Source: Stegostoma tigrinum
Taxonomy: Eukaryota
DNA: 64,000 nt
NCBI RefSeq assembly: GCF_030684315.1
Contig: NC_081379.1
Location: 42,530,381 to 42,594,380 of the forward strand
Direction of reading: 5' to 3'
Positions within the stretch are counted from its first letter, which is position 1; every line of letters starts with the position of its first letter. Made by a program: the position numbers and the translations under genes. Under the pieces are notes generated by a model that made no database searches, had not been told where the DNA came from, and saw only the letters and a list, made by a program, of their open reading frames with translations. Shown here piece after piece: positions 1 to 64,000 of the stretch.

Positions 1-1480
1 CTTTAAGATCTGTCGGAGTCTGAAGAAGCACTTGGTACGGTCCTTTCCACCTTGGCCCAAGCTTGGGGCGATCCCAGTCCCGGACAAGTACAAAATCTCC
101 AATCTGCGGCCACGAAGACCCATCCTGAATCTCGAGGTCTTGTTCCAGTGTCTGCGGAGGCGTTCTGAAGGCGCACTTCACCTGCGAATGGAGAAACTTT
201 AGAGATGATTTTAGCTATCGGAAGAACCTTAGCATTTCTTCTCCTATCATATTTAGGTCAATTTGGGTGGGTGGGCTGGTATTGGCATCCCAGGGTGTTC
301 TGCTGGGTCGGCCATAGACTATTTCCGCTGCTGAAAGCCCAGCAGTAGAGTAGGGTGTCTTTCGCATGTGCTACAAAGCTAGTGACAAAACCTTTAGCCA
401 ATTAAGGCCGGTCTCTAATCTCAACTTGGTTCATTTATTTTTAAGTGTTCCGTTAGCTCTTTCCACTATCCCTGCCACCTGCGGGTGGTAGGCACGGTGG
501 AATTGCTGTTGGTTCGTAACGCATCATACAGTTCCTTATTAATCTTTCCTACAAAGTGAGGGCCGTTGTCCGAACTAATTTGTCGCGGCACTCCAAACCT
601 CGGTATTATTTCAGTTAACAATACTTTTACTACTGATGAGGCTTTGTTGTTTGTCGTTGGGAAAGCCTCTATCCACCTACTGAATACGTCTACAATGACA
701 AGACAACATTTATAACAGTTTACGCGCGGTAATTCAATAAAATCTAGCTGAATGCATTCAAATGGTGCACCTGGCAAGGGTGTTTTTCCTAGTAAGCATC
801 TCACCCCCGATCCACATTGTTTTGCTGGCGTGTGAGACATGATGGTATACGAGGCTGGGCTGTCTCAGTCAGTCTGGGGTGCCACCAGGTACGGAGCATA
901 ATACCACTCATTCCCTCCTTGCCAAAGTGGATGTCAGAATGCAGAGAGTCAACAAGCATAGGTAACAAAGTATCAGGTACACACATTTGATCGATCGGGG
1001 TAACCCAAAGACCTGAGGACGCAGAATGCAAACATCCATGCGCCTTCTAATTATTCTTTTCAGAAGCAGAGGCATCCCCCTGTAAGTGCCGAACAGTGAC
1101 TATATCTGGCATGCCCGTCTTGTCTGAAGGCGTGAGATTTACCGCATGCTTGTTCATACAGGGTACAATACAAATTTGGTCTGCACCAGCCTGTATAGCA
1201 GCCATTTCAGTCCGAGCGTTCCGCCAAGTAAGTATAGAATCAACAAAGGCATGGGCAGCGCATTTGATAATAGTCAATTGTCTAGGGAGGAGGATTGCCT
1301 GGAGAAGGTTTTTAACAGACAGGGAATTTTGGATGGGTGCACCCGAGGACGTTAAAAATCCACACTGAGTCCGAAGAAGGGAGTGGTGCATCAGTAAGGT
1401 CTGGGAGGGGAGAGGTTAGAAATTGGTTCCTTAGCAGGCAGTCATGTGGAGGGTTCGCTCAGAAATGTGGCTGGGTTAAT
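1..1480 (-). pseudogene. ERV pol fragment (connection/RNase H/integrase), degraded; inverted copy of the + strand pol at about 8570-9940, running off the window start
   Basis: Minus-strand ORFs 466-840 (IQLDFIELP..VIVDVFSRWIEAFP..ISSDNGPHF, integrase core), 801-1031 (HHCC region) and 1047-1391 (RNase H: GFLTSSGAPIQN..IIKCAAH). Reverse complement of 1-60 matches 9880-9938. Confidence 0.9.
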
Positions 1481-2859
1481 GGTGGAGCGGCAAGAGATAA
1501 GGAATAAATTGCAGAGAGAATCTGGGAACAAGGGGGTAATCCCTGAGTTACAGTGCCCAGGAGAGTGGAGTAGTGGGCAACTGGTCCTTATAATTCAAGT
1601 TTAATGGGCCTACTGTAAACCTGTCAGATGTATGCGTGTGTGTAAGTGATGCAGTAGACTGCGACAGTTATGTCCTTGATATCTGAAGAATGGCCGCACA
1701 TACACAAGAGGAAGAAACAGGAATGTGGGGTTTAAACCACAATGAGATCAGCCATGATCTTAGTGAATGGCAGAGCACATTTGCAAGGCTGAACAGCCTA
1801 CTCCTGCTCGAAGTCCAAGGTTCACTACTGAGGAATAGCAGGGCGGGGAGGGGGTTATTTGGTGTCAGTGAAGGCCTGCAATACAATTACTGCCATTACA
1901 GAGCAGTACGGTATAAAGTAATCAAATTAACAGCTGACAAATCAGACAAAGACAGTAGAAATGCGACAGGAAGTAGTGGGGGTTCAGGATTGGCTGGCTT
2001 TAATCACATGGCTCCATAGTAGCCCTGGTGTGTGCAGAAGCTGCAGATGAGAGTAGGATGACTGTGCATGTACAGGCAGTAAACAATGAACACTGGAATG
2101 GGGCAGGGGGTTAGGTTCAGAATAGGAGCATTCTCTCCCTCACCGTGTGGACTTAAGTGGAGCACCAAGGAGCGTAGACTGACCAATGGCAGTGATGACG
2201 CTAGTGGTAGTGAGGCAGATCGACACACCGGGTAGGACAGCTTCAATGTCCTCTCCACACGATGATTGCTATCAGTTAGGAGGAAGGGCAACAGGGTTAG
2301 TACATAAGAGGATTCTCTGCTCTGTGCCTTGTCTCAATTTGCACAGTGTCACAATATCCCATTTGCCAAATTGAACCAGGGAGGCAGTGTGGGCACTAAT
2401 ATTGCAGTGGTGTCCCAAACTTAGACAGAGTGTGGCAGGAGGGGATGAAAACTCTAGTTGGTTTAAAAAATTACCAAGCAAGAGTTGGATGTTTTGGAGA
2501 TGTGCGTGTACATCACCATCAGTCAACAACTAGTCAAGAATTATAGTGTAAATTGACCAAATTATACATGCTAAAAAAATTAACCGAATTCACCACACAC
2601 AAAAATCAGAAATTCTTGGAAAAATAAGAGAATTAATGTTTCAGGTCCAGCGACCCTTCCTCAAAACGGGAATGAATGAATGAATGAACGTAAGATTGGG
2701 AAGGTATAAGTGTTCGGACATAGGTGTAGAATAGTTACAGTGTCTGTCTCAACCACCCTGCCTTAGTCTGGTTGTTAAGAGGGGAGATCCCCTATGCGAA
2801 GGTCAGGACCCTGAAGTGGTGTTGAGACTAAGGACACTGGTGTAGTTAGTAGAGATAAG

Positions 2860-5800
2860 TAAAAAGTGGAAGCGCTGGATAAGTCAGGTGTCGGAACCCC
2901 TTTACATCGGTTATGCCGGGATGACCCCAAAAATGAAGTACAGTACAGACATCTGTTGGCGTGCCTAAACAAAAAATTGGGAAATGAGAATTGGCCATTG
3001 GAGGGAACGTGGGATATATTAACTGCCTCAACCTCTCCACCCCTCTCACCCACTCCAACCTCTCCCCCGCAGAACGGGCAGCCCTCCGCTCCCTCCGCTC
3101 CAACTCCAAACTCACCATCAAACCCGCAGACAAGGGTGGTGCAGTGGTAGTATGGCGCACTGTCCTCTACATCGCCGAGGCCAAACACCAACTCTCCGAC
3201 ACCTCCTCCTACCGCCCTCTCGATCATGACCCCACCCCCGAGCACCAAACCATCATCTCCAACACCATTCATGACCTCATCACCTCAGAGGATCTCCCAC
3301 CCACAGCCTCCAACCTTATTATTCCCCAACCCTGCACGGCCCATTTCTATCTCCTTCCCAAAATCCACAAACCTGCCTGCCCTGGTCGACCCATCGTCTC
3401 AGCCTGTTCCTGCCCCACGGAACTCATCTCCACCTATCTAGACTCCATTTTCTCCCCTTTGGCCCAGGAACTCCCGACTTACGTCCGTGACACCACCCAC
3501 GTCCTCCACCTCCTCCAGAGCTTCCAATTCCCTGGCCCCCAACACCTCATTTTCACCATGGACATCCAGTCCCTATACACCTGTATTCCGCATGCAGATG
3601 GCCTCAAGGCCCTCCGCTTCTTCCTGTCCCACAGGCTCAACCAGCCCCCCTCCACTGACACCCTCATCCGCCTAGCCGAACTCGTCCTCACCCTCAACAA
3701 CTTCTCTTTCGATTCCTCCCACTTCCTACAGACAAAGGGGGTGGCCATGGGCACCCGCATGGGCCCCAGCTATGCCTGCCTCTTTGTAGGTTAAGTGGAA
3801 CAGTTCCTCTTCCGCACCTGCACAGGCCCCAAACCCCACCTCTTCCTCCGGTACATTGATGACTGTATCGGCGCCACCTCTTGCACCCCAGAGGAGCTCG
3901 AACAGTTCATCTACTTCACCAACACCTTCCACCCCAACCTTCAGTTCACCTGGGCCATCTCCAGCACATCCCTCACCTTCCTGGACCTCTCAGTCTCCAT
4001 CTCAGGCAACCAGCTTGTAACTGATGTCCATTTCAAGCCCACCGACTCCCACAGCTACCTAGAATACACCTCCTCCCACCCACCCTCCTGCAAAAATTCC
4101 ATCCCCTATTCCCAATTCCTCTGCCTCCACCGCATCTGCTCCCATGATGAGGTAATCCATTCCCACACATCCCAAATGTCCATGTTCTTCAAGGACCGCA
4201 ACTTTACCCCCACAGTGGTCGAGAATGTCCTTGACCACGTCTCCCGCATTTCCCGCAACACATCCCTCACACCCCGCCCCCGTCACAGCAACGCAAAGAG
4301 GATCCTCCTCGTTCTCACACACCACCCCACCAACCTCCGGATACAACGCATCATCCCCTGACACTTCCGCCATCTACAATCCGACCCCACCACCCAAGAC
4401 ATTTTTCCATCCCCACCCTTGTCTGCTTTCCGGAGAGATCACTCTCTCCGTGACTCCCTTGTTCGCTCCACACTGCCCTCCAACCCCACCACACCCGGCA
4501 CCTTCCCCTGCAACCGCAGGAAGTGCTACACTTGCCCCCACACCTCCTCCCTCACCCCCATCCCAGGCCCCAAGATGACTTTCCATATTAAGCAGAGATT
4601 CACCTGCACATCTGCCAATGTGGTATACTGTATCCATTGTACCCGGTGTGGCTTCCTCTACATTGGGGAAACCAAGCGGAGGCTCGGGGACCGTTTTGCA
4701 GAACACCTCTGCTCGGTTCACAATAAACAACTGCAGTCCCAGTCGCGAACCATTTCCACTCCCCCTCCACTTCTTTAGATGACATGTCCATCCTGGGCCT
4801 CCTGCAGTGCCACAATGATGCCACCCGAAGGTTGCAGGAACAGCAACTCATATTCCGCCTGGGAACCCTGCAGCCCAATGGAATCAATGTGGACTTCACC
4901 AGCTTCAAAATCTCCCCTTCCCCCACCGCAACCCAAAACCAGCCCAGTTTGTCCCCTCTCCCCACTGCACCACACAACCAGCCCAGCTCTTCCCCATCCA
5001 CCCACTGCATCCCAAAACCAGTCCAGCCTGCCTCTGCCTCTCTAACCTGTTCTTCCTCTCACCTATCCCTTCTTCCCGCCCCAAGCCGCACCTCCATCTC
5101 CTACCTACTAACCTCATCCCACCTCCTTGACCTGTCCGTCTTCCCTGGACTGACCTATCTCCTCCCTACCTCCCCACCTATACTCTCCTCTCCACCTATC
5201 TTCTTTTCTCTCCATCTTCGGTCCCCCTCCCCCTCTCTCCCTATTTATTCCAGAACCCTCACCCCATCCCCCTCTCTGATGAAGGGTCTAGGCCCAAAAC
5301 GTCAGCTTTTGTGCTCCTGAGATGCTGCTGGGCCTGCTGTTCATCCAGCCTCACATTTTATTATGTGGGATATAGATCTATGTACTAAAGCAGAAGAGGC
5401 ACTGGAAAGGGTTAATGTCATTCTGGAGAAAGAGAGCTGAGGAGTTGACTGAAAACTCAAAACTGGTCAGTTAGGTGGATAATGCACGTAGGAAAGAGAT
5501 CAGTGCCTATGATAGTGAGGGGAAACCTAAACCTGGGGAAGTTTTAAAACTGCAATCTGAGGGCCACGAGATGAATGAAAGGGAAGGAGTTCAACAAGAA
5601 AGGCTGGAGAGAGAACAACGAGACAAAGAACGGGGTCTAGAGCGGCAGGCCGCGTTGACAGAAAACAAAAAATCGGAAGTATCTCCTGACATATCTGGCA
5701 TGCCGATGTTGTTCCAAATTAGTAATACAGATGAGCAAGATAAGGAGGACTGGGGAAGGCACCCCTCTGCCCTATCGGGACCACTACCCCCTCCACAACC

Positions 5801-6490
5801 CTAACCGTCCTTGGCCAACCTACATCTGCAGGCACCCCAACACTGCCATCAGTCCCAGCAATCGCCTGCAGCCCTATCACCGTCACCGTACGCTGACCAC
5901 ACCAAACCTCCTGCTATAGAATCTCCAAGCCTTCAGTAGTCAGCCCACATGAATCTCCTGACAAAACCGCGGCTTGTACAGATTCTATCTCCTGTCGAAC
6001 TAGGTCTGAAATTAAACAGACAAACAGGAAGCAGAATACAGAACAGACCGTTAGTGGGCAAGAGGAGGGACGGCAGGATTCTTTTAAAACCCACAAGGGA
6101 AGTGCGGGAAAACATAAGTCCCGTGTACAGTTCACTGGACCCTTTAGCACCTGTTTAGTGTTCCCTAGCGATTCTACAAGCAGCGAAGAGTATGATAGTC
6201 CTGACTCACAGGCAGGGGATAGTGAATGTGAGGACAGAGTTTGGGAGAGACCCTCGGATAACCGTCCCCTAAAGAAGGACCCCCGTAAGAAAAATCACCG
6301 ACAATTTCCTAATTGCACAGCCCCTCACCCGAACCCAACACAAAAAGGGGTCAAAATATAATGCAGATCTATACCCTTTGGAAGCCACAAGAGATTTGTT
6401 CAGTTATGTCAAGGGCCCCTGATCGAAAGACTAACCCAGAAGATTTTATAGATTACATCCTGGGCACTTTTCAAATATATCAAGCCACCA
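2860..6490 (+). pseudogene. ERV gag (gamma/epsilon-like), degraded and interrupted by a Penelope insertion
   Basis: Matrix-like peptide ...NWPLEGTWDI (2866-3018) resumes after the insertion as WDIDLCTKAEEAL (from 5365). Pro-rich middle region and capsid-start-like YTLWKPQEICSVMSRAPDRKTNPEDFIDYI (about 6360-6480). Multiple stops and frameshifts. Confidence 0.7.
3019..5364 (+). mobile_element. Penelope-like retroelement (5'-truncated; RT + GIY-YIG endonuclease), defective
   Basis: IKPADKGGAVV, FYLLPKIHK, GVAMGTRMGPSYA, LRYIDD, CNRRKCYTC and YIGETKRRLGDRFAEH motifs. Stops at 3792 and 4359. 10-bp TSD GTGGGATATA at 3009-3018 and 5365-5374. Confidence 0.93.
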
Positions 6491-6514
6491 CCACCCCCCC
6501 CCCCCCCCCCCCAA

Positions 6515-6918
6515 GATCTCTTTAGCCATTGCTGCATCTATGCTGCGCTGTCCAGCCCTCAGGGTCAGTCCCAGGAACTTGACCTCCCTCAACCCTAACT
6601 GTGCCTTCTTAGGGTTTACCTTTAACCCGCTCTTGCACAGGGGTTGTAACAACTCACTAAGTAGGGGGCCATGTTCCTCACTATTGTCTGTGAACAACAG
6701 GATGTCGTCCACGTACTGTACAAGCCTGTGTGGCTCAATGAAATCTTTTAAACAGTCTGCCATACACTGGCGGGGAATGCTGGGGCTATTATGGAAACCC
6801 TGTGGCAGACAACTCCACGTGTACTGTTGTCCTTTAAAAGTAAATGCAAATTTGTACTGGTCCTCCTGCCGGACCGGGACAGACCAGAAACCATTAGAAA
6901 TATCCAGCACCGTGAAAT
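6515..6918 (-). pseudogene. Retroviral reverse-transcriptase core fragment, inverted relative to the flanking gag/pol
   Basis: FTVLDISNGFWSVP..FAFTFKGQQYTWSCLPQGFHNSP..VQYVDDILL..KKAQL..VKFLG. Confidence 0.9.
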
Positions 6919-8344
6919 TCCACCCCCTCCCACCCCCGCTTTAAAGCAGGAGAGCGCCTTTCCATCAATGGCACGCGCCATTGTTTTGAAATTCACAACC
7001 ACTTATCCAGGTAATTGATACCTCTTGAAACTGCCGGCTGCGGTTTCTCCCACAGCTGTGGCTCCGCTGGGTCCTAGGGCCCGTCGTCGATTCCAGTTCT
7101 GAGGACAGGTCGCTGAACCTGAAACATTAATTCTTTCTTTTAAGAATTTCTGATTTTTGTGTGCGATAAATTTGGTTAATTTTTCAGCATGTGTAATTTG
7201 GTCAATCAGTTGTACTTTTCTCCTGTAACCAGTGAAAGGAATCCTGGAGCCATGATTTTCCTGACTGTGCTAGAACAAAATTATTTGACAGAAATGGTGC
7301 CTGCTTCTGTTTAAGAGCAACCTTTATGGTGAACCCTTCAACCACTATTCTGGGTCTGTTCAAATAGTGTTTACACTATAATTCTTGAGTAGCTGTTGAC
7401 TGATGGTTGTGTACGCACACATCAACAAACATCCAACTCTTGCTTGGTAATTTTTTAAACCAAACAGAGTTTTCTTCCCCCCTCCTGCCACTCTCTCTCT
7501 AAGTTCGGGAACCACTGCAATGTTAGTGCCCATACTGCCTCCCTGGTTCAGTTTAGCAAACGGGATGTTGTGACACTGTGCAAATGAGACATGTCACAGA
7601 GCAGAGATTCCTCCTGTGTACTAACCCTATTGCCCTTCCTCCCAAACGATAGCAATCATCATGTGGAGTGGGTATTGAAGCTGTCCCAGCCCGTGTGTAG
7701 GCCTGCCTCACTACCACCAGCGTCATCACTGCCATTGGTCAGTCTACGTCCTTGGTGCTCCCCTTAAGTACGCAAGGTGAGGGAGAGAATGCTCCTATTC
7801 TGAACCCATCCCCTGCCCCATCCCAGTGTTCACTGTTTACTGCCTGTAAGTGGAAAGTCGTCCTACTCTCGTCTGCTGCTTCTGCACACACCAGGGCTGC
7901 TATGATTAAGTGATTAAAGCCAACCTATCCTGAACCCCCACTACGTGCTGTAGCATTTCTTCTGTGTTTGAATGATTTGTTAGCTGATAACTTGATTACT
8001 TTCCTTTGTATCGTACAGCTCTGTTAAGGCAGTGATTGTGTTCCAGGCCTTCGCTGACACCACCCCCCCCCCCCCACTGACACCGCCCCCCCCAACATTC
8101 CTGCTTCTTCCTCTTGTGTATGTGCTGCCATTCTTCAGATATCAAGGACATAACTGTCGCAGTCTGCTACATCACTACTGCGTCATACTGAAACTGACAG
8201 GTTTACAGTAGGCCCTTTAAACTTGAACTCTAACGACCGGTTGCCTACTACTCCACTCACCTGGACACTGTAGCTCAGGGATTAGCCCTTGTTCCCAGAT
8301 TATCCCTGCGATTTATTCCTTATCTCTTCCTGCTCGACTATTGT

Positions 8345-9985
8345 TGATGGCAGTTCCTCCATATCCCTCTTGGGTAACCCATCTCTGGATATGCGATTGT
8401 CCATGCTACCTCCACATTAGAATCGGCGGTATTTGAGACTCCGATGTGCTCAGCAGACAGTAATTTTTGCCCTCACCCGACCCTGCATTCTCGCCGCAGG
8501 GAAGCCAGCAAATATTTATACCGACTCTTGGTATGCCTTCGGAGTCTCCCACGACTTTGGCCAGTTGTGGTCTCAGCGTGGATTTTTAACGTCCGCGGGT
8601 ATGCCCATTCAGAATTCCCTGCACGTTAGAAACCTTCTCCAGGCAATCCTCCTCCCTAAACAATTGGCTATTATCAAATGCGCTGCCCATGCCTCCAATC
8701 ATTCTAAAGTTACTCAGGGCAAAACTCGGGCTGATGTGGCTGCTAAACAGGCTGCTGCAGACCAAATTTTTATTGTGCCCTCTATGAACAAAAGGCGGTG
8801 AATCGCACGCCTCTTCAGACAAGACAGGCATGCCAGATACAGTCACTGTTCAGGCCCTTACAGGGGGACGCCTCTGCTTCTGAAAAGGATATTTGGAAGG
8901 CGCACGGATGTTCGCATTCTGCGTCCTCAGGTCTTTGGGTTACCCCGATCGATCAAGTGTGTGTCCCTGATACTTTGTTACCTATGCTTGTTGACTGTCT
9001 GCATTCTGACACCCACTTTGGCAAGGAGCGAATGAGTGGTATTATGCTCCGTACCTGGTGGCATCCCAGACTGACTGAGGCAGCCCAGCCTCGTGTAGCA
9101 TCATGTCTCACATGCCAGCAAAACAATGTGGATCAGGGGGTGAGATGCTCACCAGGAAAAACACCCTTGCCAGGCGGGCCGTTTGAATGCATTCAGCTAG
9201 ATTTTATTGAATTACCGCGCGTAAACTGTTACAAATATTGTCTTGTCATTGTAGATGTATTCAGTAGGTGGATAGAGGCTTTCCCAACGACAAACAACAA
9301 AGCCTCAACAGTAGTAAAACTATTAACTGAAATAATACCGAGGTTTGGAGTGCCGCGACAAATTAGTTCGGACAACGGCCCTCACTTTGCAGGAAAGATT
9401 AATAAGGAACTGTATGATGCGTTACGAATCCAACAGCAATTCCACCGTGCCGACCACCCCCAGGCGGCGGGGATAGTGGAAAGAGCTAACAGAACACTTA
9501 AAAATAAATGAACCAAGTTGAGATTAGAGACCGGCCTTAATTGGCTAAAGGTTTTGCCACTAGCTTTGTATCACATGGGAATAACACCCAACTCTACGAC
9601 TGGACTCTTAGCAGAAATAGTCTATGGCTTACCCAGCAGAACACCCTGGGATGCCAACACCAGCCCACCCACCTAAATTGACCTAAATGTGATGGGAGAA
9701 GAAATGCAAAGGTGCTTCCGACAACTAACATCATCTTTAAAGTTTCTCCATTCGCAAGTGAAGTGCGCCTTCAGACCGCCTCTGCAGACACCGGACCAAG
9801 ACCTCAAGAATCAGGATGGGTCTTCGTGGCTGCAGATTGGAGATTTTGTACTTGTCCGGCACTGGAATCGTCCCAAGCTTGGACCAAGGTGGAAAGGGCC
9901 ATATCAAGTGCTTCTTCAGACTCCGACAGCTCTTAAAATTGAAGAACAGAATCACTGGATCCACCAAAGTGACCGTAAACGATAG
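8345..9985 (+). pseudogene. ERV pol RNase H + integrase, degraded
   Basis: ANIYTDSWYAFG (RNase H), H-x3-H..C-x2-C zinc finger, D-D-E core (QLDFIE, SSDNG, IVERANRTLK), C-terminal [16 protein letters not shown]. Stops and frameshifts present. Confidence 0.92.
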
Positions 9986-10017
9986 ATTCCCTCATCAACT
10001 TGCAATAAACCGTTGGA

Positions 10018-11323
10018 ATGACTATTATTTTGCCCGTGCATGGCCAGCAGGACAATCTGTTTTATAGAACACACATCCAGCTGCACGGGAATCAGGCAAC
10101 ATGTTACCCGCGACCACGGCCTGTAGAAGCATTATTTGTGGCAACACCAGCCTGGAACCCTAGTCAGCTTTATGAAGTAGAGAATTCCGGTAAATCTTGC
10201 TGAGGGGAGAGGGGAACTTGGATGAGAGGTGTGCAGGGTAAATGTGTGGAATTGGTAGTTAATGGCCCCTCTGGTTGTGGGGACACTAGACCTAGGCATG
10301 GGAAGGAAGGGGCTAACTGTACAAATCCCAACAGCTATCTGTTTTGCCTTAATAGGGCTGGGGTTTGTTGAGTGCCTGCTGTAGTCACGAATCACCCCCA
10401 TAACTTTCCCTGGCCCAATCGGTGGGCAAAGAGAAATTGCACCACCAGAGGAGGACTGTTGAACTACTCCAGTTAGAATCTAAGCCAGTAACGGTGACCC
10501 CGGGCATACAGTGGACTTGTGGGGATTGCAATAGCAACAATGTAGAAACGGACTACGGGTCATTTCCATTTAACTCCGCAAATTTCCATCCATATCGGAG
10601 TCAGTCCTCCGGGAATACCTATCAAGGAATACGTGAGTCTGTGACCTGCTACCGGGCTAAGAAGGGATTTGATTTCCTCCTTAACGGGACCTTCACTACT
10701 GCCACTCCAACTTTGCTGGTGTTGTTTGCCCTTGGGACCATTGGGCCCCTCACGGTCCCTTGACCCCAACAAGCACGAATTCAACGGCCAATTGTCACAT
10801 GCTTCCTGAGCCGGGGGTTTTGAGCTACGTGGCCGAACCTGATTGCCTTGGGCTCCTCCTTGAGAATACGGCTTCCTGGGAACTGTCAGCTTGGGAGGCT
10901 CCCCTGGGGTGGTGGCCACAAAAAAATCGAAATTACCGTGTATGTGGACTTACCGCCCTCGGAAACAGTACAATGACGGCATTGGAGGCAGTCAACCAAG
11001 AATTAGCCGAACTTCGGCTCTATGCTCAGCAAACCCGGTATGCAGTGGACTACCAGCTAGCTCAGCAAGGAGGAGTATGCGCTATTATCGGGGACAAGTA
11101 CATTACCCACGTCACCAACGAGTCCTATAACATTACCCAGGCTGTCCAAGCAATACAGGGGCAGTTGGAACAGCACAGTGAGGGACCCCGGCCCGGGGAG
11201 GGTTTGTTGGGATGGCTTATGAGTTGTTCTTGGGGCTCATACTGGCTACATGGATTAGTTGTTCTAGTAGTTATGCTGTACATTTATGTCATGCCTGAAC
11301 CCTTGCTGCAGATTTGTGTTTGA
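10018..11323 (+). pseudogene. ERV env (SU + TM), degraded
   Basis: TM heptad and ISD-like QQTRYAVDYQLAQQGGVCAIIG followed by a hydrophobic membrane anchor (WLHGLVVLVVMLYIYV). Lies between integrase and the PPT/LTR. Confidence 0.85.
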
Positions 11324-11372
11324 CAGGCTGGCAGCTCCTTCTCGACCCCGATGTAGGTTGTCATGAAATGAT

Positions 11373-11384
11373 AAAAGGAGGGAA
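11373..11384 (+). other. Polypurine tract of the ERV
   Basis: AAAAGGAGGGAA immediately before the TG start of the LTR. Confidence 0.8.
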
Positions 11385-12145
11385 TGAGATGTTATCGTGA
11401 TAACATCCCATTGATTTCTATACTTCTATAAATTAATGTCCTTTATCTGCTTACACAAAGGTATGCAGACACTGCCTTAAAACTTCCTGCCCAACTAGAA
11501 GTTAGGTTTAAAACTTTGTAATTCCTCATCTTCCTACACATAGGTGTGCACACACTGCCATAAGCTTCATGCCTGAATAGAATTAGAGTTAAACTGTGCA
11601 AATCTTTATCTTCCTGCATGGTGTGTAAGTGGAAACTGTCTCAAATAAAGTTAAATGAGGAGCATTTGTAAAGGTGTGAGACTTCTGAAGTATGTAACTT
11701 CCGTTTCTGACACTGACTTTTGTTCAAGCCAGGCACTTCGGCAACTTGAAATTACATTCTGCCACTTCGGCAACTTGGAATCGGCTCCTGCCATTAGCAG
11801 TCACTTCACGAACGGTTGAAACTATATCCTGCTCTCTTTGTGTTTTTGATGTAATAATTGTTTTGTATCATGTCTTTGTCTGCCGCAGTAATTGTTTGAT
11901 GTATCTTGCCATTGTGAGATGTAAAATTGCTTTATGTAGCATACACTTGATAAGGTATAAGAAGCAGGGACTGTCCGCTGCTCGGGGAGAATTGCTTACG
12001 AGACTCTCCACTCTGTGCTGGGTTGAGTACAGTGATTCTGCAGAGCTTGTACTTGCTTTGTAACAAAGAGTTTGTGTTTTTCTAAACAGGTCAGCGTCTT
12101 GGTATTGCATCAAGTCCGTGAGGGTCTCCAAAAACGAACCTAACA
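11385..12145 (+). mobile_element. ERV 3' LTR (about 760 bp, TG...CA)
   Basis: Starts TGAGATG after the PPT and ends CCTAACA. Colinear with the second copy at 15910-16660. TATA-like GTATAA near 11955. Confidence 0.9.
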
Positions 12146-12619
12146 ATTAGAGTAAACAAAAGTAGTACTTTCTAGATTCCAAGGCACCCATTGCGAGGGC
12201 CAGTTGTGATGGAGTCATAACACCTTGAGGTGCCCAAGATAATTTTCAGGCAATAGGGTTCAAATCTCATCAAGGCACCTTACGGAATTCCAGTTCAATC
12301 AACAAACTCTGGAATTGAAAACTGGCCCACTAAAATATCATTGATTGGTGCTAATGCAGAACTGGTTCAATAATATCTACCAGACAAGGCAAAATTATCT
12401 GGTTTGGCCTACTTGTGAAACTATTCCACGGAAATGCGGTTGGCAGTCATCAGCTCTCTGAAATGGCTCAGTGAATGATGACGGATAGGCAATAATTCTT
12501 GGCTTTTCTGGTGATGCCCACATCCCAACAAACAATACATAAATAAAATGTACGAAATTGTCATCAGATGCACATTGAATGTAGCCTTGAATGCCTATTC
12601 TTTATGAATACTGAATACT

Positions 12620-14248
12620 TTGTTGAATACTGAGATACAGGCTATTAGACTAGACGGGATTGAGGTTCAGAAGGCAATTCTGAAAAGTGTGAAAACAGAT
12701 AAGTCCCCTGGGCTGGATGGGATTTATCCAAGGATTCTCTGGGAAGCTAGGGAGGAGATTGTAGACCCTTTGGCTTTGGTCTTTTTGTCATCAATGTCTA
12801 CAGGAAGAGTGCCAGAAGACTGGAGGATAGCAAATGTTGTCTCCTTGTTCAAGAAGCGGGGGAGGGACAACTCTGGTAATTATAGACCAGTGAGCCTTAC
12901 TTCAGTTGTGGGTAAAGTGTTGGAGAAAATTATAAGAGACAGGATTTATAATCATCTAGAACGGAACACTTTGATTAGGGATAGTCAACACGGTTTTGTG
13001 AAGGGTAGGTCATGCCTCACAAAACTTCTTGAGTTCTTTGAAAAGCTGAATAAACAGGTGAATGAGAGTAAAGTGGTTGATGTGGTGTATATGGATTTCA
13101 GTAAAGCTTTTGATAAGCTTCCCCATGGTAGGCTATTGCAGAAATATGGATCACGGGATTGAGAGTGATTTAGCAGTTTAGATCAGAAATTGGCTAGCTG
13201 TAAGAAGACAGAGGGTGGTGGTTGATGGGAAATGTTCATCCTGGAGTTCAGTTACTAGTGGTGTACCGCAAGGATCTGTTTTGGGGCCACTGCTGTTTGT
13301 CATTTTTATAAATGACCCAGATGCGGCCGTACAAGGATGGGTTAGTAAATTTGCGGATGACACTAAAGTTGTTCGAGTGAAGAGTGTGGAAGGATGTTGC
13401 AGGTTACAGAGGTACAGAGATAAGCTGCAGAGCTGGGCTGAGAGGTGGCAAATGGAGTTTAATGTGGAAAAGTGTGAGGTGATTCACTTTGGAAGGAGTA
13501 ACAGGAATACAGAGTACTGGGCTAATGGTAAGCTTCTTGGTAGTGTGGATGAGCAGAGAGATCTCGGTGTCCATGTGCATAGATCTCTGAAAGTTTCCAC
13601 CCAGGTTGATAGGGTTGTTAAGAAGTCATATGTTGTGTTAGGTTTTAATGGTAGATGGATTGAGTTTTGGAGCCATGAGGTCATGTTGCAGCTTGTCAAA
13701 ACTCTGGTGCGGCTGCACTTGGCGTATTTCATACAGTTCTGGTCGCCACATTATAGGAAGGATGTGGAAGCATTTGAAAGGGTGCAGAGGAGATTTACCA
13801 GGATGTTGCTTGGTTTGGAGGGAAGGTCTTATGAGGAAAGGCGGAAGGACTTGAGGATGTTTTCATTAGAGCGAAGAAGGTTAAGAGGTGACTTAATAGA
13901 GACATACAAAATGATTAGAGGATTAGATAGGGTGGACAACGAGAGCCTTTTTCCTCAGATGGTGATGGCTAGGATGAGGGGACATAGCTTTAAATTGAGG
14001 GGTGATAGATATAGGGCAGATGTCAGAGGTACACTCTTTACTCAGAGAGTAGTAGGGGTGTGGATTTCCCTGCCTGCAACAGTAGTAGACTCTCCAAGTT
14101 TAAGGGCATTTAAATCGTCATCGGATAAACATATGGATGATAATGGAATAGTGTAGGTTAGATGGGCTTCAGATTGTTTTCACAGGTCGGCGCAACATCG
14201 AGGGCTGAAGTGCCTGTACTGCGCTGTAATGTTCTATGTTCTATGTTC
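12620..14248 (+). mobile_element. CR1 LINE, 5'-truncated (RT part of ORF2 + 3' tail)
   Basis: KSPGLDGI, NYRPVSLTSVVGK, GVPQGSVLGP and FADD motifs. Frameshift near 13150. (TATGTTC)n tail. Confidence 0.93.
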
Positions 14249-15099
14249 CATGAAGTTCACAGTTGCTTCAACATCTGATTGACAGCTCAAACGCTGCAGC
14301 ATCTAACTTTCTCCTCTTCTGTCAGCTGGAAAGCGCTGATGATCTCTAGCTGTCATATGCTGAGACACCATTAGGTGGTAATATTCTATGGCATATGTCT
14401 GCCACATCAGGGAATGTTAAAGACTTCTTTGAAAATCCTGCGGTAAAATGTAAAATGTTTACAAAATACAAACCACGTAAATTACGTTTTGAAATTCAGA
14501 TTGTTTAATTGTTTACTTAAATATTTTGATATTTCATGAATTGTTCTCAACTTCATTGCTTAGACTTGGTCTGTGAAACCTCAGCTGCACCTAAACTGTG
14601 CTTTAGACCGCTTTCACACTGAATCAATAAGTAAAGATAGGACATTAGTACCGTCTTGTATATTTAAAAATTCATCATTATCTTATATCGGAGGTTCTAG
14701 ATTTCCTTCGTCAAACATCTAATGTGATTGTATGATCTCTATGTTTGCGCTCTTATTATTACCACTGCATCAATGAGCACAGTAATACACTTTAATCGTA
14801 GACAGCTGTTGAATTGTTATGCTAAACATTGCCACACATTACCATCACCGTCCACAGGTATCAGCCGTTTTTTTACGGGAACACATTGTACAACTACACA
14901 GTCATAGTGGAAACAAATGCTATCTCTGCACTGAGGACACCTCTGTGTTATGTGGTACTCTCACCATGCTAATTGCGATGGATTTTAAATCCTTCTGGCA
15001 ACTCAAGGCTGTGAGGTCATGAGACGTTATGTGCTTTCATCAGTAGCAAAATTGTATTCAACCATAATCTTTAACTTTTTGGTACAGCCCTAACTCACT

Positions 15100-15800
15100 C
15101 ATTACCATCAATTTTGGTTCAATGCAGCAAGTGCAAGACGATGACAAGATCAACAACAGGCATATAGTCTGGTGAAATTACAACACAGAATTATTTGCAT
15201 AACAACCAGCAGAAAGAGCATGTAATGGAGAAACCAAGGAATCACACACACAATGGATCACGTCCAAGCTCTGCAGTCCTGCCACAATCAATGGTGAATG
15301 GTGGTGGACTATTAAACAACGTAACCAACTGCTCAAATATTCCCAGCGTTATTGATGGGGGAGCCGAGCGCATCAGTGCAACAGACAAAGCTGAGGCACT
15401 TGCAACAATCTTCAGCCAGAAGTACCCCGTTGGTAATACATCTCAGCCCACTCCAAAGGTCTCCAGCATCACAGATTGCAGTCTTCAGCGACTTCAATTC
15501 ACTCCACTTGATATTAAGAAACGATTGATGGCACGGGATGTTGAAAAGATTATTGGCCCTGATAGCCTTTGGGCAATAGTATAGGAGACTTGTACCCTCG
15601 ACCAAGATGCGCCCAGACTCAAGCAATTCCAGAACTTTTGCGGTTCTGGCATTCGCCCAACAACGTGGACAATCGCTTGGTCCACAGAAATAAAACGATG
15701 AATCCAAGCCACCCATTACCACCCAAACAGTCTACTCTAAAGTCATCAGAAAAGTGATGGAATGCGTAGTCGGGCATTATCAAATGACCCCTGATTAGAA
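15100..15800 (+). mobile_element. Old CR1/L2-clade LINE remnant
   Basis: ISATDKAEALATIFSQK-like peptide, similar to the longer remnant at about 31660-33900. Confidence 0.6.
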
Positions 15801-15909
15801 TTAAGCTATATATTGTCGTTTGATTTCAGTTCATCTGGAAATTAGTAGTGGCTTTACCTTCGAGCCAGGAGGTTTATGTTCAACTTCCATTTGCTCCAGT
15901 GATGTTTAG

Positions 15910-16660
15910 TGAGATGTTAATGTGATAACATCCCATTGATTTATATACTTCTATAAATTAAAGTCTTTTATCTGCATTTGATTCCTACGCAGAGACTTTA
16001 GTTTATAGAAGTAAACTCTTATCTACCGACACATAGGTATGCAGGTACTGCCCTGAAGCTTCCTGCCCAGCTAGGAATTCAGTGTAAAGCTTTTGTAACT
16101 CCTTTTCTTATCACCCATCGGTATGCAGACACTGTCTTAAGCTTCCTGACTGAATTAAAATTAGAATCAAACTGTTTCAAATAAGGTTAGGTGGGGAAAA
16201 TTTGTAAAGGTGTGAAACCTCTAAAGCATGTAACTTCTGTCGCTGACAAAGGGGCCAGGGCACTGGTTCTGTTCTAGCCAGACACACTGGCAACTAAAAA
16301 TCAGAGTCTGTCCCGGACATCAACTGGAAATCGCCTCCTGCCATTAGCAGCTACTTCACTAGCAATCGATACTGTATGCTGGTCTTTCATGTTCTTGATG
16401 CAATACTTGTTTGGTATCCTGTCTTTGTCTGCTGTAGTAATTGTTTCATGAATCATGTCTTTTGTAAAGTATAAAAAGCGGGGACTGTCCGCTGCTCGGA
16501 GAGAATTACTTGCGAGACTCTGCACTCTGTGCCGGATTGAGTACAGTTATTCTCCACAGCTTGTACTTGCTTGGTGATAAAAGGATTTGTGTTTTTCGAA
16601 ACAGGTCAGTCTCTTGTTATTGCAGCAAGTCCGTGAGGGTCTCCGAAAACGAACCTGACA
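15910..16660 (+). mobile_element. Solo LTR of the same ERV family, inserted into a SINE-like sequence
   Basis: TGAGATGTTAATGTGATAACATCCC...GAACCTGACA matches both ends of 11385-12145. No internal genes adjacent and no clean TSD. Confidence 0.88.
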
Positions 16661-16899
16661 TTGTAACATCTATGCAGTGATTAGTTGGAATAGATTTTTA
16701 AAACGATCGGTTTCAGTTCGTGAGCGCGACGTAGATCCCTTCTTGTTGTAGCTGAGTCGCAAACATGGTCAACAGAACTCAACGCAAGAGGAAACGTGAA
16801 AGTACCTCTGATATGTCTGGCAACATTTGACCCAGTACGGCATCGAGTAGACTCAACAAGTCCAGAATTACGCAGAAAACTCATCTATTTTAGGTCATA

Positions 16900-17700
16900 T
16901 CTAGCACAAGGAAAGAAGGCTGCGTTGTTTGGCAGTAAATAGTCTCAATTCCAGACATTTCTGCAGGGGTTCCTCAGAGTACTGTTGTAGGCCCAAACAT
17001 TTGCAATTTCTTCATTAATGACCTCACTTCCATCATGAAGTCAAAAGTGTCGATGTTCAGTAATAATTTCACAATGTTCAACAGCTCACTCACGGCTTCT
17101 CAAATATGAAGTGTTGGCTGACCATATGTAGCAAGGCACAAACAACAAGGAACCAAATATAAGCGATAAATAACATTTACAGGGCAGAAGTGCCAGGGAG
17201 TGACATTTCCTGCTTAATCAATATTCTAGTGTGCCCAGAAACTGAACTGGAGAAACTACGGCTGCAAGAGTAATTCAGAAGTTCGGCAGCAAATAACTCA
17301 CCTGCTAACTCGTAAAATCTGTCAACCGTCTACAAGCGTGACGCAGGCATGTTGTGGAATGCTCTGCACTAGCGTGGAGAGCAAGAAGCTCCATACCATC
17401 CCGGAAAAGCAGCCCGTGTGATTGGCACTACATTCAGTCTCTCCAACATACACTCCCATCACCACAGTCGACCGGGCCGCTACCTACAAAATGCACTGCA
17501 GTAACCCAGCAAGTATCCTTCGTCAGCACCTTACAAACTGACACCTCCATCACCTAAAAGGTGATCTTATGTTTGGAAATACCATCACCTGCAAGGTGTT
17601 CTCTAAGTCACAGGCCATTGGACTTGGAATTATCTGTCACTGTATCAAAATCCTGAACTCCGTTCCGAATAGTGCCGTGAGTATACCTACATCCCTCGGC
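16900..17700 (+). mobile_element. Old LINE RT/3' remnant
   Basis: Degenerate GVPQ..VGP and YK..MEC motifs, similar to 32950-33900. Confidence 0.55.
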
Positions 17701-19214
17701 CCCATCCTTTTTTATCGCACCCCACAACACATAAAGAGCCTTGTATCAAGGAGATGTCTCTACAACAACTTGTCAAGAGAAATTGGGGACGTGATAAAGG
17801 TTGGCCTATTCACTGATGCCCCTCCACCCTGGAGTAAATTAGACGTAAAGGTACCAGCGGAGAACTGCAGAAATGCAAGCGTTTTATTCCTGCTCAGTAG
17901 AAACAACACACAGGACGCCTGCAGGCCAAACAGCCAAACGTTAGCAGTTGGGAAACGTTTGGAGACAGCGATTTGTCATAACATTAGCAGGCATGTGGCG
18001 AAATCAGGATTTATAAGTGAAATCTAGGGAGGATATATTAAAGGGAAATGGTGTTTAACAAGGTCGATTTTGTGAAACACTAAAGAAAGATTCTGAACAG
18101 TGAATATTCGGTGCTTTGTAACTGGAGTTATAAACGGACCATTTGATACACTACCACATAATAAGCATGTTAGCTAAGATGAAGTCATTTCTATTACATC
18201 GCCACTATTAAATATTTAGCTAAATGACAGAGATTGGTGAGCAGTTGTTCCCAGACTTGGGTTAGTATGTACTTTTCTTACTCCAAAAATCACTGATGAG
18301 GCCATTGCTCTCCTGTCATTATGGACTGTTGGCTTGGATATGCAGGCTTTTTTAAAAATTAGAGAAGACAGTAACTCGGAATTGTAGCAAACCTTGAGGA
18401 GAATGATCAGATATTTCAACAGGACATGAACAAACGCGGTTTTCCCATGGCAAATGAATTTTTACAAGCTGAGGTGAGAAGTAATTTCGATAATATAAAT
18501 TGTAAATGTAATTGCAATATAAATGTAAGTGAATGACTTCCACCATCCATCCTTTAGGACGATCAGTCCTGAACTAACTTCGCCTTCTTCCATATGAACA
18601 AGTAAAACCTACTTCAGTAACTTATTTTTCGCAAGGACCGCAATGGTCATTTGTCGATTACTACCCTCCGTTTTCGCGCTCCCTTATATTTTGGGGGCTT
18701 CTGAAATAAAGCATTTTCCATCTAATCTTTGTTCCTGGGTGTGCTGCATCTTTTGTTTCGTTGGATTCAATCCTTCTGGCATAATAGTAGATGGCTTTGA
18801 CATATCATTTTTACAAAAAAACACGTTGCATTCTCCTTTTTGAGTGCGAGCAGCAGCGGAGGCAAGACGGACCCGGAAGACTGCAGCTAAGGTAAAGCAG
18901 TTTATTTTTAAAATTACTTACCGGTAGCGGGCAGCGGTGTTTTTTTTTCCTCTTTCAGAGAAGGAGCGGGAGCATCAGAGGAAGTGACGAGGACCAGAGG
19001 GGCAGCCGGGAAGGAAAGCAGTGACCATATATATCAGCAAGGCGGCTTAACCCGAGACTCTACAACTGTAGTGTCTCCCACCCGCCGCCCTCCTCTAACT
19101 TAGTTAATAAGGTAAGGTTCATTCTAAACTTTCTCTATTGAACATAAGTTTGTTATTATTACTTGAAGTGAGCTTTCTGCTTTAGTATTGAGTGGGTGTT
19201 CAGATAAGTGGGGT

Positions 19215-20149
19215 ATGGATGCTAGGGCAGTTGCTTGCTCCTCCTGCAAAATGTGGCAGTTGGGAGATGTGGCACACGTCTCCGCTGGCTACATCTGCGG
19301 GAAGTGCACCCAGCTACAGCTCCTTGAAAACCGTGTTAGGGAAATGGAGCTGGAGCTGGATGAACTACGGATCATTCGGGAGGCAGAGGGGGTAATTGAG
19401 AGGAGTTATCGGGAGTTGGTCACTCCTAAGGCTCAGGACGAGGATAGATGGGTTACAGTTAGGGGGAGGAAAGGGGACAGACAGACAGTGCAGAGATCCC
19501 CTGTGGGCATTCCCCTCAGCAATAAGTATACCGTTTTGGATACTGCTGGGGGGGTTGACCTACCAGAGGAAAGCCATAGTAGTCAGTTCTCTGGCACTGA
19601 GCCTGACACTGTGGCAAAGAAGGGAAGGGGGCAGAATAGAAAAGTACTCGTGGTAGGGGACTCGATAGTTAGGGGAATCGACAGGAGATTTTGTGGGCAA
19701 GATCGGGATTCCCGGAAGGTATGTTGCCTCCCTGGTGCCAGGGTCCGGGACGTCTCCGATCGGGTGTATAAAGTTCTGAAAGGGGAGGGTGAACAGCCAG
19801 AAATCGTGTTACATATTGGCACAAATGATATAGCCAGAAATAGGTTTGAGGATATAAAAAGTGATTTCAGGGAGTTAGGATGGAAGCTGCAGAGCAGGAC
19901 GAACAGAGTAGTGTTCTCTGGTTTACTACCGGTGCCACGAGATAGCGAGGTGAGGAACAGGGAGCGGGCGCAGCTGAACACGTGGCTACGCAGCTGGTGT
20001 AGGAGGGAGGGTTTCAGATATGTTGATAATTGGGATGCCTTCTGGGAAGGTGGGACCTGTACAAGAAGGACGGGTTGCATCTGAACTGGAAGGGGACCAA
20101 TGTCCTGGGTGGAAGGTTTGCTCGAGTAGTTCGAGAGGGTTTAAACTAG
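19215..20149 (+). CDS. CR1 ORF1p: Cys zinc finger, coiled coil, SGNH/GDSL esterase domain (one-base frameshift at about 20045)
   Basis: MDARAVACSSCKMW..YICGKC, LENRVREMELELDEL, VVGDSIVRG, LHIGTND. Restoring one G in TCTGGGAAGG gives FWGRWDLYKKDGLHLN...EGLN* (TAG 20147-20149). Confidence 0.85.
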
Positions 20150-23038
20150 TATGGCAGGGGGGTGGGAACCTGAGCTGTATACCAGAGGTGAGCGTTGATG
20201 CAGGTGAGGCAGTAGCAAGAGGTAGACCAGCTAGTGGGAAGGATTTTCCTGGGAAGGAACCAAGGGATCGGTTAAAGTGTGTTTGCTTTAATGCAAGGAG
20301 TATCAGGAATAAAAGTGATGAACTTAGAGCATGGATCAGTACCTGGTGCTATGATGTTGTGGCCATAACAGAGACATGGGTTTCTCATGGGCTGGAATGG
20401 TTGCTCGATATTCCAGGGTTTAGAACATTTAAAAAGAATAGGGAGGGGGGAAAAAGAGGAGGGGGTGTAGCACTACTAATCAGAGAGGGTATCACAGCTA
20501 CAGAAGCTTCCATTGTCGAGGAAGATCTGCCTACTGAGTCAGTATGGGTGGAAATTAGGAGCAGCAAGGGAGTAGTCACCTCGTTAGGGGTTTACTACAG
20601 GCCCCCCAATAGCAGCAGGGAGATTGTAGAAAGCATAGGTCGACAGATTTTGGAAAAGTGTGGACGCAGTAGGGTTGTTGTAATGGGTGACTTTAACTTT
20701 CCTAATATTGATTGGAACCTCCTTCGAGCAGAAGATTTGAATGGAGCTGTTTTTGTAAGGTGTGTTCAGGAGGGTTTCCTAACGCAGTACGTTGACAGGC
20801 CGACGAGGGGAGAGGCCATTCTAGACTTGGTGCTCGGAAACGAGCCGGGGCAGGTATCAGATCTTGTGGTGGGAGAGCATTTTGGTGATAGTGACCATAA
20901 CACTCTCTCATTCTACATAGCTATGGAGAAGGAGAGGATTAGGCAGAATGGGAGGATATTTAATTGGGGAAGAGGAAACTATGATGCGATTAGACACGAG
21001 TTAGGAAGCATGGACTGGGAGCAGTTGTTCCATGGTAAGGGAACTATAGACATGTGGAGATGGTTTAAGGAACAGTTGTTGGGAGTGATGAGTAAATATG
21101 TCCCTCTGAGACAGGCAAGACGGGGTAAGATAAAGGAACCTTGGATGACGAGAGCGGTGGAGCTTCTAGTGAAAAGTAAGAAGGTAGCTTACATAAGGTG
21201 GAGGAAGCTAGGGTCAAGTTCAGCTAGAGAGGATTACATGCAGGCAAGGAAGGAGCTCAAAAATGGTCTGAGGAGAGCCAGGAGGGGGCACGAGAAAGGC
21301 TTGGCAGAAGGAATCCGGGAAAACACAAAGGCATTTTACACTTACGTGAGGAATAAGAGAATGGTCAAAGAAAGAGTAGGGCCGATCAGGGATAGCATAG
21401 GGAACTTGTGTGTGGAGCCTGAGGAGGTAGGGGAAGCCCTAAATGAGTTTTTTTGCTTCTGTCTTTACGAAAGAAACGACCTGTGTAGTGAATGAAACCT
21501 TTGAAGAGCAGGTGTGCATGCTGGAATGGATAGAGATAGAGGAAGCTGATGTACTGAAAATTTTGTCAAACATTAAGATTGACAAGTCGCCAGGCCCGGA
21601 TCAGATTTGTCCTCGGCTGCTTTGGGAAGCGAGAAATGCAATTGCTTCGCCACTTGCGAAGATCTTTGCATCCTCGCTCTCCACTGGAGTCGTACCTGAG
21701 GACTGGAGAGAGGCAAATGTAATTCCTCTCTTCAAGAAAGGAAATAGGGAAATCCCCGGCAATTATAGACCGGTAAGTCTCACGTCTGTCGTCTGCAAGG
21801 TGTTAGAAAGGATTCTGAGGGATAAGATTTATGACCATCTGGAAGAGCATGGCTTGATCAAATACAGTCAACACGGCTTTGTGAGGGGTAGGTCATGCCT
21901 TACAAACCTTATCGAGTTTTTTGAGGATGTGACTAGTAAGGTTGATGAGGGTCAAGCTGTGGATGTGGTGTATATGGACTTCAGTAAGGCATTTGATAAG
22001 GTTCCCCATGGAAGGCTCATTCAGAAGGTCAGGAGGAATGGGATACAGGGGAACTTAGCTGCTTGGATACAGAATTGGCTGGCCAACAGAAGACAGCGAG
22101 TGGTAGTAGAAGGAAAATATTCTGCCTGGAAGTCAGTGGTGAGTGGGGTTCCACAGGGCTCTGTCCTTGGGCCTCTACTGTTTGTAATTTTTATTAATGA
22201 CTTGGACGAGGGAATTGAAGGATGGGTCAGCAAGTTTGCAGACGACACAAAGGTCGGAGGTGTCGTTGACAGTGTAGAGGGCTGTTGTAGGCTGCAGCGG
22301 GACATTGACAGGATGCAGAGATGGGCTGAGAGGTGGCAGATGGAGTTCAACCTGGATAAATGCGAGGTGATGCATTTTGGAAGGTCGAATTTGAAAGCTG
22401 AGTACAGGATTAAGGATAGGATTCTTGGCAGCGTGGAGGAACAGAGGGATCTTGGTGTGCAGATACATAGATCCCTTAAAATGGCCACCCAAGTGGACAG
22501 GGTTGTTAAGAAAGCATATGGTGTTTTGGCTTTCATTAACAGGGGGATTGAGTTTAAGAGTCGTGAGATCTTGTTGCAGCTCTATAAAACTTTGGTTAGA
22601 CCGCACTTGGAATACTGCGTCCAGTTCTGGGCGCCCTATTATAGGAAAGATGTGGATGCTTTGGAGAGGGTTCAGAGGAGGTTTACCAGGATGCTGCCTG
22701 GACTGGAGGGCTTATCTTATGAAGAGAGGTTGACTGAGCTCGGTCTCTTTTCATTGGAGAAAAGGAGGAGGAGAGGGGACCTAATTGAGGTATACAAGAT
22801 AATGAGAGGCATAGATAGAGTCGATAGCCAGAGACTATTTCCCAGGGCAGAAATGGCTAGCACGAGGGGTCATAGTTTTAAGCTGGTTGGTGGAAAGTAT
22901 AGAGGGGATGTCAGAGGCAGGTTCTTTACGCAGAGAGTTGTGAGAGCATGGAATGCGTTGCCAGCAGCAGTTGTGGAAGCAAGGTCATTGGGGTCATTTA
23001 AGAGACTGCTGGACATGCATATGGTCACAGAAATTTGA
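20140..23038 (+). CDS. CR1 ORF2p: apurinic endonuclease + reverse transcriptase (one-base frameshift at about 21450)
   Basis: FNARSI, AITETW, YYRPP, MGDFN, SDHN (APE) and QGSVLGP, FADD (RT). ORFs 20020-21495 and 21443-23038 join across a T run. Confidence 0.88.
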
Positions 23039-23136
23039 GGGTGCATCCATGAGGATCAATGGTCGGCACAACATTGTGGGCTGAAGGGCCTGTTCTGTGC
23101 TGTACTGTTCTATGTTCTATGTTCTCTAACGCGCTT

Positions 23137-23203
23137 ATGCAAATCCAATTTGAGCCTGGCTGGGGTTGCTGTTGGCTGATATCACGTGGTTATAGGTTTG
23201 CAT
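23137..23203 (+). promoter_or_regulatory. Ig light-chain promoter elements: octamer ATGCAAAT (23137-23144), E-box CACGTG (23183-23188), variant octamer GTTTGCAT (23196-23203)
   Basis: Lies 105-170 bp upstream of the leader ATG. The homologous block in pseudogene 2 has CACGTG + perfect ATTTGCAT. Confidence 0.75.
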
Positions 23204-23307
23204 GAATCATTAAAATTCAGTGACATCGCCAGGTTTGTAGATACTTAACAGGAGGTTTGGAAAGATCCCAGAAGCTCGCTATTATGCCAGGCACTAGAAC
23301 CTTCACC

Positions 23308-23356
23308 ATGAATGAACGGGTTGGAGTTCTCGCCGCACTGATGCTCTGTCTCCACA
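23308..23356 (+). CDS. IGL: Ig lambda (type II) light chain gene 1, leader exon
   Basis: ACCATG start, MNERVGVLAALMLCLH, phase-1 donor GTAAGT at 23357. Confidence 0.88.
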
Positions 23357-23504
23357 GTAAGTAGGCATGTGAATATGCCCTATAGCTGCTTTTAACGTTG
23401 CTCCTTGTTGGTGTTGTCACTCTTGCGTTAACTGCCATGAGCTAAACTAAGACAATATTCGTAATTGCAACGTGTGATTGACCTCTGAGTTGTCGCTTCA
23501 CCAG

Positions 23505-23846
23505 GTGCATGCGGGGATCCTGCTCTGACTCAGCCAGGTTCCGTCTCAACATCCCCGGGGAAGACTGTGAAGATTACCTGTACCGTGTCCGGAGGAAGCA
23601 TCGGCAGCTACAGCACGAGCTGGTACTGGCAGAAACCCAGGAGTGCCCCGGTGTTGATTTGGGACGAGTACGATGAAACTGCTTCGGAAATTCCAGATCG
23701 ATTTACAGGGTCTGTGGACTCATCGAATAACAAGATGCATTTAACCATCACCAACGTACAGCCGGAGGATGCCACCGATTACTACTGCGCTGTAGCAAGT
23801 AGCGGAATAGCTACATTCGGGAAAGGAACCAAACTGAACCTGGGCG
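23505..23846 (+). CDS. IGL: Ig lambda (type II) light chain gene 1, germline-joined VJ exon, open
   Basis: Acceptor CCAG, DPALTQPGSVSTSPGKTVKITC..WYWQKP..DYYC AVASSGIAT FGKGTKLNLG, phase-1 donor GTAAGT at 23847. No RSS between V and J. Confidence 0.95.
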
Positions 23847-25863
23847 GTAAGTAAATTTTTGGTCACCTGCGCACCAAGTGTCGCTTTGAGTTTGACATTT
23901 TTGTGGAAAATCACCGAATCCCAAAACACCGGCCCGAGTCTCGCCCAGGAATTGTATCCGGAGCCTCAAAGCCCCGGTTCAACCATTCAAAACACTAATT
24001 ACAATTTTCGCTCGATGCCTTTTTCATTCGAGTGAAAACAGCGCCGCGATATAAGCGCCGTTCCAAGTGTGAGACTGCGAAGCCATCTCTAAGCAATGAA
24101 AATCGCTCAGTCCAAGATTCTCACATTAATCCCAAGGGCTAGCAGGAACTTTTTTTTTGCGTTGCTCTCAGCCAGTTTGATCAACGCTAATCCAAATTCT
24201 GCGTTAACGCAGTCACAGCCAGGATCTCTCAGAATACGGTCAGATTGTTGATCTGAGACTGGCAACTCTGCTGTGAGCTACACGCGCTGTTGTGACTGAC
24301 TTTGGAACTTACTGTCATAACCAACTGTAGCGTTTTAGTTTCTAGATCACTAACTAGAAAAAGGACTGTTTTAATCTTCGGATTATGTACACCGTTTCAC
24401 TCAGTGTTTGCAGCTGTACGGTATCGGCGCGAAAGGTTATTTACTTACAGAAGAAACGATAAAAATCCTGCTTTGAAATTGTTACAACGGGGTTACAATT
24501 TATAGTCAGCACTATGAGAATAATTCTGTTTAATCAGAAGCAAGAGAATAAACTGGTTGCTAAACGCTACATCGTATACAAGCTTGAAGGCAGTTGGGAA
24601 CCGGTTGTTGGGACTGGGTAGGGGTGCAGGAGGGGAGTGTGCTGGTAGTGACCGGATGAGCGGAGATAGTGCCCAAAGAGAGAGAAAGACAGCTAGGCAG
24701 ATAAAAGGGTGGATATTCATATGTCAAGGGGAAAGACAAACTCATAATGGGGACCATAAATAAGTGCAGATGGGTTGGCAGGACAGAAAGAAGCTCAAGG
24801 AACTCAGAGTTGGTGTAACACAACCTCGGGACAGGTCAGTGGCTGTCAATGCACACGCTAGAAGTGCTGCGCGTATGTTTCTGTGGCGTAACATACGCGA
24901 GACCGTGCACCGGTGGACAGCGTTGTGACAGCGAGCTGCTGTGGTTGGCGGCATTGTCTAAGGGATCGCTTTTGCCAGGTCATTGTGTTTGCATTTCGCC
25001 GACAGTGACTGATTATGCTTATTCAATATGGTTACAATGTTGGCAAACATTTCTTGGAAACTCATTCGCTTTGGTGAAATGGTTTTTTTAATCGCCGTGG
25101 ATGTCTCCGATTTTTGTATTTCGAACGCGAGGGGAGAGCCCTCTGCGATTTTCCAGTGCTGTCGCCGACAAGGATGGGAGCGGAAAAAGGTGCAAACGAA
25201 TAATAGAGCTGAGCCTTAGGAATAGTAGCTGTACAGAAATACAGATATCATCCTAAAAAGCCCACATCCACACCTAACCTCTACCACTAAAAATAAGCGA
25301 AGCACGCAAGAATCAAGATGACAGTGGGATTTATGGAATAAATGTTGCAAAATGTTGTCTTAGCAGCATTGGTTCCAGGTTTTATACCAAATTCTAATTT
25401 GCCGGTTTTTACCTTGTTTCTAATCCTCGGGTCCTGGGACACTGTGACAGGCCGCGTCAGAGCAGTATATTTGAACGGGCTGCTGAGATCCCGTCTTATT
25501 TTAAACAGGACTAAAAACTGGCGATGCAGAAAATCTGAAACAAAAACAGAGAGTTGTTGAAGAAACTCAGCAGGCCGTATCTGTAAAGAGAAAAACAGAA
25601 TTGACATTTGGAGTTCAATGACTGCGAGGTTTACTCTGCTGTTTTTCTCCAACACTCTTATTGTCCAGTATTATATATTTTCCGTTTTAACATTTTCTCA
25701 CGTTGAAGAATCTTCATTTTTTAACGTTACAGTTAGTAACAGTAAAACCATCTTCTCGGGTTATATCCTCCCTAGAGCTGCGGGTCTCAGTTTCTCCGAT
25801 TTGAAAAAAAAGTAAAATATTAACTCCACTTTTAAGCCAATTTCATTTCTTTCTACATTACAG

Positions 25864-26186
25864 ATCCACGGATTCCCACAGTTTTCCTCCTTCCGCCTTC
25901 ATCAGTTCAAATTACAGAACAGAACAAGGCGACCCTGGTGTGTTTGGTGAGCGGTTTTAGTCCGGGCGCCGTAGACATTGAGTGGACAGTTGACGGCAGT
26001 GGCAGGGGTAATGGTGTTGAGACCAGTCGGATCCAGCAGGAGGCGGACAACACGTTCAGTGTAAGCAGTTATCTGACCCTGTCAACCTCAGAGTGGAACT
26101 CACATGAGCTTTACTCCTGTGGGGTTAAGCACGAGGCTCTAACAAATCCGCTTCAAAGAACTATTGCGAGATCCAAATGCATCTGA
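25864..26186 (+). CDS. IGL: Ig lambda (type II) light chain gene 1, constant exon
   Basis: Polypyrimidine + CAG acceptor. (D)[48 protein letters not shown]. Splice phase matches the VJ exon. Confidence 0.95.
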
Positions 26187-26381
26187 TAGAAGATTATTGT
26201 GCATTTATTCCTCACCTTATTAGAGAAGCTTCTTGAAAACTAAGTTGCCGATTTGCTATTACTCGCTCAATTTTAAATGGAACATTTCAAACTGCCACAA
26301 TTGTTCTGTTTTCCGTAGTTTGTCGCGTTTTCACCCTGAAAACATTAAAGTTTCCATGTAACGTTGCAAATATCGCTTTCT

Positions 26382-26387
26382 AATAAA
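26382..26387 (+). terminator. Candidate polyadenylation signal for Ig light chain gene 1
   Basis: AATAAA about 195 bp after the stop, followed by GT-rich sequence. Confidence 0.6.
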
Positions 26388-28799
26388 ATGTGTGTTCCAT
26401 GATCTCTGATGTGGAAGTTATTACTTTTAGCCCGATGACCCTGAAGCCGCTTATAGCAACATTCTGAATGTGATGAAAAAGTCAAGTTTAATGATTTATG
26501 CTTTTTTGGGCACATCGCGTATGTTAGTTGGGATACAGAACTTGCATGCAAGCAGGAGGCGTTGTTTGAATCTAATATTTTAAGAAATTAATTTACGACA
26601 TCCTCCGAGCTATACTTTCTGCGCTTGTTAATGTCAAATGCACATTGTTAATGTGCCAACGCATCTGGGTTTACAAATTCAGTGTAATCCTATACCTGCC
26701 TTTTTCTGTGAAACCAGGCTCTAATTCCGCAGTGCAGTTACTGACATTGCACGGCACTTGTCTTCCCGAAATAATCCAACATCTTTTGCCCTTGCTCATC
26801 GTTGTTATTTTGACATGAATGTTAAAATATTTTGCGAAACACAGCTGCAGATTTTGTGGGGCCTTTATCAGAAATCAACTTAATTAAGAACCGTGCTTTT
26901 AACATTCTACTTCAGAGTAATCGTGAACTCGTTGAGTATTTACTTACAATATATTGTCTTTCTTTGGACTGACTGAGCAAATCAATACATCACAAAATAC
27001 AGAAATTTAACTTGCTAAAACGATCTGAAGTTTATTTTGAAAAAGTTTTATCGGTGATAACCTATAAAGAACATTTTGTCAGATTGAATGCAGATGCGCT
27101 CATTTATGGCACCAGACAACAAACAAGGGCCCGAGAAGAGATACACTTGGAACATCAAAAAAAGTTTGCGAAGTGGGTTAGTGCAGAGCTAGGAGATATA
27201 AATAAATCTTCGCTATCTACGGATACACAAAGAAAACTGTTAGCAATTGGATGGGAGGCCGGAGAAAGCAAGCAGGGAGGAAGGATTCGTTTCCTCGTCG
27301 CCTGGCTTGGGAAACTGGGCTCCGGAAGCATTCAATTCCAGCATAACCGCTTTTTAGTACACGTGGTAACGACTTGAGAGAAAGTGTAGCGAGATGTATA
27401 TACGAGTTTGCAGATGGCACAACATTAATTGTGACATGACGTCCGGAATGAAATCCCGTAGACAACGTAAATATCCAAAATACTGACTGGAAAAGATCAG
27501 CAGTGACAAATGATGCGTCCACACAGAATAACATAAATGGAAACTTTACTCAATACTCAGACGGTCTGAACTGCGATTAGTGAATAAGTTTAGGTGTTCA
27601 AGTAAAAACACACTGAAAACTCGTGCACAGGTGTAATACGAAATGAAAACGGGAAGTATAATGTTGGTGTTTGTCACAAGATGATTGGAATTAAAATTAT
27701 GAGGTAATATTTCTCAAGTACAGAGTCGAAGTCAGACAATATTTGCAACAGTACACTCAGTTTTTGGTACTTCACCTCCTGACGCCCCAAAACCTGTCCA
27801 CCATCTACAAGGCACGAACAAGGCATGTGATAGAATACTTTCTACTTTCCTGCCCGATTTAAGCTCCAGCGCCTTGCATACCTAAAGAAAAAGCATCAAC
27901 ATAGCAATACCACCGTACAGGAATATGTTCATGCCATGCATGATGGGAAATGCGTGACTGACAGAGCTAAACAAAACCCCAACTATTTAAACAGATCTAA
28001 ACTCTCTTAATCCCCGCATGTCTAATCCTGAATGATTGTCAACATCTAAACAACTAACTGGAGGCGAACACATCATAAATAGCCTCCTTCGCCAAGCCCA
28101 CGTTGGAGTCTTGGAGTCAGTGACGGGCGTCCGAGGCCGAAAGAAGGGACGAGAAAAGGAGAAAAAAAATGAAAAAGAACTTACCGCTCCGCCGCCATTT
28201 TACCATTTGGCCGAAAGAGCTGAATATTGGAATGTCTATTGGCTTTGAGAACATTCCGACAACAGTATAGAACTATTTTTAACCAAAGTTGGCCTTACCC
28301 TAAGCCAGACTGTCCTTGTACAAATGGAACTCTGGAATTTAATGGACAATTTGTCCAACTATTCCTTGTACGCTAAAAGCAGGGCACATCCAACGCGAGC
28401 AATTAGATTCCATCATTGAACTCTTAGCCATTAGCAAAGTGATGGAATGTGCCATGGACAGAGCTGTCAAGAAACATTTTGTCAAGATGAACCAACTGAC
28501 TGACATTCATTTTGCGTTCCACCAGCTCAACCCAGTACATAAAATCGTTTACAGGTTTTGTCCAAATGTGGACAGCAGAAATGAGGAGGATTGCGCTTGA
28601 CGTTAAAGTATTATCTGACCAATTGAGGCAGTAAGAAACATAGCAAACCTGGAGTCAAGCAGAATCAGGGTAAAAGAATGTGCAAACAATATTAAATAAC
28701 AAAGTCAACGGTTCGGATCCAAGATATAAGGTGTGCGCCTCCTGGGTAGCCGTAACTTTCTTGCCTCGCTCTGCCTCAGCACGCAATGACCTGTATGTC

Positions 28800-29008
28800 A
28801 GATAACAAGGTCTGGATGAACACAGCAGGTCAAGCAGCATCAGAGGAGCCGGAAGGCTGACGCTTCGGGTCTAGGCCCTTCTTCAAAAACGGTCTAGGCC
28901 CGAAGCGTCAGCTTTCCTGCTCTTCTGATGCTGCTTGGCCTGCTGTGTCCATCCAGCTCCATACCTTGTTATCTCAGATTCTCCAGCATCTGCAGTTCCT
29001 ACTATCTC
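28800..29008. mobile_element. Short Penelope-derived fold-back insert
   Basis: Inverted arms of the Penelope 3' repeat. 14-bp TSD ATGACCTGTATGTC at 28786-28799 and 29009-29022. Confidence 0.85.
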
Positions 29009-29879
29009 ATGACCTGTATGTCCTTGTTTGCTGTGATCTGCCTGTACTGCTCACAGAACAAAAGCTCTTCATAGTACTTAGGTACATGTAACTACAATAA
29101 ATTAAATTAAATCAAGTAGTTTAACTAATACATGTAAGAAGGAGCTCAAAAATACTCCCATGTGTTCCATATAGTTGTGACCTTTGTATACAGTTACACG
29201 CCCCTTTCAGCGTGGAAAATCGACCTATCACGAACCATCGTGCATGTCACATGCTCTAGCTGCCAATTAAATGCTTCAAGCTAGTTGTTTAGGAGCCAAG
29301 TACTTTCCAAAACGCAAACTTGTTACAGTTAAATGGAGGAGATTTTTAAAAACTGCGTGCTCCATAAAAACAGGAGAAAATTAACATGTTTTCCGAATAG
29401 TATTTCATGCTAGTTAAAATCCCTAACTTTGTAATTAGCTATTCCCAAAAAAACATGCAATGTTCTGATTAGCCAGAAGGTGCAAATCCGATCCCTGACT
29501 TCGGGTCTTAATCTGAGACTCGGCTCGGACTGCATTCTGATCCTTAACTAAAATATAATTGACTCGTACCGGCAGGATTTTGATTTATGACGTGAAACCA
29601 TGTGGTGAGTCCTGCTATCTTTGGGACCCCTATCTACCCTAATTGCACCTTATCTTAAAAATATTACAGAATTTGGCCTTTTTCTTTATTGCTATCAGTT
29701 TATGAAAGAGGATATAATCATTCTTTCTGCTTTCCATTTCCTGGTCTTAGATATATGTCGCATATGGCATGCAGTGTCTCCTAAATAATTCTTCATACCA
29801 CGGCTATTCTTCTTTTCATCCTCACTCTCCATTATACTAGTTTTTGTCTTTTATTTTATTTCTGCCTTCACAGGAAACA

Positions 29880-30700
29880 TCTCCACTGGTTGGATTCATT
29901 CCTCGCATAAAGGAAGATAGTCGCAGTTGTTGGAGGTCAGTCATCTCAGCCATAGGACATCACTGCAGGAGTGCATCGGGATTATGTCCTAGGTCTACTC
30001 ATTTTCGGCGACTTGATAAATGATCTACCCTCCAACATAAACTGTCAAAACTGTGATATCCTATGATGATCACACAATGTGCAGCACCACTCCATTCGAT
30101 ACTGAAACTGACTACATGCATATACAGTAAGATCCAGGTAACATTCCAATTTGATTTGATTCACAGCAAGTAACATTTGCATGACATGTATAACAGTCAA
30201 TGTCTATCTCCATCAAGAAAGAAGCCAAACATTATTCTTTGACATTCAATGAAATTTCCATAGCTGTGTCTGCTGATATTAACAACCTGGGGCTATCATT
30301 GACCAGACAGGCTGTTGTTCTCACAGTATAAGTACGTTGGCAGTTGAAATATGGTGGCGGCTGGATATTCTATGAGAATAAAATATGTAAATTTTGCAGT
30401 GAGTACCGTGACTCCGCAGTGCTTGTGTACCGCTGCTAGGCATACGGCAGGAGCATGACGGACTACTCCCCACTTGCTGCATGACTGCATCACCAATAAT
30501 ACGCAGCGAGTTTCATACCACCCCAAAACAAAACAGTTCGCTTGAATAGCCAACCATCTAACATACTCAGCATTCACTCCCTTCACCGTCAACTCTCAGC
30601 AGCAGAAACGCGTGTCATCTAGAAGATGCAGTGCAAACAACAGGGCTCCTTAAAGAGCACTTTCCAAACCCGCCAACTCTACCACTTCCACTTTTTCAAA
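29880..30700 (+). mobile_element. Old LINE RT remnant
   Basis: Degenerate similarity to 32900-33700 (VVGGQSS..AGV..VLG). Confidence 0.55.
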
Positions 30701-31116
30701 GTAAACTGTTAACGTACAGGCTAGGTTTGACAGTGATCTCATTTCCTTCCCTTCCATTGGTAACACAGTATGGTGACACAAAAATTTCCCTGCGTTCAGA
30801 CACACCTGGAGAACTTGATCTCAGCACTGACTGAAAGATGGCTGTGGGCGGGGGGGGGGGGGGGGGGGAGGAAGTTTTGAAACACTTGTGCTCGAGTTGT
30901 GGAGATTATCCTACTGGGCAGATTAGGTATGTGTTCCCTAGCTTGTAGAAGACTGAGAAGTAATTTCTTTGAAACATAATAGATAGAGTATTGTTTCCCA
31001 GGCAGTTTAGGTGAGAAAGAGCAGGCATAATACCAGAACAAGCCTCTTAAGAATGAGATAAAGGGAAAAAATCGTTTCTTTATGAAATGTATTTTGGATA
31101 TCTGTTTTCTGCCATG

Positions 31117-31267
31117 TAATAATGGGAACTGCAGATGCTGGAGAATCCAAGATAATAAAATGTGAGGCTGGATGAATACAGCAGGCCCAGCAGCATCTCA
31201 GGAGCACCTGTGCTCCTGAGATGCTGCTGGGCCTGCTGTATTCATCCAGCCTCACATTTTATTATCT
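31117..31267. mobile_element. Short Penelope-derived near-perfect palindrome
   Basis: Arms of about 59 bp (31149-31268). 14-bp TSD TGTTTTCTGCCATG at 31103-31116 and 31268-31281. Confidence 0.9.
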
Positions 31268-31659
31268 TGTTTTCTGCCATGCCAGCTTTAGATGAACGAT
31301 TAGTAATTGAGCATGTTGGAAGCAGGATAATTTTACATATTGAATGATTGATGGGAGTTAGAGTAAGATGCAAAATTGGAATTGCGGTGAGGAATATCGA
31401 TGAGGTTATTCAAAAACCTGACGATTTAAGGGGACCGCTCCTGTTCATAGTAATTTTCGTGTCGCTCATTTTAATTTGATTGCAAATGAAAAAGACCGTT
31501 CTTCTGACAGGTGGTGGCGCTGTCGAGCAGCCTTAGCTCAACTGCAGTGTGTCTCAAAAATTCTGGCGTAATGTGACACTGACTAAAATGATCTGGAAAT
31601 AAACTAAACGAAAATAAGCACGTATAACTCAAATACCTGCCGCATGCGATAAAATCAAG

Positions 31660-33900
31660 CCATTACTTGACCTCATTCTGACCTGCTTGACCTCATTCTC
31701 ACCAATCTGCCAGTTGCAGAAGCGTTTGCCCATAACGGTATCCATAAGAGTGACCACCACACAGTCGTCGTGCAGACGAAGTCCCGCCTTCACGTTGAGG
31801 ATGTGTTGTATGCCACAATCACCCTACTAAAGGTGAAAGACTTAGAACGGACCTATCAACTCAAGGCTGAGCATCCATGAGGCGCTGTGAGTCATCAACA
31901 GCAGCAGAATTGCACTCCAGCACAATCTGTAGCCTCGTCACCCAGCATATTCCCCAACCCTGGTTCAATGGAGAGTGCAGGAGGGCATGCCAGGGTCAGC
32001 ACAAGGCATACTTGAAGATGAGGTATCAACTGGTGATGCCAACAAACAGGACTACTTGCGCGCCAGACCGCATAAGCAGCAAGTGATAGATCGAGCTAAC
32101 AAATGGATAACCATCCACAACCAGCTCAGCTTTGCAGTCGTGCCACATCCTATCATGAGTGATTGTGGGCAATTAAACAACTCACTGGAGGAAGAGGCTC
32201 CGCAAATATTCCTGTTCTCAATGATGGAAGAGCCCTGCACATCAGTGCAAAAGATAAGGCGGACGCTTTTACAGCAATGTTCAGCCAGAAGTGCTGAGTG
32301 GATGATCCATCTCGACCTCATCCAGTGGTCCACATATTACAGATACCAGTCATCAGTTAATTCCGTTCACTCCACGTGATATCAAGAAACGGTTGGAGAC
32401 AATGAACACTAAAAAGGCTACAGGACCTGACAAAATTCCGGCAACTGTACTGAAGACTTGTGCTCCAAAACTTGCCAGTCCCCAGCCAAGCTGTTCCAGT
32501 ACAGTTACAGCACTGGTATCTAGCCAACAAGGTGTAAAATTGCCCAGGGATGCCCTGTACATACAAAGCAGGACAAATCCAATCCAGCCAATTACCACTC
32601 CAACAGTCTACTCTCAAACAACAGTAAAGTGATGGGAAGTGTCATCAACACTCTTTTCAAGTAGTAACTGCTCAACAATAACTTGATCAGTGATTCCCTG
32701 TTTGGGTTCTGCCGGGGCCATTCACCTCCTGACGTCATTACACCCTTGGACCAAACATGGATAAAAGATCTGACTTCCACAGTTGAGGTAAGAGTGACAG
32801 CCCTTGACATGAAGGCTGCAATCGACTGCATGCAGCATCAGGAAGCCTCGGCAAAACTTGAATCCTTGGGTATCAGGGGACAAACTCTTGGTGCTTGGAG
32901 TCATACTTGACAAAGAGGAAAATGGTTGTGGTTGGATGATGTCAATCATCTCAGCTCCAGGACATCTCTGGAAGTGTTCCTCAGGATAGTGTCCGAGGCC
33001 GAACCACCTTCAGCTGCTTCAACAATTATCTTCCCTCCACCATAAGGTCACAAGTGGAGATGTTCACTGATGATTGCACAATGTCCAACATCACTCCTCA
33101 GATACTGAAGCAGTCCATGTTCAAATGCAACATGACCTGGACAATATCAAGGCTTGAGCTTACAAGTGGTAAGTAACATTCGCACCACACAAATACCAGG
33201 CTAAGTCCATTGCCAATGAGAGATAATCCAACCACTGCTACTTAGCATTAAATGGTGTTACCATCAATGAGACTTCCATTATAAATATCCTGGGGGCTAT
33301 CATAGACTAGAAACTCAACTGGACTCACACATAAAGACAGTGGCTACAAGTCCAGGTTAGAGATTAGGAATACTGTAGCGAGTAACTCACCTCCTGACTC
33401 CTCAATGTTTTGTCCGCCATTTTCAAAGCCCACGTCAGGAGTGTGATGGAATGCTCCTCACTTGCCTGGATGAGTGCAACCCCAACAATACTCAAGAAAC
33501 TCGACACCTTCCACGACAAAGCACCCTGCTTGATTGGTGCCACATCCATTAGCATCCATTCCCTCCACCACCTGCCCTTCAGTAGCAGCAGTGCATACCA
33601 TCTACAGGATGCACTGCAGAAATTCACCAAAGATCATCAGACAGTACCTTCCAAACCTATGACCACTTCCATCAAGATGGACAAAGGCAGCAGATATTTG
33701 GGAACACCACCATCTTCAATTTTTCCTCCAAGCTACTCACTATTCTGACTTGGAAATATATGGCCATTCCTTCACTGTCTCTGAGTCAGAATTCTGGAAT
33801 TCCCTCCCTAACGGCATTGTGGGTCATCCCACAGCAGGTGGACTGCAGTGGTTCGAGAAGGCAGCTCACTAGTATCTTCGGAATGGCGAACAATAAATGT
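31660..33900 (+). mobile_element. Degraded CR1/L2-clade LINE ORF2 remnant
   Basis: KATGPDKIPATVLKTCAPKLASP, LFGFCRGHS, ALDMKAAID, VPQDSV..P and FTDD motifs with many stops. Confidence 0.8.
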
Positions 33901-34622
33901 CGCCAGCTGGCAAGGCCTATTTTCCACAAAATGATTTTTCTGAAAAAAAACAAAAAAGTAGAATTCTACAGTTTCAGTCCTTTGCCAACATGTAAGAAAC
34001 GAATCAGAATTGTTCTTTCCCCTTCTGTGGTGTAAATTATTTAATATGATTTAGATTAGCGTACAAGAGGGCTGATTGCAAAGCAGTGACTTGCTGCGAA
34101 TCAAATTGCGAAACAAGATAAACAGGTACTTCAACAAATGCTTTAATTTTCTCACACTCCTATCGTGCTGTCTCGTGTTTTACTGTTAATGAATTCTGTT
34201 ACTGCTGCAGAATGAACGCACTTGGCCCACGTGTTGTGAGTTCCAGTAAATTATTTGTTTGCACAAATTCCCGGTTTTGTCTGTAATTGTATTCGCTTTA
34301 TTTATGTCTGCCCTCCAACCATCCAGTTCCAGCCAATGCGTGGTTTTCTTTCAATCTTGTCTTAGCCTGTTGTGTTTTAGAAAGAAGCAGGCGTTGTTAG
34401 CATTAACTCAATGATCACAGCTATTAGATACGCCAAGTCCTTGGATTCCAACCACGTCAGGTACAAGCGGCACATTTAAAATGCATATTCTGGAGACTTC
34501 TTTCAGAATGATTTGTAATCATTCCTGTACTAATTGCTCTATATTGTCACAAAACTGTAAAATGGTACGCACAAGTTATTGTCTAAACGAATAAAATGCA
34601 AAGGCAGCAAAATAACATTAAG

Positions 34623-35072
34623 AGAGATAATGGGAACTGCAGATGCTGGAGAATTCCAAGATAATAAAATGAGGCTGGATGAACACAGCAGGCCAAGCAG
34701 CATCTCAGGAGCACAAAAGCTGACGTTTCGGGCCTAGACCCTTCATCAGAGAGGGGGATGGGGAGAGGGAACTGGAATAAATAAGGAGAGAGGGGGAGGC
34801 GGACCGAAGATGGAGAAAAGAAGATAGGTGGAGAGAGTATAGGTGGGGAGGTAGGGAGGGGATAGGTCAGTCCAGGGAAGACGGACAGGTCAAGGAGGTG
34901 GGATGAGGTTAGTAGGTAGCTGGGGGTGCGGCTTGGGGTGGGAGGAAGGGATGGGTGAGAGGAAGAACCGGTTAGGGAGGCAGAGACGGTCTAGGCCCGA
35001 AACGTCAGCTTTTGTGCTCCTGAGATGCTGCTTGGCCTGCTGTGTTCATCCAGCCTCACATTTTATTATCTT
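34623..35072. mobile_element. Penelope 3' end (minus strand) with short inverted arm
   Basis: Reverse complement of about 5030-5364 plus an inverted terminal segment. 14-bp TSD AAAATAACATTAAG at 34609-34622 and 35073-35086. Confidence 0.88.
34722..34749 (-). ncRNA. Minimal hammerhead ribozyme core (Penelope-associated)
   Basis: CUGAUGA-A-GGGU CUAG GCCC-GAAAC-GUC on the minus strand. Confidence 0.7.
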
Positions 35073-35850
35073 AAAATAACATTAAGTATGTGTAGAATCT
35101 GCGCTAGACAATATGATTGTAATGTACACCCACTTAAAATTATGCTTAACATAAGAGTTGACGATTCGTGAAAAAGTAAGAGACCAAGAGTACAGATAAA
35201 GGATTTTGTTTTTGATTGTCAAGGCGTGTCAAGTGCAGTTCCCCTGGAGTCGGTGTTGGAGCCTCAGTTTAAAATGATTTGCACGTACCATTCTGTGTGG
35301 AAGTCAACAGGAATCAGTAACTTCTAAGGTGCAGAGAACTGTGTTGAACAGACTGATTAAATTGCAGAATAAGATGGCACAATCTAAGAACTAGAGCTAA
35401 ACCATTTCGGATAAATACAAACTAAATGGCAAATTGCAAAATTGGGAATATTTGTGAAGCCTCCTTCAACTATGCAAAAGTCTGTCCGTTCAGCCTCTAA
35501 AACCAAGACCTATAGGATTCAAACTTCCTCACTCTTTTGCACGTCTAAAAATAAATTCGCGACTCATTTTCTACTCATCCAACTTGTTCTTCGCGAGGGC
35601 CACGTAACTACTCTACTGGTTATCGCCTTTAGCTTTATAATTTATTGCTAACTAAGGGCGTCTAAAAACCCTACCATAGTTTTATCTAACTGGTATTTCT
35701 TGTTGCACAGCATTTTTTACTTCGCCGCATTCAATTATCCTTGTTGTGCCATCTATGTTTTAACCAAATCTTTCGTCATATTTTGCTAGAATAGGTGGAA
35801 TGAACAGTGCGCAGATGTCGTTGATTCCTGCGGTCCCGTTGGTCCGATGT

Positions 35851-36470
35851 CACGTGATTACAGATTTGCATAAATCATTCACATTCAGTGACTTTGCCAG
35901 GTTTGTAGACACTTAATGGGAGGTTTGGAAAGGTCTCAGATATACATTATTATATCAGGCACGAGAACGTTCATCCACAGCCTGGAGTTCTCTCTGTCTC
36001 CCCAATAAGAGATGCAAACCTCTATTGCTGCATTTTTACATTGATCTGTATTTTATAATGTTTGCGTCAGAGTTTAATGCCTTGAGTTATGAATAACTTT
36101 CGCAATGGAAAAGTGCAATTGAGCAAATGCTTCTTATTTCACTAGGCTCAAACGGGGACTTTGTCCTGACTCAGCCGGGATTCACCTCAACATTCCCGGC
36201 GGAAACAGCGAATATCACCTGCACCATGTCCGGGAGCAACATCGGCTGCTAATAAACCAGCTGGTACTGGCAGAAAGCCGGCAGCGCCCCAGTGTTGGTT
36301 TGGAGTGAGTACTCCGGAATTCCACTAGGTATTTCAAATCTATCCAGTGGGCCCGTGGATTCGTCAAGTAACAGGATGTACTTCACTATTACCAACGTGC
36401 AATCAGAGTAGCCGCTGATTATTTCTGTTGTGGATTACACTTTCGGGAGAGGAGCCAAGTTGGGCCTTCA
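35851..36470 (+). pseudogene. Ig lambda (type II) pseudogene 2: promoter, decayed leader, joined VJ; no C exon seen
   Basis: CACGTG at 35851 and ATTTGCAT at 35864-35871. Leader ATG and donor lost. VJ exon 36146-36470 (DFVLTQPG..NITCTMSG..WYWQK..FGRGAKL) has TAA TAA at 36250-36255 and a frameshift near the second Cys. Confidence 0.9.
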
Positions 36471-36488
36471 GTAAGTAAATAATTGACA

Positions 36489-36825
36489 TGGATGTGAATT
36501 TGCTCGCTGAGCTGGAAGGTTAGTTTTCAGACGTTTCATCGCCATCCTAGGTAACATCATCAGTGAGCCTCCGGTGAAGCGCTGGTGTTATGTCCCGCTT
36601 TCTATTTATCTGTTCAGATTTCCTTGGGTTGGTGATGTCACTAACCCAAGGAAACCTAAACAGATAAATAGAAAGCGGGACATAACACCAGCGCTTCATC
36701 GGAGGTTCACTGATGATGTTACCTAGAATAGTGATGAAACGTCTGAAAACTAACCTTCCAGCTCAGCGAGCAAATTCACATCCAGAAACTCAACCTGAGC
36801 TACAAATCTTCTCAAAACTCGCTGG
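36489..36825. mobile_element. Second-family Penelope-like fold-back (arms about 148 bp + 41-bp tail)
   Basis: 36489-36784 is self-complementary. 10-bp TSD ATAATTGACA at 36479-36488 and 36826-36835. Confidence 0.88.
36710..36743 (+). ncRNA. Minimal hammerhead ribozyme core (mirror copy on the minus strand at 36530-36563)
   Basis: UUCA-CUGAUGA-U-GUUAC..GUGAU-GAAAC-GUC-UGAA. Flanking UUCA/UGAA can form stem I. Confidence 0.68.
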
Positions 36826-36867
36826 ATAATTGACAATCCGAAAATTGGAATTCGGGATTAACCAATG

Positions 36868-37055
36868 CTCCAGAGATAATGCGAACTGCAGATGCTGAAG
36901 AATCTGAGGTAACAAGGTGTAGAGCTGGATGAATACAGCAGGCCAAGCAGCATCAGAGGAGCAGGAAAGCTGACGTTTCGGGTCTGGACCGTCAGCTTTC
37001 CTGCTCCTCCGATGCTGCTTGGCCTGCTGTGTTCATCCAGCTCAACAACACCTTG
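36868..37055. mobile_element. Short Penelope-derived fold-back insert
   Basis: Inverted arms. 10-bp TSD TTAACCAATG at 36858-36867 and 37056-37065. Confidence 0.82.
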
Positions 37056-38508
37056 TTAACCAATGTTGGATCTGTGATTATCTGTGTTTGGTCGAAAATC
37101 ATTGAATCCAAAATCACTAGTGTCGAGTCATTCTCCGTGTTTACGCTACCATCTTCCTCATTCAAATCGTTGTATTTCCTCAGTGCAGCGACGCAGGTCA
37201 GAAACAATTTACAGGCACTTAACAAATTGACTCAGAGTAGATCAGGAGGACTTCCGTCAATTTCATTCATTCAGACCTTTGGAATCGGTGATATTTTGAT
37301 GACATTCCATGCGACTGAGCATGTCCGAATCCTGCAGAGGACACACAGACAATGTATTAAGGTGAGATCAGTGCTACGAGGTTTTCATTGTGAGAAAACC
37401 TAAATGAATCCGGTTCTATTCGAACTTTATATCATTCTGTGCTGACAATGTTCGGAACTCCAAGCCGCTCCCGCGCAGGAAGCTGAAAACCAACATAATT
37501 GCTGACGGGGGTCAGTGTTTTGAGGCCAGTGTTTTACATCATGGATTGTTGGGTACCCATTGTGCGCAGCTGTTAAGAGTAGGATCAACAAAGCTACGGT
37601 GTGCTGAGCAAGGAAGCAGACATTTTTCTTTAAAACAGCGGGAAAGATAATGGGTCTGGTGGTTGAAAGGATACGATCGGCCTTCTTTTCAAACCGACGC
37701 AGTCTTTCAGATGTTATCATCTGTGGCCTTCATAACCCCACTCTAAAAGCTGAAAACATACTTGAAAATGCTTGCGCGATTCCACTGAAAGCAGCACAGC
37801 GATATCAGCGTCGTTCTGAATGCGGGAGGACAATGTAGCGTTTTGCTGCAACGCCGTCTCACTCTTCTCGAAGCAGTGAAAACCGCTCAGTCCAAGATTT
37901 TCTCTGTCTTACATTTCGCATTAATCTCCGATGACTCTAGTGAACATTTTGTTTTGCGCTGGGTTCAGCCAGTGATAATCACGTAGATCCAATTCTGCAT
38001 AAGCGCAATCATGGCCAAATTGTTTTGTTAGCAAGTCAATGGACTATTTATTTCTGTCCATCCAATTGCTCGGGAGTGTCTCTGAATAGTTTTTTTTAAA
38101 ATCGTTGCCCCTGTACCTGCGCTCTCTCAAGTGTTGCTCGCTGAGTAGTCTGTGTCAGTGAGCGCAGTAAAACATAAAATATCGATAGTCTAACAGTGTG
38201 TGTAATAATCATTATTTGGCTGCGCAGAATGATCGGGCTAATGTGCAAAATAAAACAGAAAGACTCCCTTTGTCTGACTTGTTCTTTATTTCAATGAGTC
38301 TCTAGTACATTTCTCAAGAGAATGTACTGTAAAATACTTCGCATTTTTACAATAATGGAAACAGATAGGTTAGAATATTATTGGATAGTCCCGCAGGTCT
38401 CCGACTATTTCAGTGTCAGCAAATTGAGCTAAACACCGAATCGTAGGGGTGCCGTGGCAATGGGAACTGGCGACACTTGTCTGATTACTCACATTTTCAA
38501 CTTGCATT

Positions 38509-38610
38509 TAGAACATAGAACATAGAACATAGAACAGTACAGCACAGAACAGGCCCTTCAGCCCACAATGTTGTGCCGACCATTGATCCTCATGTATGCA
38601 CCCTCAATTT
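38509..38610 (-). mobile_element. Very short 3' end of the young CR1 family
   Basis: Nearly identical to the reverse complement of 23030-23125, including the (TAGAACA)n tail. Confidence 0.85.
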
Positions 38611-39299
38611 CTTTTTCGTTGTAGATGTCAAAGTGAATCGTTCAGAATGCAGATAGATTATTCCTCTGAGGCGGGCAATTCTGGTGCTGGTAGGATGCGC
38701 TGATATGGCTGTCATTAAAACTCAATGCCAGAACAAAGTGTAGCGGTTCAGCGTCTACATCAACGATTAGAAAACGTATTTTCATCTTTGCCTCAGATTA
38801 AATAAACCATTTCACTCAGTGTTTATCTCTTCCCTAAGTCGGTGCTAAGGTATATTTAAAAATATAGGAAATAACGACATTCTTGCTGTGACTTTTACAA
38901 CGGGCTGCATCATGAGAATAAATTTGTATAATGAGGAGAAAAAAATAAAGATGCGGCAGATGTTGTTGAAGTCCGTAACACGACCTCAGGCCACTCAATA
39001 CCGTCAATGATAATAAATGGCTCAGCAGGAGTCTGTACCATCTGCAAGATGGACTGCAGGGACTCACCAACTTTCCATGGACATTATTTTCAAAACGCTC
39101 CACCAATACTATTTAAATGGACAATTCCACCACCTGCAAGATCCCCTCCAAGTCACTCACCATCCTGACTTGGAAATGTACCGCCTTTCCTTCACTGTCA
39201 TTGGCTTAAAGTGTTAAAGTCATGGAATCTTCTTCCGTGTGTGTCGAACTACAGTACAAGAACTGCAGCGGTTCAACAGACAGCTCACCACCACTTTAA

Positions 39300-39855
39300 G
39301 ACCACAAGACATAGGTGTGGAAGTAAGGCCATTCGGCCCATCGACTCCGCTCCGTCGTTTAATCATGGCTGATGGGCATTTCAACTCCACTCTCCCCGTA
39401 GCCCTTAATTACTTGCGAGATCAAGAATTTATCGATTTCTGCCTTGAAGACATTTAACGTCCCGGCCTCCGCTACGCTCCGTGGCAATGAATTCCACAAG
39501 CCCACCAGCCTCCGGCTGAAGAAATGTCTCCTGATTTCCGTTCTAAATTTACATCCTCTAATTCTAAGGCTGTGCCCACGGGTCCTAGTCTCCCCGCCTA
39601 ACGGAAACAACTGCCCAGCGTCTACCCTTTCTAAGCCATACATTATCTTGTAAGTTTCTATTAGATATCCCCTCAACCTTCTAAACTCTAATGAGTGCAA
39701 TCCCAGGATCCTTAGCCGTCACGTTAAACCTACCATTCCAGGGATCATCCGTGTGAATCTCCGCTGGATACGTTCCAGCGCCAGTATGTCCTTTCTGAGC
39801 TGTGGGGCCCAAAATTGGACACAGTATTCTAAATGGGGCCTAATTAGAGCTTTCT
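39300..39855 (-). mobile_element. CR1 3' fragment
   Basis: Minus-strand peptide SLEFRRLRGYLIETYKI..TRGHSL..LWNSLP. Confidence 0.85.
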
Positions 39856-41451
39856 CAGCGGAAATTAGGAACGGCTAATAATTGCTGGTTAGCCAGCGAC
39901 AGCACATTACTGACTCAGCACAAAGAGAAGTATTTCAGAAGAGCAGAGACCGCTGAAATGGAAAAAGAGCTGCAGATCAGTTGAACACAGTAAGGACCTC
40001 TAAACAGCCCTGCGATACTGAGCAGCTTATTTTAGAGAGACAGAGTCGACCAGTGTATGTTTGAATTTAATACTTGCAAATTAAAGTTAGATCGGGGATA
40101 ACAATATCCAAAGTGGACTTAATCGGTTAATATGACAGAGGTTACTCTTTGGAAAATACTTTCTTTTCGAAACTGTATCTTTTGGTACTCTGGCACCACG
40201 GATATTTTTGATTCTCATACCTCAAATGCGTTAGGAGGGCCCTATGCAATTTGCCAGAGCATTCTCGATAACAGGCGGGCGGTATTAAGGGATGATCAAT
40301 ATGCCGAACTCTTAAGCAGTTGATTACTTCCATCAACAGAAGATACAGATGAAACCAACTCAGATTTTCAGAGAAATGTTTTAAAATCCTGCATCAAGCT
40401 TATCACTGACTCAATGAAGCATATATTTAGTACATAATCTTCTTTCTTTAGATTGACTGAAGTATACAACTTCTACACTAGAAGTAGATGAGAAATTTGA
40501 GACAGCTGTCTCAAGTGTGAAAAAATTGGTTAATACCTAATGAAACGTGCGAGGGTTTTGTGAGACTTTTACAGAGCTGTGTTCAGCGATGGCACCATGC
40601 AACAAAAATTATACTGAAGCACTGAAGGTGTGAAAAATTGTTGCAAGATAATTAGGAGAATTGAGGTTTCATAATTAAATAGATAGATGCACTATCTCCT
40701 TTCTGAAAAATAAAGGACTGAATAGTTTTAACAATGGACTCGAACATAATGAAAAACTGAAGCAGAGGACTCAAAAAATCAAATTCCGCTGTGGTTGATT
40801 CCAAAGCAAGGAGCTGTTAACAAAAAGGTGGCTACCCTTAATTGGTTCAAGCTTTACCTTCTCCAGAAGTATGAGTAATAACGTTTCTGAACAGGTGGAT
40901 TACAAAAGGAGGTTAAAACAATAAAGCTAACCTATTCTCGCTCCCTACCTCCCCTCACTTTTGATGGTTCGTATTGTCCACAACAGACTCATAAATATTC
41001 AGTTGGCTACGCTGGTGTTCTACTTGTGTGCAATGACACAACCTACTGCTCAATGTTCACCCCCTCTCAGTCCCAGGCGTGTGGAGACCGCATGGTCAGT
41101 AGGTTAAAAGCGTTAGGCTGACCACGCTTGGGCTGCTGGTGGTACAGTGTTAGTGTCCCTACCTCTGAATTAGGAGAACCTGGGATCAAGTCCTACCTGC
41201 TCCAATGGTTTCTAGTCAGGAACTGGTTAGAAATATCTATTGAGCAAACCCAGTGGATGCCCTTTTTAAAATTAAGTATCGAAACGAATGGAAATTAATT
41301 CAAACTCAGTCAGCACCGTCATAGGGGTCAACGCAATTTCTGTCGAACTGTTTCAGCAAGTCCTGAATTAGTCTAGGATCTAAACTGTCACTTTTACTAA
41401 CGTCTGAGGAGCCAATTCGAAGGATCCAATTACAAGCCGCGACGTGTAACA

Positions 41452-42143
41452 ATTTGCATAAATAGGTGGGACTTGCCATGTAGATATTCTTAAAGACAGG
41501 TTGAGAAGTCGCCGTATCATTAAGATCAAGGATATTAGGTTCCATCAGTGGGGAAACATTTTGTCTTAACTTTGATTTCAAAAATCTACAAAATGAGGGA
41601 GTGGCTTCGTGTTCTCCTCGCCCTGCTAATTGGTTTGCAATGTACGTACGCCACTGTCAATCACTATTTTTTTAGTTCTCTTTGTATTGCTGTTCTTGGC
41701 ATGATTCTGATGATTACAGTAATTGATGTGGTTGAAACTGAATTACATCATTCGACAGCGGTTTCGAGGACTGCCGTTTGACATTAACTTCTTATTTTGC
41801 CAGGTGCTGACGCTGAAACCGTGCTGTCCCAGCCAGGGTCCATCTCAAGCTTGTTGGGGAAAACGGTCACGATTACTTGTTCGGAGGCAGAGTAGCCAGC
41901 TACCGCACGGACTGGTACTGGCAGAAACGCGACAGCGCCCCCGCCTGTGTTTGGAAGGATTATGTTTCTAGCAGAGGCGCTGGGATTCCTGTTTGATTCA
42001 CTGGGCCCAGGGACACGTCGAGTAACCTGATTCGTCTAACTATTTCCAATGTACAGGCCGAAGATGTCGCTATTATTGCGGCGCTTGGCATGCCACCTAT
42101 GGTGGATTCACTTTCGGGAAAGGGACGAAACTGAGTGTGGGCG
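41452..42143 (+). pseudogene. Ig lambda pseudogene 3: octamer, leader (41593-41641), joined VJ (41804-42143)
   Basis: ATTTGCAT at 41452-41459. Leader MREWLRVLLALLIGLQ. V ETVLSQPGSISSLLGKTVTITC, then frameshift, in-frame TGA and a second frameshift. Junction YYCGAWHATYGGFTFGKGTKLSVG + GTAAGT. Confidence 0.9.
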
Positions 42144-43274
42144 GTAAGTCCAACCTTTGCTGTTTAAGTCTTGGATTCTTGAATTTCGAGTCCAGAAGGT
42201 CTGAACGGATTTGGTTGCAAACACAAAAACTGCTATGGAATTTGCATTGACCATTCCTCCATTAGCTCTTGCTATTAAGATGGAAACGCGTTTCTACTTT
42301 GTTGGTTAAATGCTCCAGAAAATATCAAACCAAAATAACGATGTTAGTGATGCCAGCGTAAAATCTTCTGATCAATTATTTTCGACGGGGCTCGGATGCA
42401 ATTGACTTCCTTCCTACTTAATTACAATTCCTTGCTGTTTTAAAACTTACTTCTAATGCATGTCAATCTGAATGAGATCCTGCTGAACATCATGTAGATA
42501 TTTGCAGTCGACTTCCACGTCCTCCTGCTGTAATTATTGCTGCCTGAAAGACTTTATTTAGCGGAAGCTTTAACCAGACACGGCAGCATTAATATTCCAA
42601 ATCAGGGAAAATTAAATGATACTTAAACTCAATGGATATGGAAAGTTATTGCCCGATTTTCAATGTTGTGATTCACTTTAAACATAAATTCGTAACTTCA
42701 CCAGCAACTAATGAATAACAATAATATGTGGTGGTAAGCTTAAAAATAATATAACCTGCATATGATATGAATTTAATGCATTTTTGATATTGATATTATC
42801 AAAGATAAAGTGAGTATAGTGGTTTGCTGTAAACATCGGAAGTAAAAGACTGGAGTAGGCATTCTACCCCTCGAGCCAACTCTGCCATTCATTATGGTCA
42901 GAGCTGATCATCAAGTTCAATACCCAAATCTTGGTTCTCCCCATCCCGCCCCCACACACCCATACCCTTTGATCCCCCTGGCCACAAGATCTACATCTAC
43001 CTCCTCGGAAACATGTACTGATGTGGCCTCATCATCTTCCGTGGTAATGAATTCCACAGGTTCGCCACTCTCAGTGAAGATATTTTGTTCGATTCGTTGC
43101 ATAGTCTTCCTGAGCCAACGATTCTGTGATTAATTAATGAACAACCTCTCACTATACAGCACATGACTTGCACTATTAGATAGTAAAGTCATTGAAAATG
43201 CAAATAATTGATTTTGACTGTTTAAATCTAACTCGCAATCGATACTTACACGTTGTTTCCAACTTCCTCTCCAG

Positions 43275-43528
43275 ATCCGCGGCCTCCATCTGTCTCCCTC
43301 CTTCCGCCTTCATCGGTTCAAATTACAGAAAAGAACAAGGCGATCCTGGTGTGTTTAGTCAGCGGCTTCATCCCGGGCGCTGTGGAGATTGAGTGAACGG
43401 TCGACGGCGGTGGCAGGGGAGATGCTGTTGAGACCAGTCGGAACCAGCAGGAGAAGGATAACACGTTCAGTGTGAGCAGTTATCTGACCCTGTCAGCCTC
43501 AAGTGTCAAAAGATCCAGTTGTGTGTGA
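43275..43528 (+). pseudogene. Ig lambda pseudogene 3 constant exon
   Basis: Homologous to 25864-26186. Conserved Trp mutated to TGA (43394-43396). An internal deletion removes the second Cys strand. Confidence 0.92.
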
Positions 43529-45144
43529 TGCAAGAATCGTACGTAAACTGCTATTGTACCATGAATAGACTTCAGTTGAACAGTATTCGAGCTTAAAGGT
43601 TGAAGGGTTTTTTTTATTTTAATTGCTGTTTTGGAAATTACCACAATGTGTGGTCAATTTGTATGTTTGACTCCACTGGGCGTGACTCTGTATTGGTCTC
43701 ACCTCTATCATTGAGTATAATAAATTCATTCTCCCAATGTCTCAGTTGATGTTCTCATTTTCTTGCTTTACTTATCTTCGAACGTATGTCATTTTTACGT
43801 GTCAAAATTACGAAGTTCCATGTCTTATAATATTTTACCAAATTATACTAAGCTTTAGGTAAAAAGATATTCGATTGAGAAATCATTTGGTAACGGTGTA
43901 ACTTGTCAAAAGCAAATTTGACTAAATTTCGCTTATATATTGACTGAATTGCAGTCAATCCAAGTGTAAGGTGTGTATGTATTCAGTGAGGGGCCCTAAT
44001 CAATTGGCACGAACAGATTGTATTTGGAGTGCATGCTTTGAGAAGTAGTGACACTACAAGGGAAAATCTAGGAGTAACTTTTAAAACACAATGCAATGAA
44101 AAAAAATTACACACAAACACGCACACACGCAGGTCTATAACTCAGGGACGCAAAGATTCGGCGGTGGCCAGTCTTGGGACGAAAGGCAGCCCTTGAACAA
44201 TGGATCTGGAATCGTCTGATGAGTAACAGGGGTAGAAAGTAGCTGATGAAAGGGACAAATAAAGAAATTGCTGGAGAAACTCAGCAGATCTGGCAGTATC
44301 GGTGGCAAGAAAGCAGAGTTAACGCTGCAAGCCCGGTGACTCTTCATCAGATCAGAGCTGAGCGGGATCTCTGTATGCCTAGTTTGGCTGTGGAGGGCTT
44401 AGTGTTCAGGTGAAAGGTCGGGGCTGAATTTTCCGAGAAGTCGTCCTGAGACATCACAATTCATTCAGATGCAGTCCCCTTTTGGAAGGAAGTCCCGCCT
44501 TAGAGCGAAGGCGCCTGATCTCTGTAGCTCTGGAGCTCAGGGACGCAAAGATCAAGCGGCGGCCAGTCTTGGGACGACAGGCAGCCCCTGAGAAGGAAAA
44601 GTGAAGGAGCCAGGACTCAGAGATGGAAGTGCGGTAATTGAAAAGTCCCGCGAGCCTGTGTTTTGATGGTCAATGTTGAGTGCCGAAGTGTGGACTGCTG
44701 TAATTTTGATTATTGCCAGGGGGGTCTCTAAAGTAGCCACTTACCCCGGCCCGCGCGGTCTGTCCGCCTGGCCTCGCCTCCCCTTGCTGCACGCAAAACT
44801 GCGGCGGAGGCGGAACACTAACTTGTAATGGACATTAATCAGTGACGAATGAATTTCAATAGATCTTAATTGTAAGACTTCCTGATATCATCCCCACCCA
44901 TTGCTATACAGGATTCTGGGGTGGGAGGAAAAGCGTCAGAATGGCCCAATGCATCATTTTACGAAACCCCTTCAAATGCACAGATTGGTAGGAGAGATCC
45001 TAAAATCAATCCTGATAACGATATTTCCTCCAGCGCAGATGCTGCCAGATCAAGTGTTTTCAGCGAGTTACTTTGTTTTACGATCTTAGTTCAGCGAAAT
45101 TGTATAAATCTGAAAGATGATGACAAAGATCCGTTTTAAGTCTG

Positions 45145-47354
45145 AGATAATGGAAACTGCAGATGCTGGAGAATCCAAGATAATAAAGTATGAAGCTGGA
45201 TGAACACAGCAGGTCAAGCAGCATCTCAGGAGCACAAAAGCTGACGTTTCTGGCCTGGACCCTTCATCAGAGAGAGGGATGGGGAGAGGGAAATGGAATA
45301 AATGGGGAGAGAGGGGGAGGCGGATCGAAGATGGAGAGAAAAGAAGATAGGTGGAGAGGAGAGTATAGGTGGGGAGGTAGGGAGGGGATAGGTCAGTCCA
45401 GGGAAGACGGACAAGTCAGGGAGTTGGGATGAGGTTAGTAGATAGGAAATGGAGGTGCGGCTTGAGGTGAGAGGAAGGGATGGGTGAGAGAAAGAACAGG
45501 TTAGGGTGGCAGAGACAGGCTGGGCTGGTTTTGGGATACAGTGGGGGGAAAGGGATGAGCTGGGCTGGTTGTGTGATGCAGTGGAGGGAGGGGACAAACT
45601 GGGCTGGTTTTGGGATGCGGTGGGGGAAGGGGAGATTTTGAAGCTGGTGAAGTCCACATTGATACCATTGGGCTGCAGGGTTCCCAAGCGGAATATGAGT
45701 TGCTGTTTCTGCAACCTTCGGGTTGCATCATTGTGTCACTGCAGGAGGCCCATGATGGACATGTCATCTAAAGAATGGGAGGGGGAGTTGAAATGGATCC
45801 CGACTGGGAGGTGTAGTTGTTTATTGTGAACCGACCGGAAGTGTTCTGCAGAGCGGTCCCCAAGCCTCCGCTTGGTTTCCCCAATGTAGAGGAGGCCACA
45901 CCGGGTGCAATGGATACAGTACACATCATTGGCAGATGTGCAGGTGAACCTCTGCTTAATATGGAAAGTCATCTTGGGGCCTGGGATGGGGGTGAGGGAG
46001 GAGGTGTGGGGGCAAGTGTAGCACTTCCTGCGGTTTCTGGGGAAGGTGCTGGGTGTGGTGGGGTTGCAGGGCAGTGTGGAGCGAACAAGGGAGTCACGGA
46101 GAGAGTGGTCTCTCCGGAAAGCAGACAAGGGTGGGGATGGAAAAATGCCTTGGGTGGTGGGGTCGGGTTGTAGATGACGGAAGTGTCGGAGGATGATGCG
46201 TTGTATCCGGAGGTTGGTGGGGTGGTGTGTGAGAACGAGGGGGTTCCTCTTGGGGCGGTTGTTGCCGGGGCGGGGTGTGAGTGATGTGTTGCGGGAAATG
46301 CAGGAGACAGGGTCAAGGCACCCCACCAGATCTCCCTCGTCCTCACATACCACCCCACCAACCTCCGGATACAACGCAAATTCCTCCGACACTTCCGCCA
46401 TCTACAATCCGACCCCACCACCCAAGACATTTGTCCATCCCCTTGTCTGCCTTCCGGAGAGACCACTCTCTCCGTGACTCCCTTGTTCGCTCCACACTCC
46501 CCTCCAACCCCACCACACGCGGCACCTTGCCCTGCAACCGCAGGAAGTGCTACACTTGCCCCCACACCTCCTCCCTCAGCCCCATCCCAGGCCCCAAGAT
46601 GGCCTTCTATATTAAGCAGAGGTTCACCTGCACATCTGCCAATGTGGTATACTGTATCCACTGTACCCGGTGTGGCTTCCTCTACACTGGGGAAACCAAG
46701 CGGAGGCTTGGGGACTGCTTTGCAGAACACCTCCGCTCGGTTCGCAATAAACAACAGCAGCTCCCAGTCGCGAACCATTTTAACTCCCCCTCCCATTCCT
46801 CAGACGACATGTCCATCCTGGGCCTCCTGCAGTGCCACAATGATGCCGCCCGAAGTTTGCAGAAACAGCAACTCATATTCCGCTTGGGAACCCTGCAGCC
46901 CAATGGAATCAATGTGGACTTTACCAGCTTCAAAATCTCCCCTTCCTCCACCGCATCCCAAAACCAGCCCAGTTTGTTCCCTCCCTCCACTGCATCCCAA
47001 AACCAGCCCAGCCTGTCTCTGCCTCCCTAACCCGTTCTCCCTCTCACCCATCCCTTCCTCCCACCTCAAGCCGCACCTCCATTTCCTACCTACTAACCTC
47101 ATCCCACCTCCTTGACCTGTCCGTCTTCCCTGGACTGACCTATCCCCTCCCTACCTCCCCACCTCTGCTCTCCTCTCCACCTATCTTCTTTTCTCTCCAT
47201 CTTCGGTCTGCCTCCCCCCTCTCCATATTTATTCCAGCACCCTCTCCCCATCCCTCTCTCTGCTGAAGGGTCTAGGCCCGAAACGTCAGCTTTGTGCTCC
47301 TGAGAAGCTGCTTGGCCTGCTGTGTTCATCCAGCTTCACACTTTATTATCCCCA
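45145..47354. mobile_element. Large Penelope fold-back: minus-strand 3' fragment (45145 to about 46325) joined to a plus-strand 3' fragment (about 46330-47354)
   Basis: GIY-YIG peptides on both strands. 11-bp TSD TTTTAAGTCTG at 45134-45144 and 47355-47365. Confidence 0.92.
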
Positions 47355-48399
47355 TTTTAAGTCTGCAAGCTACCATGGGTAGCATCGTTTGTACGCCACT
47401 TGTATTCATTTTATCTATGAGAATCTAAACCTGTGGTCTGCGCTGTCCAGTAGCAAAAATCGTCTGTCACTTTGGCAAAATGTGCGTTTGTGTTAGAATA
47501 TGTTAAACCATCTTGAAAGTAAAGCTGGGCAAATGGAGCATCGTCGTTAGCGATGGGTATCTGACCAGACATTCTGAGAAAAACCACTCCTGAGGCTAGT
47601 CTAACCCTTATGAGAGAGAATTGGGGAGCAGGAATCGAAGCTTGCGTTGAGAAAATGTGGAAGCTTTTGGAAATTTGAAACATTGTGCGCATAAACACGT
47701 CGCCATGTTGGATCCTTATTCTAAAAGAGTTACATAGCTTACCGTCTGTTTCACAGCTGAGGTGATTTTTTTAATTAACATCCAGGTAAATTATCTTCTG
47801 AAAACATCATCCTCCAAAGTATCATATAGAAAGAAGCTATACACACATTTAGGGCGCATTTTTCCTGCTGACGTCTCAGTAGACTTTGTGTTTCATAAGG
47901 AGCAATGCCGAAAATTGAGTTATAATGTTTAAAGGTGAACTTATATGTGATTTAAATTAGTTTAATTTGATAGGACTGACAGAATTAAAAGTTTCAAAAT
48001 AATCACTTCAACTCTACATTTTAAATGCTCCCAGGTCAAGTTAGATATAGCATTAGGTAAGACAAGGACTCCGAGTATCTGATTTTATTACATGTAATCG
48101 ACGAAGAAACTCATCCAAAATCTTTTTCTTAAGAAGTTGTCAAACCAAGCGTTACCCATCAGAAGCACAAGAGGACATCAAAATCGATTCAGAAACTAGA
48201 TCTTGTACAGGAAATATCTTCTTTCCTTGAAACAATTTAATCAGTACACAAGTTCTTGACTAATTATTTTGACTTCATCTAAAGTCCAGCTGATCTGCAT
48301 CATTGTCCCCAGTTGCCTGGAGAATATTTACCGACGCATGCCAAATCTGGCTCTCAAAACTCTTTAACTTCAGGCGCCGAAATTCCTGTATCATTCACG

Positions 48400-49080
48400 T
48401 GTGTGAAAGGCAGGAAGCCTTTCTGCCGCTGGGAAAACAAGAATATCTTTGAAATCCTGCAAAGCCAATGGCCAGATAGACGTGCCAGTATGAGAGTCCT
48501 TTCCTAAACCAACGTTGGACAGGCCGTGTTGTCTGCATGCCTGGCATAAGACTCCCCAAAAATTGCTCTACCCTGAGCTCCAGAATGGTAAGCGATCACT
48601 AGAAGAGAAGAGGAAATGCTACAAGGGCACCCTGAAAGCCTCCTTTAACAAATGCAACATTCCCACTGGCACATGGGAATCGCTTGCTCTAGAACATACA
48701 AATTGGAGAAGAAGCATTCACAAAGGCTTTTTCCTGATGAAGGGTCTAGGCCCGAAACGTCAGCTTTTGAGATCGTAAGAAGCTACTTGGCCTGCTGCGT
48801 TCATCCACCTTCATACTTCGTTATCTCCCATTCTCCAGCATCTGCAGTTCCCATTATCTCCTCTTCACAAAGGCACCAACTACTTTTGAGCATCACTGAG
48901 CATGCGTAGATCAAACACAAGCAACGGCATGAGTGTACAAGATCCAAAATGTTCCACTTAACTGCTTCAAACGCCACCGGCCCCATCTATGGCAGAGCCT
49001 ATTGCCTCAAGATTGGACTTTCAGCCGCTGCAGAACCTACTTCTCCTCTCTACTATCCAACTCCTCAAGTGGAAGCGAAA
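48400..49080 (+). mobile_element. RTE-clade LINE 3' remnant interrupted by a Penelope mini-insert
   Basis: PQKLLYPELQNGKRS..KCYKGTLKASFNKCNI..WESLA..WRRSIHKG resembles the RTE ORF C-terminus. Confidence 0.6.
48728..48863 (+). mobile_element. 136-bp Penelope-derived mini element beginning at a hammerhead core (48734-48761)
   Basis: CTGATGAAGGGTCTAGGCCCGAAACGTC. 11-bp TSD TTCACAAAGGC at 48717-48727 and 48864-48874. Confidence 0.85.
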
Positions 49081-49561
49081 CATCCTTGAACTTGAGGGAT
49101 TGCCAAAGAAGAAAATGTAGCTCATAAGTCCCAAACTATTCACTCGTACCAAATAGCATATCTCTTTGGATTCTTGCAAAAAGCAAAGTATTGATTACCC
49201 AATCAGACTATGATTACAGTACTTGAAACACCTTGTTTAACATTAGATGTGATTCTGCAATTGGGCATTTGTTGAATAATCATTAGTGTGCAAAGAACTG
49301 CACCGATGAGCAACTCAGGGTTGTCAGTAGGGTTTGCAATGTAATACACTTGTATGCTCTTAAAGCTACACATAGTAATACACAGGGCACTGTTTTTGAC
49401 GACAGAAAGAAAGCGTACACATATTTAGCCTATTTTATCGAACAAAGTATTCAACGTTGTATGGAACTTTTAGATTTTCTGTTTTATTCTAAGATTTAGT
49501 AATTTTGTATCTTCGGAGACGTTTACAAATACGTGTTGTTGACAACATGTGGGCACACCTC

Positions 49562-49888
49562 GGGGCTGCTCAGTGGCGCAGTGGTTAACATTTCCGCCTC
49601 ACAGCACCAAAGACTGCTTCAGTTCCAGCCTCGGTTGACTGTGGGTGTGGAGTGTACATATTCTTCTTATGCCTGTGAGGGTTTCCTCCCGCAGTCTAAA
49701 AATGTGCATGTTAGATGGTTCAGCCATGCTAAATTACCAATAGTGCCCAATGATGTGCAGATTAGGTGAATTAGCTGTGGGCATTACAGGGAGAGGTTGG
49801 GGGGCGTGAATCTCGAGGCATTCTCTTCAGTGAGTTGGTGTGGGCTTGTTGAGCTGAATGGCCTGTTTCCACACTGGAGGGATTCTAT
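49562..49888 (+). mobile_element. tRNA-derived V-SINE (HE1-like), degraded
   Basis: A-box-like GTGGCGCAGTGGTTAAC, GCCTCACAGC, GGGTTTCCTCC, GCCATGCTAAATT core and CR1-like tail. Confidence 0.75.
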
Positions 49889-52800
49889 GGAATGTGCGGG
49901 TTTTTGTTTAAAGAAATGCTCAAACTGATCTAGGCAGTTAATTGTCAAGCTGTAGCTACTGCAATCTCCATGGAAACACTTCCATCGTTTAGTGTCAACT
50001 CACCAACAAACCCTTCCTTCTTTAGCATAAATATTGGTTTTCACTTTATTTGGTATTTCGTGTGAATTGTTCTGATGAATGCAGGACAAAAGACTTCAAC
50101 AAAATCTTAGTGCCCCATGATCATTAGCCTGGATTTCTTGATTGCCAGATCTAGTGAAGCTACCATTCATTTTATTTGGATGTAAAATATGTCTACATGT
50201 TCTTTTCATCTACAAAGATCAAGGCTCGATGTATTATAGTATGTAGCTCTCAGTATGCTATTTTTCCAACAATACTCAAACTCGGGATCGTCAAATGCTT
50301 GTTTATATCCATTTTCGTTTATTCATAATTTCGCCAAAAGGCTTCAACAAAATCTCGCCAAAACTTTTGGGTTTTAGTTCAGATCTCCACTTTTTAAATT
50401 CTATTTGCTTTATTTGCACTTCCCTTACTCTGCTTGGACAGAAAAAAACAAAGTTCGCTCTTCAAGTTCCACTGCTTCAGAACTAAACCAGCTAGAAAAT
50501 AATGTTTTTTTAATGCAACTGATAAAAGAGAGATGAGTGTTGAGTGGAGCAGTTGGTGCAGGTGCCCAGAGCAAAAGAAATGAGAATGCTAATGGTAATA
50601 AAAGATTGCTCTAGGTGCAAGTTGGGTTTTATTAATAAGCTTTGGAGGTTTGAATGTATTTTGATTTTGCTGAAAGCATGCAAACAAGACAATGGGTGTG
50701 GGGGTGTAATAGGAATGGAGGACAGCATTCGTGTTCTGAAATTGTTGCACTCAATACTCGGCGCTAAAGCGTGTAGGCATAAAGTGAGGTAATGCTCCTC
50801 TGGCTTGTGCTGACCTTCTCTGAAGCACTGCAACGGGCCTAGGAAGGAAAATTATCATGATGGCAAGAGGTTATATCAAAGTTTCTTGTGGTTTGAGTTG
50901 TTTGGCATTTCAATGCATTCTCTTGCTCCCCTGCCATGACTCACATTCGTCTTGACTGTAATAAATAAAGGCTTAGTCTTCTGGTTGTTTTTGATGATCC
51001 ACTCCCTGTCCCCAGAAATCAGTCTGGTAAATCTCTTTTGAATTCTCTCTAATAGCAGTGCATCTTCTATTAAACATTGGTGACCAAAACTGTACACAGT
51101 ACTTCAGGTTCCGCCTCAACAACACACTCTGCAATCGGAACACTCTTGCTTGTTTCGCCATGTCTGCTGTGAATTTTTCAGTTATTTTGTGTTGACTTCC
51201 TGTCTTTTAATAAATGGAAATTGTTGTAATCACAATCACTATTCATAATCTGTGTCTCGATCTTCTCCCTTTTTGCTAACATTGAGGTCGCTTCTATTTT
51301 TATTTCTGTATGAGCAGTTTCCATTTCCTGCCTTAATATTTGTTTAATCTTTTCTCCACAGCTCTGTAGCATGATTAGTTGTTACTGGTGTTCCCTGAAT
51401 GAATTTTTTAAAAAGCCAAATTTCAAGATGCTGGAATTACTTCTTGATATTGCTGTGATTTTTTGTTTACCTTTTGGTGTAATGTTTTAAATGCATTCTA
51501 CATCGGAAGGCCATTAAGGTAACTTGTTTCAGGAGGCAGCCTTTTGTTCAGTTTATACACAGCGGAGGCTTTATTACAGTTTGCACTTATTCACTGTAAT
51601 TCATGGAATCACTGCTTATTATTATACCATGGAGAACGAGTTTGGCTGGCAAAATCTGCATTTGTGTCCCCCTCTATTTAACCTGTTAGCAGGTGTTAAT
51701 GTTTGGTCTTCTTCCACTATTGCAGTTTCTCGTGTAATTCGGGAGGCTTTTCTCGGGCTTTCAGACAATGACAGTGAATGAACAAAGATATAGATATGTG
51801 CCTTCGAAAGGAACTTGAAGGTCATGGTGCTCTCATGTGTGTGCTGTCCTTGTCCTTCCATGTGGTCAAGTTCGGAGTTCAGAAGGGACTGCCAAAAGAC
51901 ACTTAGTGAACTGCTGCAGTGCGTTTTGTAGATGCTAAGTACAAGTGTAGAAGTGTACGGAGAGGGGATTATAGGGCTGTGGAAATAAATCTTAAAGGTG
52001 GCAAATGGTTTGCTGGTGTTGAACTTCCTGAATGTTGGTGGACTAACACTCATCATCCAAGAAATTGCCGAATGCAAATCCAAAAACCTTCCAACAAGTG
52101 CATCACTTCTGACTTGTACTTGCGAATGCTCAGCAGGCTTTGGGGCAGTCAAAAGGTTTACTCACCTCAGAATCCCCAATATATGTCTTATTCTTGTAGC
52201 CAACGTTCTTAAATGGTTGGTCCAGTTAAGTTTCCGGTCAAATGCAGCCTCCGGATTGTTTACGTTTCGAATTATTGATAATATCAGAAGTTATTTATCG
52301 GAGCAGCTTTCTTTAATAAAAAAAAACTATTTTTTATCAATGTCTGACCACAGCCATATTTCCAAACAGCCAAATCTGGTCGAATGATATTCTGAAGTTT
52401 TACATTGTATAATCACTATCTGTTGCCCAATGAGCAGCGAAGCAGAGAGCCATGGCTGAGATTGTAAACGTAATATGTATCACTTCAGCAGAAATTAACT
52501 CAGAACCAAACGATCAAAATTAACAGAGTTGATTAGAATGAAATACTAGTGTGTGATAAAATATGCATTGTACTTATTATCATTTGGAATTTGGATTTAA
52601 AAATAGATGTAAATAAAGTTTGATCCGGTCTCTAAAGGTAATGACTATTTTAAAAGGTTAAAAAGTTATACTGCAGCAGTGAGCTAAACAAAACTTTCCC
52701 AAGAGGGCATGTTACTTCAGCTAGGTTCCTGACTGGACATTTTTTAGTGTTAATAAATTGAATGTTTACTTACTGCTAACTTTTATAACAGACCCCAGGT

Positions 52801-53599
52801 CATTAGTTGTCTCTGTATAGTTCTGGAGGAAGAACTGTTTTACCATTGTAATCAGTTTTCTTTTCATTCGGGCAACTGGTCAGGCTGACTGAAGTGTTGT
52901 GAGTTCATTCAGTTTCTAAACTGGGACAGTTTGTATTGATGTTTTCAAGTTGTTAGAACTGACGTAGTTTGGGCCGTTAGAATTGTGAAAATTTCTGGTG
53001 AGCAGACTCTGAAAGCAATTATAAAACTACTTCCATAGTCTAAGGAAAAGCACATGGAAGGAGTCAGTTAAATCAAAATTAGTAATTTGAGAAAGGGGTA
53101 ATATTTATCTGAATTTGATCATTTGTAAAAGTGGTGTTGAAAAAGAGGTTGAAATTCTGTTTTGGTGTTTGTGTTAAGATCTTACCGACTTATGAATATA
53201 TCTATATGTTATATTTTAGCTTTATTTTCTTTTTGTGTAATAACTGACATTCTGTTGTGAAAGAACATATACAGTCTCGTGTGCAAACGGTCTAGTGGCT
53301 AACCACCACAGTAATCAACTGCAAAAATTAAGCACCTCACCTATCATGCCAGTCGTCTCTTCACAGTTCTGAAGTGATTTTAATGTCACATTTTCCAGCA
53401 TCTGCAGTATTTTGCTTTTGCCTATCAAGGCAGGATGCGACATGTCCAGTGTTACAATCATCTGGGATCACACAATTTTTAAATATTGCAGAATTTTAGT
53501 AATGTTATTTCTAATTTATCTTAAAAACGGATTTGTTACTTTCCAAAATATATTTTAAAATCTACTTTCTGATCTACTACCAATAGTAGACTGAGCTGC

Positions 53600-54155
53600 A
53601 TGGTTATATCAGTAATTGATATATCGGCGAGAATAAACCTGACATAGAGGGCGCACAGGTCTGTCTCATTAGGGTTATTCTGGAATGGTGGACTGTTGTA
53701 TGAGGAAATACTGAGCCCGTATGCTCTGGAATTCAGAACAATTAGAGGCATTGCCGTAGTGACATGCAAAATTCAGAAAGAATGCTTTCCCTGGCTGTAG
53801 TGTCTCAGAATCTCAAAATGAAGGGGGAACTATTTAGAAATGAAATAAGGAGTAAATTCTCTGCTGAGACGGCAGTGAGTCTTCGGAATTCTCTGCCCTA
53901 AAGACTGTGGAAGCTCGGTCATTAAGTTTAAGGCAGAGATTGAAAGGTTTCTATTTATGGACGCAATTGAGGAATATGGTGTTGAGGCAGATGGTTTCTA
54001 ATCAAACTATTCAGAGATTTAATAACACACCTCTGGAGCATGGGGACTTGAATGCAAGCCTCCTGGCTCAGAGATAGGGACATTACCAGTCATGATATTA
54101 AATGCCAGAGCTGGTTCCAGGGTCGAATAGTCTATTTATTTATTTCTATGTTCCA
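53600..54155 (+). mobile_element. Old CR1 3' remnant
   Basis: Degenerate ..LEFRTIRG.. and ..RNSLP.. peptides and a TTCTATGTTC tail. Confidence 0.6.
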
Positions 54156-56239
54156 TGCTGTAAATGTGAATGGAATGTAATGCTGTGCCGTCATATAATT
54201 TGTAGGTTTCTATCTATTCTTTTCTTATACAATTAGTTCAAATTTCTGCCTGTTCATTTCCACAACGGGCATGTAGTTTATATATTTCTGAAAAGTTTTG
54301 CGTCTGTGCAATTAGTACTAATGAGATTCCGCTATGAAATATTTCTTAAATGCTGATATCCATCAATAACTTCCAGAATGACGTAATGGTGCAATAAGTA
54401 ATCTTTATTCCGCATACGAAAGGCTTGATACATTACGGTATCTCGAACGATATAATTGATAATAGTTACACCGCCTTACCAGCCACAAATAGGCACATTT
54501 TTTTTCGAACGGCAAAATCCAGACCAGAATCTTGCTGAATGGTAGGGACCGTTCGACGACCAAATGATGAGTTTAATATTCATGTTCTTGTGTTATTGAC
54601 AGTAAAGCTGATTTAAAACCTGAACAAAATCAAGGGCTTTGTTGATAAGTTTCAACATTCCAGATTTTCGAAATGAACTGACAAACTGATAACATAATCT
54701 TCTGCGCGAAAATTTACATTGTTCTACTTCAAATTCGCCGTCACCACATTGTTTGGTTTTAATTTCAGTCGGTCGTGATGTTTATTTTATGTTCAACTAC
54801 CATAAACTCATAATATCTGCGTTCGATTTTATTTTTAGGTGCATTTCTCACCGTTTTGAATCTTTCAGTCAGCCACCACCAGTGTCGCTGTGGAGCAGAC
54901 GGAATTGAATAAGCCTAATCGAATATAACTTTAAGAGAAAGGGAACGAAATGGTGAAAATGTTGTTGTCTTCGCTCTGTGCTACGCTGAACAATTGACAA
55001 TGGGGTGGCTACTTTGTATAGAGGAGCATGCAAGGCAGGTGATGTGGTCATAGTAACGTCACCACTGCATGTAATCCAGAATCGCCGATTAAGTTTGGGG
55101 ACGTGGGGCAGACGGTTAAATTTGAATTCAACAAGAAAGCTAGCCAATAACAACCAAGAAGAGTCACTCGACTCGAAACGTTAATCTTGCTTTCTCTCCA
55201 TAGGCGCTGCCAGACCCGCTGAGTTCTTCTAGCAATTCTACTTTTGAAACTATTACCGATTTTCGTAAGACCCATACGATTCATTAATGTCCTTTAGGGA
55301 AGGAAATCGCAGTCCTTAGCTGATCTGACCTACATGTAACTCTTTAACTGGTCTCTGGACAATTAGAGATGGACAATAAATGCTGGCCTAGCCATTGATG
55401 CCCCGGTCCCATGAACTCATAAAAAATGCGCAGTGTAGGCACCTACTTTCTATAATTTCTCACGCTATAATACCTACTGTAAGATATTTTCATTCTATCA
55501 ATGATATTTGTGCTACATAATGATCGATATTTAGCATTTCTCAACAGACTCTCTGTTAGGGAAAGAGCAATTGATTTCAGTAGTTGAGCTTTTGCTGGAT
55601 TAAATAACAGTAACAAAAAATAAAAATCATTTTCCAAGTTTGCGACGTACATTTCAGAATGCTAACTGTTCTACCTTAAATACATTCTGGGATATTAATA
55701 GGCCCCATTCACCGTCGATGTGAATAATTTCCTTGTCTTTTCAAAGATTTTCAATTGTTGCGGTGCTGAGAGATTGTTAGTTCTCTTTCTTGTGCATTAC
55801 CCGCTTACTTGCGAGTATCTAGATGAATTGAAGTTAAACATCGCGGTTTGCATTTAACCTCCTCAAGCCGTCGCGAAAAAAACAAACTAAAAACTGAAAG
55901 TTTTGGGTTCCGAGGAAGGGTCACCGGACCGGAAACGTTACCTCTCATTCTTTCTTCACAGATGCTGCTAGACCTGTTGAGCTCTTTCAGCAACTTCTGT
56001 TTTATGTTCGCGGTAAACAAAATGCTTTCCTTTCATTCGTTTCTAAATCATAATCTCTCAAAGTCTCGCTAATAATCAATCTCAAACAAGGTGTCATCTG
56101 CAAGGCTTTCTAGTCAATCCCGAACTCCAGTTTGCATAGATTTTGAGCAAAGTAAGCTTGGCCTTTCCTCGGGACTTCTCCGGAATTAAATTGGCTGAGA
56201 CATTACCAGTAGCCGGCCCAAGATGGTGAAAACGAAATA

Positions 56240-56245
56240 TTTATT
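56240..56245 (-). terminator. Candidate polyadenylation signal for GP1BB
   Basis: TTTATT on + (AATAAA on -), about 110 bp past the stop. Confidence 0.6.
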
Positions 56246-56355
56246 ATGCCGGCACAATGTTAAATGGGGAACATTCGGCCGAATGGTGCAGAAAGCGCAA
56301 CAAGCTAACATTTCCCTGGGATCTGAAAATGTTGGGCCCGGTGAACAGTGTGCTT

Positions 56356-56940
56356 TTACATCGCATTCCGAAAATGATCTTCTTTTGGTGCTCGGATCGC
56401 CTCCTTGGAAAAAGCTTCAAATCTTCTGAGGAATATGATGACACAAATCAGCAGAATGGCCTGAATGATAATGAAGACGAACAGCAGGATCTGGCAGATG
56501 AGAACCAAGTTACAGTACCAGTCCTGGCAGCTAGACACTACTTCATCTTCCGTTAGATACAAGATGAGTCTTCCCTGAAGTTCTGCTGGCCAGGAGCACC
56601 TTAATTTCTTGTACATAGTTCGGTTTTCCTGCTTGAGGAGCCATGATCTCAGATATAGAATGTCACAATCACAGATCCATGGGTTCCTGTCCAATGAGAC
56701 CGATCTCAGCTCACTCAGTGTGTCGAAAAGGCCGCTGGGAATGGAAGAAAGTTTGTTGTCGTTCAGTTTGATCTCGGTGACGCTGGCCTCAAAGCGTTGG
56801 GGAATGGTATCTACATTCAGTTCCAGACGGCTGCAATCAGCAGAGGTCCCGGAACAGCGGCACGTTGGCGGACATTGAAAAACCATTGGAACCAAAGAGA
56901 GAAACACGAGGAAAACCTCTTGGGGTCTCAACATTGACAT
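56356..56940 (-). CDS. GP1BB: Platelet/thrombocyte glycoprotein Ib beta chain-like (signal peptide, LRRNT, single LRR, LRRCT, TM, short tail)
   Basis: CPPTCRCSGTSADC, LNDNKLSSIPSGLFDTL, NPWICDC, LRC..LQGRLILYLTEDE (compare GPIb-beta LRGRLLPYLAEDE), juxtamembrane Cys, TM followed by LRR basic motif. A splice acceptor (TTGTTTGCAG) directly precedes the ATG at 56940. Confidence 0.85.
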   Translation of the reverse strand: MSMLRPQEVFLVFLSLVPMVFQCPPTCRCSGTSADCSRLELNVDTIPQRFEASVTEIKLNDNKLSSIPSGLFDTLSELRSVSLDRNPWICDCDILYLRSWLLKQENRTMYKKLRCSWPAELQGRLILYLTEDEVVSSCQDWYCNLVLICQILLFVFIIIQAILLICVIIFLRRFEAFSKEAIRAPKEDHFRNAM

Positions 56941-57653
56941 TCCTGCAAACAACATTCACGGGTTAGCTCGCAAAGAAAGGTGAAATGTGACAGATGGAGA
57001 AAAAGTATACACGCACGAAACAAATGAAATGCTTAACATAGCCCAATACGCTTGCTGCGGAAAAATCATCTACCTAAATTACAAGTTCAGACCATCGTGG
57101 TGTGATTATTAGACGCAATGTGCGAAAGGGAATTCGGAAGGCTAAAGGAATACTGGCCCTTAATTCAAGCGGTTTGCAACACAACAGTAGAGAATTCTGA
57201 TTCACTATACAAGGTGATGGTGTGGGCTGTTTTGGTCCGCTTATTTAAGGGAAGATATCGTTTAATTGGAGGCAATTCAGAGAAGGTTCACTGTAATGAT
57301 CCCGTATAGGGGGGTGTTTGTCTTGTGAATAAATGCTAAACAGGTTGGGACTCTACTCACGGGAGCTTAGAAGAATGAGAGATACTCTCACTGCGACATA
57401 TAGGATTCTAAAGGACCTTGACAGGGTAAAGGCAGAGAAGATGTCTGCCTGGTCTCTGTCTCCACCTATCCGCGCACTCCATGTATTCGACTTAAATACC
57501 ATCTTTTTCCTCGCATCTGTCAGCTCTGACGGAAGATTGGATCAAATCATGAACTCCGCTTCCTGTCCACAGATGCTGCCAGACCTGCAATTTCGGAATT
57601 TATATCAACGTGGCTTTAAGAAATGAAATTAACTACAAGAGATGGAATATGAT

Positions 57654-57830
57654 CAGCTGTCTTATAAGATAACACGAAATCACAAAACAACATGACTTTG
57701 TGTATGACTCTCCCTGCATTCAGCTTCTGGTCCATTCCTGGATTTTCTGGAGTCACACATGGGGGTGGCGGGGTCGGAGGGTGGGGTGGTGGAGGAAGGG
57801 GAAATAACATTAATGAAACATGTGCGGTGG
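57654..57830. promoter_or_regulatory. Candidate thrombocyte regulatory module upstream of GP1BB
   Basis: CAGCTG-N7-AGATAA (57654-57672), then GGAA (ETS) sites, GC/CACCC boxes and TGCGGT (RUNX-like). Confidence 0.4.
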
Positions 57831-60439
57831 CAGCCACACACTGCTTGGGAAATTGTTGTAGGTGAGTTTAAGTGTGGAAATATAGGGATATATTGAGCCA
57901 CACAGAACAGAAAGCTGGTGGTTTCTCACTTTCATCTGTGCCAGGGGCTGCAACCAGGGAAGGAATATGAAAGAGCCAGTGGACTGTCTGACGGTCAAAT
58001 ATATTGACAAGAAGGCACTTGCTGATTAACTAAATGGGCAAACGTGTCTAAATTGCACTTTAAGCGCCGTGTAAATGAATATCTATAAAAAAAATTAACA
58101 TAAAGTTGAAATCATTACTGCGAGGCATTTGTCGATTTTTTCCACCACTTGCTCTTTGATGATCTGTAAAAATATAGGGAACAATGAACATGTTACAATG
58201 GGATGAACATTGAATAAACCAATTAGGTTTTCCGTTTTGTATGAGGAATGTTCGCTTTAGGAAGTAGGCTTTCGTATTTGTAGCTCTTCACTTAGGACCA
58301 GCATTGTGATGCACACATTGTCACGAAAGAAAAAGGGAGCATCTCATAGAAGCCTATAAAATACTAACAGGATTAGACTGCGTAAGGGCAGGAAGGACGT
58401 TGCCGACGACATGAAGTCTAAAGTGATGATCTTGTGGAATTCTCTGCTACAGAAATTGGTTGAGGCCAAACCACTGAAAGCTTTCAAAAAAGGGATTTGT
58501 ATATAGTTCTTCGGGCTGAAGGGTTCAAAGGGTATGGGGAGAAAATGGGAACAGGGACTGAGTTAGATGATCACTCATGATCATATTGAATGGCAGAGTA
58601 GGCTCGGAGGGCCAAATGACCTATAACTGCTCATTTTTCCCACGTTGCAATGTTCCCTTGCAATTCTTCCTCGTTTGATTTATCATAAGCCATTGCTCAG
58701 AACATATATCTTGTACTTTTCCACCCTTCTCAATATCTCCTGCTGTGGAATCCTCTTCTTGGGTATTAAAATCAGCAAATTACTTTGGGGGTCTTTCTCG
58801 CATTAAGTGTTGCTTCAACCGATAGAAATTCTCCAACTCGCCCTCTTAAGATAGACGTTTCTTAAGATAAAATGAATCCACATCTGATCTGTGGGTGGGA
58901 TTCCCATTAGGCTCCCGTGTAAAATATACCACGAAATCTCAAGAACTACAGGCAGGTAAACTTAGAATAGTCCATTCTTGATATATCGCTTCCAATGTTC
59001 TCATCAATTTACTCACACGAAATTTTACAAAAAACACCATGAACAGAATAAATCAGGAATAATCCTCCCCACCCAACACTTTATTCCATGTGTACATGTT
59101 CTTCTCAATCATTCTGCAAAAACAAATGCTGCAATAGACATTGCTGTGGGCATTGGAGCAACTCCACGTCACATGCGGCGGTGTTTTGACATCAGTAGTA
59201 ATCGGTATAAGGCGTCAAATGCATGTCTATGTGCTCCAAACGCGATACATATTACGTCCCACAACAATTACCCCCTTTCATATCGGCTAAATTGAAGGGA
59301 AATCAATTTTACATTCCACTTCTTGGCTGCAACAGTTTTAAACCCAGGTAATGCAAATTAAACGACGCAATTTTTCTAACTTCGAGAGCACCATTCCAGT
59401 TGAAGAGAGGCATCTCTGCTCCAGCTGATAAAGGGGCTATGTCACCACAAACAAGTTTGTTGGAATCAACAGTCCCATCCCGCTATCTCGTTAAGACCTG
59501 CGCAGAGTAAACGCTAGATCAGACCAACGAGTCACAACGTGAACTCATTGTTTTGAAAAAAAATCATCGAATTCTATAGTAATTAGTAGCTCTACTTCTA
59601 CTGTCTGGTTGTTTAAAAACTCATTTGACCGATAATATTTCAGAGTAACTCGAGTCAGCTCTGAGCGGTTTGGAGTATTATAAATCAGGTGTGGGGCTGG
59701 TGAGAGATTGGAGGAGTTACGTACGAGAGGATATGGCAGCATTGGGTAACGATACTAAGAAAGGGACAGGAAAGGGCAGAGAACACAAACGGAGACAAAC
59801 AGTTAATAAATAGGAATGAACGTGGAACAAAATGGTAAAAATTCGAAACTTATGGCTTTTTGCCTCAATATGGCTAATATTCAGAACACAGTAGATTATT
59901 TGAAAGTGCAAATTCAAGTTAACTGGTCTGCCTGTACAAGGTCAGAAATCACACAACATCAGCTTATAGTCTAACAGGTTTATTTGAAAACACAAGCTTT
60001 CAGAGTCTTGCTCCTTCTTCAGGTGTTAGTAAGCGTGGTCATATCAGACACAGAATTTATAAATAAAAGATCAAAGGGTTGCTCCACTTATGAGGATGTA
60101 CTGAACAAACCTAAGATGTTGTTAAATCTTTAATCAGTTAGAAGGTTTTAATTGATTAATATGTATATGTAAATCCCCAAATTCCTTTGAAGTCACTGTC
60201 CTGAGGAAACTGAAGGTTTTATCAGTGTAAAGAAGAGGTGACATTTTAGGTCAGCCATTGCATGTTAGGTGTGATGCCTTGTTTAGAATCTGTTCATGTT
60301 TTGGTTTGGAGTCAGACTGGTTTTATTTCTAAAGTAAGATTTTATAAAAAGCTGCATTGATTGACTGTCTATAAATAGTGTGTTCTTTGAACAAAACAGA
60401 ATACATTCACAAATACAAATTCACCCCATAGATTCACAT

Positions 60440-60464
60440 GGGTGCATGTGTGTGTGTTTGTGAT

Positions 60465-60518
<54 letters not shown>

Positions 60519-60836
60519 CGCGAGAGAGAGAGACGGTGTGTGTGAAAAATGATCTGTGTGAGAGAGACAGTGTTTATGAGAGATGATCTGCGTGAGTGTG
60601 TATGATAGTGTGCGTGTGTGTGTGTGCGAGAGAGAGAGACAGTGTGTGTGAAAAATGATCTGTGTGAGAGAGACAGTGTTTATGAGAGATGATCTGCGTG
60701 AGTGTGTGTGTGATAGTGTGCTTGTGTAAGTGAGTTTGTGTGTATGTATGCATGTGTGTGTGTTTGTGAGGGAGAGAGTGTGTGTGAGAGAGAGGATCTG
60801 TGTGAGAGTGTGTGTGATAGTGTGTTTGTGTAAGTG

Positions 60837-60872
<36 letters not shown>

Positions 60873-60920
60873 AGAGAGAGAGAGAGAGAGAGAGAGACTG
60901 AGACAGAGACAGAGATACAG
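60440..60920. repeat. Compound (TG)n/(CG)n/(AG)n microsatellite with an internal duplication of about 110 bp
   Basis: Directly visible dinucleotide runs. Confidence 0.95.
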
Positions 60921-61485
60921 GCAGTATAGTGTTGTGGGGTCACCTGTAGTGTGACATGAACCCAAGATCACAGTTGAGGCTGTCTTCATGGATACTGAAC
61001 TTGGCTACCAGCCTCTGCTCAGCAATTCTGCATTGTTGCATATCCTGCAGTTTGCTTGGAGGACATTTACCCGACGATCCAACGCTGAATGTCCTTGACC
61101 ACTGAAATGCTCCCCCACTGAAGGTGTTCCCCCACCACGTGTATGGCAGTACTCATGTGCATCAGCCAAAGTTGTCTATCTCATACACTACAGGCAAGGA
61201 TGCCCCAAGGCATGATATACTGGCGAAATCATGCAGATGCTACCACAACAGATGAATGGACATCATGCAACAATCACCAGACAGGCATGTTGCCTCCCAA
61301 GTGGGAACACTTCTATAGTCAAGGACATTTAGCCTCGGATCTTTGGGTAAATGTCCTCCAAAGCAGGTGTCAGGATACACAACAACAGAGTCTCCGAGCA
61401 AAGCTGTTAGCCAAGTCTGGTACCCATGATGACAGCCTCAATTAGGATCTGGGTTCATGGGGCACGACAGGTGACCCCACCACAC

Positions 61486-61544
<59 letters not shown>

Positions 61545-61575
61545 CCTCTCTGGTACACATATTGTCGCTCACACA

Positions 61576-61719
61576 NNNNNNNNNNNNNNNNNNNNNNNNN
61601 NNNNNNNNNNNNNNNNNNNNNNNNNNNNNNNNNNNNNNNNNNNNNNNNNNNNNNNNNNNNNNNNNNNNNNNNNNNNNNNNNNNNNNNNNNNNNNNNNNNN
61701 NNNNNNNNNNNNNNNNNNN
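61576..61719. other. Assembly gap (N run) next to a (CA)n tract
   Basis: Run of n bases. Confidence 0.99.
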
Positions 61720-62399
61720 GTGAATTTCTATTTGCGGATACATTCATTTTATTCAAAAGGCACACAAATTTATAGACGATCAGTCAAGACGCCATTTTAT
61801 AAATTCCTACTTTAGAAATAAAACCAGTCTAATTCCAAAACAAAACAAAAACAGATTCTAAACAAGGCTTCACATGACCAAAAACATCAGCTTTCCTTCT
61901 CCTCTGATGCTGCCTGGCCTGCTATGTTCCTTCAGTTCCCCCAGCTGTGTTATCTCACACCTAACATGCATTGTCTGACCTCAACTGTCACCTGTTGTTT
62001 ACATTGATAAAGGACAGTGACTTCAAAGGAATTTGGGGATTTACATATACATATTACCTTCTAAATGATTAAAGATTTAACAGCATCTTAGGTTTGTTTA
62101 GTACATCCTCTCACATGGCGTGACCCTTTGATCTTTTATTTATAAATTTGTGTCAGACACCACCTGTCTCACTAACACCTAAAGGAGAAAAACTCTGAAA
62201 GCCTGTGTTTTCAAATAAACCTACTGAGCTATAACCTGGTCTTGTGTGATTTCTGACCTTGTCCACCCCAGTCCAACACCAGCACCTCCACATCATGGTC
62301 TTATGTCGACAAATAGGAGGCTGGAAGAACACAGCAAGCCATGCAGCATCTGGAGGAAAGGAGCAGCCAACATTTCAAGTATTACCCTTCTTCAGGACT

Positions 62400-63780
62400 G
62401 TTACCAAAACATAGTTTCAACCAGATCAAAACTAGGAATTAAATAATATGATTTTCTGAAAGGTCAAGCAGGAAGGAAAGGATGGTGAGGTGGCACTGTT
62501 GGTAAGGAATGAAATAAGTACAATAGCAACAATGATCTTGACTTGGAAAATGTAGAATCCATACTGGTGGAGAGAAGAAATAAAAATGGAAGGAAGACAC
62601 TAGCTTGAGTAATCTACAAACCCCCTAAGAGTAGCTACATTGTTGGACATTGAATAAATTAGAAGAAAATGAGGATATGCAGCAAAGGTAGTATATTATT
62701 CTTGGGTAACTTAAATCTATATGTAGATTAGGATAAAGTCAGAAATCACATGGCTCTAGGTTATGGTCCAACAGGTTTATTTCAAATCATAAGCTTTTGG
62801 ATTGCTGTTTCTTCAACAGCTAATGGAGCAGCACTTTGAAAACTTGCAATTTCAAATAAACATGTTGGGCTGTAAGCTAGTATTGTGTGGCTTCTGACTT
62901 TGTGCACCCAGGTCCAACACCAGCACCTCCACATCATAGATTGGGGTAATAAGATTTGCAGAGGAAGCCCTGATGAAGAATTCATGAAGTGCATTCAGGG
63001 CAGTTTACTAGAACAATATGTTGTGGATCTAGCAGGGATCAGTTTATTCTGGATCTGGTGATGTGTAACCAGGCAATTTAAGAAATGATGTTAGAGTAAA
63101 AGGTCCCCACAAAAAAAATCCCTGTAACATTGTAGAATTAAACATTCAGTTTGAGAGAGAATAACCTGGGTTAGAGGCTTTCGTATTAAGCTTAAACAGG
63201 GGTAATTTCAAAAAATGGGAGCAGAGCTGGCTGGAGTGGACTGGGAGAGGATTTTATGAGCAAAGATGGATGAGGGACAATGGCAGATGTTTTAGAAAGT
63301 AGTACATATCCCCATAGCAAAGATATATCCCAGTGAGGGAAGTAGGGTTCTAGAAAGGGAATAAGCCAATAATGCTAAACCAATGAAGTCAAGGATATAT
63401 CAGAGTGAAATTTTAAAAATGCACACACTGTGGCAAAGATTAATGGTAAGCCAGATGATTGTGAAGATTTTACAAGCCAACAAAAGATGACGAAACAAAC
63501 TAAAGAGGGAGAAAATAAACTTTGAGGGCAAATGTGCAAGTAATATCAAGATGGACCACCAGAACTTCTTTAAATATATTAAAAGAGAGAAACAAAATGA
63601 ACACTGGACCCTTAGAGAATGAGGCTGGGAAAATAATAACAAGGAATTAGGAAATGGCAGCAGAATGAATACATCATTCTTCATTGTTGAAAACAATAGC
63701 ATACAAAATATTTAAGGAGCAGAAGAAAACAGGAAATATAGATAGTAATTATCACTAAAAAAAAAGTGATGGGAAACTAT
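62400..63780 (+). mobile_element. Degraded CR1 ORF2 (endonuclease region)
   Basis: GGEVALL, YKPP, LGNLN and ILDLV-like remnants. Confidence 0.65.
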
Positions 63781-64000
63781 CAGAGATAATGGGAACTGCA
63801 GATGCTGGAGAATTCCAAGACAATAAAATGTGAGGCTGGATGAACACAGCAGGCCCAGCAGCATCTCAGGAGCACAAAAGCTGACGTTTCGGGCCTAGAC
63901 CCTTCATCAGAGAGGGGGATGGGGTCAGGGTTCTGGAATAAATAGGGAGAGAGGGGGAGGCGGACCGAAGATGGAGAGAAAAGAAGATAGGTGGAGAGGA
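63781..64000 (-). mobile_element. Penelope 3' end (continues past the window) with an intact hammerhead core at 63883-63910
   Basis: Nearly identical to 34623-34830. Minus strand reads CUGAUGAAGGGUCUAGGCCCGAAACGUC. Confidence 0.88.

Follow-up and report, generated by a model that had tools for sequence, protein, structure and literature searches.

A slippery heptamer conserved in phase at the end of ORF1 in esterase-type CR1 elements as a probable -1 frameshift signal

Introduction

How a CR1 retrotransposon translates its second open reading frame, if no start codon is found near the end of the first one, is the question raised by an element of the shark Stegostoma tigrinum. The element lies in a stretch of 64,000 nucleotides of contig NC_081379.1, referred to here as the window, and a preliminary description proposed that a U UUA AAC heptamer at the end of ORF1 joins both frames by programmed -1 frameshifting. 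A passage of PMC3894237 names the translation of LINE ORF2 as an important question still to be answered, and CR1-group elements are described as the dominant retrotransposons in most chordates in part of a 2026 survey (10.64898/2026.01.13.699120). The available text of this chordate CR1-group survey and of an ORF1 survey (PMC4120745) does not discuss the mode of ORF2 translation, the word "frameshift" does not occur in the main text of either, and our literature search found no -1 frameshift proposal for CR1.

Results

The element and the state of the window copy

The main parts of the element are the following:

19215..20149, + strand: CR1 ORF1; two CxxC motifs close to its N-terminal end, SGNH esterase domain (Lipase_GDSL_2, 40.5 bits; cut-off 32.9)
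20044..20046, + strand: G run, one base short of the family form, a private lesion (a G is inserted behind 20043 in all four runs)
20272..23038, + strand: ORF2 endonuclease and reverse transcriptase (Pfam Exo_endo_phos, 64.7 bits; RVT_1, 122.6 bits)
23039..23126, + strand: 3' UTR without poly(A), closed by short repeats of the TTCTATG type

A 3' tail of short repeats without poly(A) is a trait of CR1 LINEs. The window element has such a tail together with the SGNH esterase in ORF1 and the APE endonuclease and reverse transcriptase in ORF2, as in the esterase-ORF1 CR1 elements of vertebrates, and relatives of its ORF1 were found in sharks, rays, frogs, turtles and birds. The element is putatively assigned to CR1 as opposed to L2 because its ORF1 resembles proteins of turtles and birds, an esterase ORF1 being possible in both groups according to a section of 10.64898/2026.01.13.699120. 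No protease domain was seen in the element, and the search for its target-site duplication yielded none above 7 nt.

In the window copy the long ORF1 frame (ATG 19215) stops early at TGA 20082-20084, and the last 33 codons up to GGT TTA AAC TAG lie in a different frame from it. A second frame change affects ORF2 at the T7 run 21448-21454. The extra G near 20044 belongs to the family form, with a depth of 89,242 of 131,603 in run X1 and further occurrence in X9, X10 and X15, and protein P0001 (99% identical) reads straight through the deletion site. The family form of ORF1 ends ...REGLN-stop. The end GGT TTA AAC TAG given in the preliminary description is thus correct for the family and not for this copy. 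With a private 1-nt deletion near 20044 and an ORF2 break near 21450, the copy is a dead fossil of the design, and it cannot use its own slippery site. The ATGs at 20020 and 20035 stand in the ORF2 frame solely through this deletion.

The junction

The junction comprises the following features:

20140..20146, + strand: slippery heptamer U_UUA_AAC, its phase matching the family ORF1 frame, kept in relatives
20147..20149, + strand: ORF1 stop codon TAG, adjoining the heptamer
20140..20271, + strand: linker of 44 codons free of ATG, read in the ORF2 (-1) frame from the heptamer to the endonuclease
20151..20153, + strand: ATG out of the ORF2 frame, not conserved (A>T majority in run X9)

Both the TTTAAAC and the TAG were confirmed in the window sequence, and the -1 frame, TTT AAA CTA GTA TGG, is free of stops across the endonuclease domain up to 21495. 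Within the linker it contains no stop, compared with three and four in the remaining two frames. The first in-frame ATG of ORF2 after the junction is at 20683 (VMGDFN), so that the arrangement originally described holds in these points as well. The + strand of the window has nine copies of TTTAAAC, and 14 words of the X_XXY_YYZ shape are present in the ORF region in any phase; the word by itself is not rare, so that its phase and its conservation have to carry the case.

The ATG at 20151 was rejected as an ORF2 start, as it is in the wrong frame, is variable (its A is a T in 64,505 of 92,805 in run X9) and has no listed indel to correct the frame: among the 40 of 137 variable places listed, none is an indel of at least 5% between the junction and 20450. 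An in-frame AUG of the SART1 type, at or overlapping the ORF1 stop, is absent from the window element.

Conservation of the heptamer

The junction was compared in a set of 23, the window and 22 of 58 loci; the other 36 were left out, as the junction was not reached or the ORF1 end could not be placed. For 12 loci the junction was placed blind, by a projection of ORF1 from which the last four residues had been left out, and 11 junctions were not blind (the window, five taken from the stop that first follows the ORF1 match, and five set by eye). One shark junction was available as continuous DNA. A 32-residue match (L059, E 7e-4) was set aside as chance, and scans of viral contigs, genome contigs, plasmids and phages, with BLAST for the latter two, found no relatives.

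A strict X_XXY_YYZ word stands at the ORF1 end in 21 of the 23 junctions (17 TTTAAAC, one TTTAAAT, one TTTAAAA and two TTTTTTA), and in 10 of the 12 loci placed blind. Its first T, a third codon position, is a T in 23/23, and the heptamer is the best conserved stretch of the junction. It is missing in L009 and L011. The stop, TAG or TAA, adjoins the heptamer directly in 16/23; in the distant lineages L029 and L041 the word is T TTT TTA one codon ahead of the stop, and in L030 two codons lie between them. The constant feature is the phase of the heptamer, neither its letters nor its distance to the stop.

At four-fold degenerate third bases of the endonuclease, the window agrees with 13 loci at 76 of 291 sites, and seven distant lineages agree among each other at 129 of 432, both at chance level. 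Recent descent therefore does not explain the conserved heptamer.

The ORF1 proteins carry a trace of the same word. Leu-Asn is the C-terminus in 67 of 70 assessable ORF1 ends among relatives, with such ends in proteins of sharks, rays, frogs, turtles and birds, and in 54 of 91 representatives of 50% clusters, found with a search profile that contained Leu-Asn columns and thus favours such ends. The residue before it can be encoded by a T-ending codon in 65/67 and 53/54 of these (K/Q/E/M/W background 16.5%). Nine representatives end in Gly-Asn, eight of them in Gln-Gly-Asn, which, as read from the proteins, would fit a G GGA AAC heptamer. Slip-compatible tripeptides end 71 of the 91 representatives and are lacking in 20; control windows gave 4-46/91, a count that is not clean.

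The open -1 frame

In 12 of the 15 junctions with the endonuclease in view (the window and 11 of 14 loci), an uninterrupted linker of 32-84 codons leads to the endonuclease in the -1 frame, and six of these 12 intact linkers contain no ATG. The linker is broken in the other three, which, like L009 and L011, we read as decayed copies. In 12 of 23 junctions the -1 frame is closed at most two codons upstream. It is open in all seven distant linkers, shuffled versions of which are open in 0.1-12% each. An ATG common to all lineages was not found among the junctions compared. The N-termini of 120 ORF2 proteins are gene-caller output and do not show the true starts.

The comparison suggested at the outset thus gave a conserved heptamer and no shared ORF2 start; the opposite pattern, which would speak against frameshifting, was not seen, and two distant lineages carry another valid heptamer.

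The downstream region

20153..20170, + strand: G-rich segment, candidate 3' stimulator, encoding G-x-G in the ORF2 frame (G6 run 20157-20162)

The G-rich stretch of the shark begins 6 nt past the heptamer, as noted before, and its G6 run 10 nt past it. A G-rich run begins 9-11 nt past the heptamer in 17 of 22 junctions. No stable fold was found at the shark site (z -0.04 for +4..+53; z -0.85 to +0.88 in six stretches), and three Rfam matches (E 0.18-3) were all under the gathering score and not at the site. Hairpins beginning 7-11 nt past the heptamer are present in L036 (z -4.0), L041 (z -4.5) and L038 (z -2.0). For the G4 stimulator raised in the preliminary description, support was limited to a weakly predicted two-tier quadruplex; a three-tier one was rejected, as no match was found. 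The site has a G4Hunter score of 1.36, which is reached by 1.7% of the element windows. Six bird-like loci have a hairpin at +28 to +53, which was also rejected, as it shows no two-sided compensatory change and is too far away for a standard stimulator.

Discussion

Phase, -1 arrangement, an open ATG-free linker and conservation are properties of the junctions themselves. Esterase-type CR1 elements carry the heptamer as a conserved family signal where ORF1 meets ORF2, and we consider it probable, at roughly 0.78, that it drives a programmed -1 frameshift to an ORF1-ORF2 fusion. The fusion proposed in the preliminary description is supported by this evidence, all of which is comparative.

Most ribosomes would stop at the TAG and release ORF1p, and a smaller share, with UUA occupied by Leu-tRNA and AAC by Asn-tRNA, would slip one base back onto UUU AAA. 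The product would read ...E-G-L-N-L-V-W-Q-G... across the junction and be some 1,270 residues long. A likely cause of the pause is the abutting stop codon together with an element about 10 nt downstream, which would be a G-run in shark and bird-like elements and a GC hairpin in several lineages further removed. As the search showed no protease domain, the fusion would remain uncleaved. One may speculate that it enters the ORF1p particle via its ORF1 part and sets a low ORF2:ORF1 ratio as in Gag-Pol.

The conserved letters and the G-run might instead be signals for termination and reinitiation of the SART1 or L1 type, with a stop at the TAG and a restart at an ATG 2 nt downstream, or elsewhere without AUG, to give a separate ORF2p. 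An in-frame ATG is indeed located 2 nt past the stop in seven of 23 junctions, all bird-like (L001, L002, L004, L006, L011, L037, L049), and this codon is GTG or TTG in L003, L008, L009 and L043; the stop often adjoins the heptamer, and the shark linker has the in-frame near-cognates CTG (20170) and GTG (20188). L1 ORF2 is described as AUG-independent and SART1 as requiring a downstream RNA structure in the parts of the literature available. However, the codon in question is TGG, TCG, TCC or CCG in the window, L005, L013, L014, L017, L031 and L033 and encodes Leu, Ser or Asn in ORF2 proteins of ibis, stork and lizard (P0117, P0150, P0147), the distance from heptamer to stop varies between 0, 1 and 2 codons, and reinitiation predicts neither an X_XXY_YYZ word nor the T TTT TTA swap nor the Gln-Gly-Asn ends. 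We regard this explanation, the main alternative, as unlikely, and both routes could coexist in bird-like subfamilies.

It is even less probable that ORF1p simply needs a C-terminal Leu-Asn, the heptamer being a by-product of codon choice and ORF2 being expressed otherwise. Leu and Asn are invariant in 30/30 aligned ORF1 proteins, in rows chosen after the ends were seen, and TTA and T-ending codons are common in AT-rich lineages, and in four of these the residues leave nothing unusual in the codons used (p 0.27-0.56). Against this, TTA is a minor Leu codon, at 9% in the window element and 10% in the loci, yet it is used in 19/19 junctions reading TTTAAA-N, and other lineages end in Phe-Leu-x or Gln-Gly-Asn. 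The codon choice given the residues has a product of about 2e-7 over seven lineages, if these are independent, with p 0.01-0.035 only in the window, L004 and L029. Slightly less probable still is joining at the RNA level, either with the AG of TAG as splice acceptor or by polymerase slippage adding or removing a base, which would fuse or free ORF2 without ribosomal slippage. Most junctions do carry CTAG after a T/A run, but the stop is TAA in L037, L038 and L043, a pyrimidine tract is missing, and the runs are 3-6 bases long compared with the nine cited for bacterial transcriptional slippage in a section of PMC5009743.

According to parts of the same review (PMC5009743), U_UUA_AAC and G_GGA_AAC rank with the heptamers on which mammalian ribosomes shift most readily, and viral -1 cassettes have spacers of mostly 5-9 nt (range 3-14). 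As in coronavirus ORF1a/1b, which uses U_UUA_AAC, and in retroviral gag-pol, the heptamer ends the upstream ORF, the polymerase ORF is in the -1 frame and a 3' element, here a candidate one, follows at a fixed short distance. In contrast to these cassettes, no stable stem was found at the shark site and its G-run begins 10 nt downstream, the stop abuts the heptamer, no protease was seen, and the host is a non-LTR retrotransposon. Among APE-type non-LTR elements, a figure legend in a review (PMC5911963) states that TRE5-A and TRE3-A of Dictyostelium require a -1 frameshift for ORF2, a claim not repeated in the available text of PMC5006619. These differ from CR1 in clade and ORF1 type. CR1 shares with SART1 and mammalian L1, as far as the available sources describe them, a bicistronic LINE RNA with ORF2 dependent on ORF1 translation; unlike these elements with separate ORF2p, it has no lineage-wide AUG, and a phased heptamer is conserved instead.

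The worked LINE examples, L1 and SART1, use reinitiation. If CR1 does have a conserved -1 frameshift, its enzyme would be a fusion with ORF1p, which would change the annotation and cloning of CR1 ORF2 and could help to explain cis-preference and the ORF1:ORF2 ratio. A more far-reaching reading, which we hold only tentatively and at less than even odds, is that in esterase-type CR1 elements, from sharks to birds and on to animal lineages further away, reverse transcriptase arises solely as part of an ORF1p-ORF2p fusion, via a -1 frameshift that predates the split of jawed vertebrates, and that in the vertebrate branch this frameshift is stimulated by a G-run sitting at the mRNA entry channel and by the stop codon next to the heptamer, not by a stem or pseudoknot. 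On this reading a Gag-Pol strategy would be present in a major animal LINE clade, possibly with a natural G-rich or quadruplex stimulator, a kind that was anticipated and not known according to part of the 2016 review (PMC5009743).

The sequencing runs X1, X9, X10 and X15 were compared as contigs, X15 being RNA only by guess. The proposed signal is also favoured by contigs that start to match at 20135 and are unlike the sequence upstream, which numbered 83 in X1, 89 in X9 and 99 in X10. In X1, 43 contigs cease to match behind 20170.

The CR1 element and the state of this copy

The element consists of the following parts:

19215 (ATG) onward, + strand: CR1 ORF1, with an SGNH esterase domain
up to 23038, + strand: CR1 ORF2, endonuclease and reverse transcriptase
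ending near 23126, + strand: CR1 tail of short repeats

Its assignment to CR1 is our call from its anatomy and its turtle and bird relatives. As the preliminary description had placed them, the slippery word TTTAAAC lies at 20140-20146 and TAG at 20147-20149, and the -1 frame, described as open, indeed contains no stop between the heptamer and the far side of the endonuclease; its first ATG comes only at 20683. The ATG at 20151 was rejected as ORF2 start: it is out of frame, it is TTG in most of the shark-like run X9, and no frame-restoring indel of at least 5% appears among the 40 of 137 places listed in the shark-run variant table.

The claim that ORF1 ends GGT TTA AAC TAG holds for the family but not for this copy, whose long ORF1 frame runs into a stop at 20082-20084 because one G is missing near 20044. 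The extra G is present in contigs of 4/4 sequencing runs (depth 89,242 of 131,603 in the shark-like run X1), and P0001, a database protein named for Stegostoma tigrinum with 99% identity to the element's ORF1, is open past the equivalent position and ends in ...REGLN. A second lesion switches the frame of ORF2 at the T run 21448-21454. With one break in each ORF, the finding therefore concerns the design of the family and not a working locus.

Conservation of the heptamer

TTTAAAC occurs nine times on the + strand of the window and is thus common by chance, so that only its phase and its conservation carry weight. Thirty aligned ORF1 proteins, used as query in a metagenome scan, gave 58 loci, of which 22 extend to the junction; the labels bird-like and more distant reflect protein similarity alone. 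Conservation of the heptamer was borne out here: a strict X_XXY_YYZ word ends ORF1 in 21/23 junctions, window included (17 TTTAAAC, 1 TTTAAAT, 1 TTTAAAA and 2 TTTTTTA), and is absent in loci L009 and L011. For twelve junctions the placement was blind, from projected ORF1 proteins trimmed of their last four residues, and the heptamer is present in 10; five were placed via the first stop past the ORF1 match and five by eye because of indels or lost stops. In L029 and L041 T TTT TTA stands one codon upstream of the stop, and in L030 two codons separate heptamer and stop; as this spacing varies, the fixed feature is the phase of the heptamer.

All 23 junctions have T as the first base of the heptamer, which is a third codon position, and TTA makes up only 9-10% of the Leu codons in these elements. 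As controls, four-fold third bases in the endonuclease were identical at chance level, both between the window and 13 loci (76/291 pairs) and among seven lineages of 35-60% protein identity (129/432). Given the residues, the codon choice in the heptamer has p 0.011-0.035 in three of these seven lineages; in the other four, which are AT-rich, p is 0.27-0.56, which leaves the codon argument to a few lineages. Contigs of the shark-like runs begin their match at 20135 (83, 89 and 99 contigs) or end it at 20170 (43), and these edges suggest a short conserved island around the heptamer in diverged subfamilies. The junction signal is real and deeply conserved, and is seen here in a dead copy.

The ends of ORF1 proteins agree with this picture. 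Among 113 homologues (sharks, rays, frogs, turtles and birds are among the sources named), 67 of the 70 with an assessable end have Leu-Asn, preceded in 65/67 by a residue encodable by a T-ending codon. Of 150 representatives of 50% clusters, found with a profile that itself contained the Leu-Asn columns, 91 were assessable; 54/91 end in Leu-Asn (preceding residue compatible in 53/54) and 9/91 in Gly-Asn, preceded in 8/9 by Gln, which at the protein level matches the requirement of G GGA AAC. A slip-compatible tripeptide ends 71/91 representatives, against up to 46/91 in control windows, and 20/91 end without one; these two counts, the mutual relatedness of the rows and the make-up of the profile weaken the protein argument. 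The few Glu-Leu-Asn ends would be compatible with G UUA AAC, a variant described for equine arteritis virus (PMC5009743). Two database proteins, P0041 and P0088, are natural ORF1-ORF2 read-through products with the junction F-K-L-x-x-x-G-x-G, the same as in the window's -1 frame.

Entry into ORF2

In 12/15 junctions showing the endonuclease, it lies in the -1 frame past an open linker of 32-84 codons, and six of these 12 linkers lack any ATG. Seven distant lineages have linkers free of stops in the ORF2 frame; the other frames hold several, with the exception of one frame of L005. In 12/23 junctions the -1 frame is closed at most two codons upstream of the heptamer. This argues that the linker is translated and entered at or just past the heptamer. 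The most likely mechanism, with a probability of about 0.78, would be tandem -1 slippage: Leu- and Asn-tRNA would slip together from UUA AAC to UUU AAA, and a minority of ribosomes would bypass the ORF1 stop and make an ORF1p-ORF2p fusion.

That the ORF2 product arises by reinitiation is unlikely as a general explanation. Its best evidence is an in-frame ATG two bases past the stop in 7/23 junctions, all bird-like, and close relatives of these have TTG, GTG, TCG or TGG at this codon; in bird-like subfamilies reinitiation may coexist with frameshifting. We consider it very improbable that the heptamer is a coincidence devoid of any frameshift role, and joining of ORF1 and ORF2 at the RNA level seems marginally less probable still.

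Sequence downstream of the heptamer

The G-rich stretch noted downstream, a candidate stimulator, recurs: a G-rich run, a pattern defined after viewing the junctions, starts 9-11 nt past the heptamer in 17/22. It also codes for G-x-G in the ORF2 frame, so that RNA and protein constraint are inseparable. In the shark, the sequence 3' of the heptamer folds no better than shuffles; a three-tier quadruplex is absent, and ViennaRNA predicts a two-tier one at 20153-20166 in the longer but not the shorter of two stretches. Of the five junctions that lack the G-rich run, four have a hairpin whose 5' side begins 7-11 nt past the heptamer (z -4.5, -4.0, -2.0 and -1.4; 22 folded), and L029 has neither. 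In the subfamily of L037 (4510-4562), L008 and L043, predicted pairing of the G-run with C-rich sequence immediately 3' gives a stem near the usual stimulator distance, but its stability does not exceed that of shuffles (z -1.3 to +0.4). A hairpin 28-53 nt past the heptamer recurs in the bird-like loci L001, L006, L009, L013, L017 and L049, and no two-sided compensatory change was found among these six.

Relation to earlier work

Descriptions of chicken and turtle CR1 from the 1990s reportedly have closely spaced or overlapping ORFs and possibly mention frameshifting already. In our literature search, in which subscription papers were thinly covered, a frameshift at the CR1 junction was not proposed in any paper met. 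"CR1" occurs 0 times in the first 300,000 of 449,034 characters of PMC5009743, and the proposal was likewise not met in the accessible parts of PMC5006619, PMC1965478, PMC4255032, PMC4700185, PMC4120745, PMC10275272, PMC2881922, PMC3894237 and 10.64898/2026.01.13.699120. For Dictyostelium TRE5-A and TRE3-A, -1 frameshifting is stated (PMC5911963), and +1 frameshifting or reinitiation is suggested for Paramecium LINEs (PMC5405496). The mechanism is known, no report of it was found in the CR1 clade, and judged from sequence the site is likely a -1 frameshift site.

Neighboring features

An immunoglobulin V-set gene lies just downstream of the element. The surroundings contain:

23137-23850: Ig light-chain-like gene with pre-joined V and J; ATG of the leader at 23308, V-J about 23507-23848, then GT donor
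36146-36475: Ig V-like piece, 42% identity to the first Ig V, in-frame stop
41879-42058: Ig V-like piece, 40% identity to the first Ig V
12632-14248, + strand: LINE fragment, RT or 3' end only
32354-32898, + strand: LINE fragment, RT or 3' end only
38517-38612, - strand: LINE fragment, RT or 3' end only, 98% identity to the 3' end of the CR1 element
39410-39868, - strand: LINE fragment, RT or 3' end only
61576-61719: assembly gap, run of 144 N

The CR1 tail ends about 11 nt before the octamer ATGCAAAT at 23137, which places the element within the promoter region of the Ig gene. Given its in-frame stop, the V-like piece at 36.2 kb looks like a pseudogene. Two shark-type CR1 proteins, P0008 and P0115, carry the organism names Pseudomonas aeruginosa and Carnobacterium maltaromaticum and are likely host DNA inside bacterial assemblies.

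Follow-up and report, generated by a model that had tools for sequence, protein, structure and literature searches.

Minimal type I hammerhead ribozymes have been described in the terminal repeats (pseudo-LTRs) of Penelope-like elements (PLEs) of the Xena, Poseidon, Neptune and Cercyon groups (Cervera and De la Pena 2014, PMC4209133). Such motifs combine a type I core with an extra base between A9 and stem II, a G10.1-C11.1 pair, a palindrome at 15.2-16.2 and a stem I of 4-5 bp, and they occur mostly as single dispersed copies, with close pairs on opposite strands and several families per genome. Monomers are inactive and dimers show low activity, and coelacanth and Xenopus genomes hold 4,000-9,000 motifs each, with 9,000 in Xenopus tropicalis (PMC4209133).

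PAc, a Poseidon element of Anolis carolinensis (Frangieh et al. 2024, PMC11167929), has an ORF that starts at the base of stem II and encodes a protein that nicks and extends both DNA strands, starting at two internal sites, one at each limit of the tail. Cleavage of its hammerhead is protein-dependent and dispensable for insertion in vitro, and public RNA data showed no RNA ends at the site (PMC11167929). Endonuclease-bearing Neptune and Nematis elements are marked by a CX2-5CxxC linker (Craig et al. 2021, PMC8557442). Non-LTR retrozymes are type I hammerheads in animal repeats that are related to PLEs, can reach very high copy numbers, stand head to tail in tandem and are mostly canonical (PMC7229834; bioRxiv 10.64898/2026.07.22.740005).

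Here we describe a 64-kb stretch of the zebra shark (Stegostoma tigrinum) genome, hereafter the window, in which a sequence-only reading had proposed minimal hammerheads of three types. The motifs resemble those of PMC4209133 in core, extra base, G10.1-C11.1 pair (G-U in types B and C), palindrome and dispersal, and differ in the type A stem I of 2 bp and in a density far above 4,000-9,000 per genome. Type B is like PAc (PMC11167929) in its ORF start, with the cut 28 rather than 26 nt after the AUG and a genomic end about 109 rather than 111-118 nt into the ORF; both have an optional 30-40-nt tail and an AT-rich target with ATT, and type B is known here from a 336-nt fold-back remnant. Type A shares with Neptune and Nematis (PMC8557442) the DKG reverse transcriptase (RT), the CX2-5CxxC linker, a C-terminal GIY-YIG endonuclease with CxxC, 5′ truncation, an inverted upstream copy and a one-sided tail, but the window contains no full-length copy or upstream direct repeat. 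Unlike retrozymes, the window elements carry minimal hammerheads and are PLE ends that lie dispersed or inverted; head-to-tail units with a full hammerhead are absent from the window, and tandem joints are rare in contigs.

Our reading, to which we assign a probability of roughly 85%, is that the window contains minimal type I hammerheads in the pseudo-LTRs of three or four PLE families, scattered as 5′-truncated or head-to-head copies, and that these are likely functional only in the RNA of an active element, where they would cut weakly with help from the element protein.

Hammerhead motifs in the window

All nine hammerhead sites proposed earlier were found at their coordinates and strands. 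We searched both strands with a minimal-hammerhead descriptor (CUGANGA-N, stem II of at least 2 bp, GAAA, a palindrome and UH) that was composed after the motifs were known. It returned six matches in the 64 kb: three of type A (34722, 48734 and 63883), two of type B (36530 and 36710) and one of type C (59994). In 200 dinucleotide shuffles of the window the same search averaged 0.055 matches and never exceeded 1, and a looser pattern (CTGANGA-N5-30-GAAA) gave 19 matches where 5.9 were expected. An Rfam scan of the window found no hammerhead family at E<=5; its 18 matches were all to miRNA or snoRNA models under gathering scores, mostly on fold-back hairpins.

The core (CUGANGA and GAAA..UH) is intact at six sites and changed in three A copies and in a fourth type, D. 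An extra base precedes stem II and the G10.1-C11.1 pair is present, with G-U at 10.1-11.1 in B, C and D. Helix III is the short palindrome that had been proposed, ACGU in A and B and AGCU in C. Type A has a stem I of 2 bp, which 48734 lacks altogether; in B the stem has 3-4 bp, and in C and D it has 5 bp. The earlier motif description omitted stem I, and its cleavage triplet GUC holds for types A and B but not for C, where the triplet is CUU. Its three motif types and listed copies are all present; the decayed type D, three decayed copies of C and several incomplete A arms had been overlooked. The two B motifs, which had been listed as separate sites, are two arms of one fold-back insertion, and the same applies to 45243 and 47260. 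Types A, B and C each sit in a PLE end, in line with the PLE origin suggested in that reading, and the assignment of the motifs to minimal type I hammerheads of PLEs is supported, as is its view of the source as a shark.

Type A motifs lie at the 3′ end of a Neptune-type element

The type A element and motifs are:

3019-5364, plus strand: 5′-truncated Neptune-type PLE with RT, CX4CxxC linker, GIY-YIG frame and 3′ UTR with hammerhead
5276-5303, plus strand: type A hammerhead with G12>A at 5296, sense relative to the ORF
34722-34749, minus strand: type A hammerhead, core intact, stem I of 2 bp, predicted cut between 34722 and 34721
45243-45270, minus strand, and 47260-47287, plus strand: mutated type A hammerheads within the 45141-47354 fold-back
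48734-48761, plus strand: type A hammerhead, core intact, stem I lost; the copy 48734-48860 starts at C3 and has an 11-nt target duplication
63883-63910, minus strand: type A hammerhead, core intact, in an arm that bears the tail and runs off the end of the window

The longest copy (3019-5364) is flanked by a 10-nt target duplication (3009-3018 and 5365-5374), and its frame has two in-frame stops, read as X, followed by a frameshift farther on. Its layout is that of an endonuclease-bearing PLE, with RT and then a C-terminal GIY-YIG in one frame, which is seen directly for type A, and the DKG motif, the CX4CxxC linker and the CxxC within the endonuclease are all present. Pfam matches to RVT_1 (E 2e-5) and GIY-YIG (E 6e-4 to 4e-3) both fall under Pfam cut-offs. 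Among 8000 sequences scored, 1229 homologs reach E<=1e-20, and the top ones are carpet-shark gene models at 74-90% identity. A linker of the CX2-5CxxC form between RT and endonuclease occurs in the window's own protein (P0001) and in 85 of the 89 homologs with a recognisable GIY-YIG. A profile match of one sequence (P0124) to the Neptune alignment was weak, with a probability of 33%, and carries no weight here. From the linker and the RT motifs, type A is provisionally named Neptune rather than Nematis.

The type A motif lies on the sense strand about 380 nt past the last conserved endonuclease residues, and a zebra-shark gene model (P0011) ends in a peptide translated through it. The frame from its in-core AUG stops after 13 codons. 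In the longest copy the G12>A change falls on a CpG and is therefore likely to be neutral decay. The other two mutated copies have two stem II changes (45243-45270) and A6>C (47260-47287). Within the window no copy of any type has both pseudo-LTRs; only 3′ ends are present, and the full element and the type A start codon do not appear.

Type B motifs overlap a start codon

The type B features are:

36489-36824: type B fold-back insertion with a 40-nt tail on the plus arm only and a 10-nt target duplication at 36479 and 36826
36530-36563, minus strand: type B hammerhead in the inverted arm, stem I of 3 bp
36710-36743, plus strand: type B hammerhead, stem I of 4 bp, with AUGs at 36713 and 36716 within the core

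The in-core AUGs start a frame of 36-37 residues that matches the N-terminus of full-length Poseidon-type RT proteins. All three AUGs are upstream of the predicted cut, which is 28 nt from the A9 AUG. A search of the peptide against 1.84 billion representatives yielded three matches, all Opisthorchis proteins, and it is 44-53% identical to the N-terminal ends of PLE proteins from trematodes and other sources; these proteins have RT but lack the linker motif. Two full-length homologs (P0127 and P0128, of 824 and 832 residues) start with the matching peptide (46% and 44%) and carry an RT domain; P0127 has a GIY-YIG motif and no Cys linker, and in P0128 GIY-YIG is not recognised by the pattern used. 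The window holds no family B DNA for RT or endonuclease. Type B is a PLE end with two Penelope/Poseidon clade features, the absence of a Cys linker and an ORF that starts within the hammerhead; the clade evidence is indirect and comes from N-terminal homology to full-length proteins.

A Hemiscyllium ocellatum gene model annotated 'RP9 isoform X2' (P0122) begins with a peptide 78% identical to the type B core-AUG frame. Its first exon is possibly an exonised PLE repeat, or else a prediction artefact.

Types C and D

The remaining motifs cluster near the end of the window:

59933-62265: type C PLE inverted pair with a microsatellite-rich 3′ UTR and GIY-YIG C-terminal remnants at both arms
59994-60022, minus strand: type C hammerhead, stem I of 5 bp, AGCU palindrome, CUU triplet
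62369-62395, minus strand: type D hammerhead, related to A but older; stem I of 5 bp, helix III decayed at two positions
62735-62906: small decayed type C fold-back, with arms that begin about +2 and +9 from C3

The GIY-YIG remnants of the inverted pair (near 60940-61114 on the minus strand and 61125-61478 on the plus strand) match at E 7e-5 and 1e-3, a weaker PLE link than for A or B; the type C motif lies downstream of such remnants. A decayed second type C motif lies near 62178-62205 on the plus strand within the same pair. Neither of the two type C fold-backs has a target duplication of at least 7 nt.

Insertions are head-to-head fold-backs with a one-sided tail

Self-comparison of the window revealed eight fold-backs: five of type A, one of type B and two of type C. 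Those of type A are:

28800-29009: older type A fold-back with decayed core; arms from about +2 and +7 of C3; 14-nt target duplication
31119-31275: type A fold-back without hammerhead; arms begin at +35 and +36; 14-nt target duplication
34623-35072: type A fold-back insertion; long arm 34623-34996 on the minus strand, with tail, and short inverted arm 34988-35072 on the plus strand
36872-37058: older type A fold-back; arms begin at +10 and +25; 10-nt target duplication
45141-47354: type A 2.2-kb fold-back with two GIY-YIG-to-tail arms; 11-nt target duplication

In the 34623-35072 insertion the short arm starts within stem II, and a 14-nt target duplication lies at 34609 and 35073. All five type A fold-backs have one arm that ends +123 to +127 from C3 and another that ends at +75 to +93, the shorter typically lacking about 35 nt; the B arms differ by 40 nt. 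Such a one-sided tail is known from PLEs. Short and long arms are 82-98% identical and have the tail and duplications in common. Target duplications of 10-14 nt were recovered by script for seven of nine insertions and by eye for one more, and random flank pairs share at least 10 nt in 0.2% of trials. The insertions thus display the PLE traits of 5′-truncated copies, an inverted upstream copy and a 30-40-nt tail at one end.

Read against the anole element (PMC11167929), this anatomy suggests a route of insertion. The RT-endonuclease would nick both strands 10-14 nt apart, and reverse transcription would start at two internal sites about 35-40 nt apart, 3′ of the hammerhead. Head-to-head joining of the two cDNAs would then give a fold-back with the tail on one arm. 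All window arms that reach into the motif contain bases upstream of the scissile bond; such copies would be read through it because the template is, on this model, mostly uncut RNA. The fold would be selected only in replicating lineages, and inserted copies would drift to decay and be mostly inert.

Several other features of the window are recorded here in their own right. Positions 1-2900 and 5400-11320 are two inverted, broken endogenous-retrovirus-like stretches (with integrase) that are 86-91% alike, and the long PLE copy sits inside them. A nearly complete LINE, presumably CR1-like, occupies 19167-23125 on the plus strand, with an esterase-like ORF1, endonuclease and RT. Positions 23500-23855 (plus strand) hold an immunoglobulin light-chain V exon (V-set, E 6e-19) with paralogs near 35838-36427 and 41824-42149. 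The exon is already joined in frame to a J-like segment, after which comes a GT donor, and it looks like a germline-joined VJ gene, a configuration familiar from shark light-chain clusters. Finally, a single-exon ORF for a 199-aa leucine-rich-repeat membrane protein (56356-56955, minus strand) resembles, as we presume, platelet glycoprotein IX or Ib-beta.

Related loci retain the motif and show compensatory changes

Scans with an alignment of 28 homologs provided 88 related loci, 80 from metagenomes (of 410 confirmed there) and 8 from genome contigs. In 37 of these the sequence extends at least 300 nt past the estimated end of the ORF; 13 of the 37 have a sense-strand motif that passes the descriptor 87-212 nt beyond that end, compared with 0 of 37 on the antisense strand and 0.04 in shuffles. 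Seven of the 24 loci without a passing motif have a near-match at +101 to +113, two are doubtful and the remaining 15 have nothing even under a relaxed pattern. Motifs are upstream of the ORF in four loci (L002, L006, L007 and L026) and downstream in others, and none of these relatives has a motif on both sides in direct orientation. A 1027-codon ORF begins at the core AUG in L007 (323-3406), and in L006 the ORF spans the upstream motif (310-3726); L002 has its first Met about 180 nt downstream. DNA pattern scans of viral contigs and metagenome contigs gave no match, and a protein scan of viral contigs found no relative.

Stem covariation across families, a test that the sequence-only reading had set for stem II, is evident in 19 motifs, four of them from the window: 86% of cells are paired versus 63% in shuffles, and the covariation score is 0.64 versus 0.19. 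None of 500 shuffles scored as high, and slid controls reached 0.11 at most. The descriptor itself demands stem II pairing, which leaves stem I as the one stem with unbiased covariation. In stem I, which is absent from the descriptor, the three inner positions pair in 19, 18 and 16 of the 19 rows with 4-5 pair types each; the helix III palindrome is pairable in all 19, and helix I in most relatives has the usual 4-5 bp. The rows are related and were chosen for passing the descriptor, and the shuffle counts are not probabilities. The set excludes near-duplicates or inverted twins (L008, L018, L042, L087 and second copies), two motifs whose helix III is longer (L086 and L088) and off-pattern hits in L054, L081, L082 and L085. 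Type C, one column off, was also left out; with it, the 20-row set is 83% paired with a score of 0.59.

Four loci in one assembly labelled a bacterial MAG (L081, L082, L085 and L086) have a CCGACGA core (U4>C) about 100 nt past the ORF. Their PLE content suggests that this bin contains animal DNA.

Folding and cleavage potential

The lowest-energy fold predicted for type A pairs CUGAUG with CGUCAG and buries the core, and motifs of types A, B and C fold no better than shuffles (z 0 to -0.7). The window holds no same-family, same-strand pair of intact motifs close together; the nearest same-strand, same-family pair is 47260, with a broken core, and 48734, with no stem I. Partner motifs within a fold-back lie on opposite strands, so a transcript holds one motif plus its antisense and would form a long hairpin. 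Dimer energies were evaluated without stem I and the lowest-energy dimers are other folds, which says nothing about activity. A-B heterodimers on the minus strand, 1.8 kb apart, were considered and rejected, as the stem I strands are not cross-complementary.

The high motif density noted in the sequence-only reading stands, but its extension to a genome with a very large number of self-cleaving motifs is not supported as worded, because close same-family, same-strand intact pairs are missing from the window, type A has a 2-bp stem I and a core predicted to be sequestered, and published minimal motifs are inactive as monomers and weak as dimers (PMC4209133) or depend on the element protein (PMC11167929). 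Judging from these predicted folds and arrangements, the dispersed copies are likely to be mostly inert unless the element protein aids folding.

Loop 2 of A (34734-34737) and of B (36722-36725) both hold the palindrome CUAG, and the whole stem II of type A is near self-complementary. A second intermolecular helix could form through these loops.

Abundance and insertion junctions

Six passing motifs in 63.9 kb correspond to about 94 per Mb (95% interval 34-205), although the window was selected because of them and one insertion accounts for two. At this density a genome of 3-4 Gb would hold a total of order 10^5 motifs, an estimate that rests on one selected window. Such a total would lie above that of Xenopus tropicalis and be comparable to or above that of the axolotl, whose far larger genome has 126,247 type I motifs (PMC7229834). 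Contig pieces on the 383-nt type A end number 182,536 in one run and 22,541, 387 and 258 in three other species (4 of 23 runs used); these counts and the summed depth are not copy numbers, and such contig data do not reveal RNA ends. A whale-shark preprint describes expanded Penelope-like elements in introns (10.1101/443036).

Twelve type A arms have a visible 5′ end: six start inside the 28-nt motif, two at +35 and +36 and four far upstream. Two type C arms begin at +2 and +9. This tally omits the arm cut by the window end, an older arm at 61882 and type D; its boundaries are accurate to within a few bases, the two arms of a fold-back do not count as independent, and short copies would be expected in any case. 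The largest loose-end group among those listed in two species is at 34750, one base before C3 (917 and 272 records), with diverse AT-rich flanks and, in the second species, first letters that fit its own family variant. Among the matches listed, contig joints connect the tail end at 34623 to the hammerhead at 34744 (15 contigs) and 34752 (9), and in 3 of the 12 rows listed the tail end joins 34721, the position immediately past the cut. These junctions may mark the RNA 5′ end and occasional use of cleaved RNA as template.

A more far-reaching proposal is that this is the densest known hammerhead store (hundreds of thousands) and that the in-vivo role of the ribozyme is recorded in its insertion junctions. 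The 5′-end pile-up would then reflect the RNA start or 'strong-stop' cDNAs, a minority of tandem joints begin at the base just past the cut, and the type B core AUG would point to a protein-triggered mRNA-to-template switch that genome statistics alone could reveal. We offer this tentatively and consider it rather doubtful.

Alternative explanations

We weighed four other accounts of the motifs. Chance look-alikes within a repeat might be suspected from the lack of an Rfam hammerhead and folding z-scores near zero, but the excess over shuffles (6 versus 0.055), the position and strand fixed in relatives and the compensatory changes in stem I rule this out for practical purposes. If the dispersed copies were instead active ribozymes that cut read-through host transcripts as monomers or RNA dimers, the six intact cores in 64 kb would be their source, the ACGU or AGCU palindromes would permit an intermolecular helix III, the 3-5-bp stems I kept by B and C would assist, and the 182,536 contig pieces on the type A end would imply plentiful partner RNAs if expressed. 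This is improbable given the 2-bp stem I and sequestered core of type A, folds of A, B and C no better than shuffles, fold-back partners that face opposite strands and the published behaviour of inactive monomers and weak dimers (PMC4209133).

The hammerhead might alternatively govern mainly the translation of the element, since it overlaps the start codon and a protein-assisted cut could remove the AUG as feedback or promote initiation. Consistent with this, three type B AUGs upstream of the cut open a real N-terminus, the ORFs of L007 and L006 start at or run through the motif, the anole element combines a like layout with protein-dependent cleavage (PMC11167929) and viral type I hammerheads promote translation initiation (PMC13725137). 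On the other hand, the type A core AUG opens only 13 codons, the first Met of L002 is about 180 nt downstream and just 1 of 120 Neptune-type homologs starts with an MK..KR peptide, that one being a truncated internal match; as a main role we therefore think this unlikely. Many arms cover just the hammerhead and tail, listed contig joints connect the tail end back to the hammerhead or to 34721, and a preprint traces retrozymes to PLE repeats, with one chondrichthyan among the reported hosts (bioRxiv 10.64898/2026.07.22.740005), all of which would fit short copies that form a separate non-autonomous retrozyme or SINE spreading as a circular RNA of about 127 nt. We judge this very improbable in view of the 82-98% identity of short and long arms with common tail and duplications, the lack of a tandem array of the motif in the window and the small number of joints among 182,536 pieces.

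Implications

We thus return to PLE-borne minimal hammerheads: the window elements are most likely new shark members of this known group, present as relics in truncated copies. Our search, which left subscription journals mostly outside its scope, found no publication on shark PLE hammerheads as such, though preprint supplements may name shark families; the searched supplement files of PMC4209133 (file 1 excepted) contain no shark terms. Carpet sharks thereby join the animals with minimal-hammerhead PLEs, with three clades or families side by side, and their insertion anatomy is as predicted by the single element studied in vitro. Were it true that dispersed copies cut host transcripts, the importance would be greater, but the evidence leans against it. 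What the shark provides is a genome with many datable copies, in which junction counts could test the use of cleaved RNA as template and the position of the RNA start.
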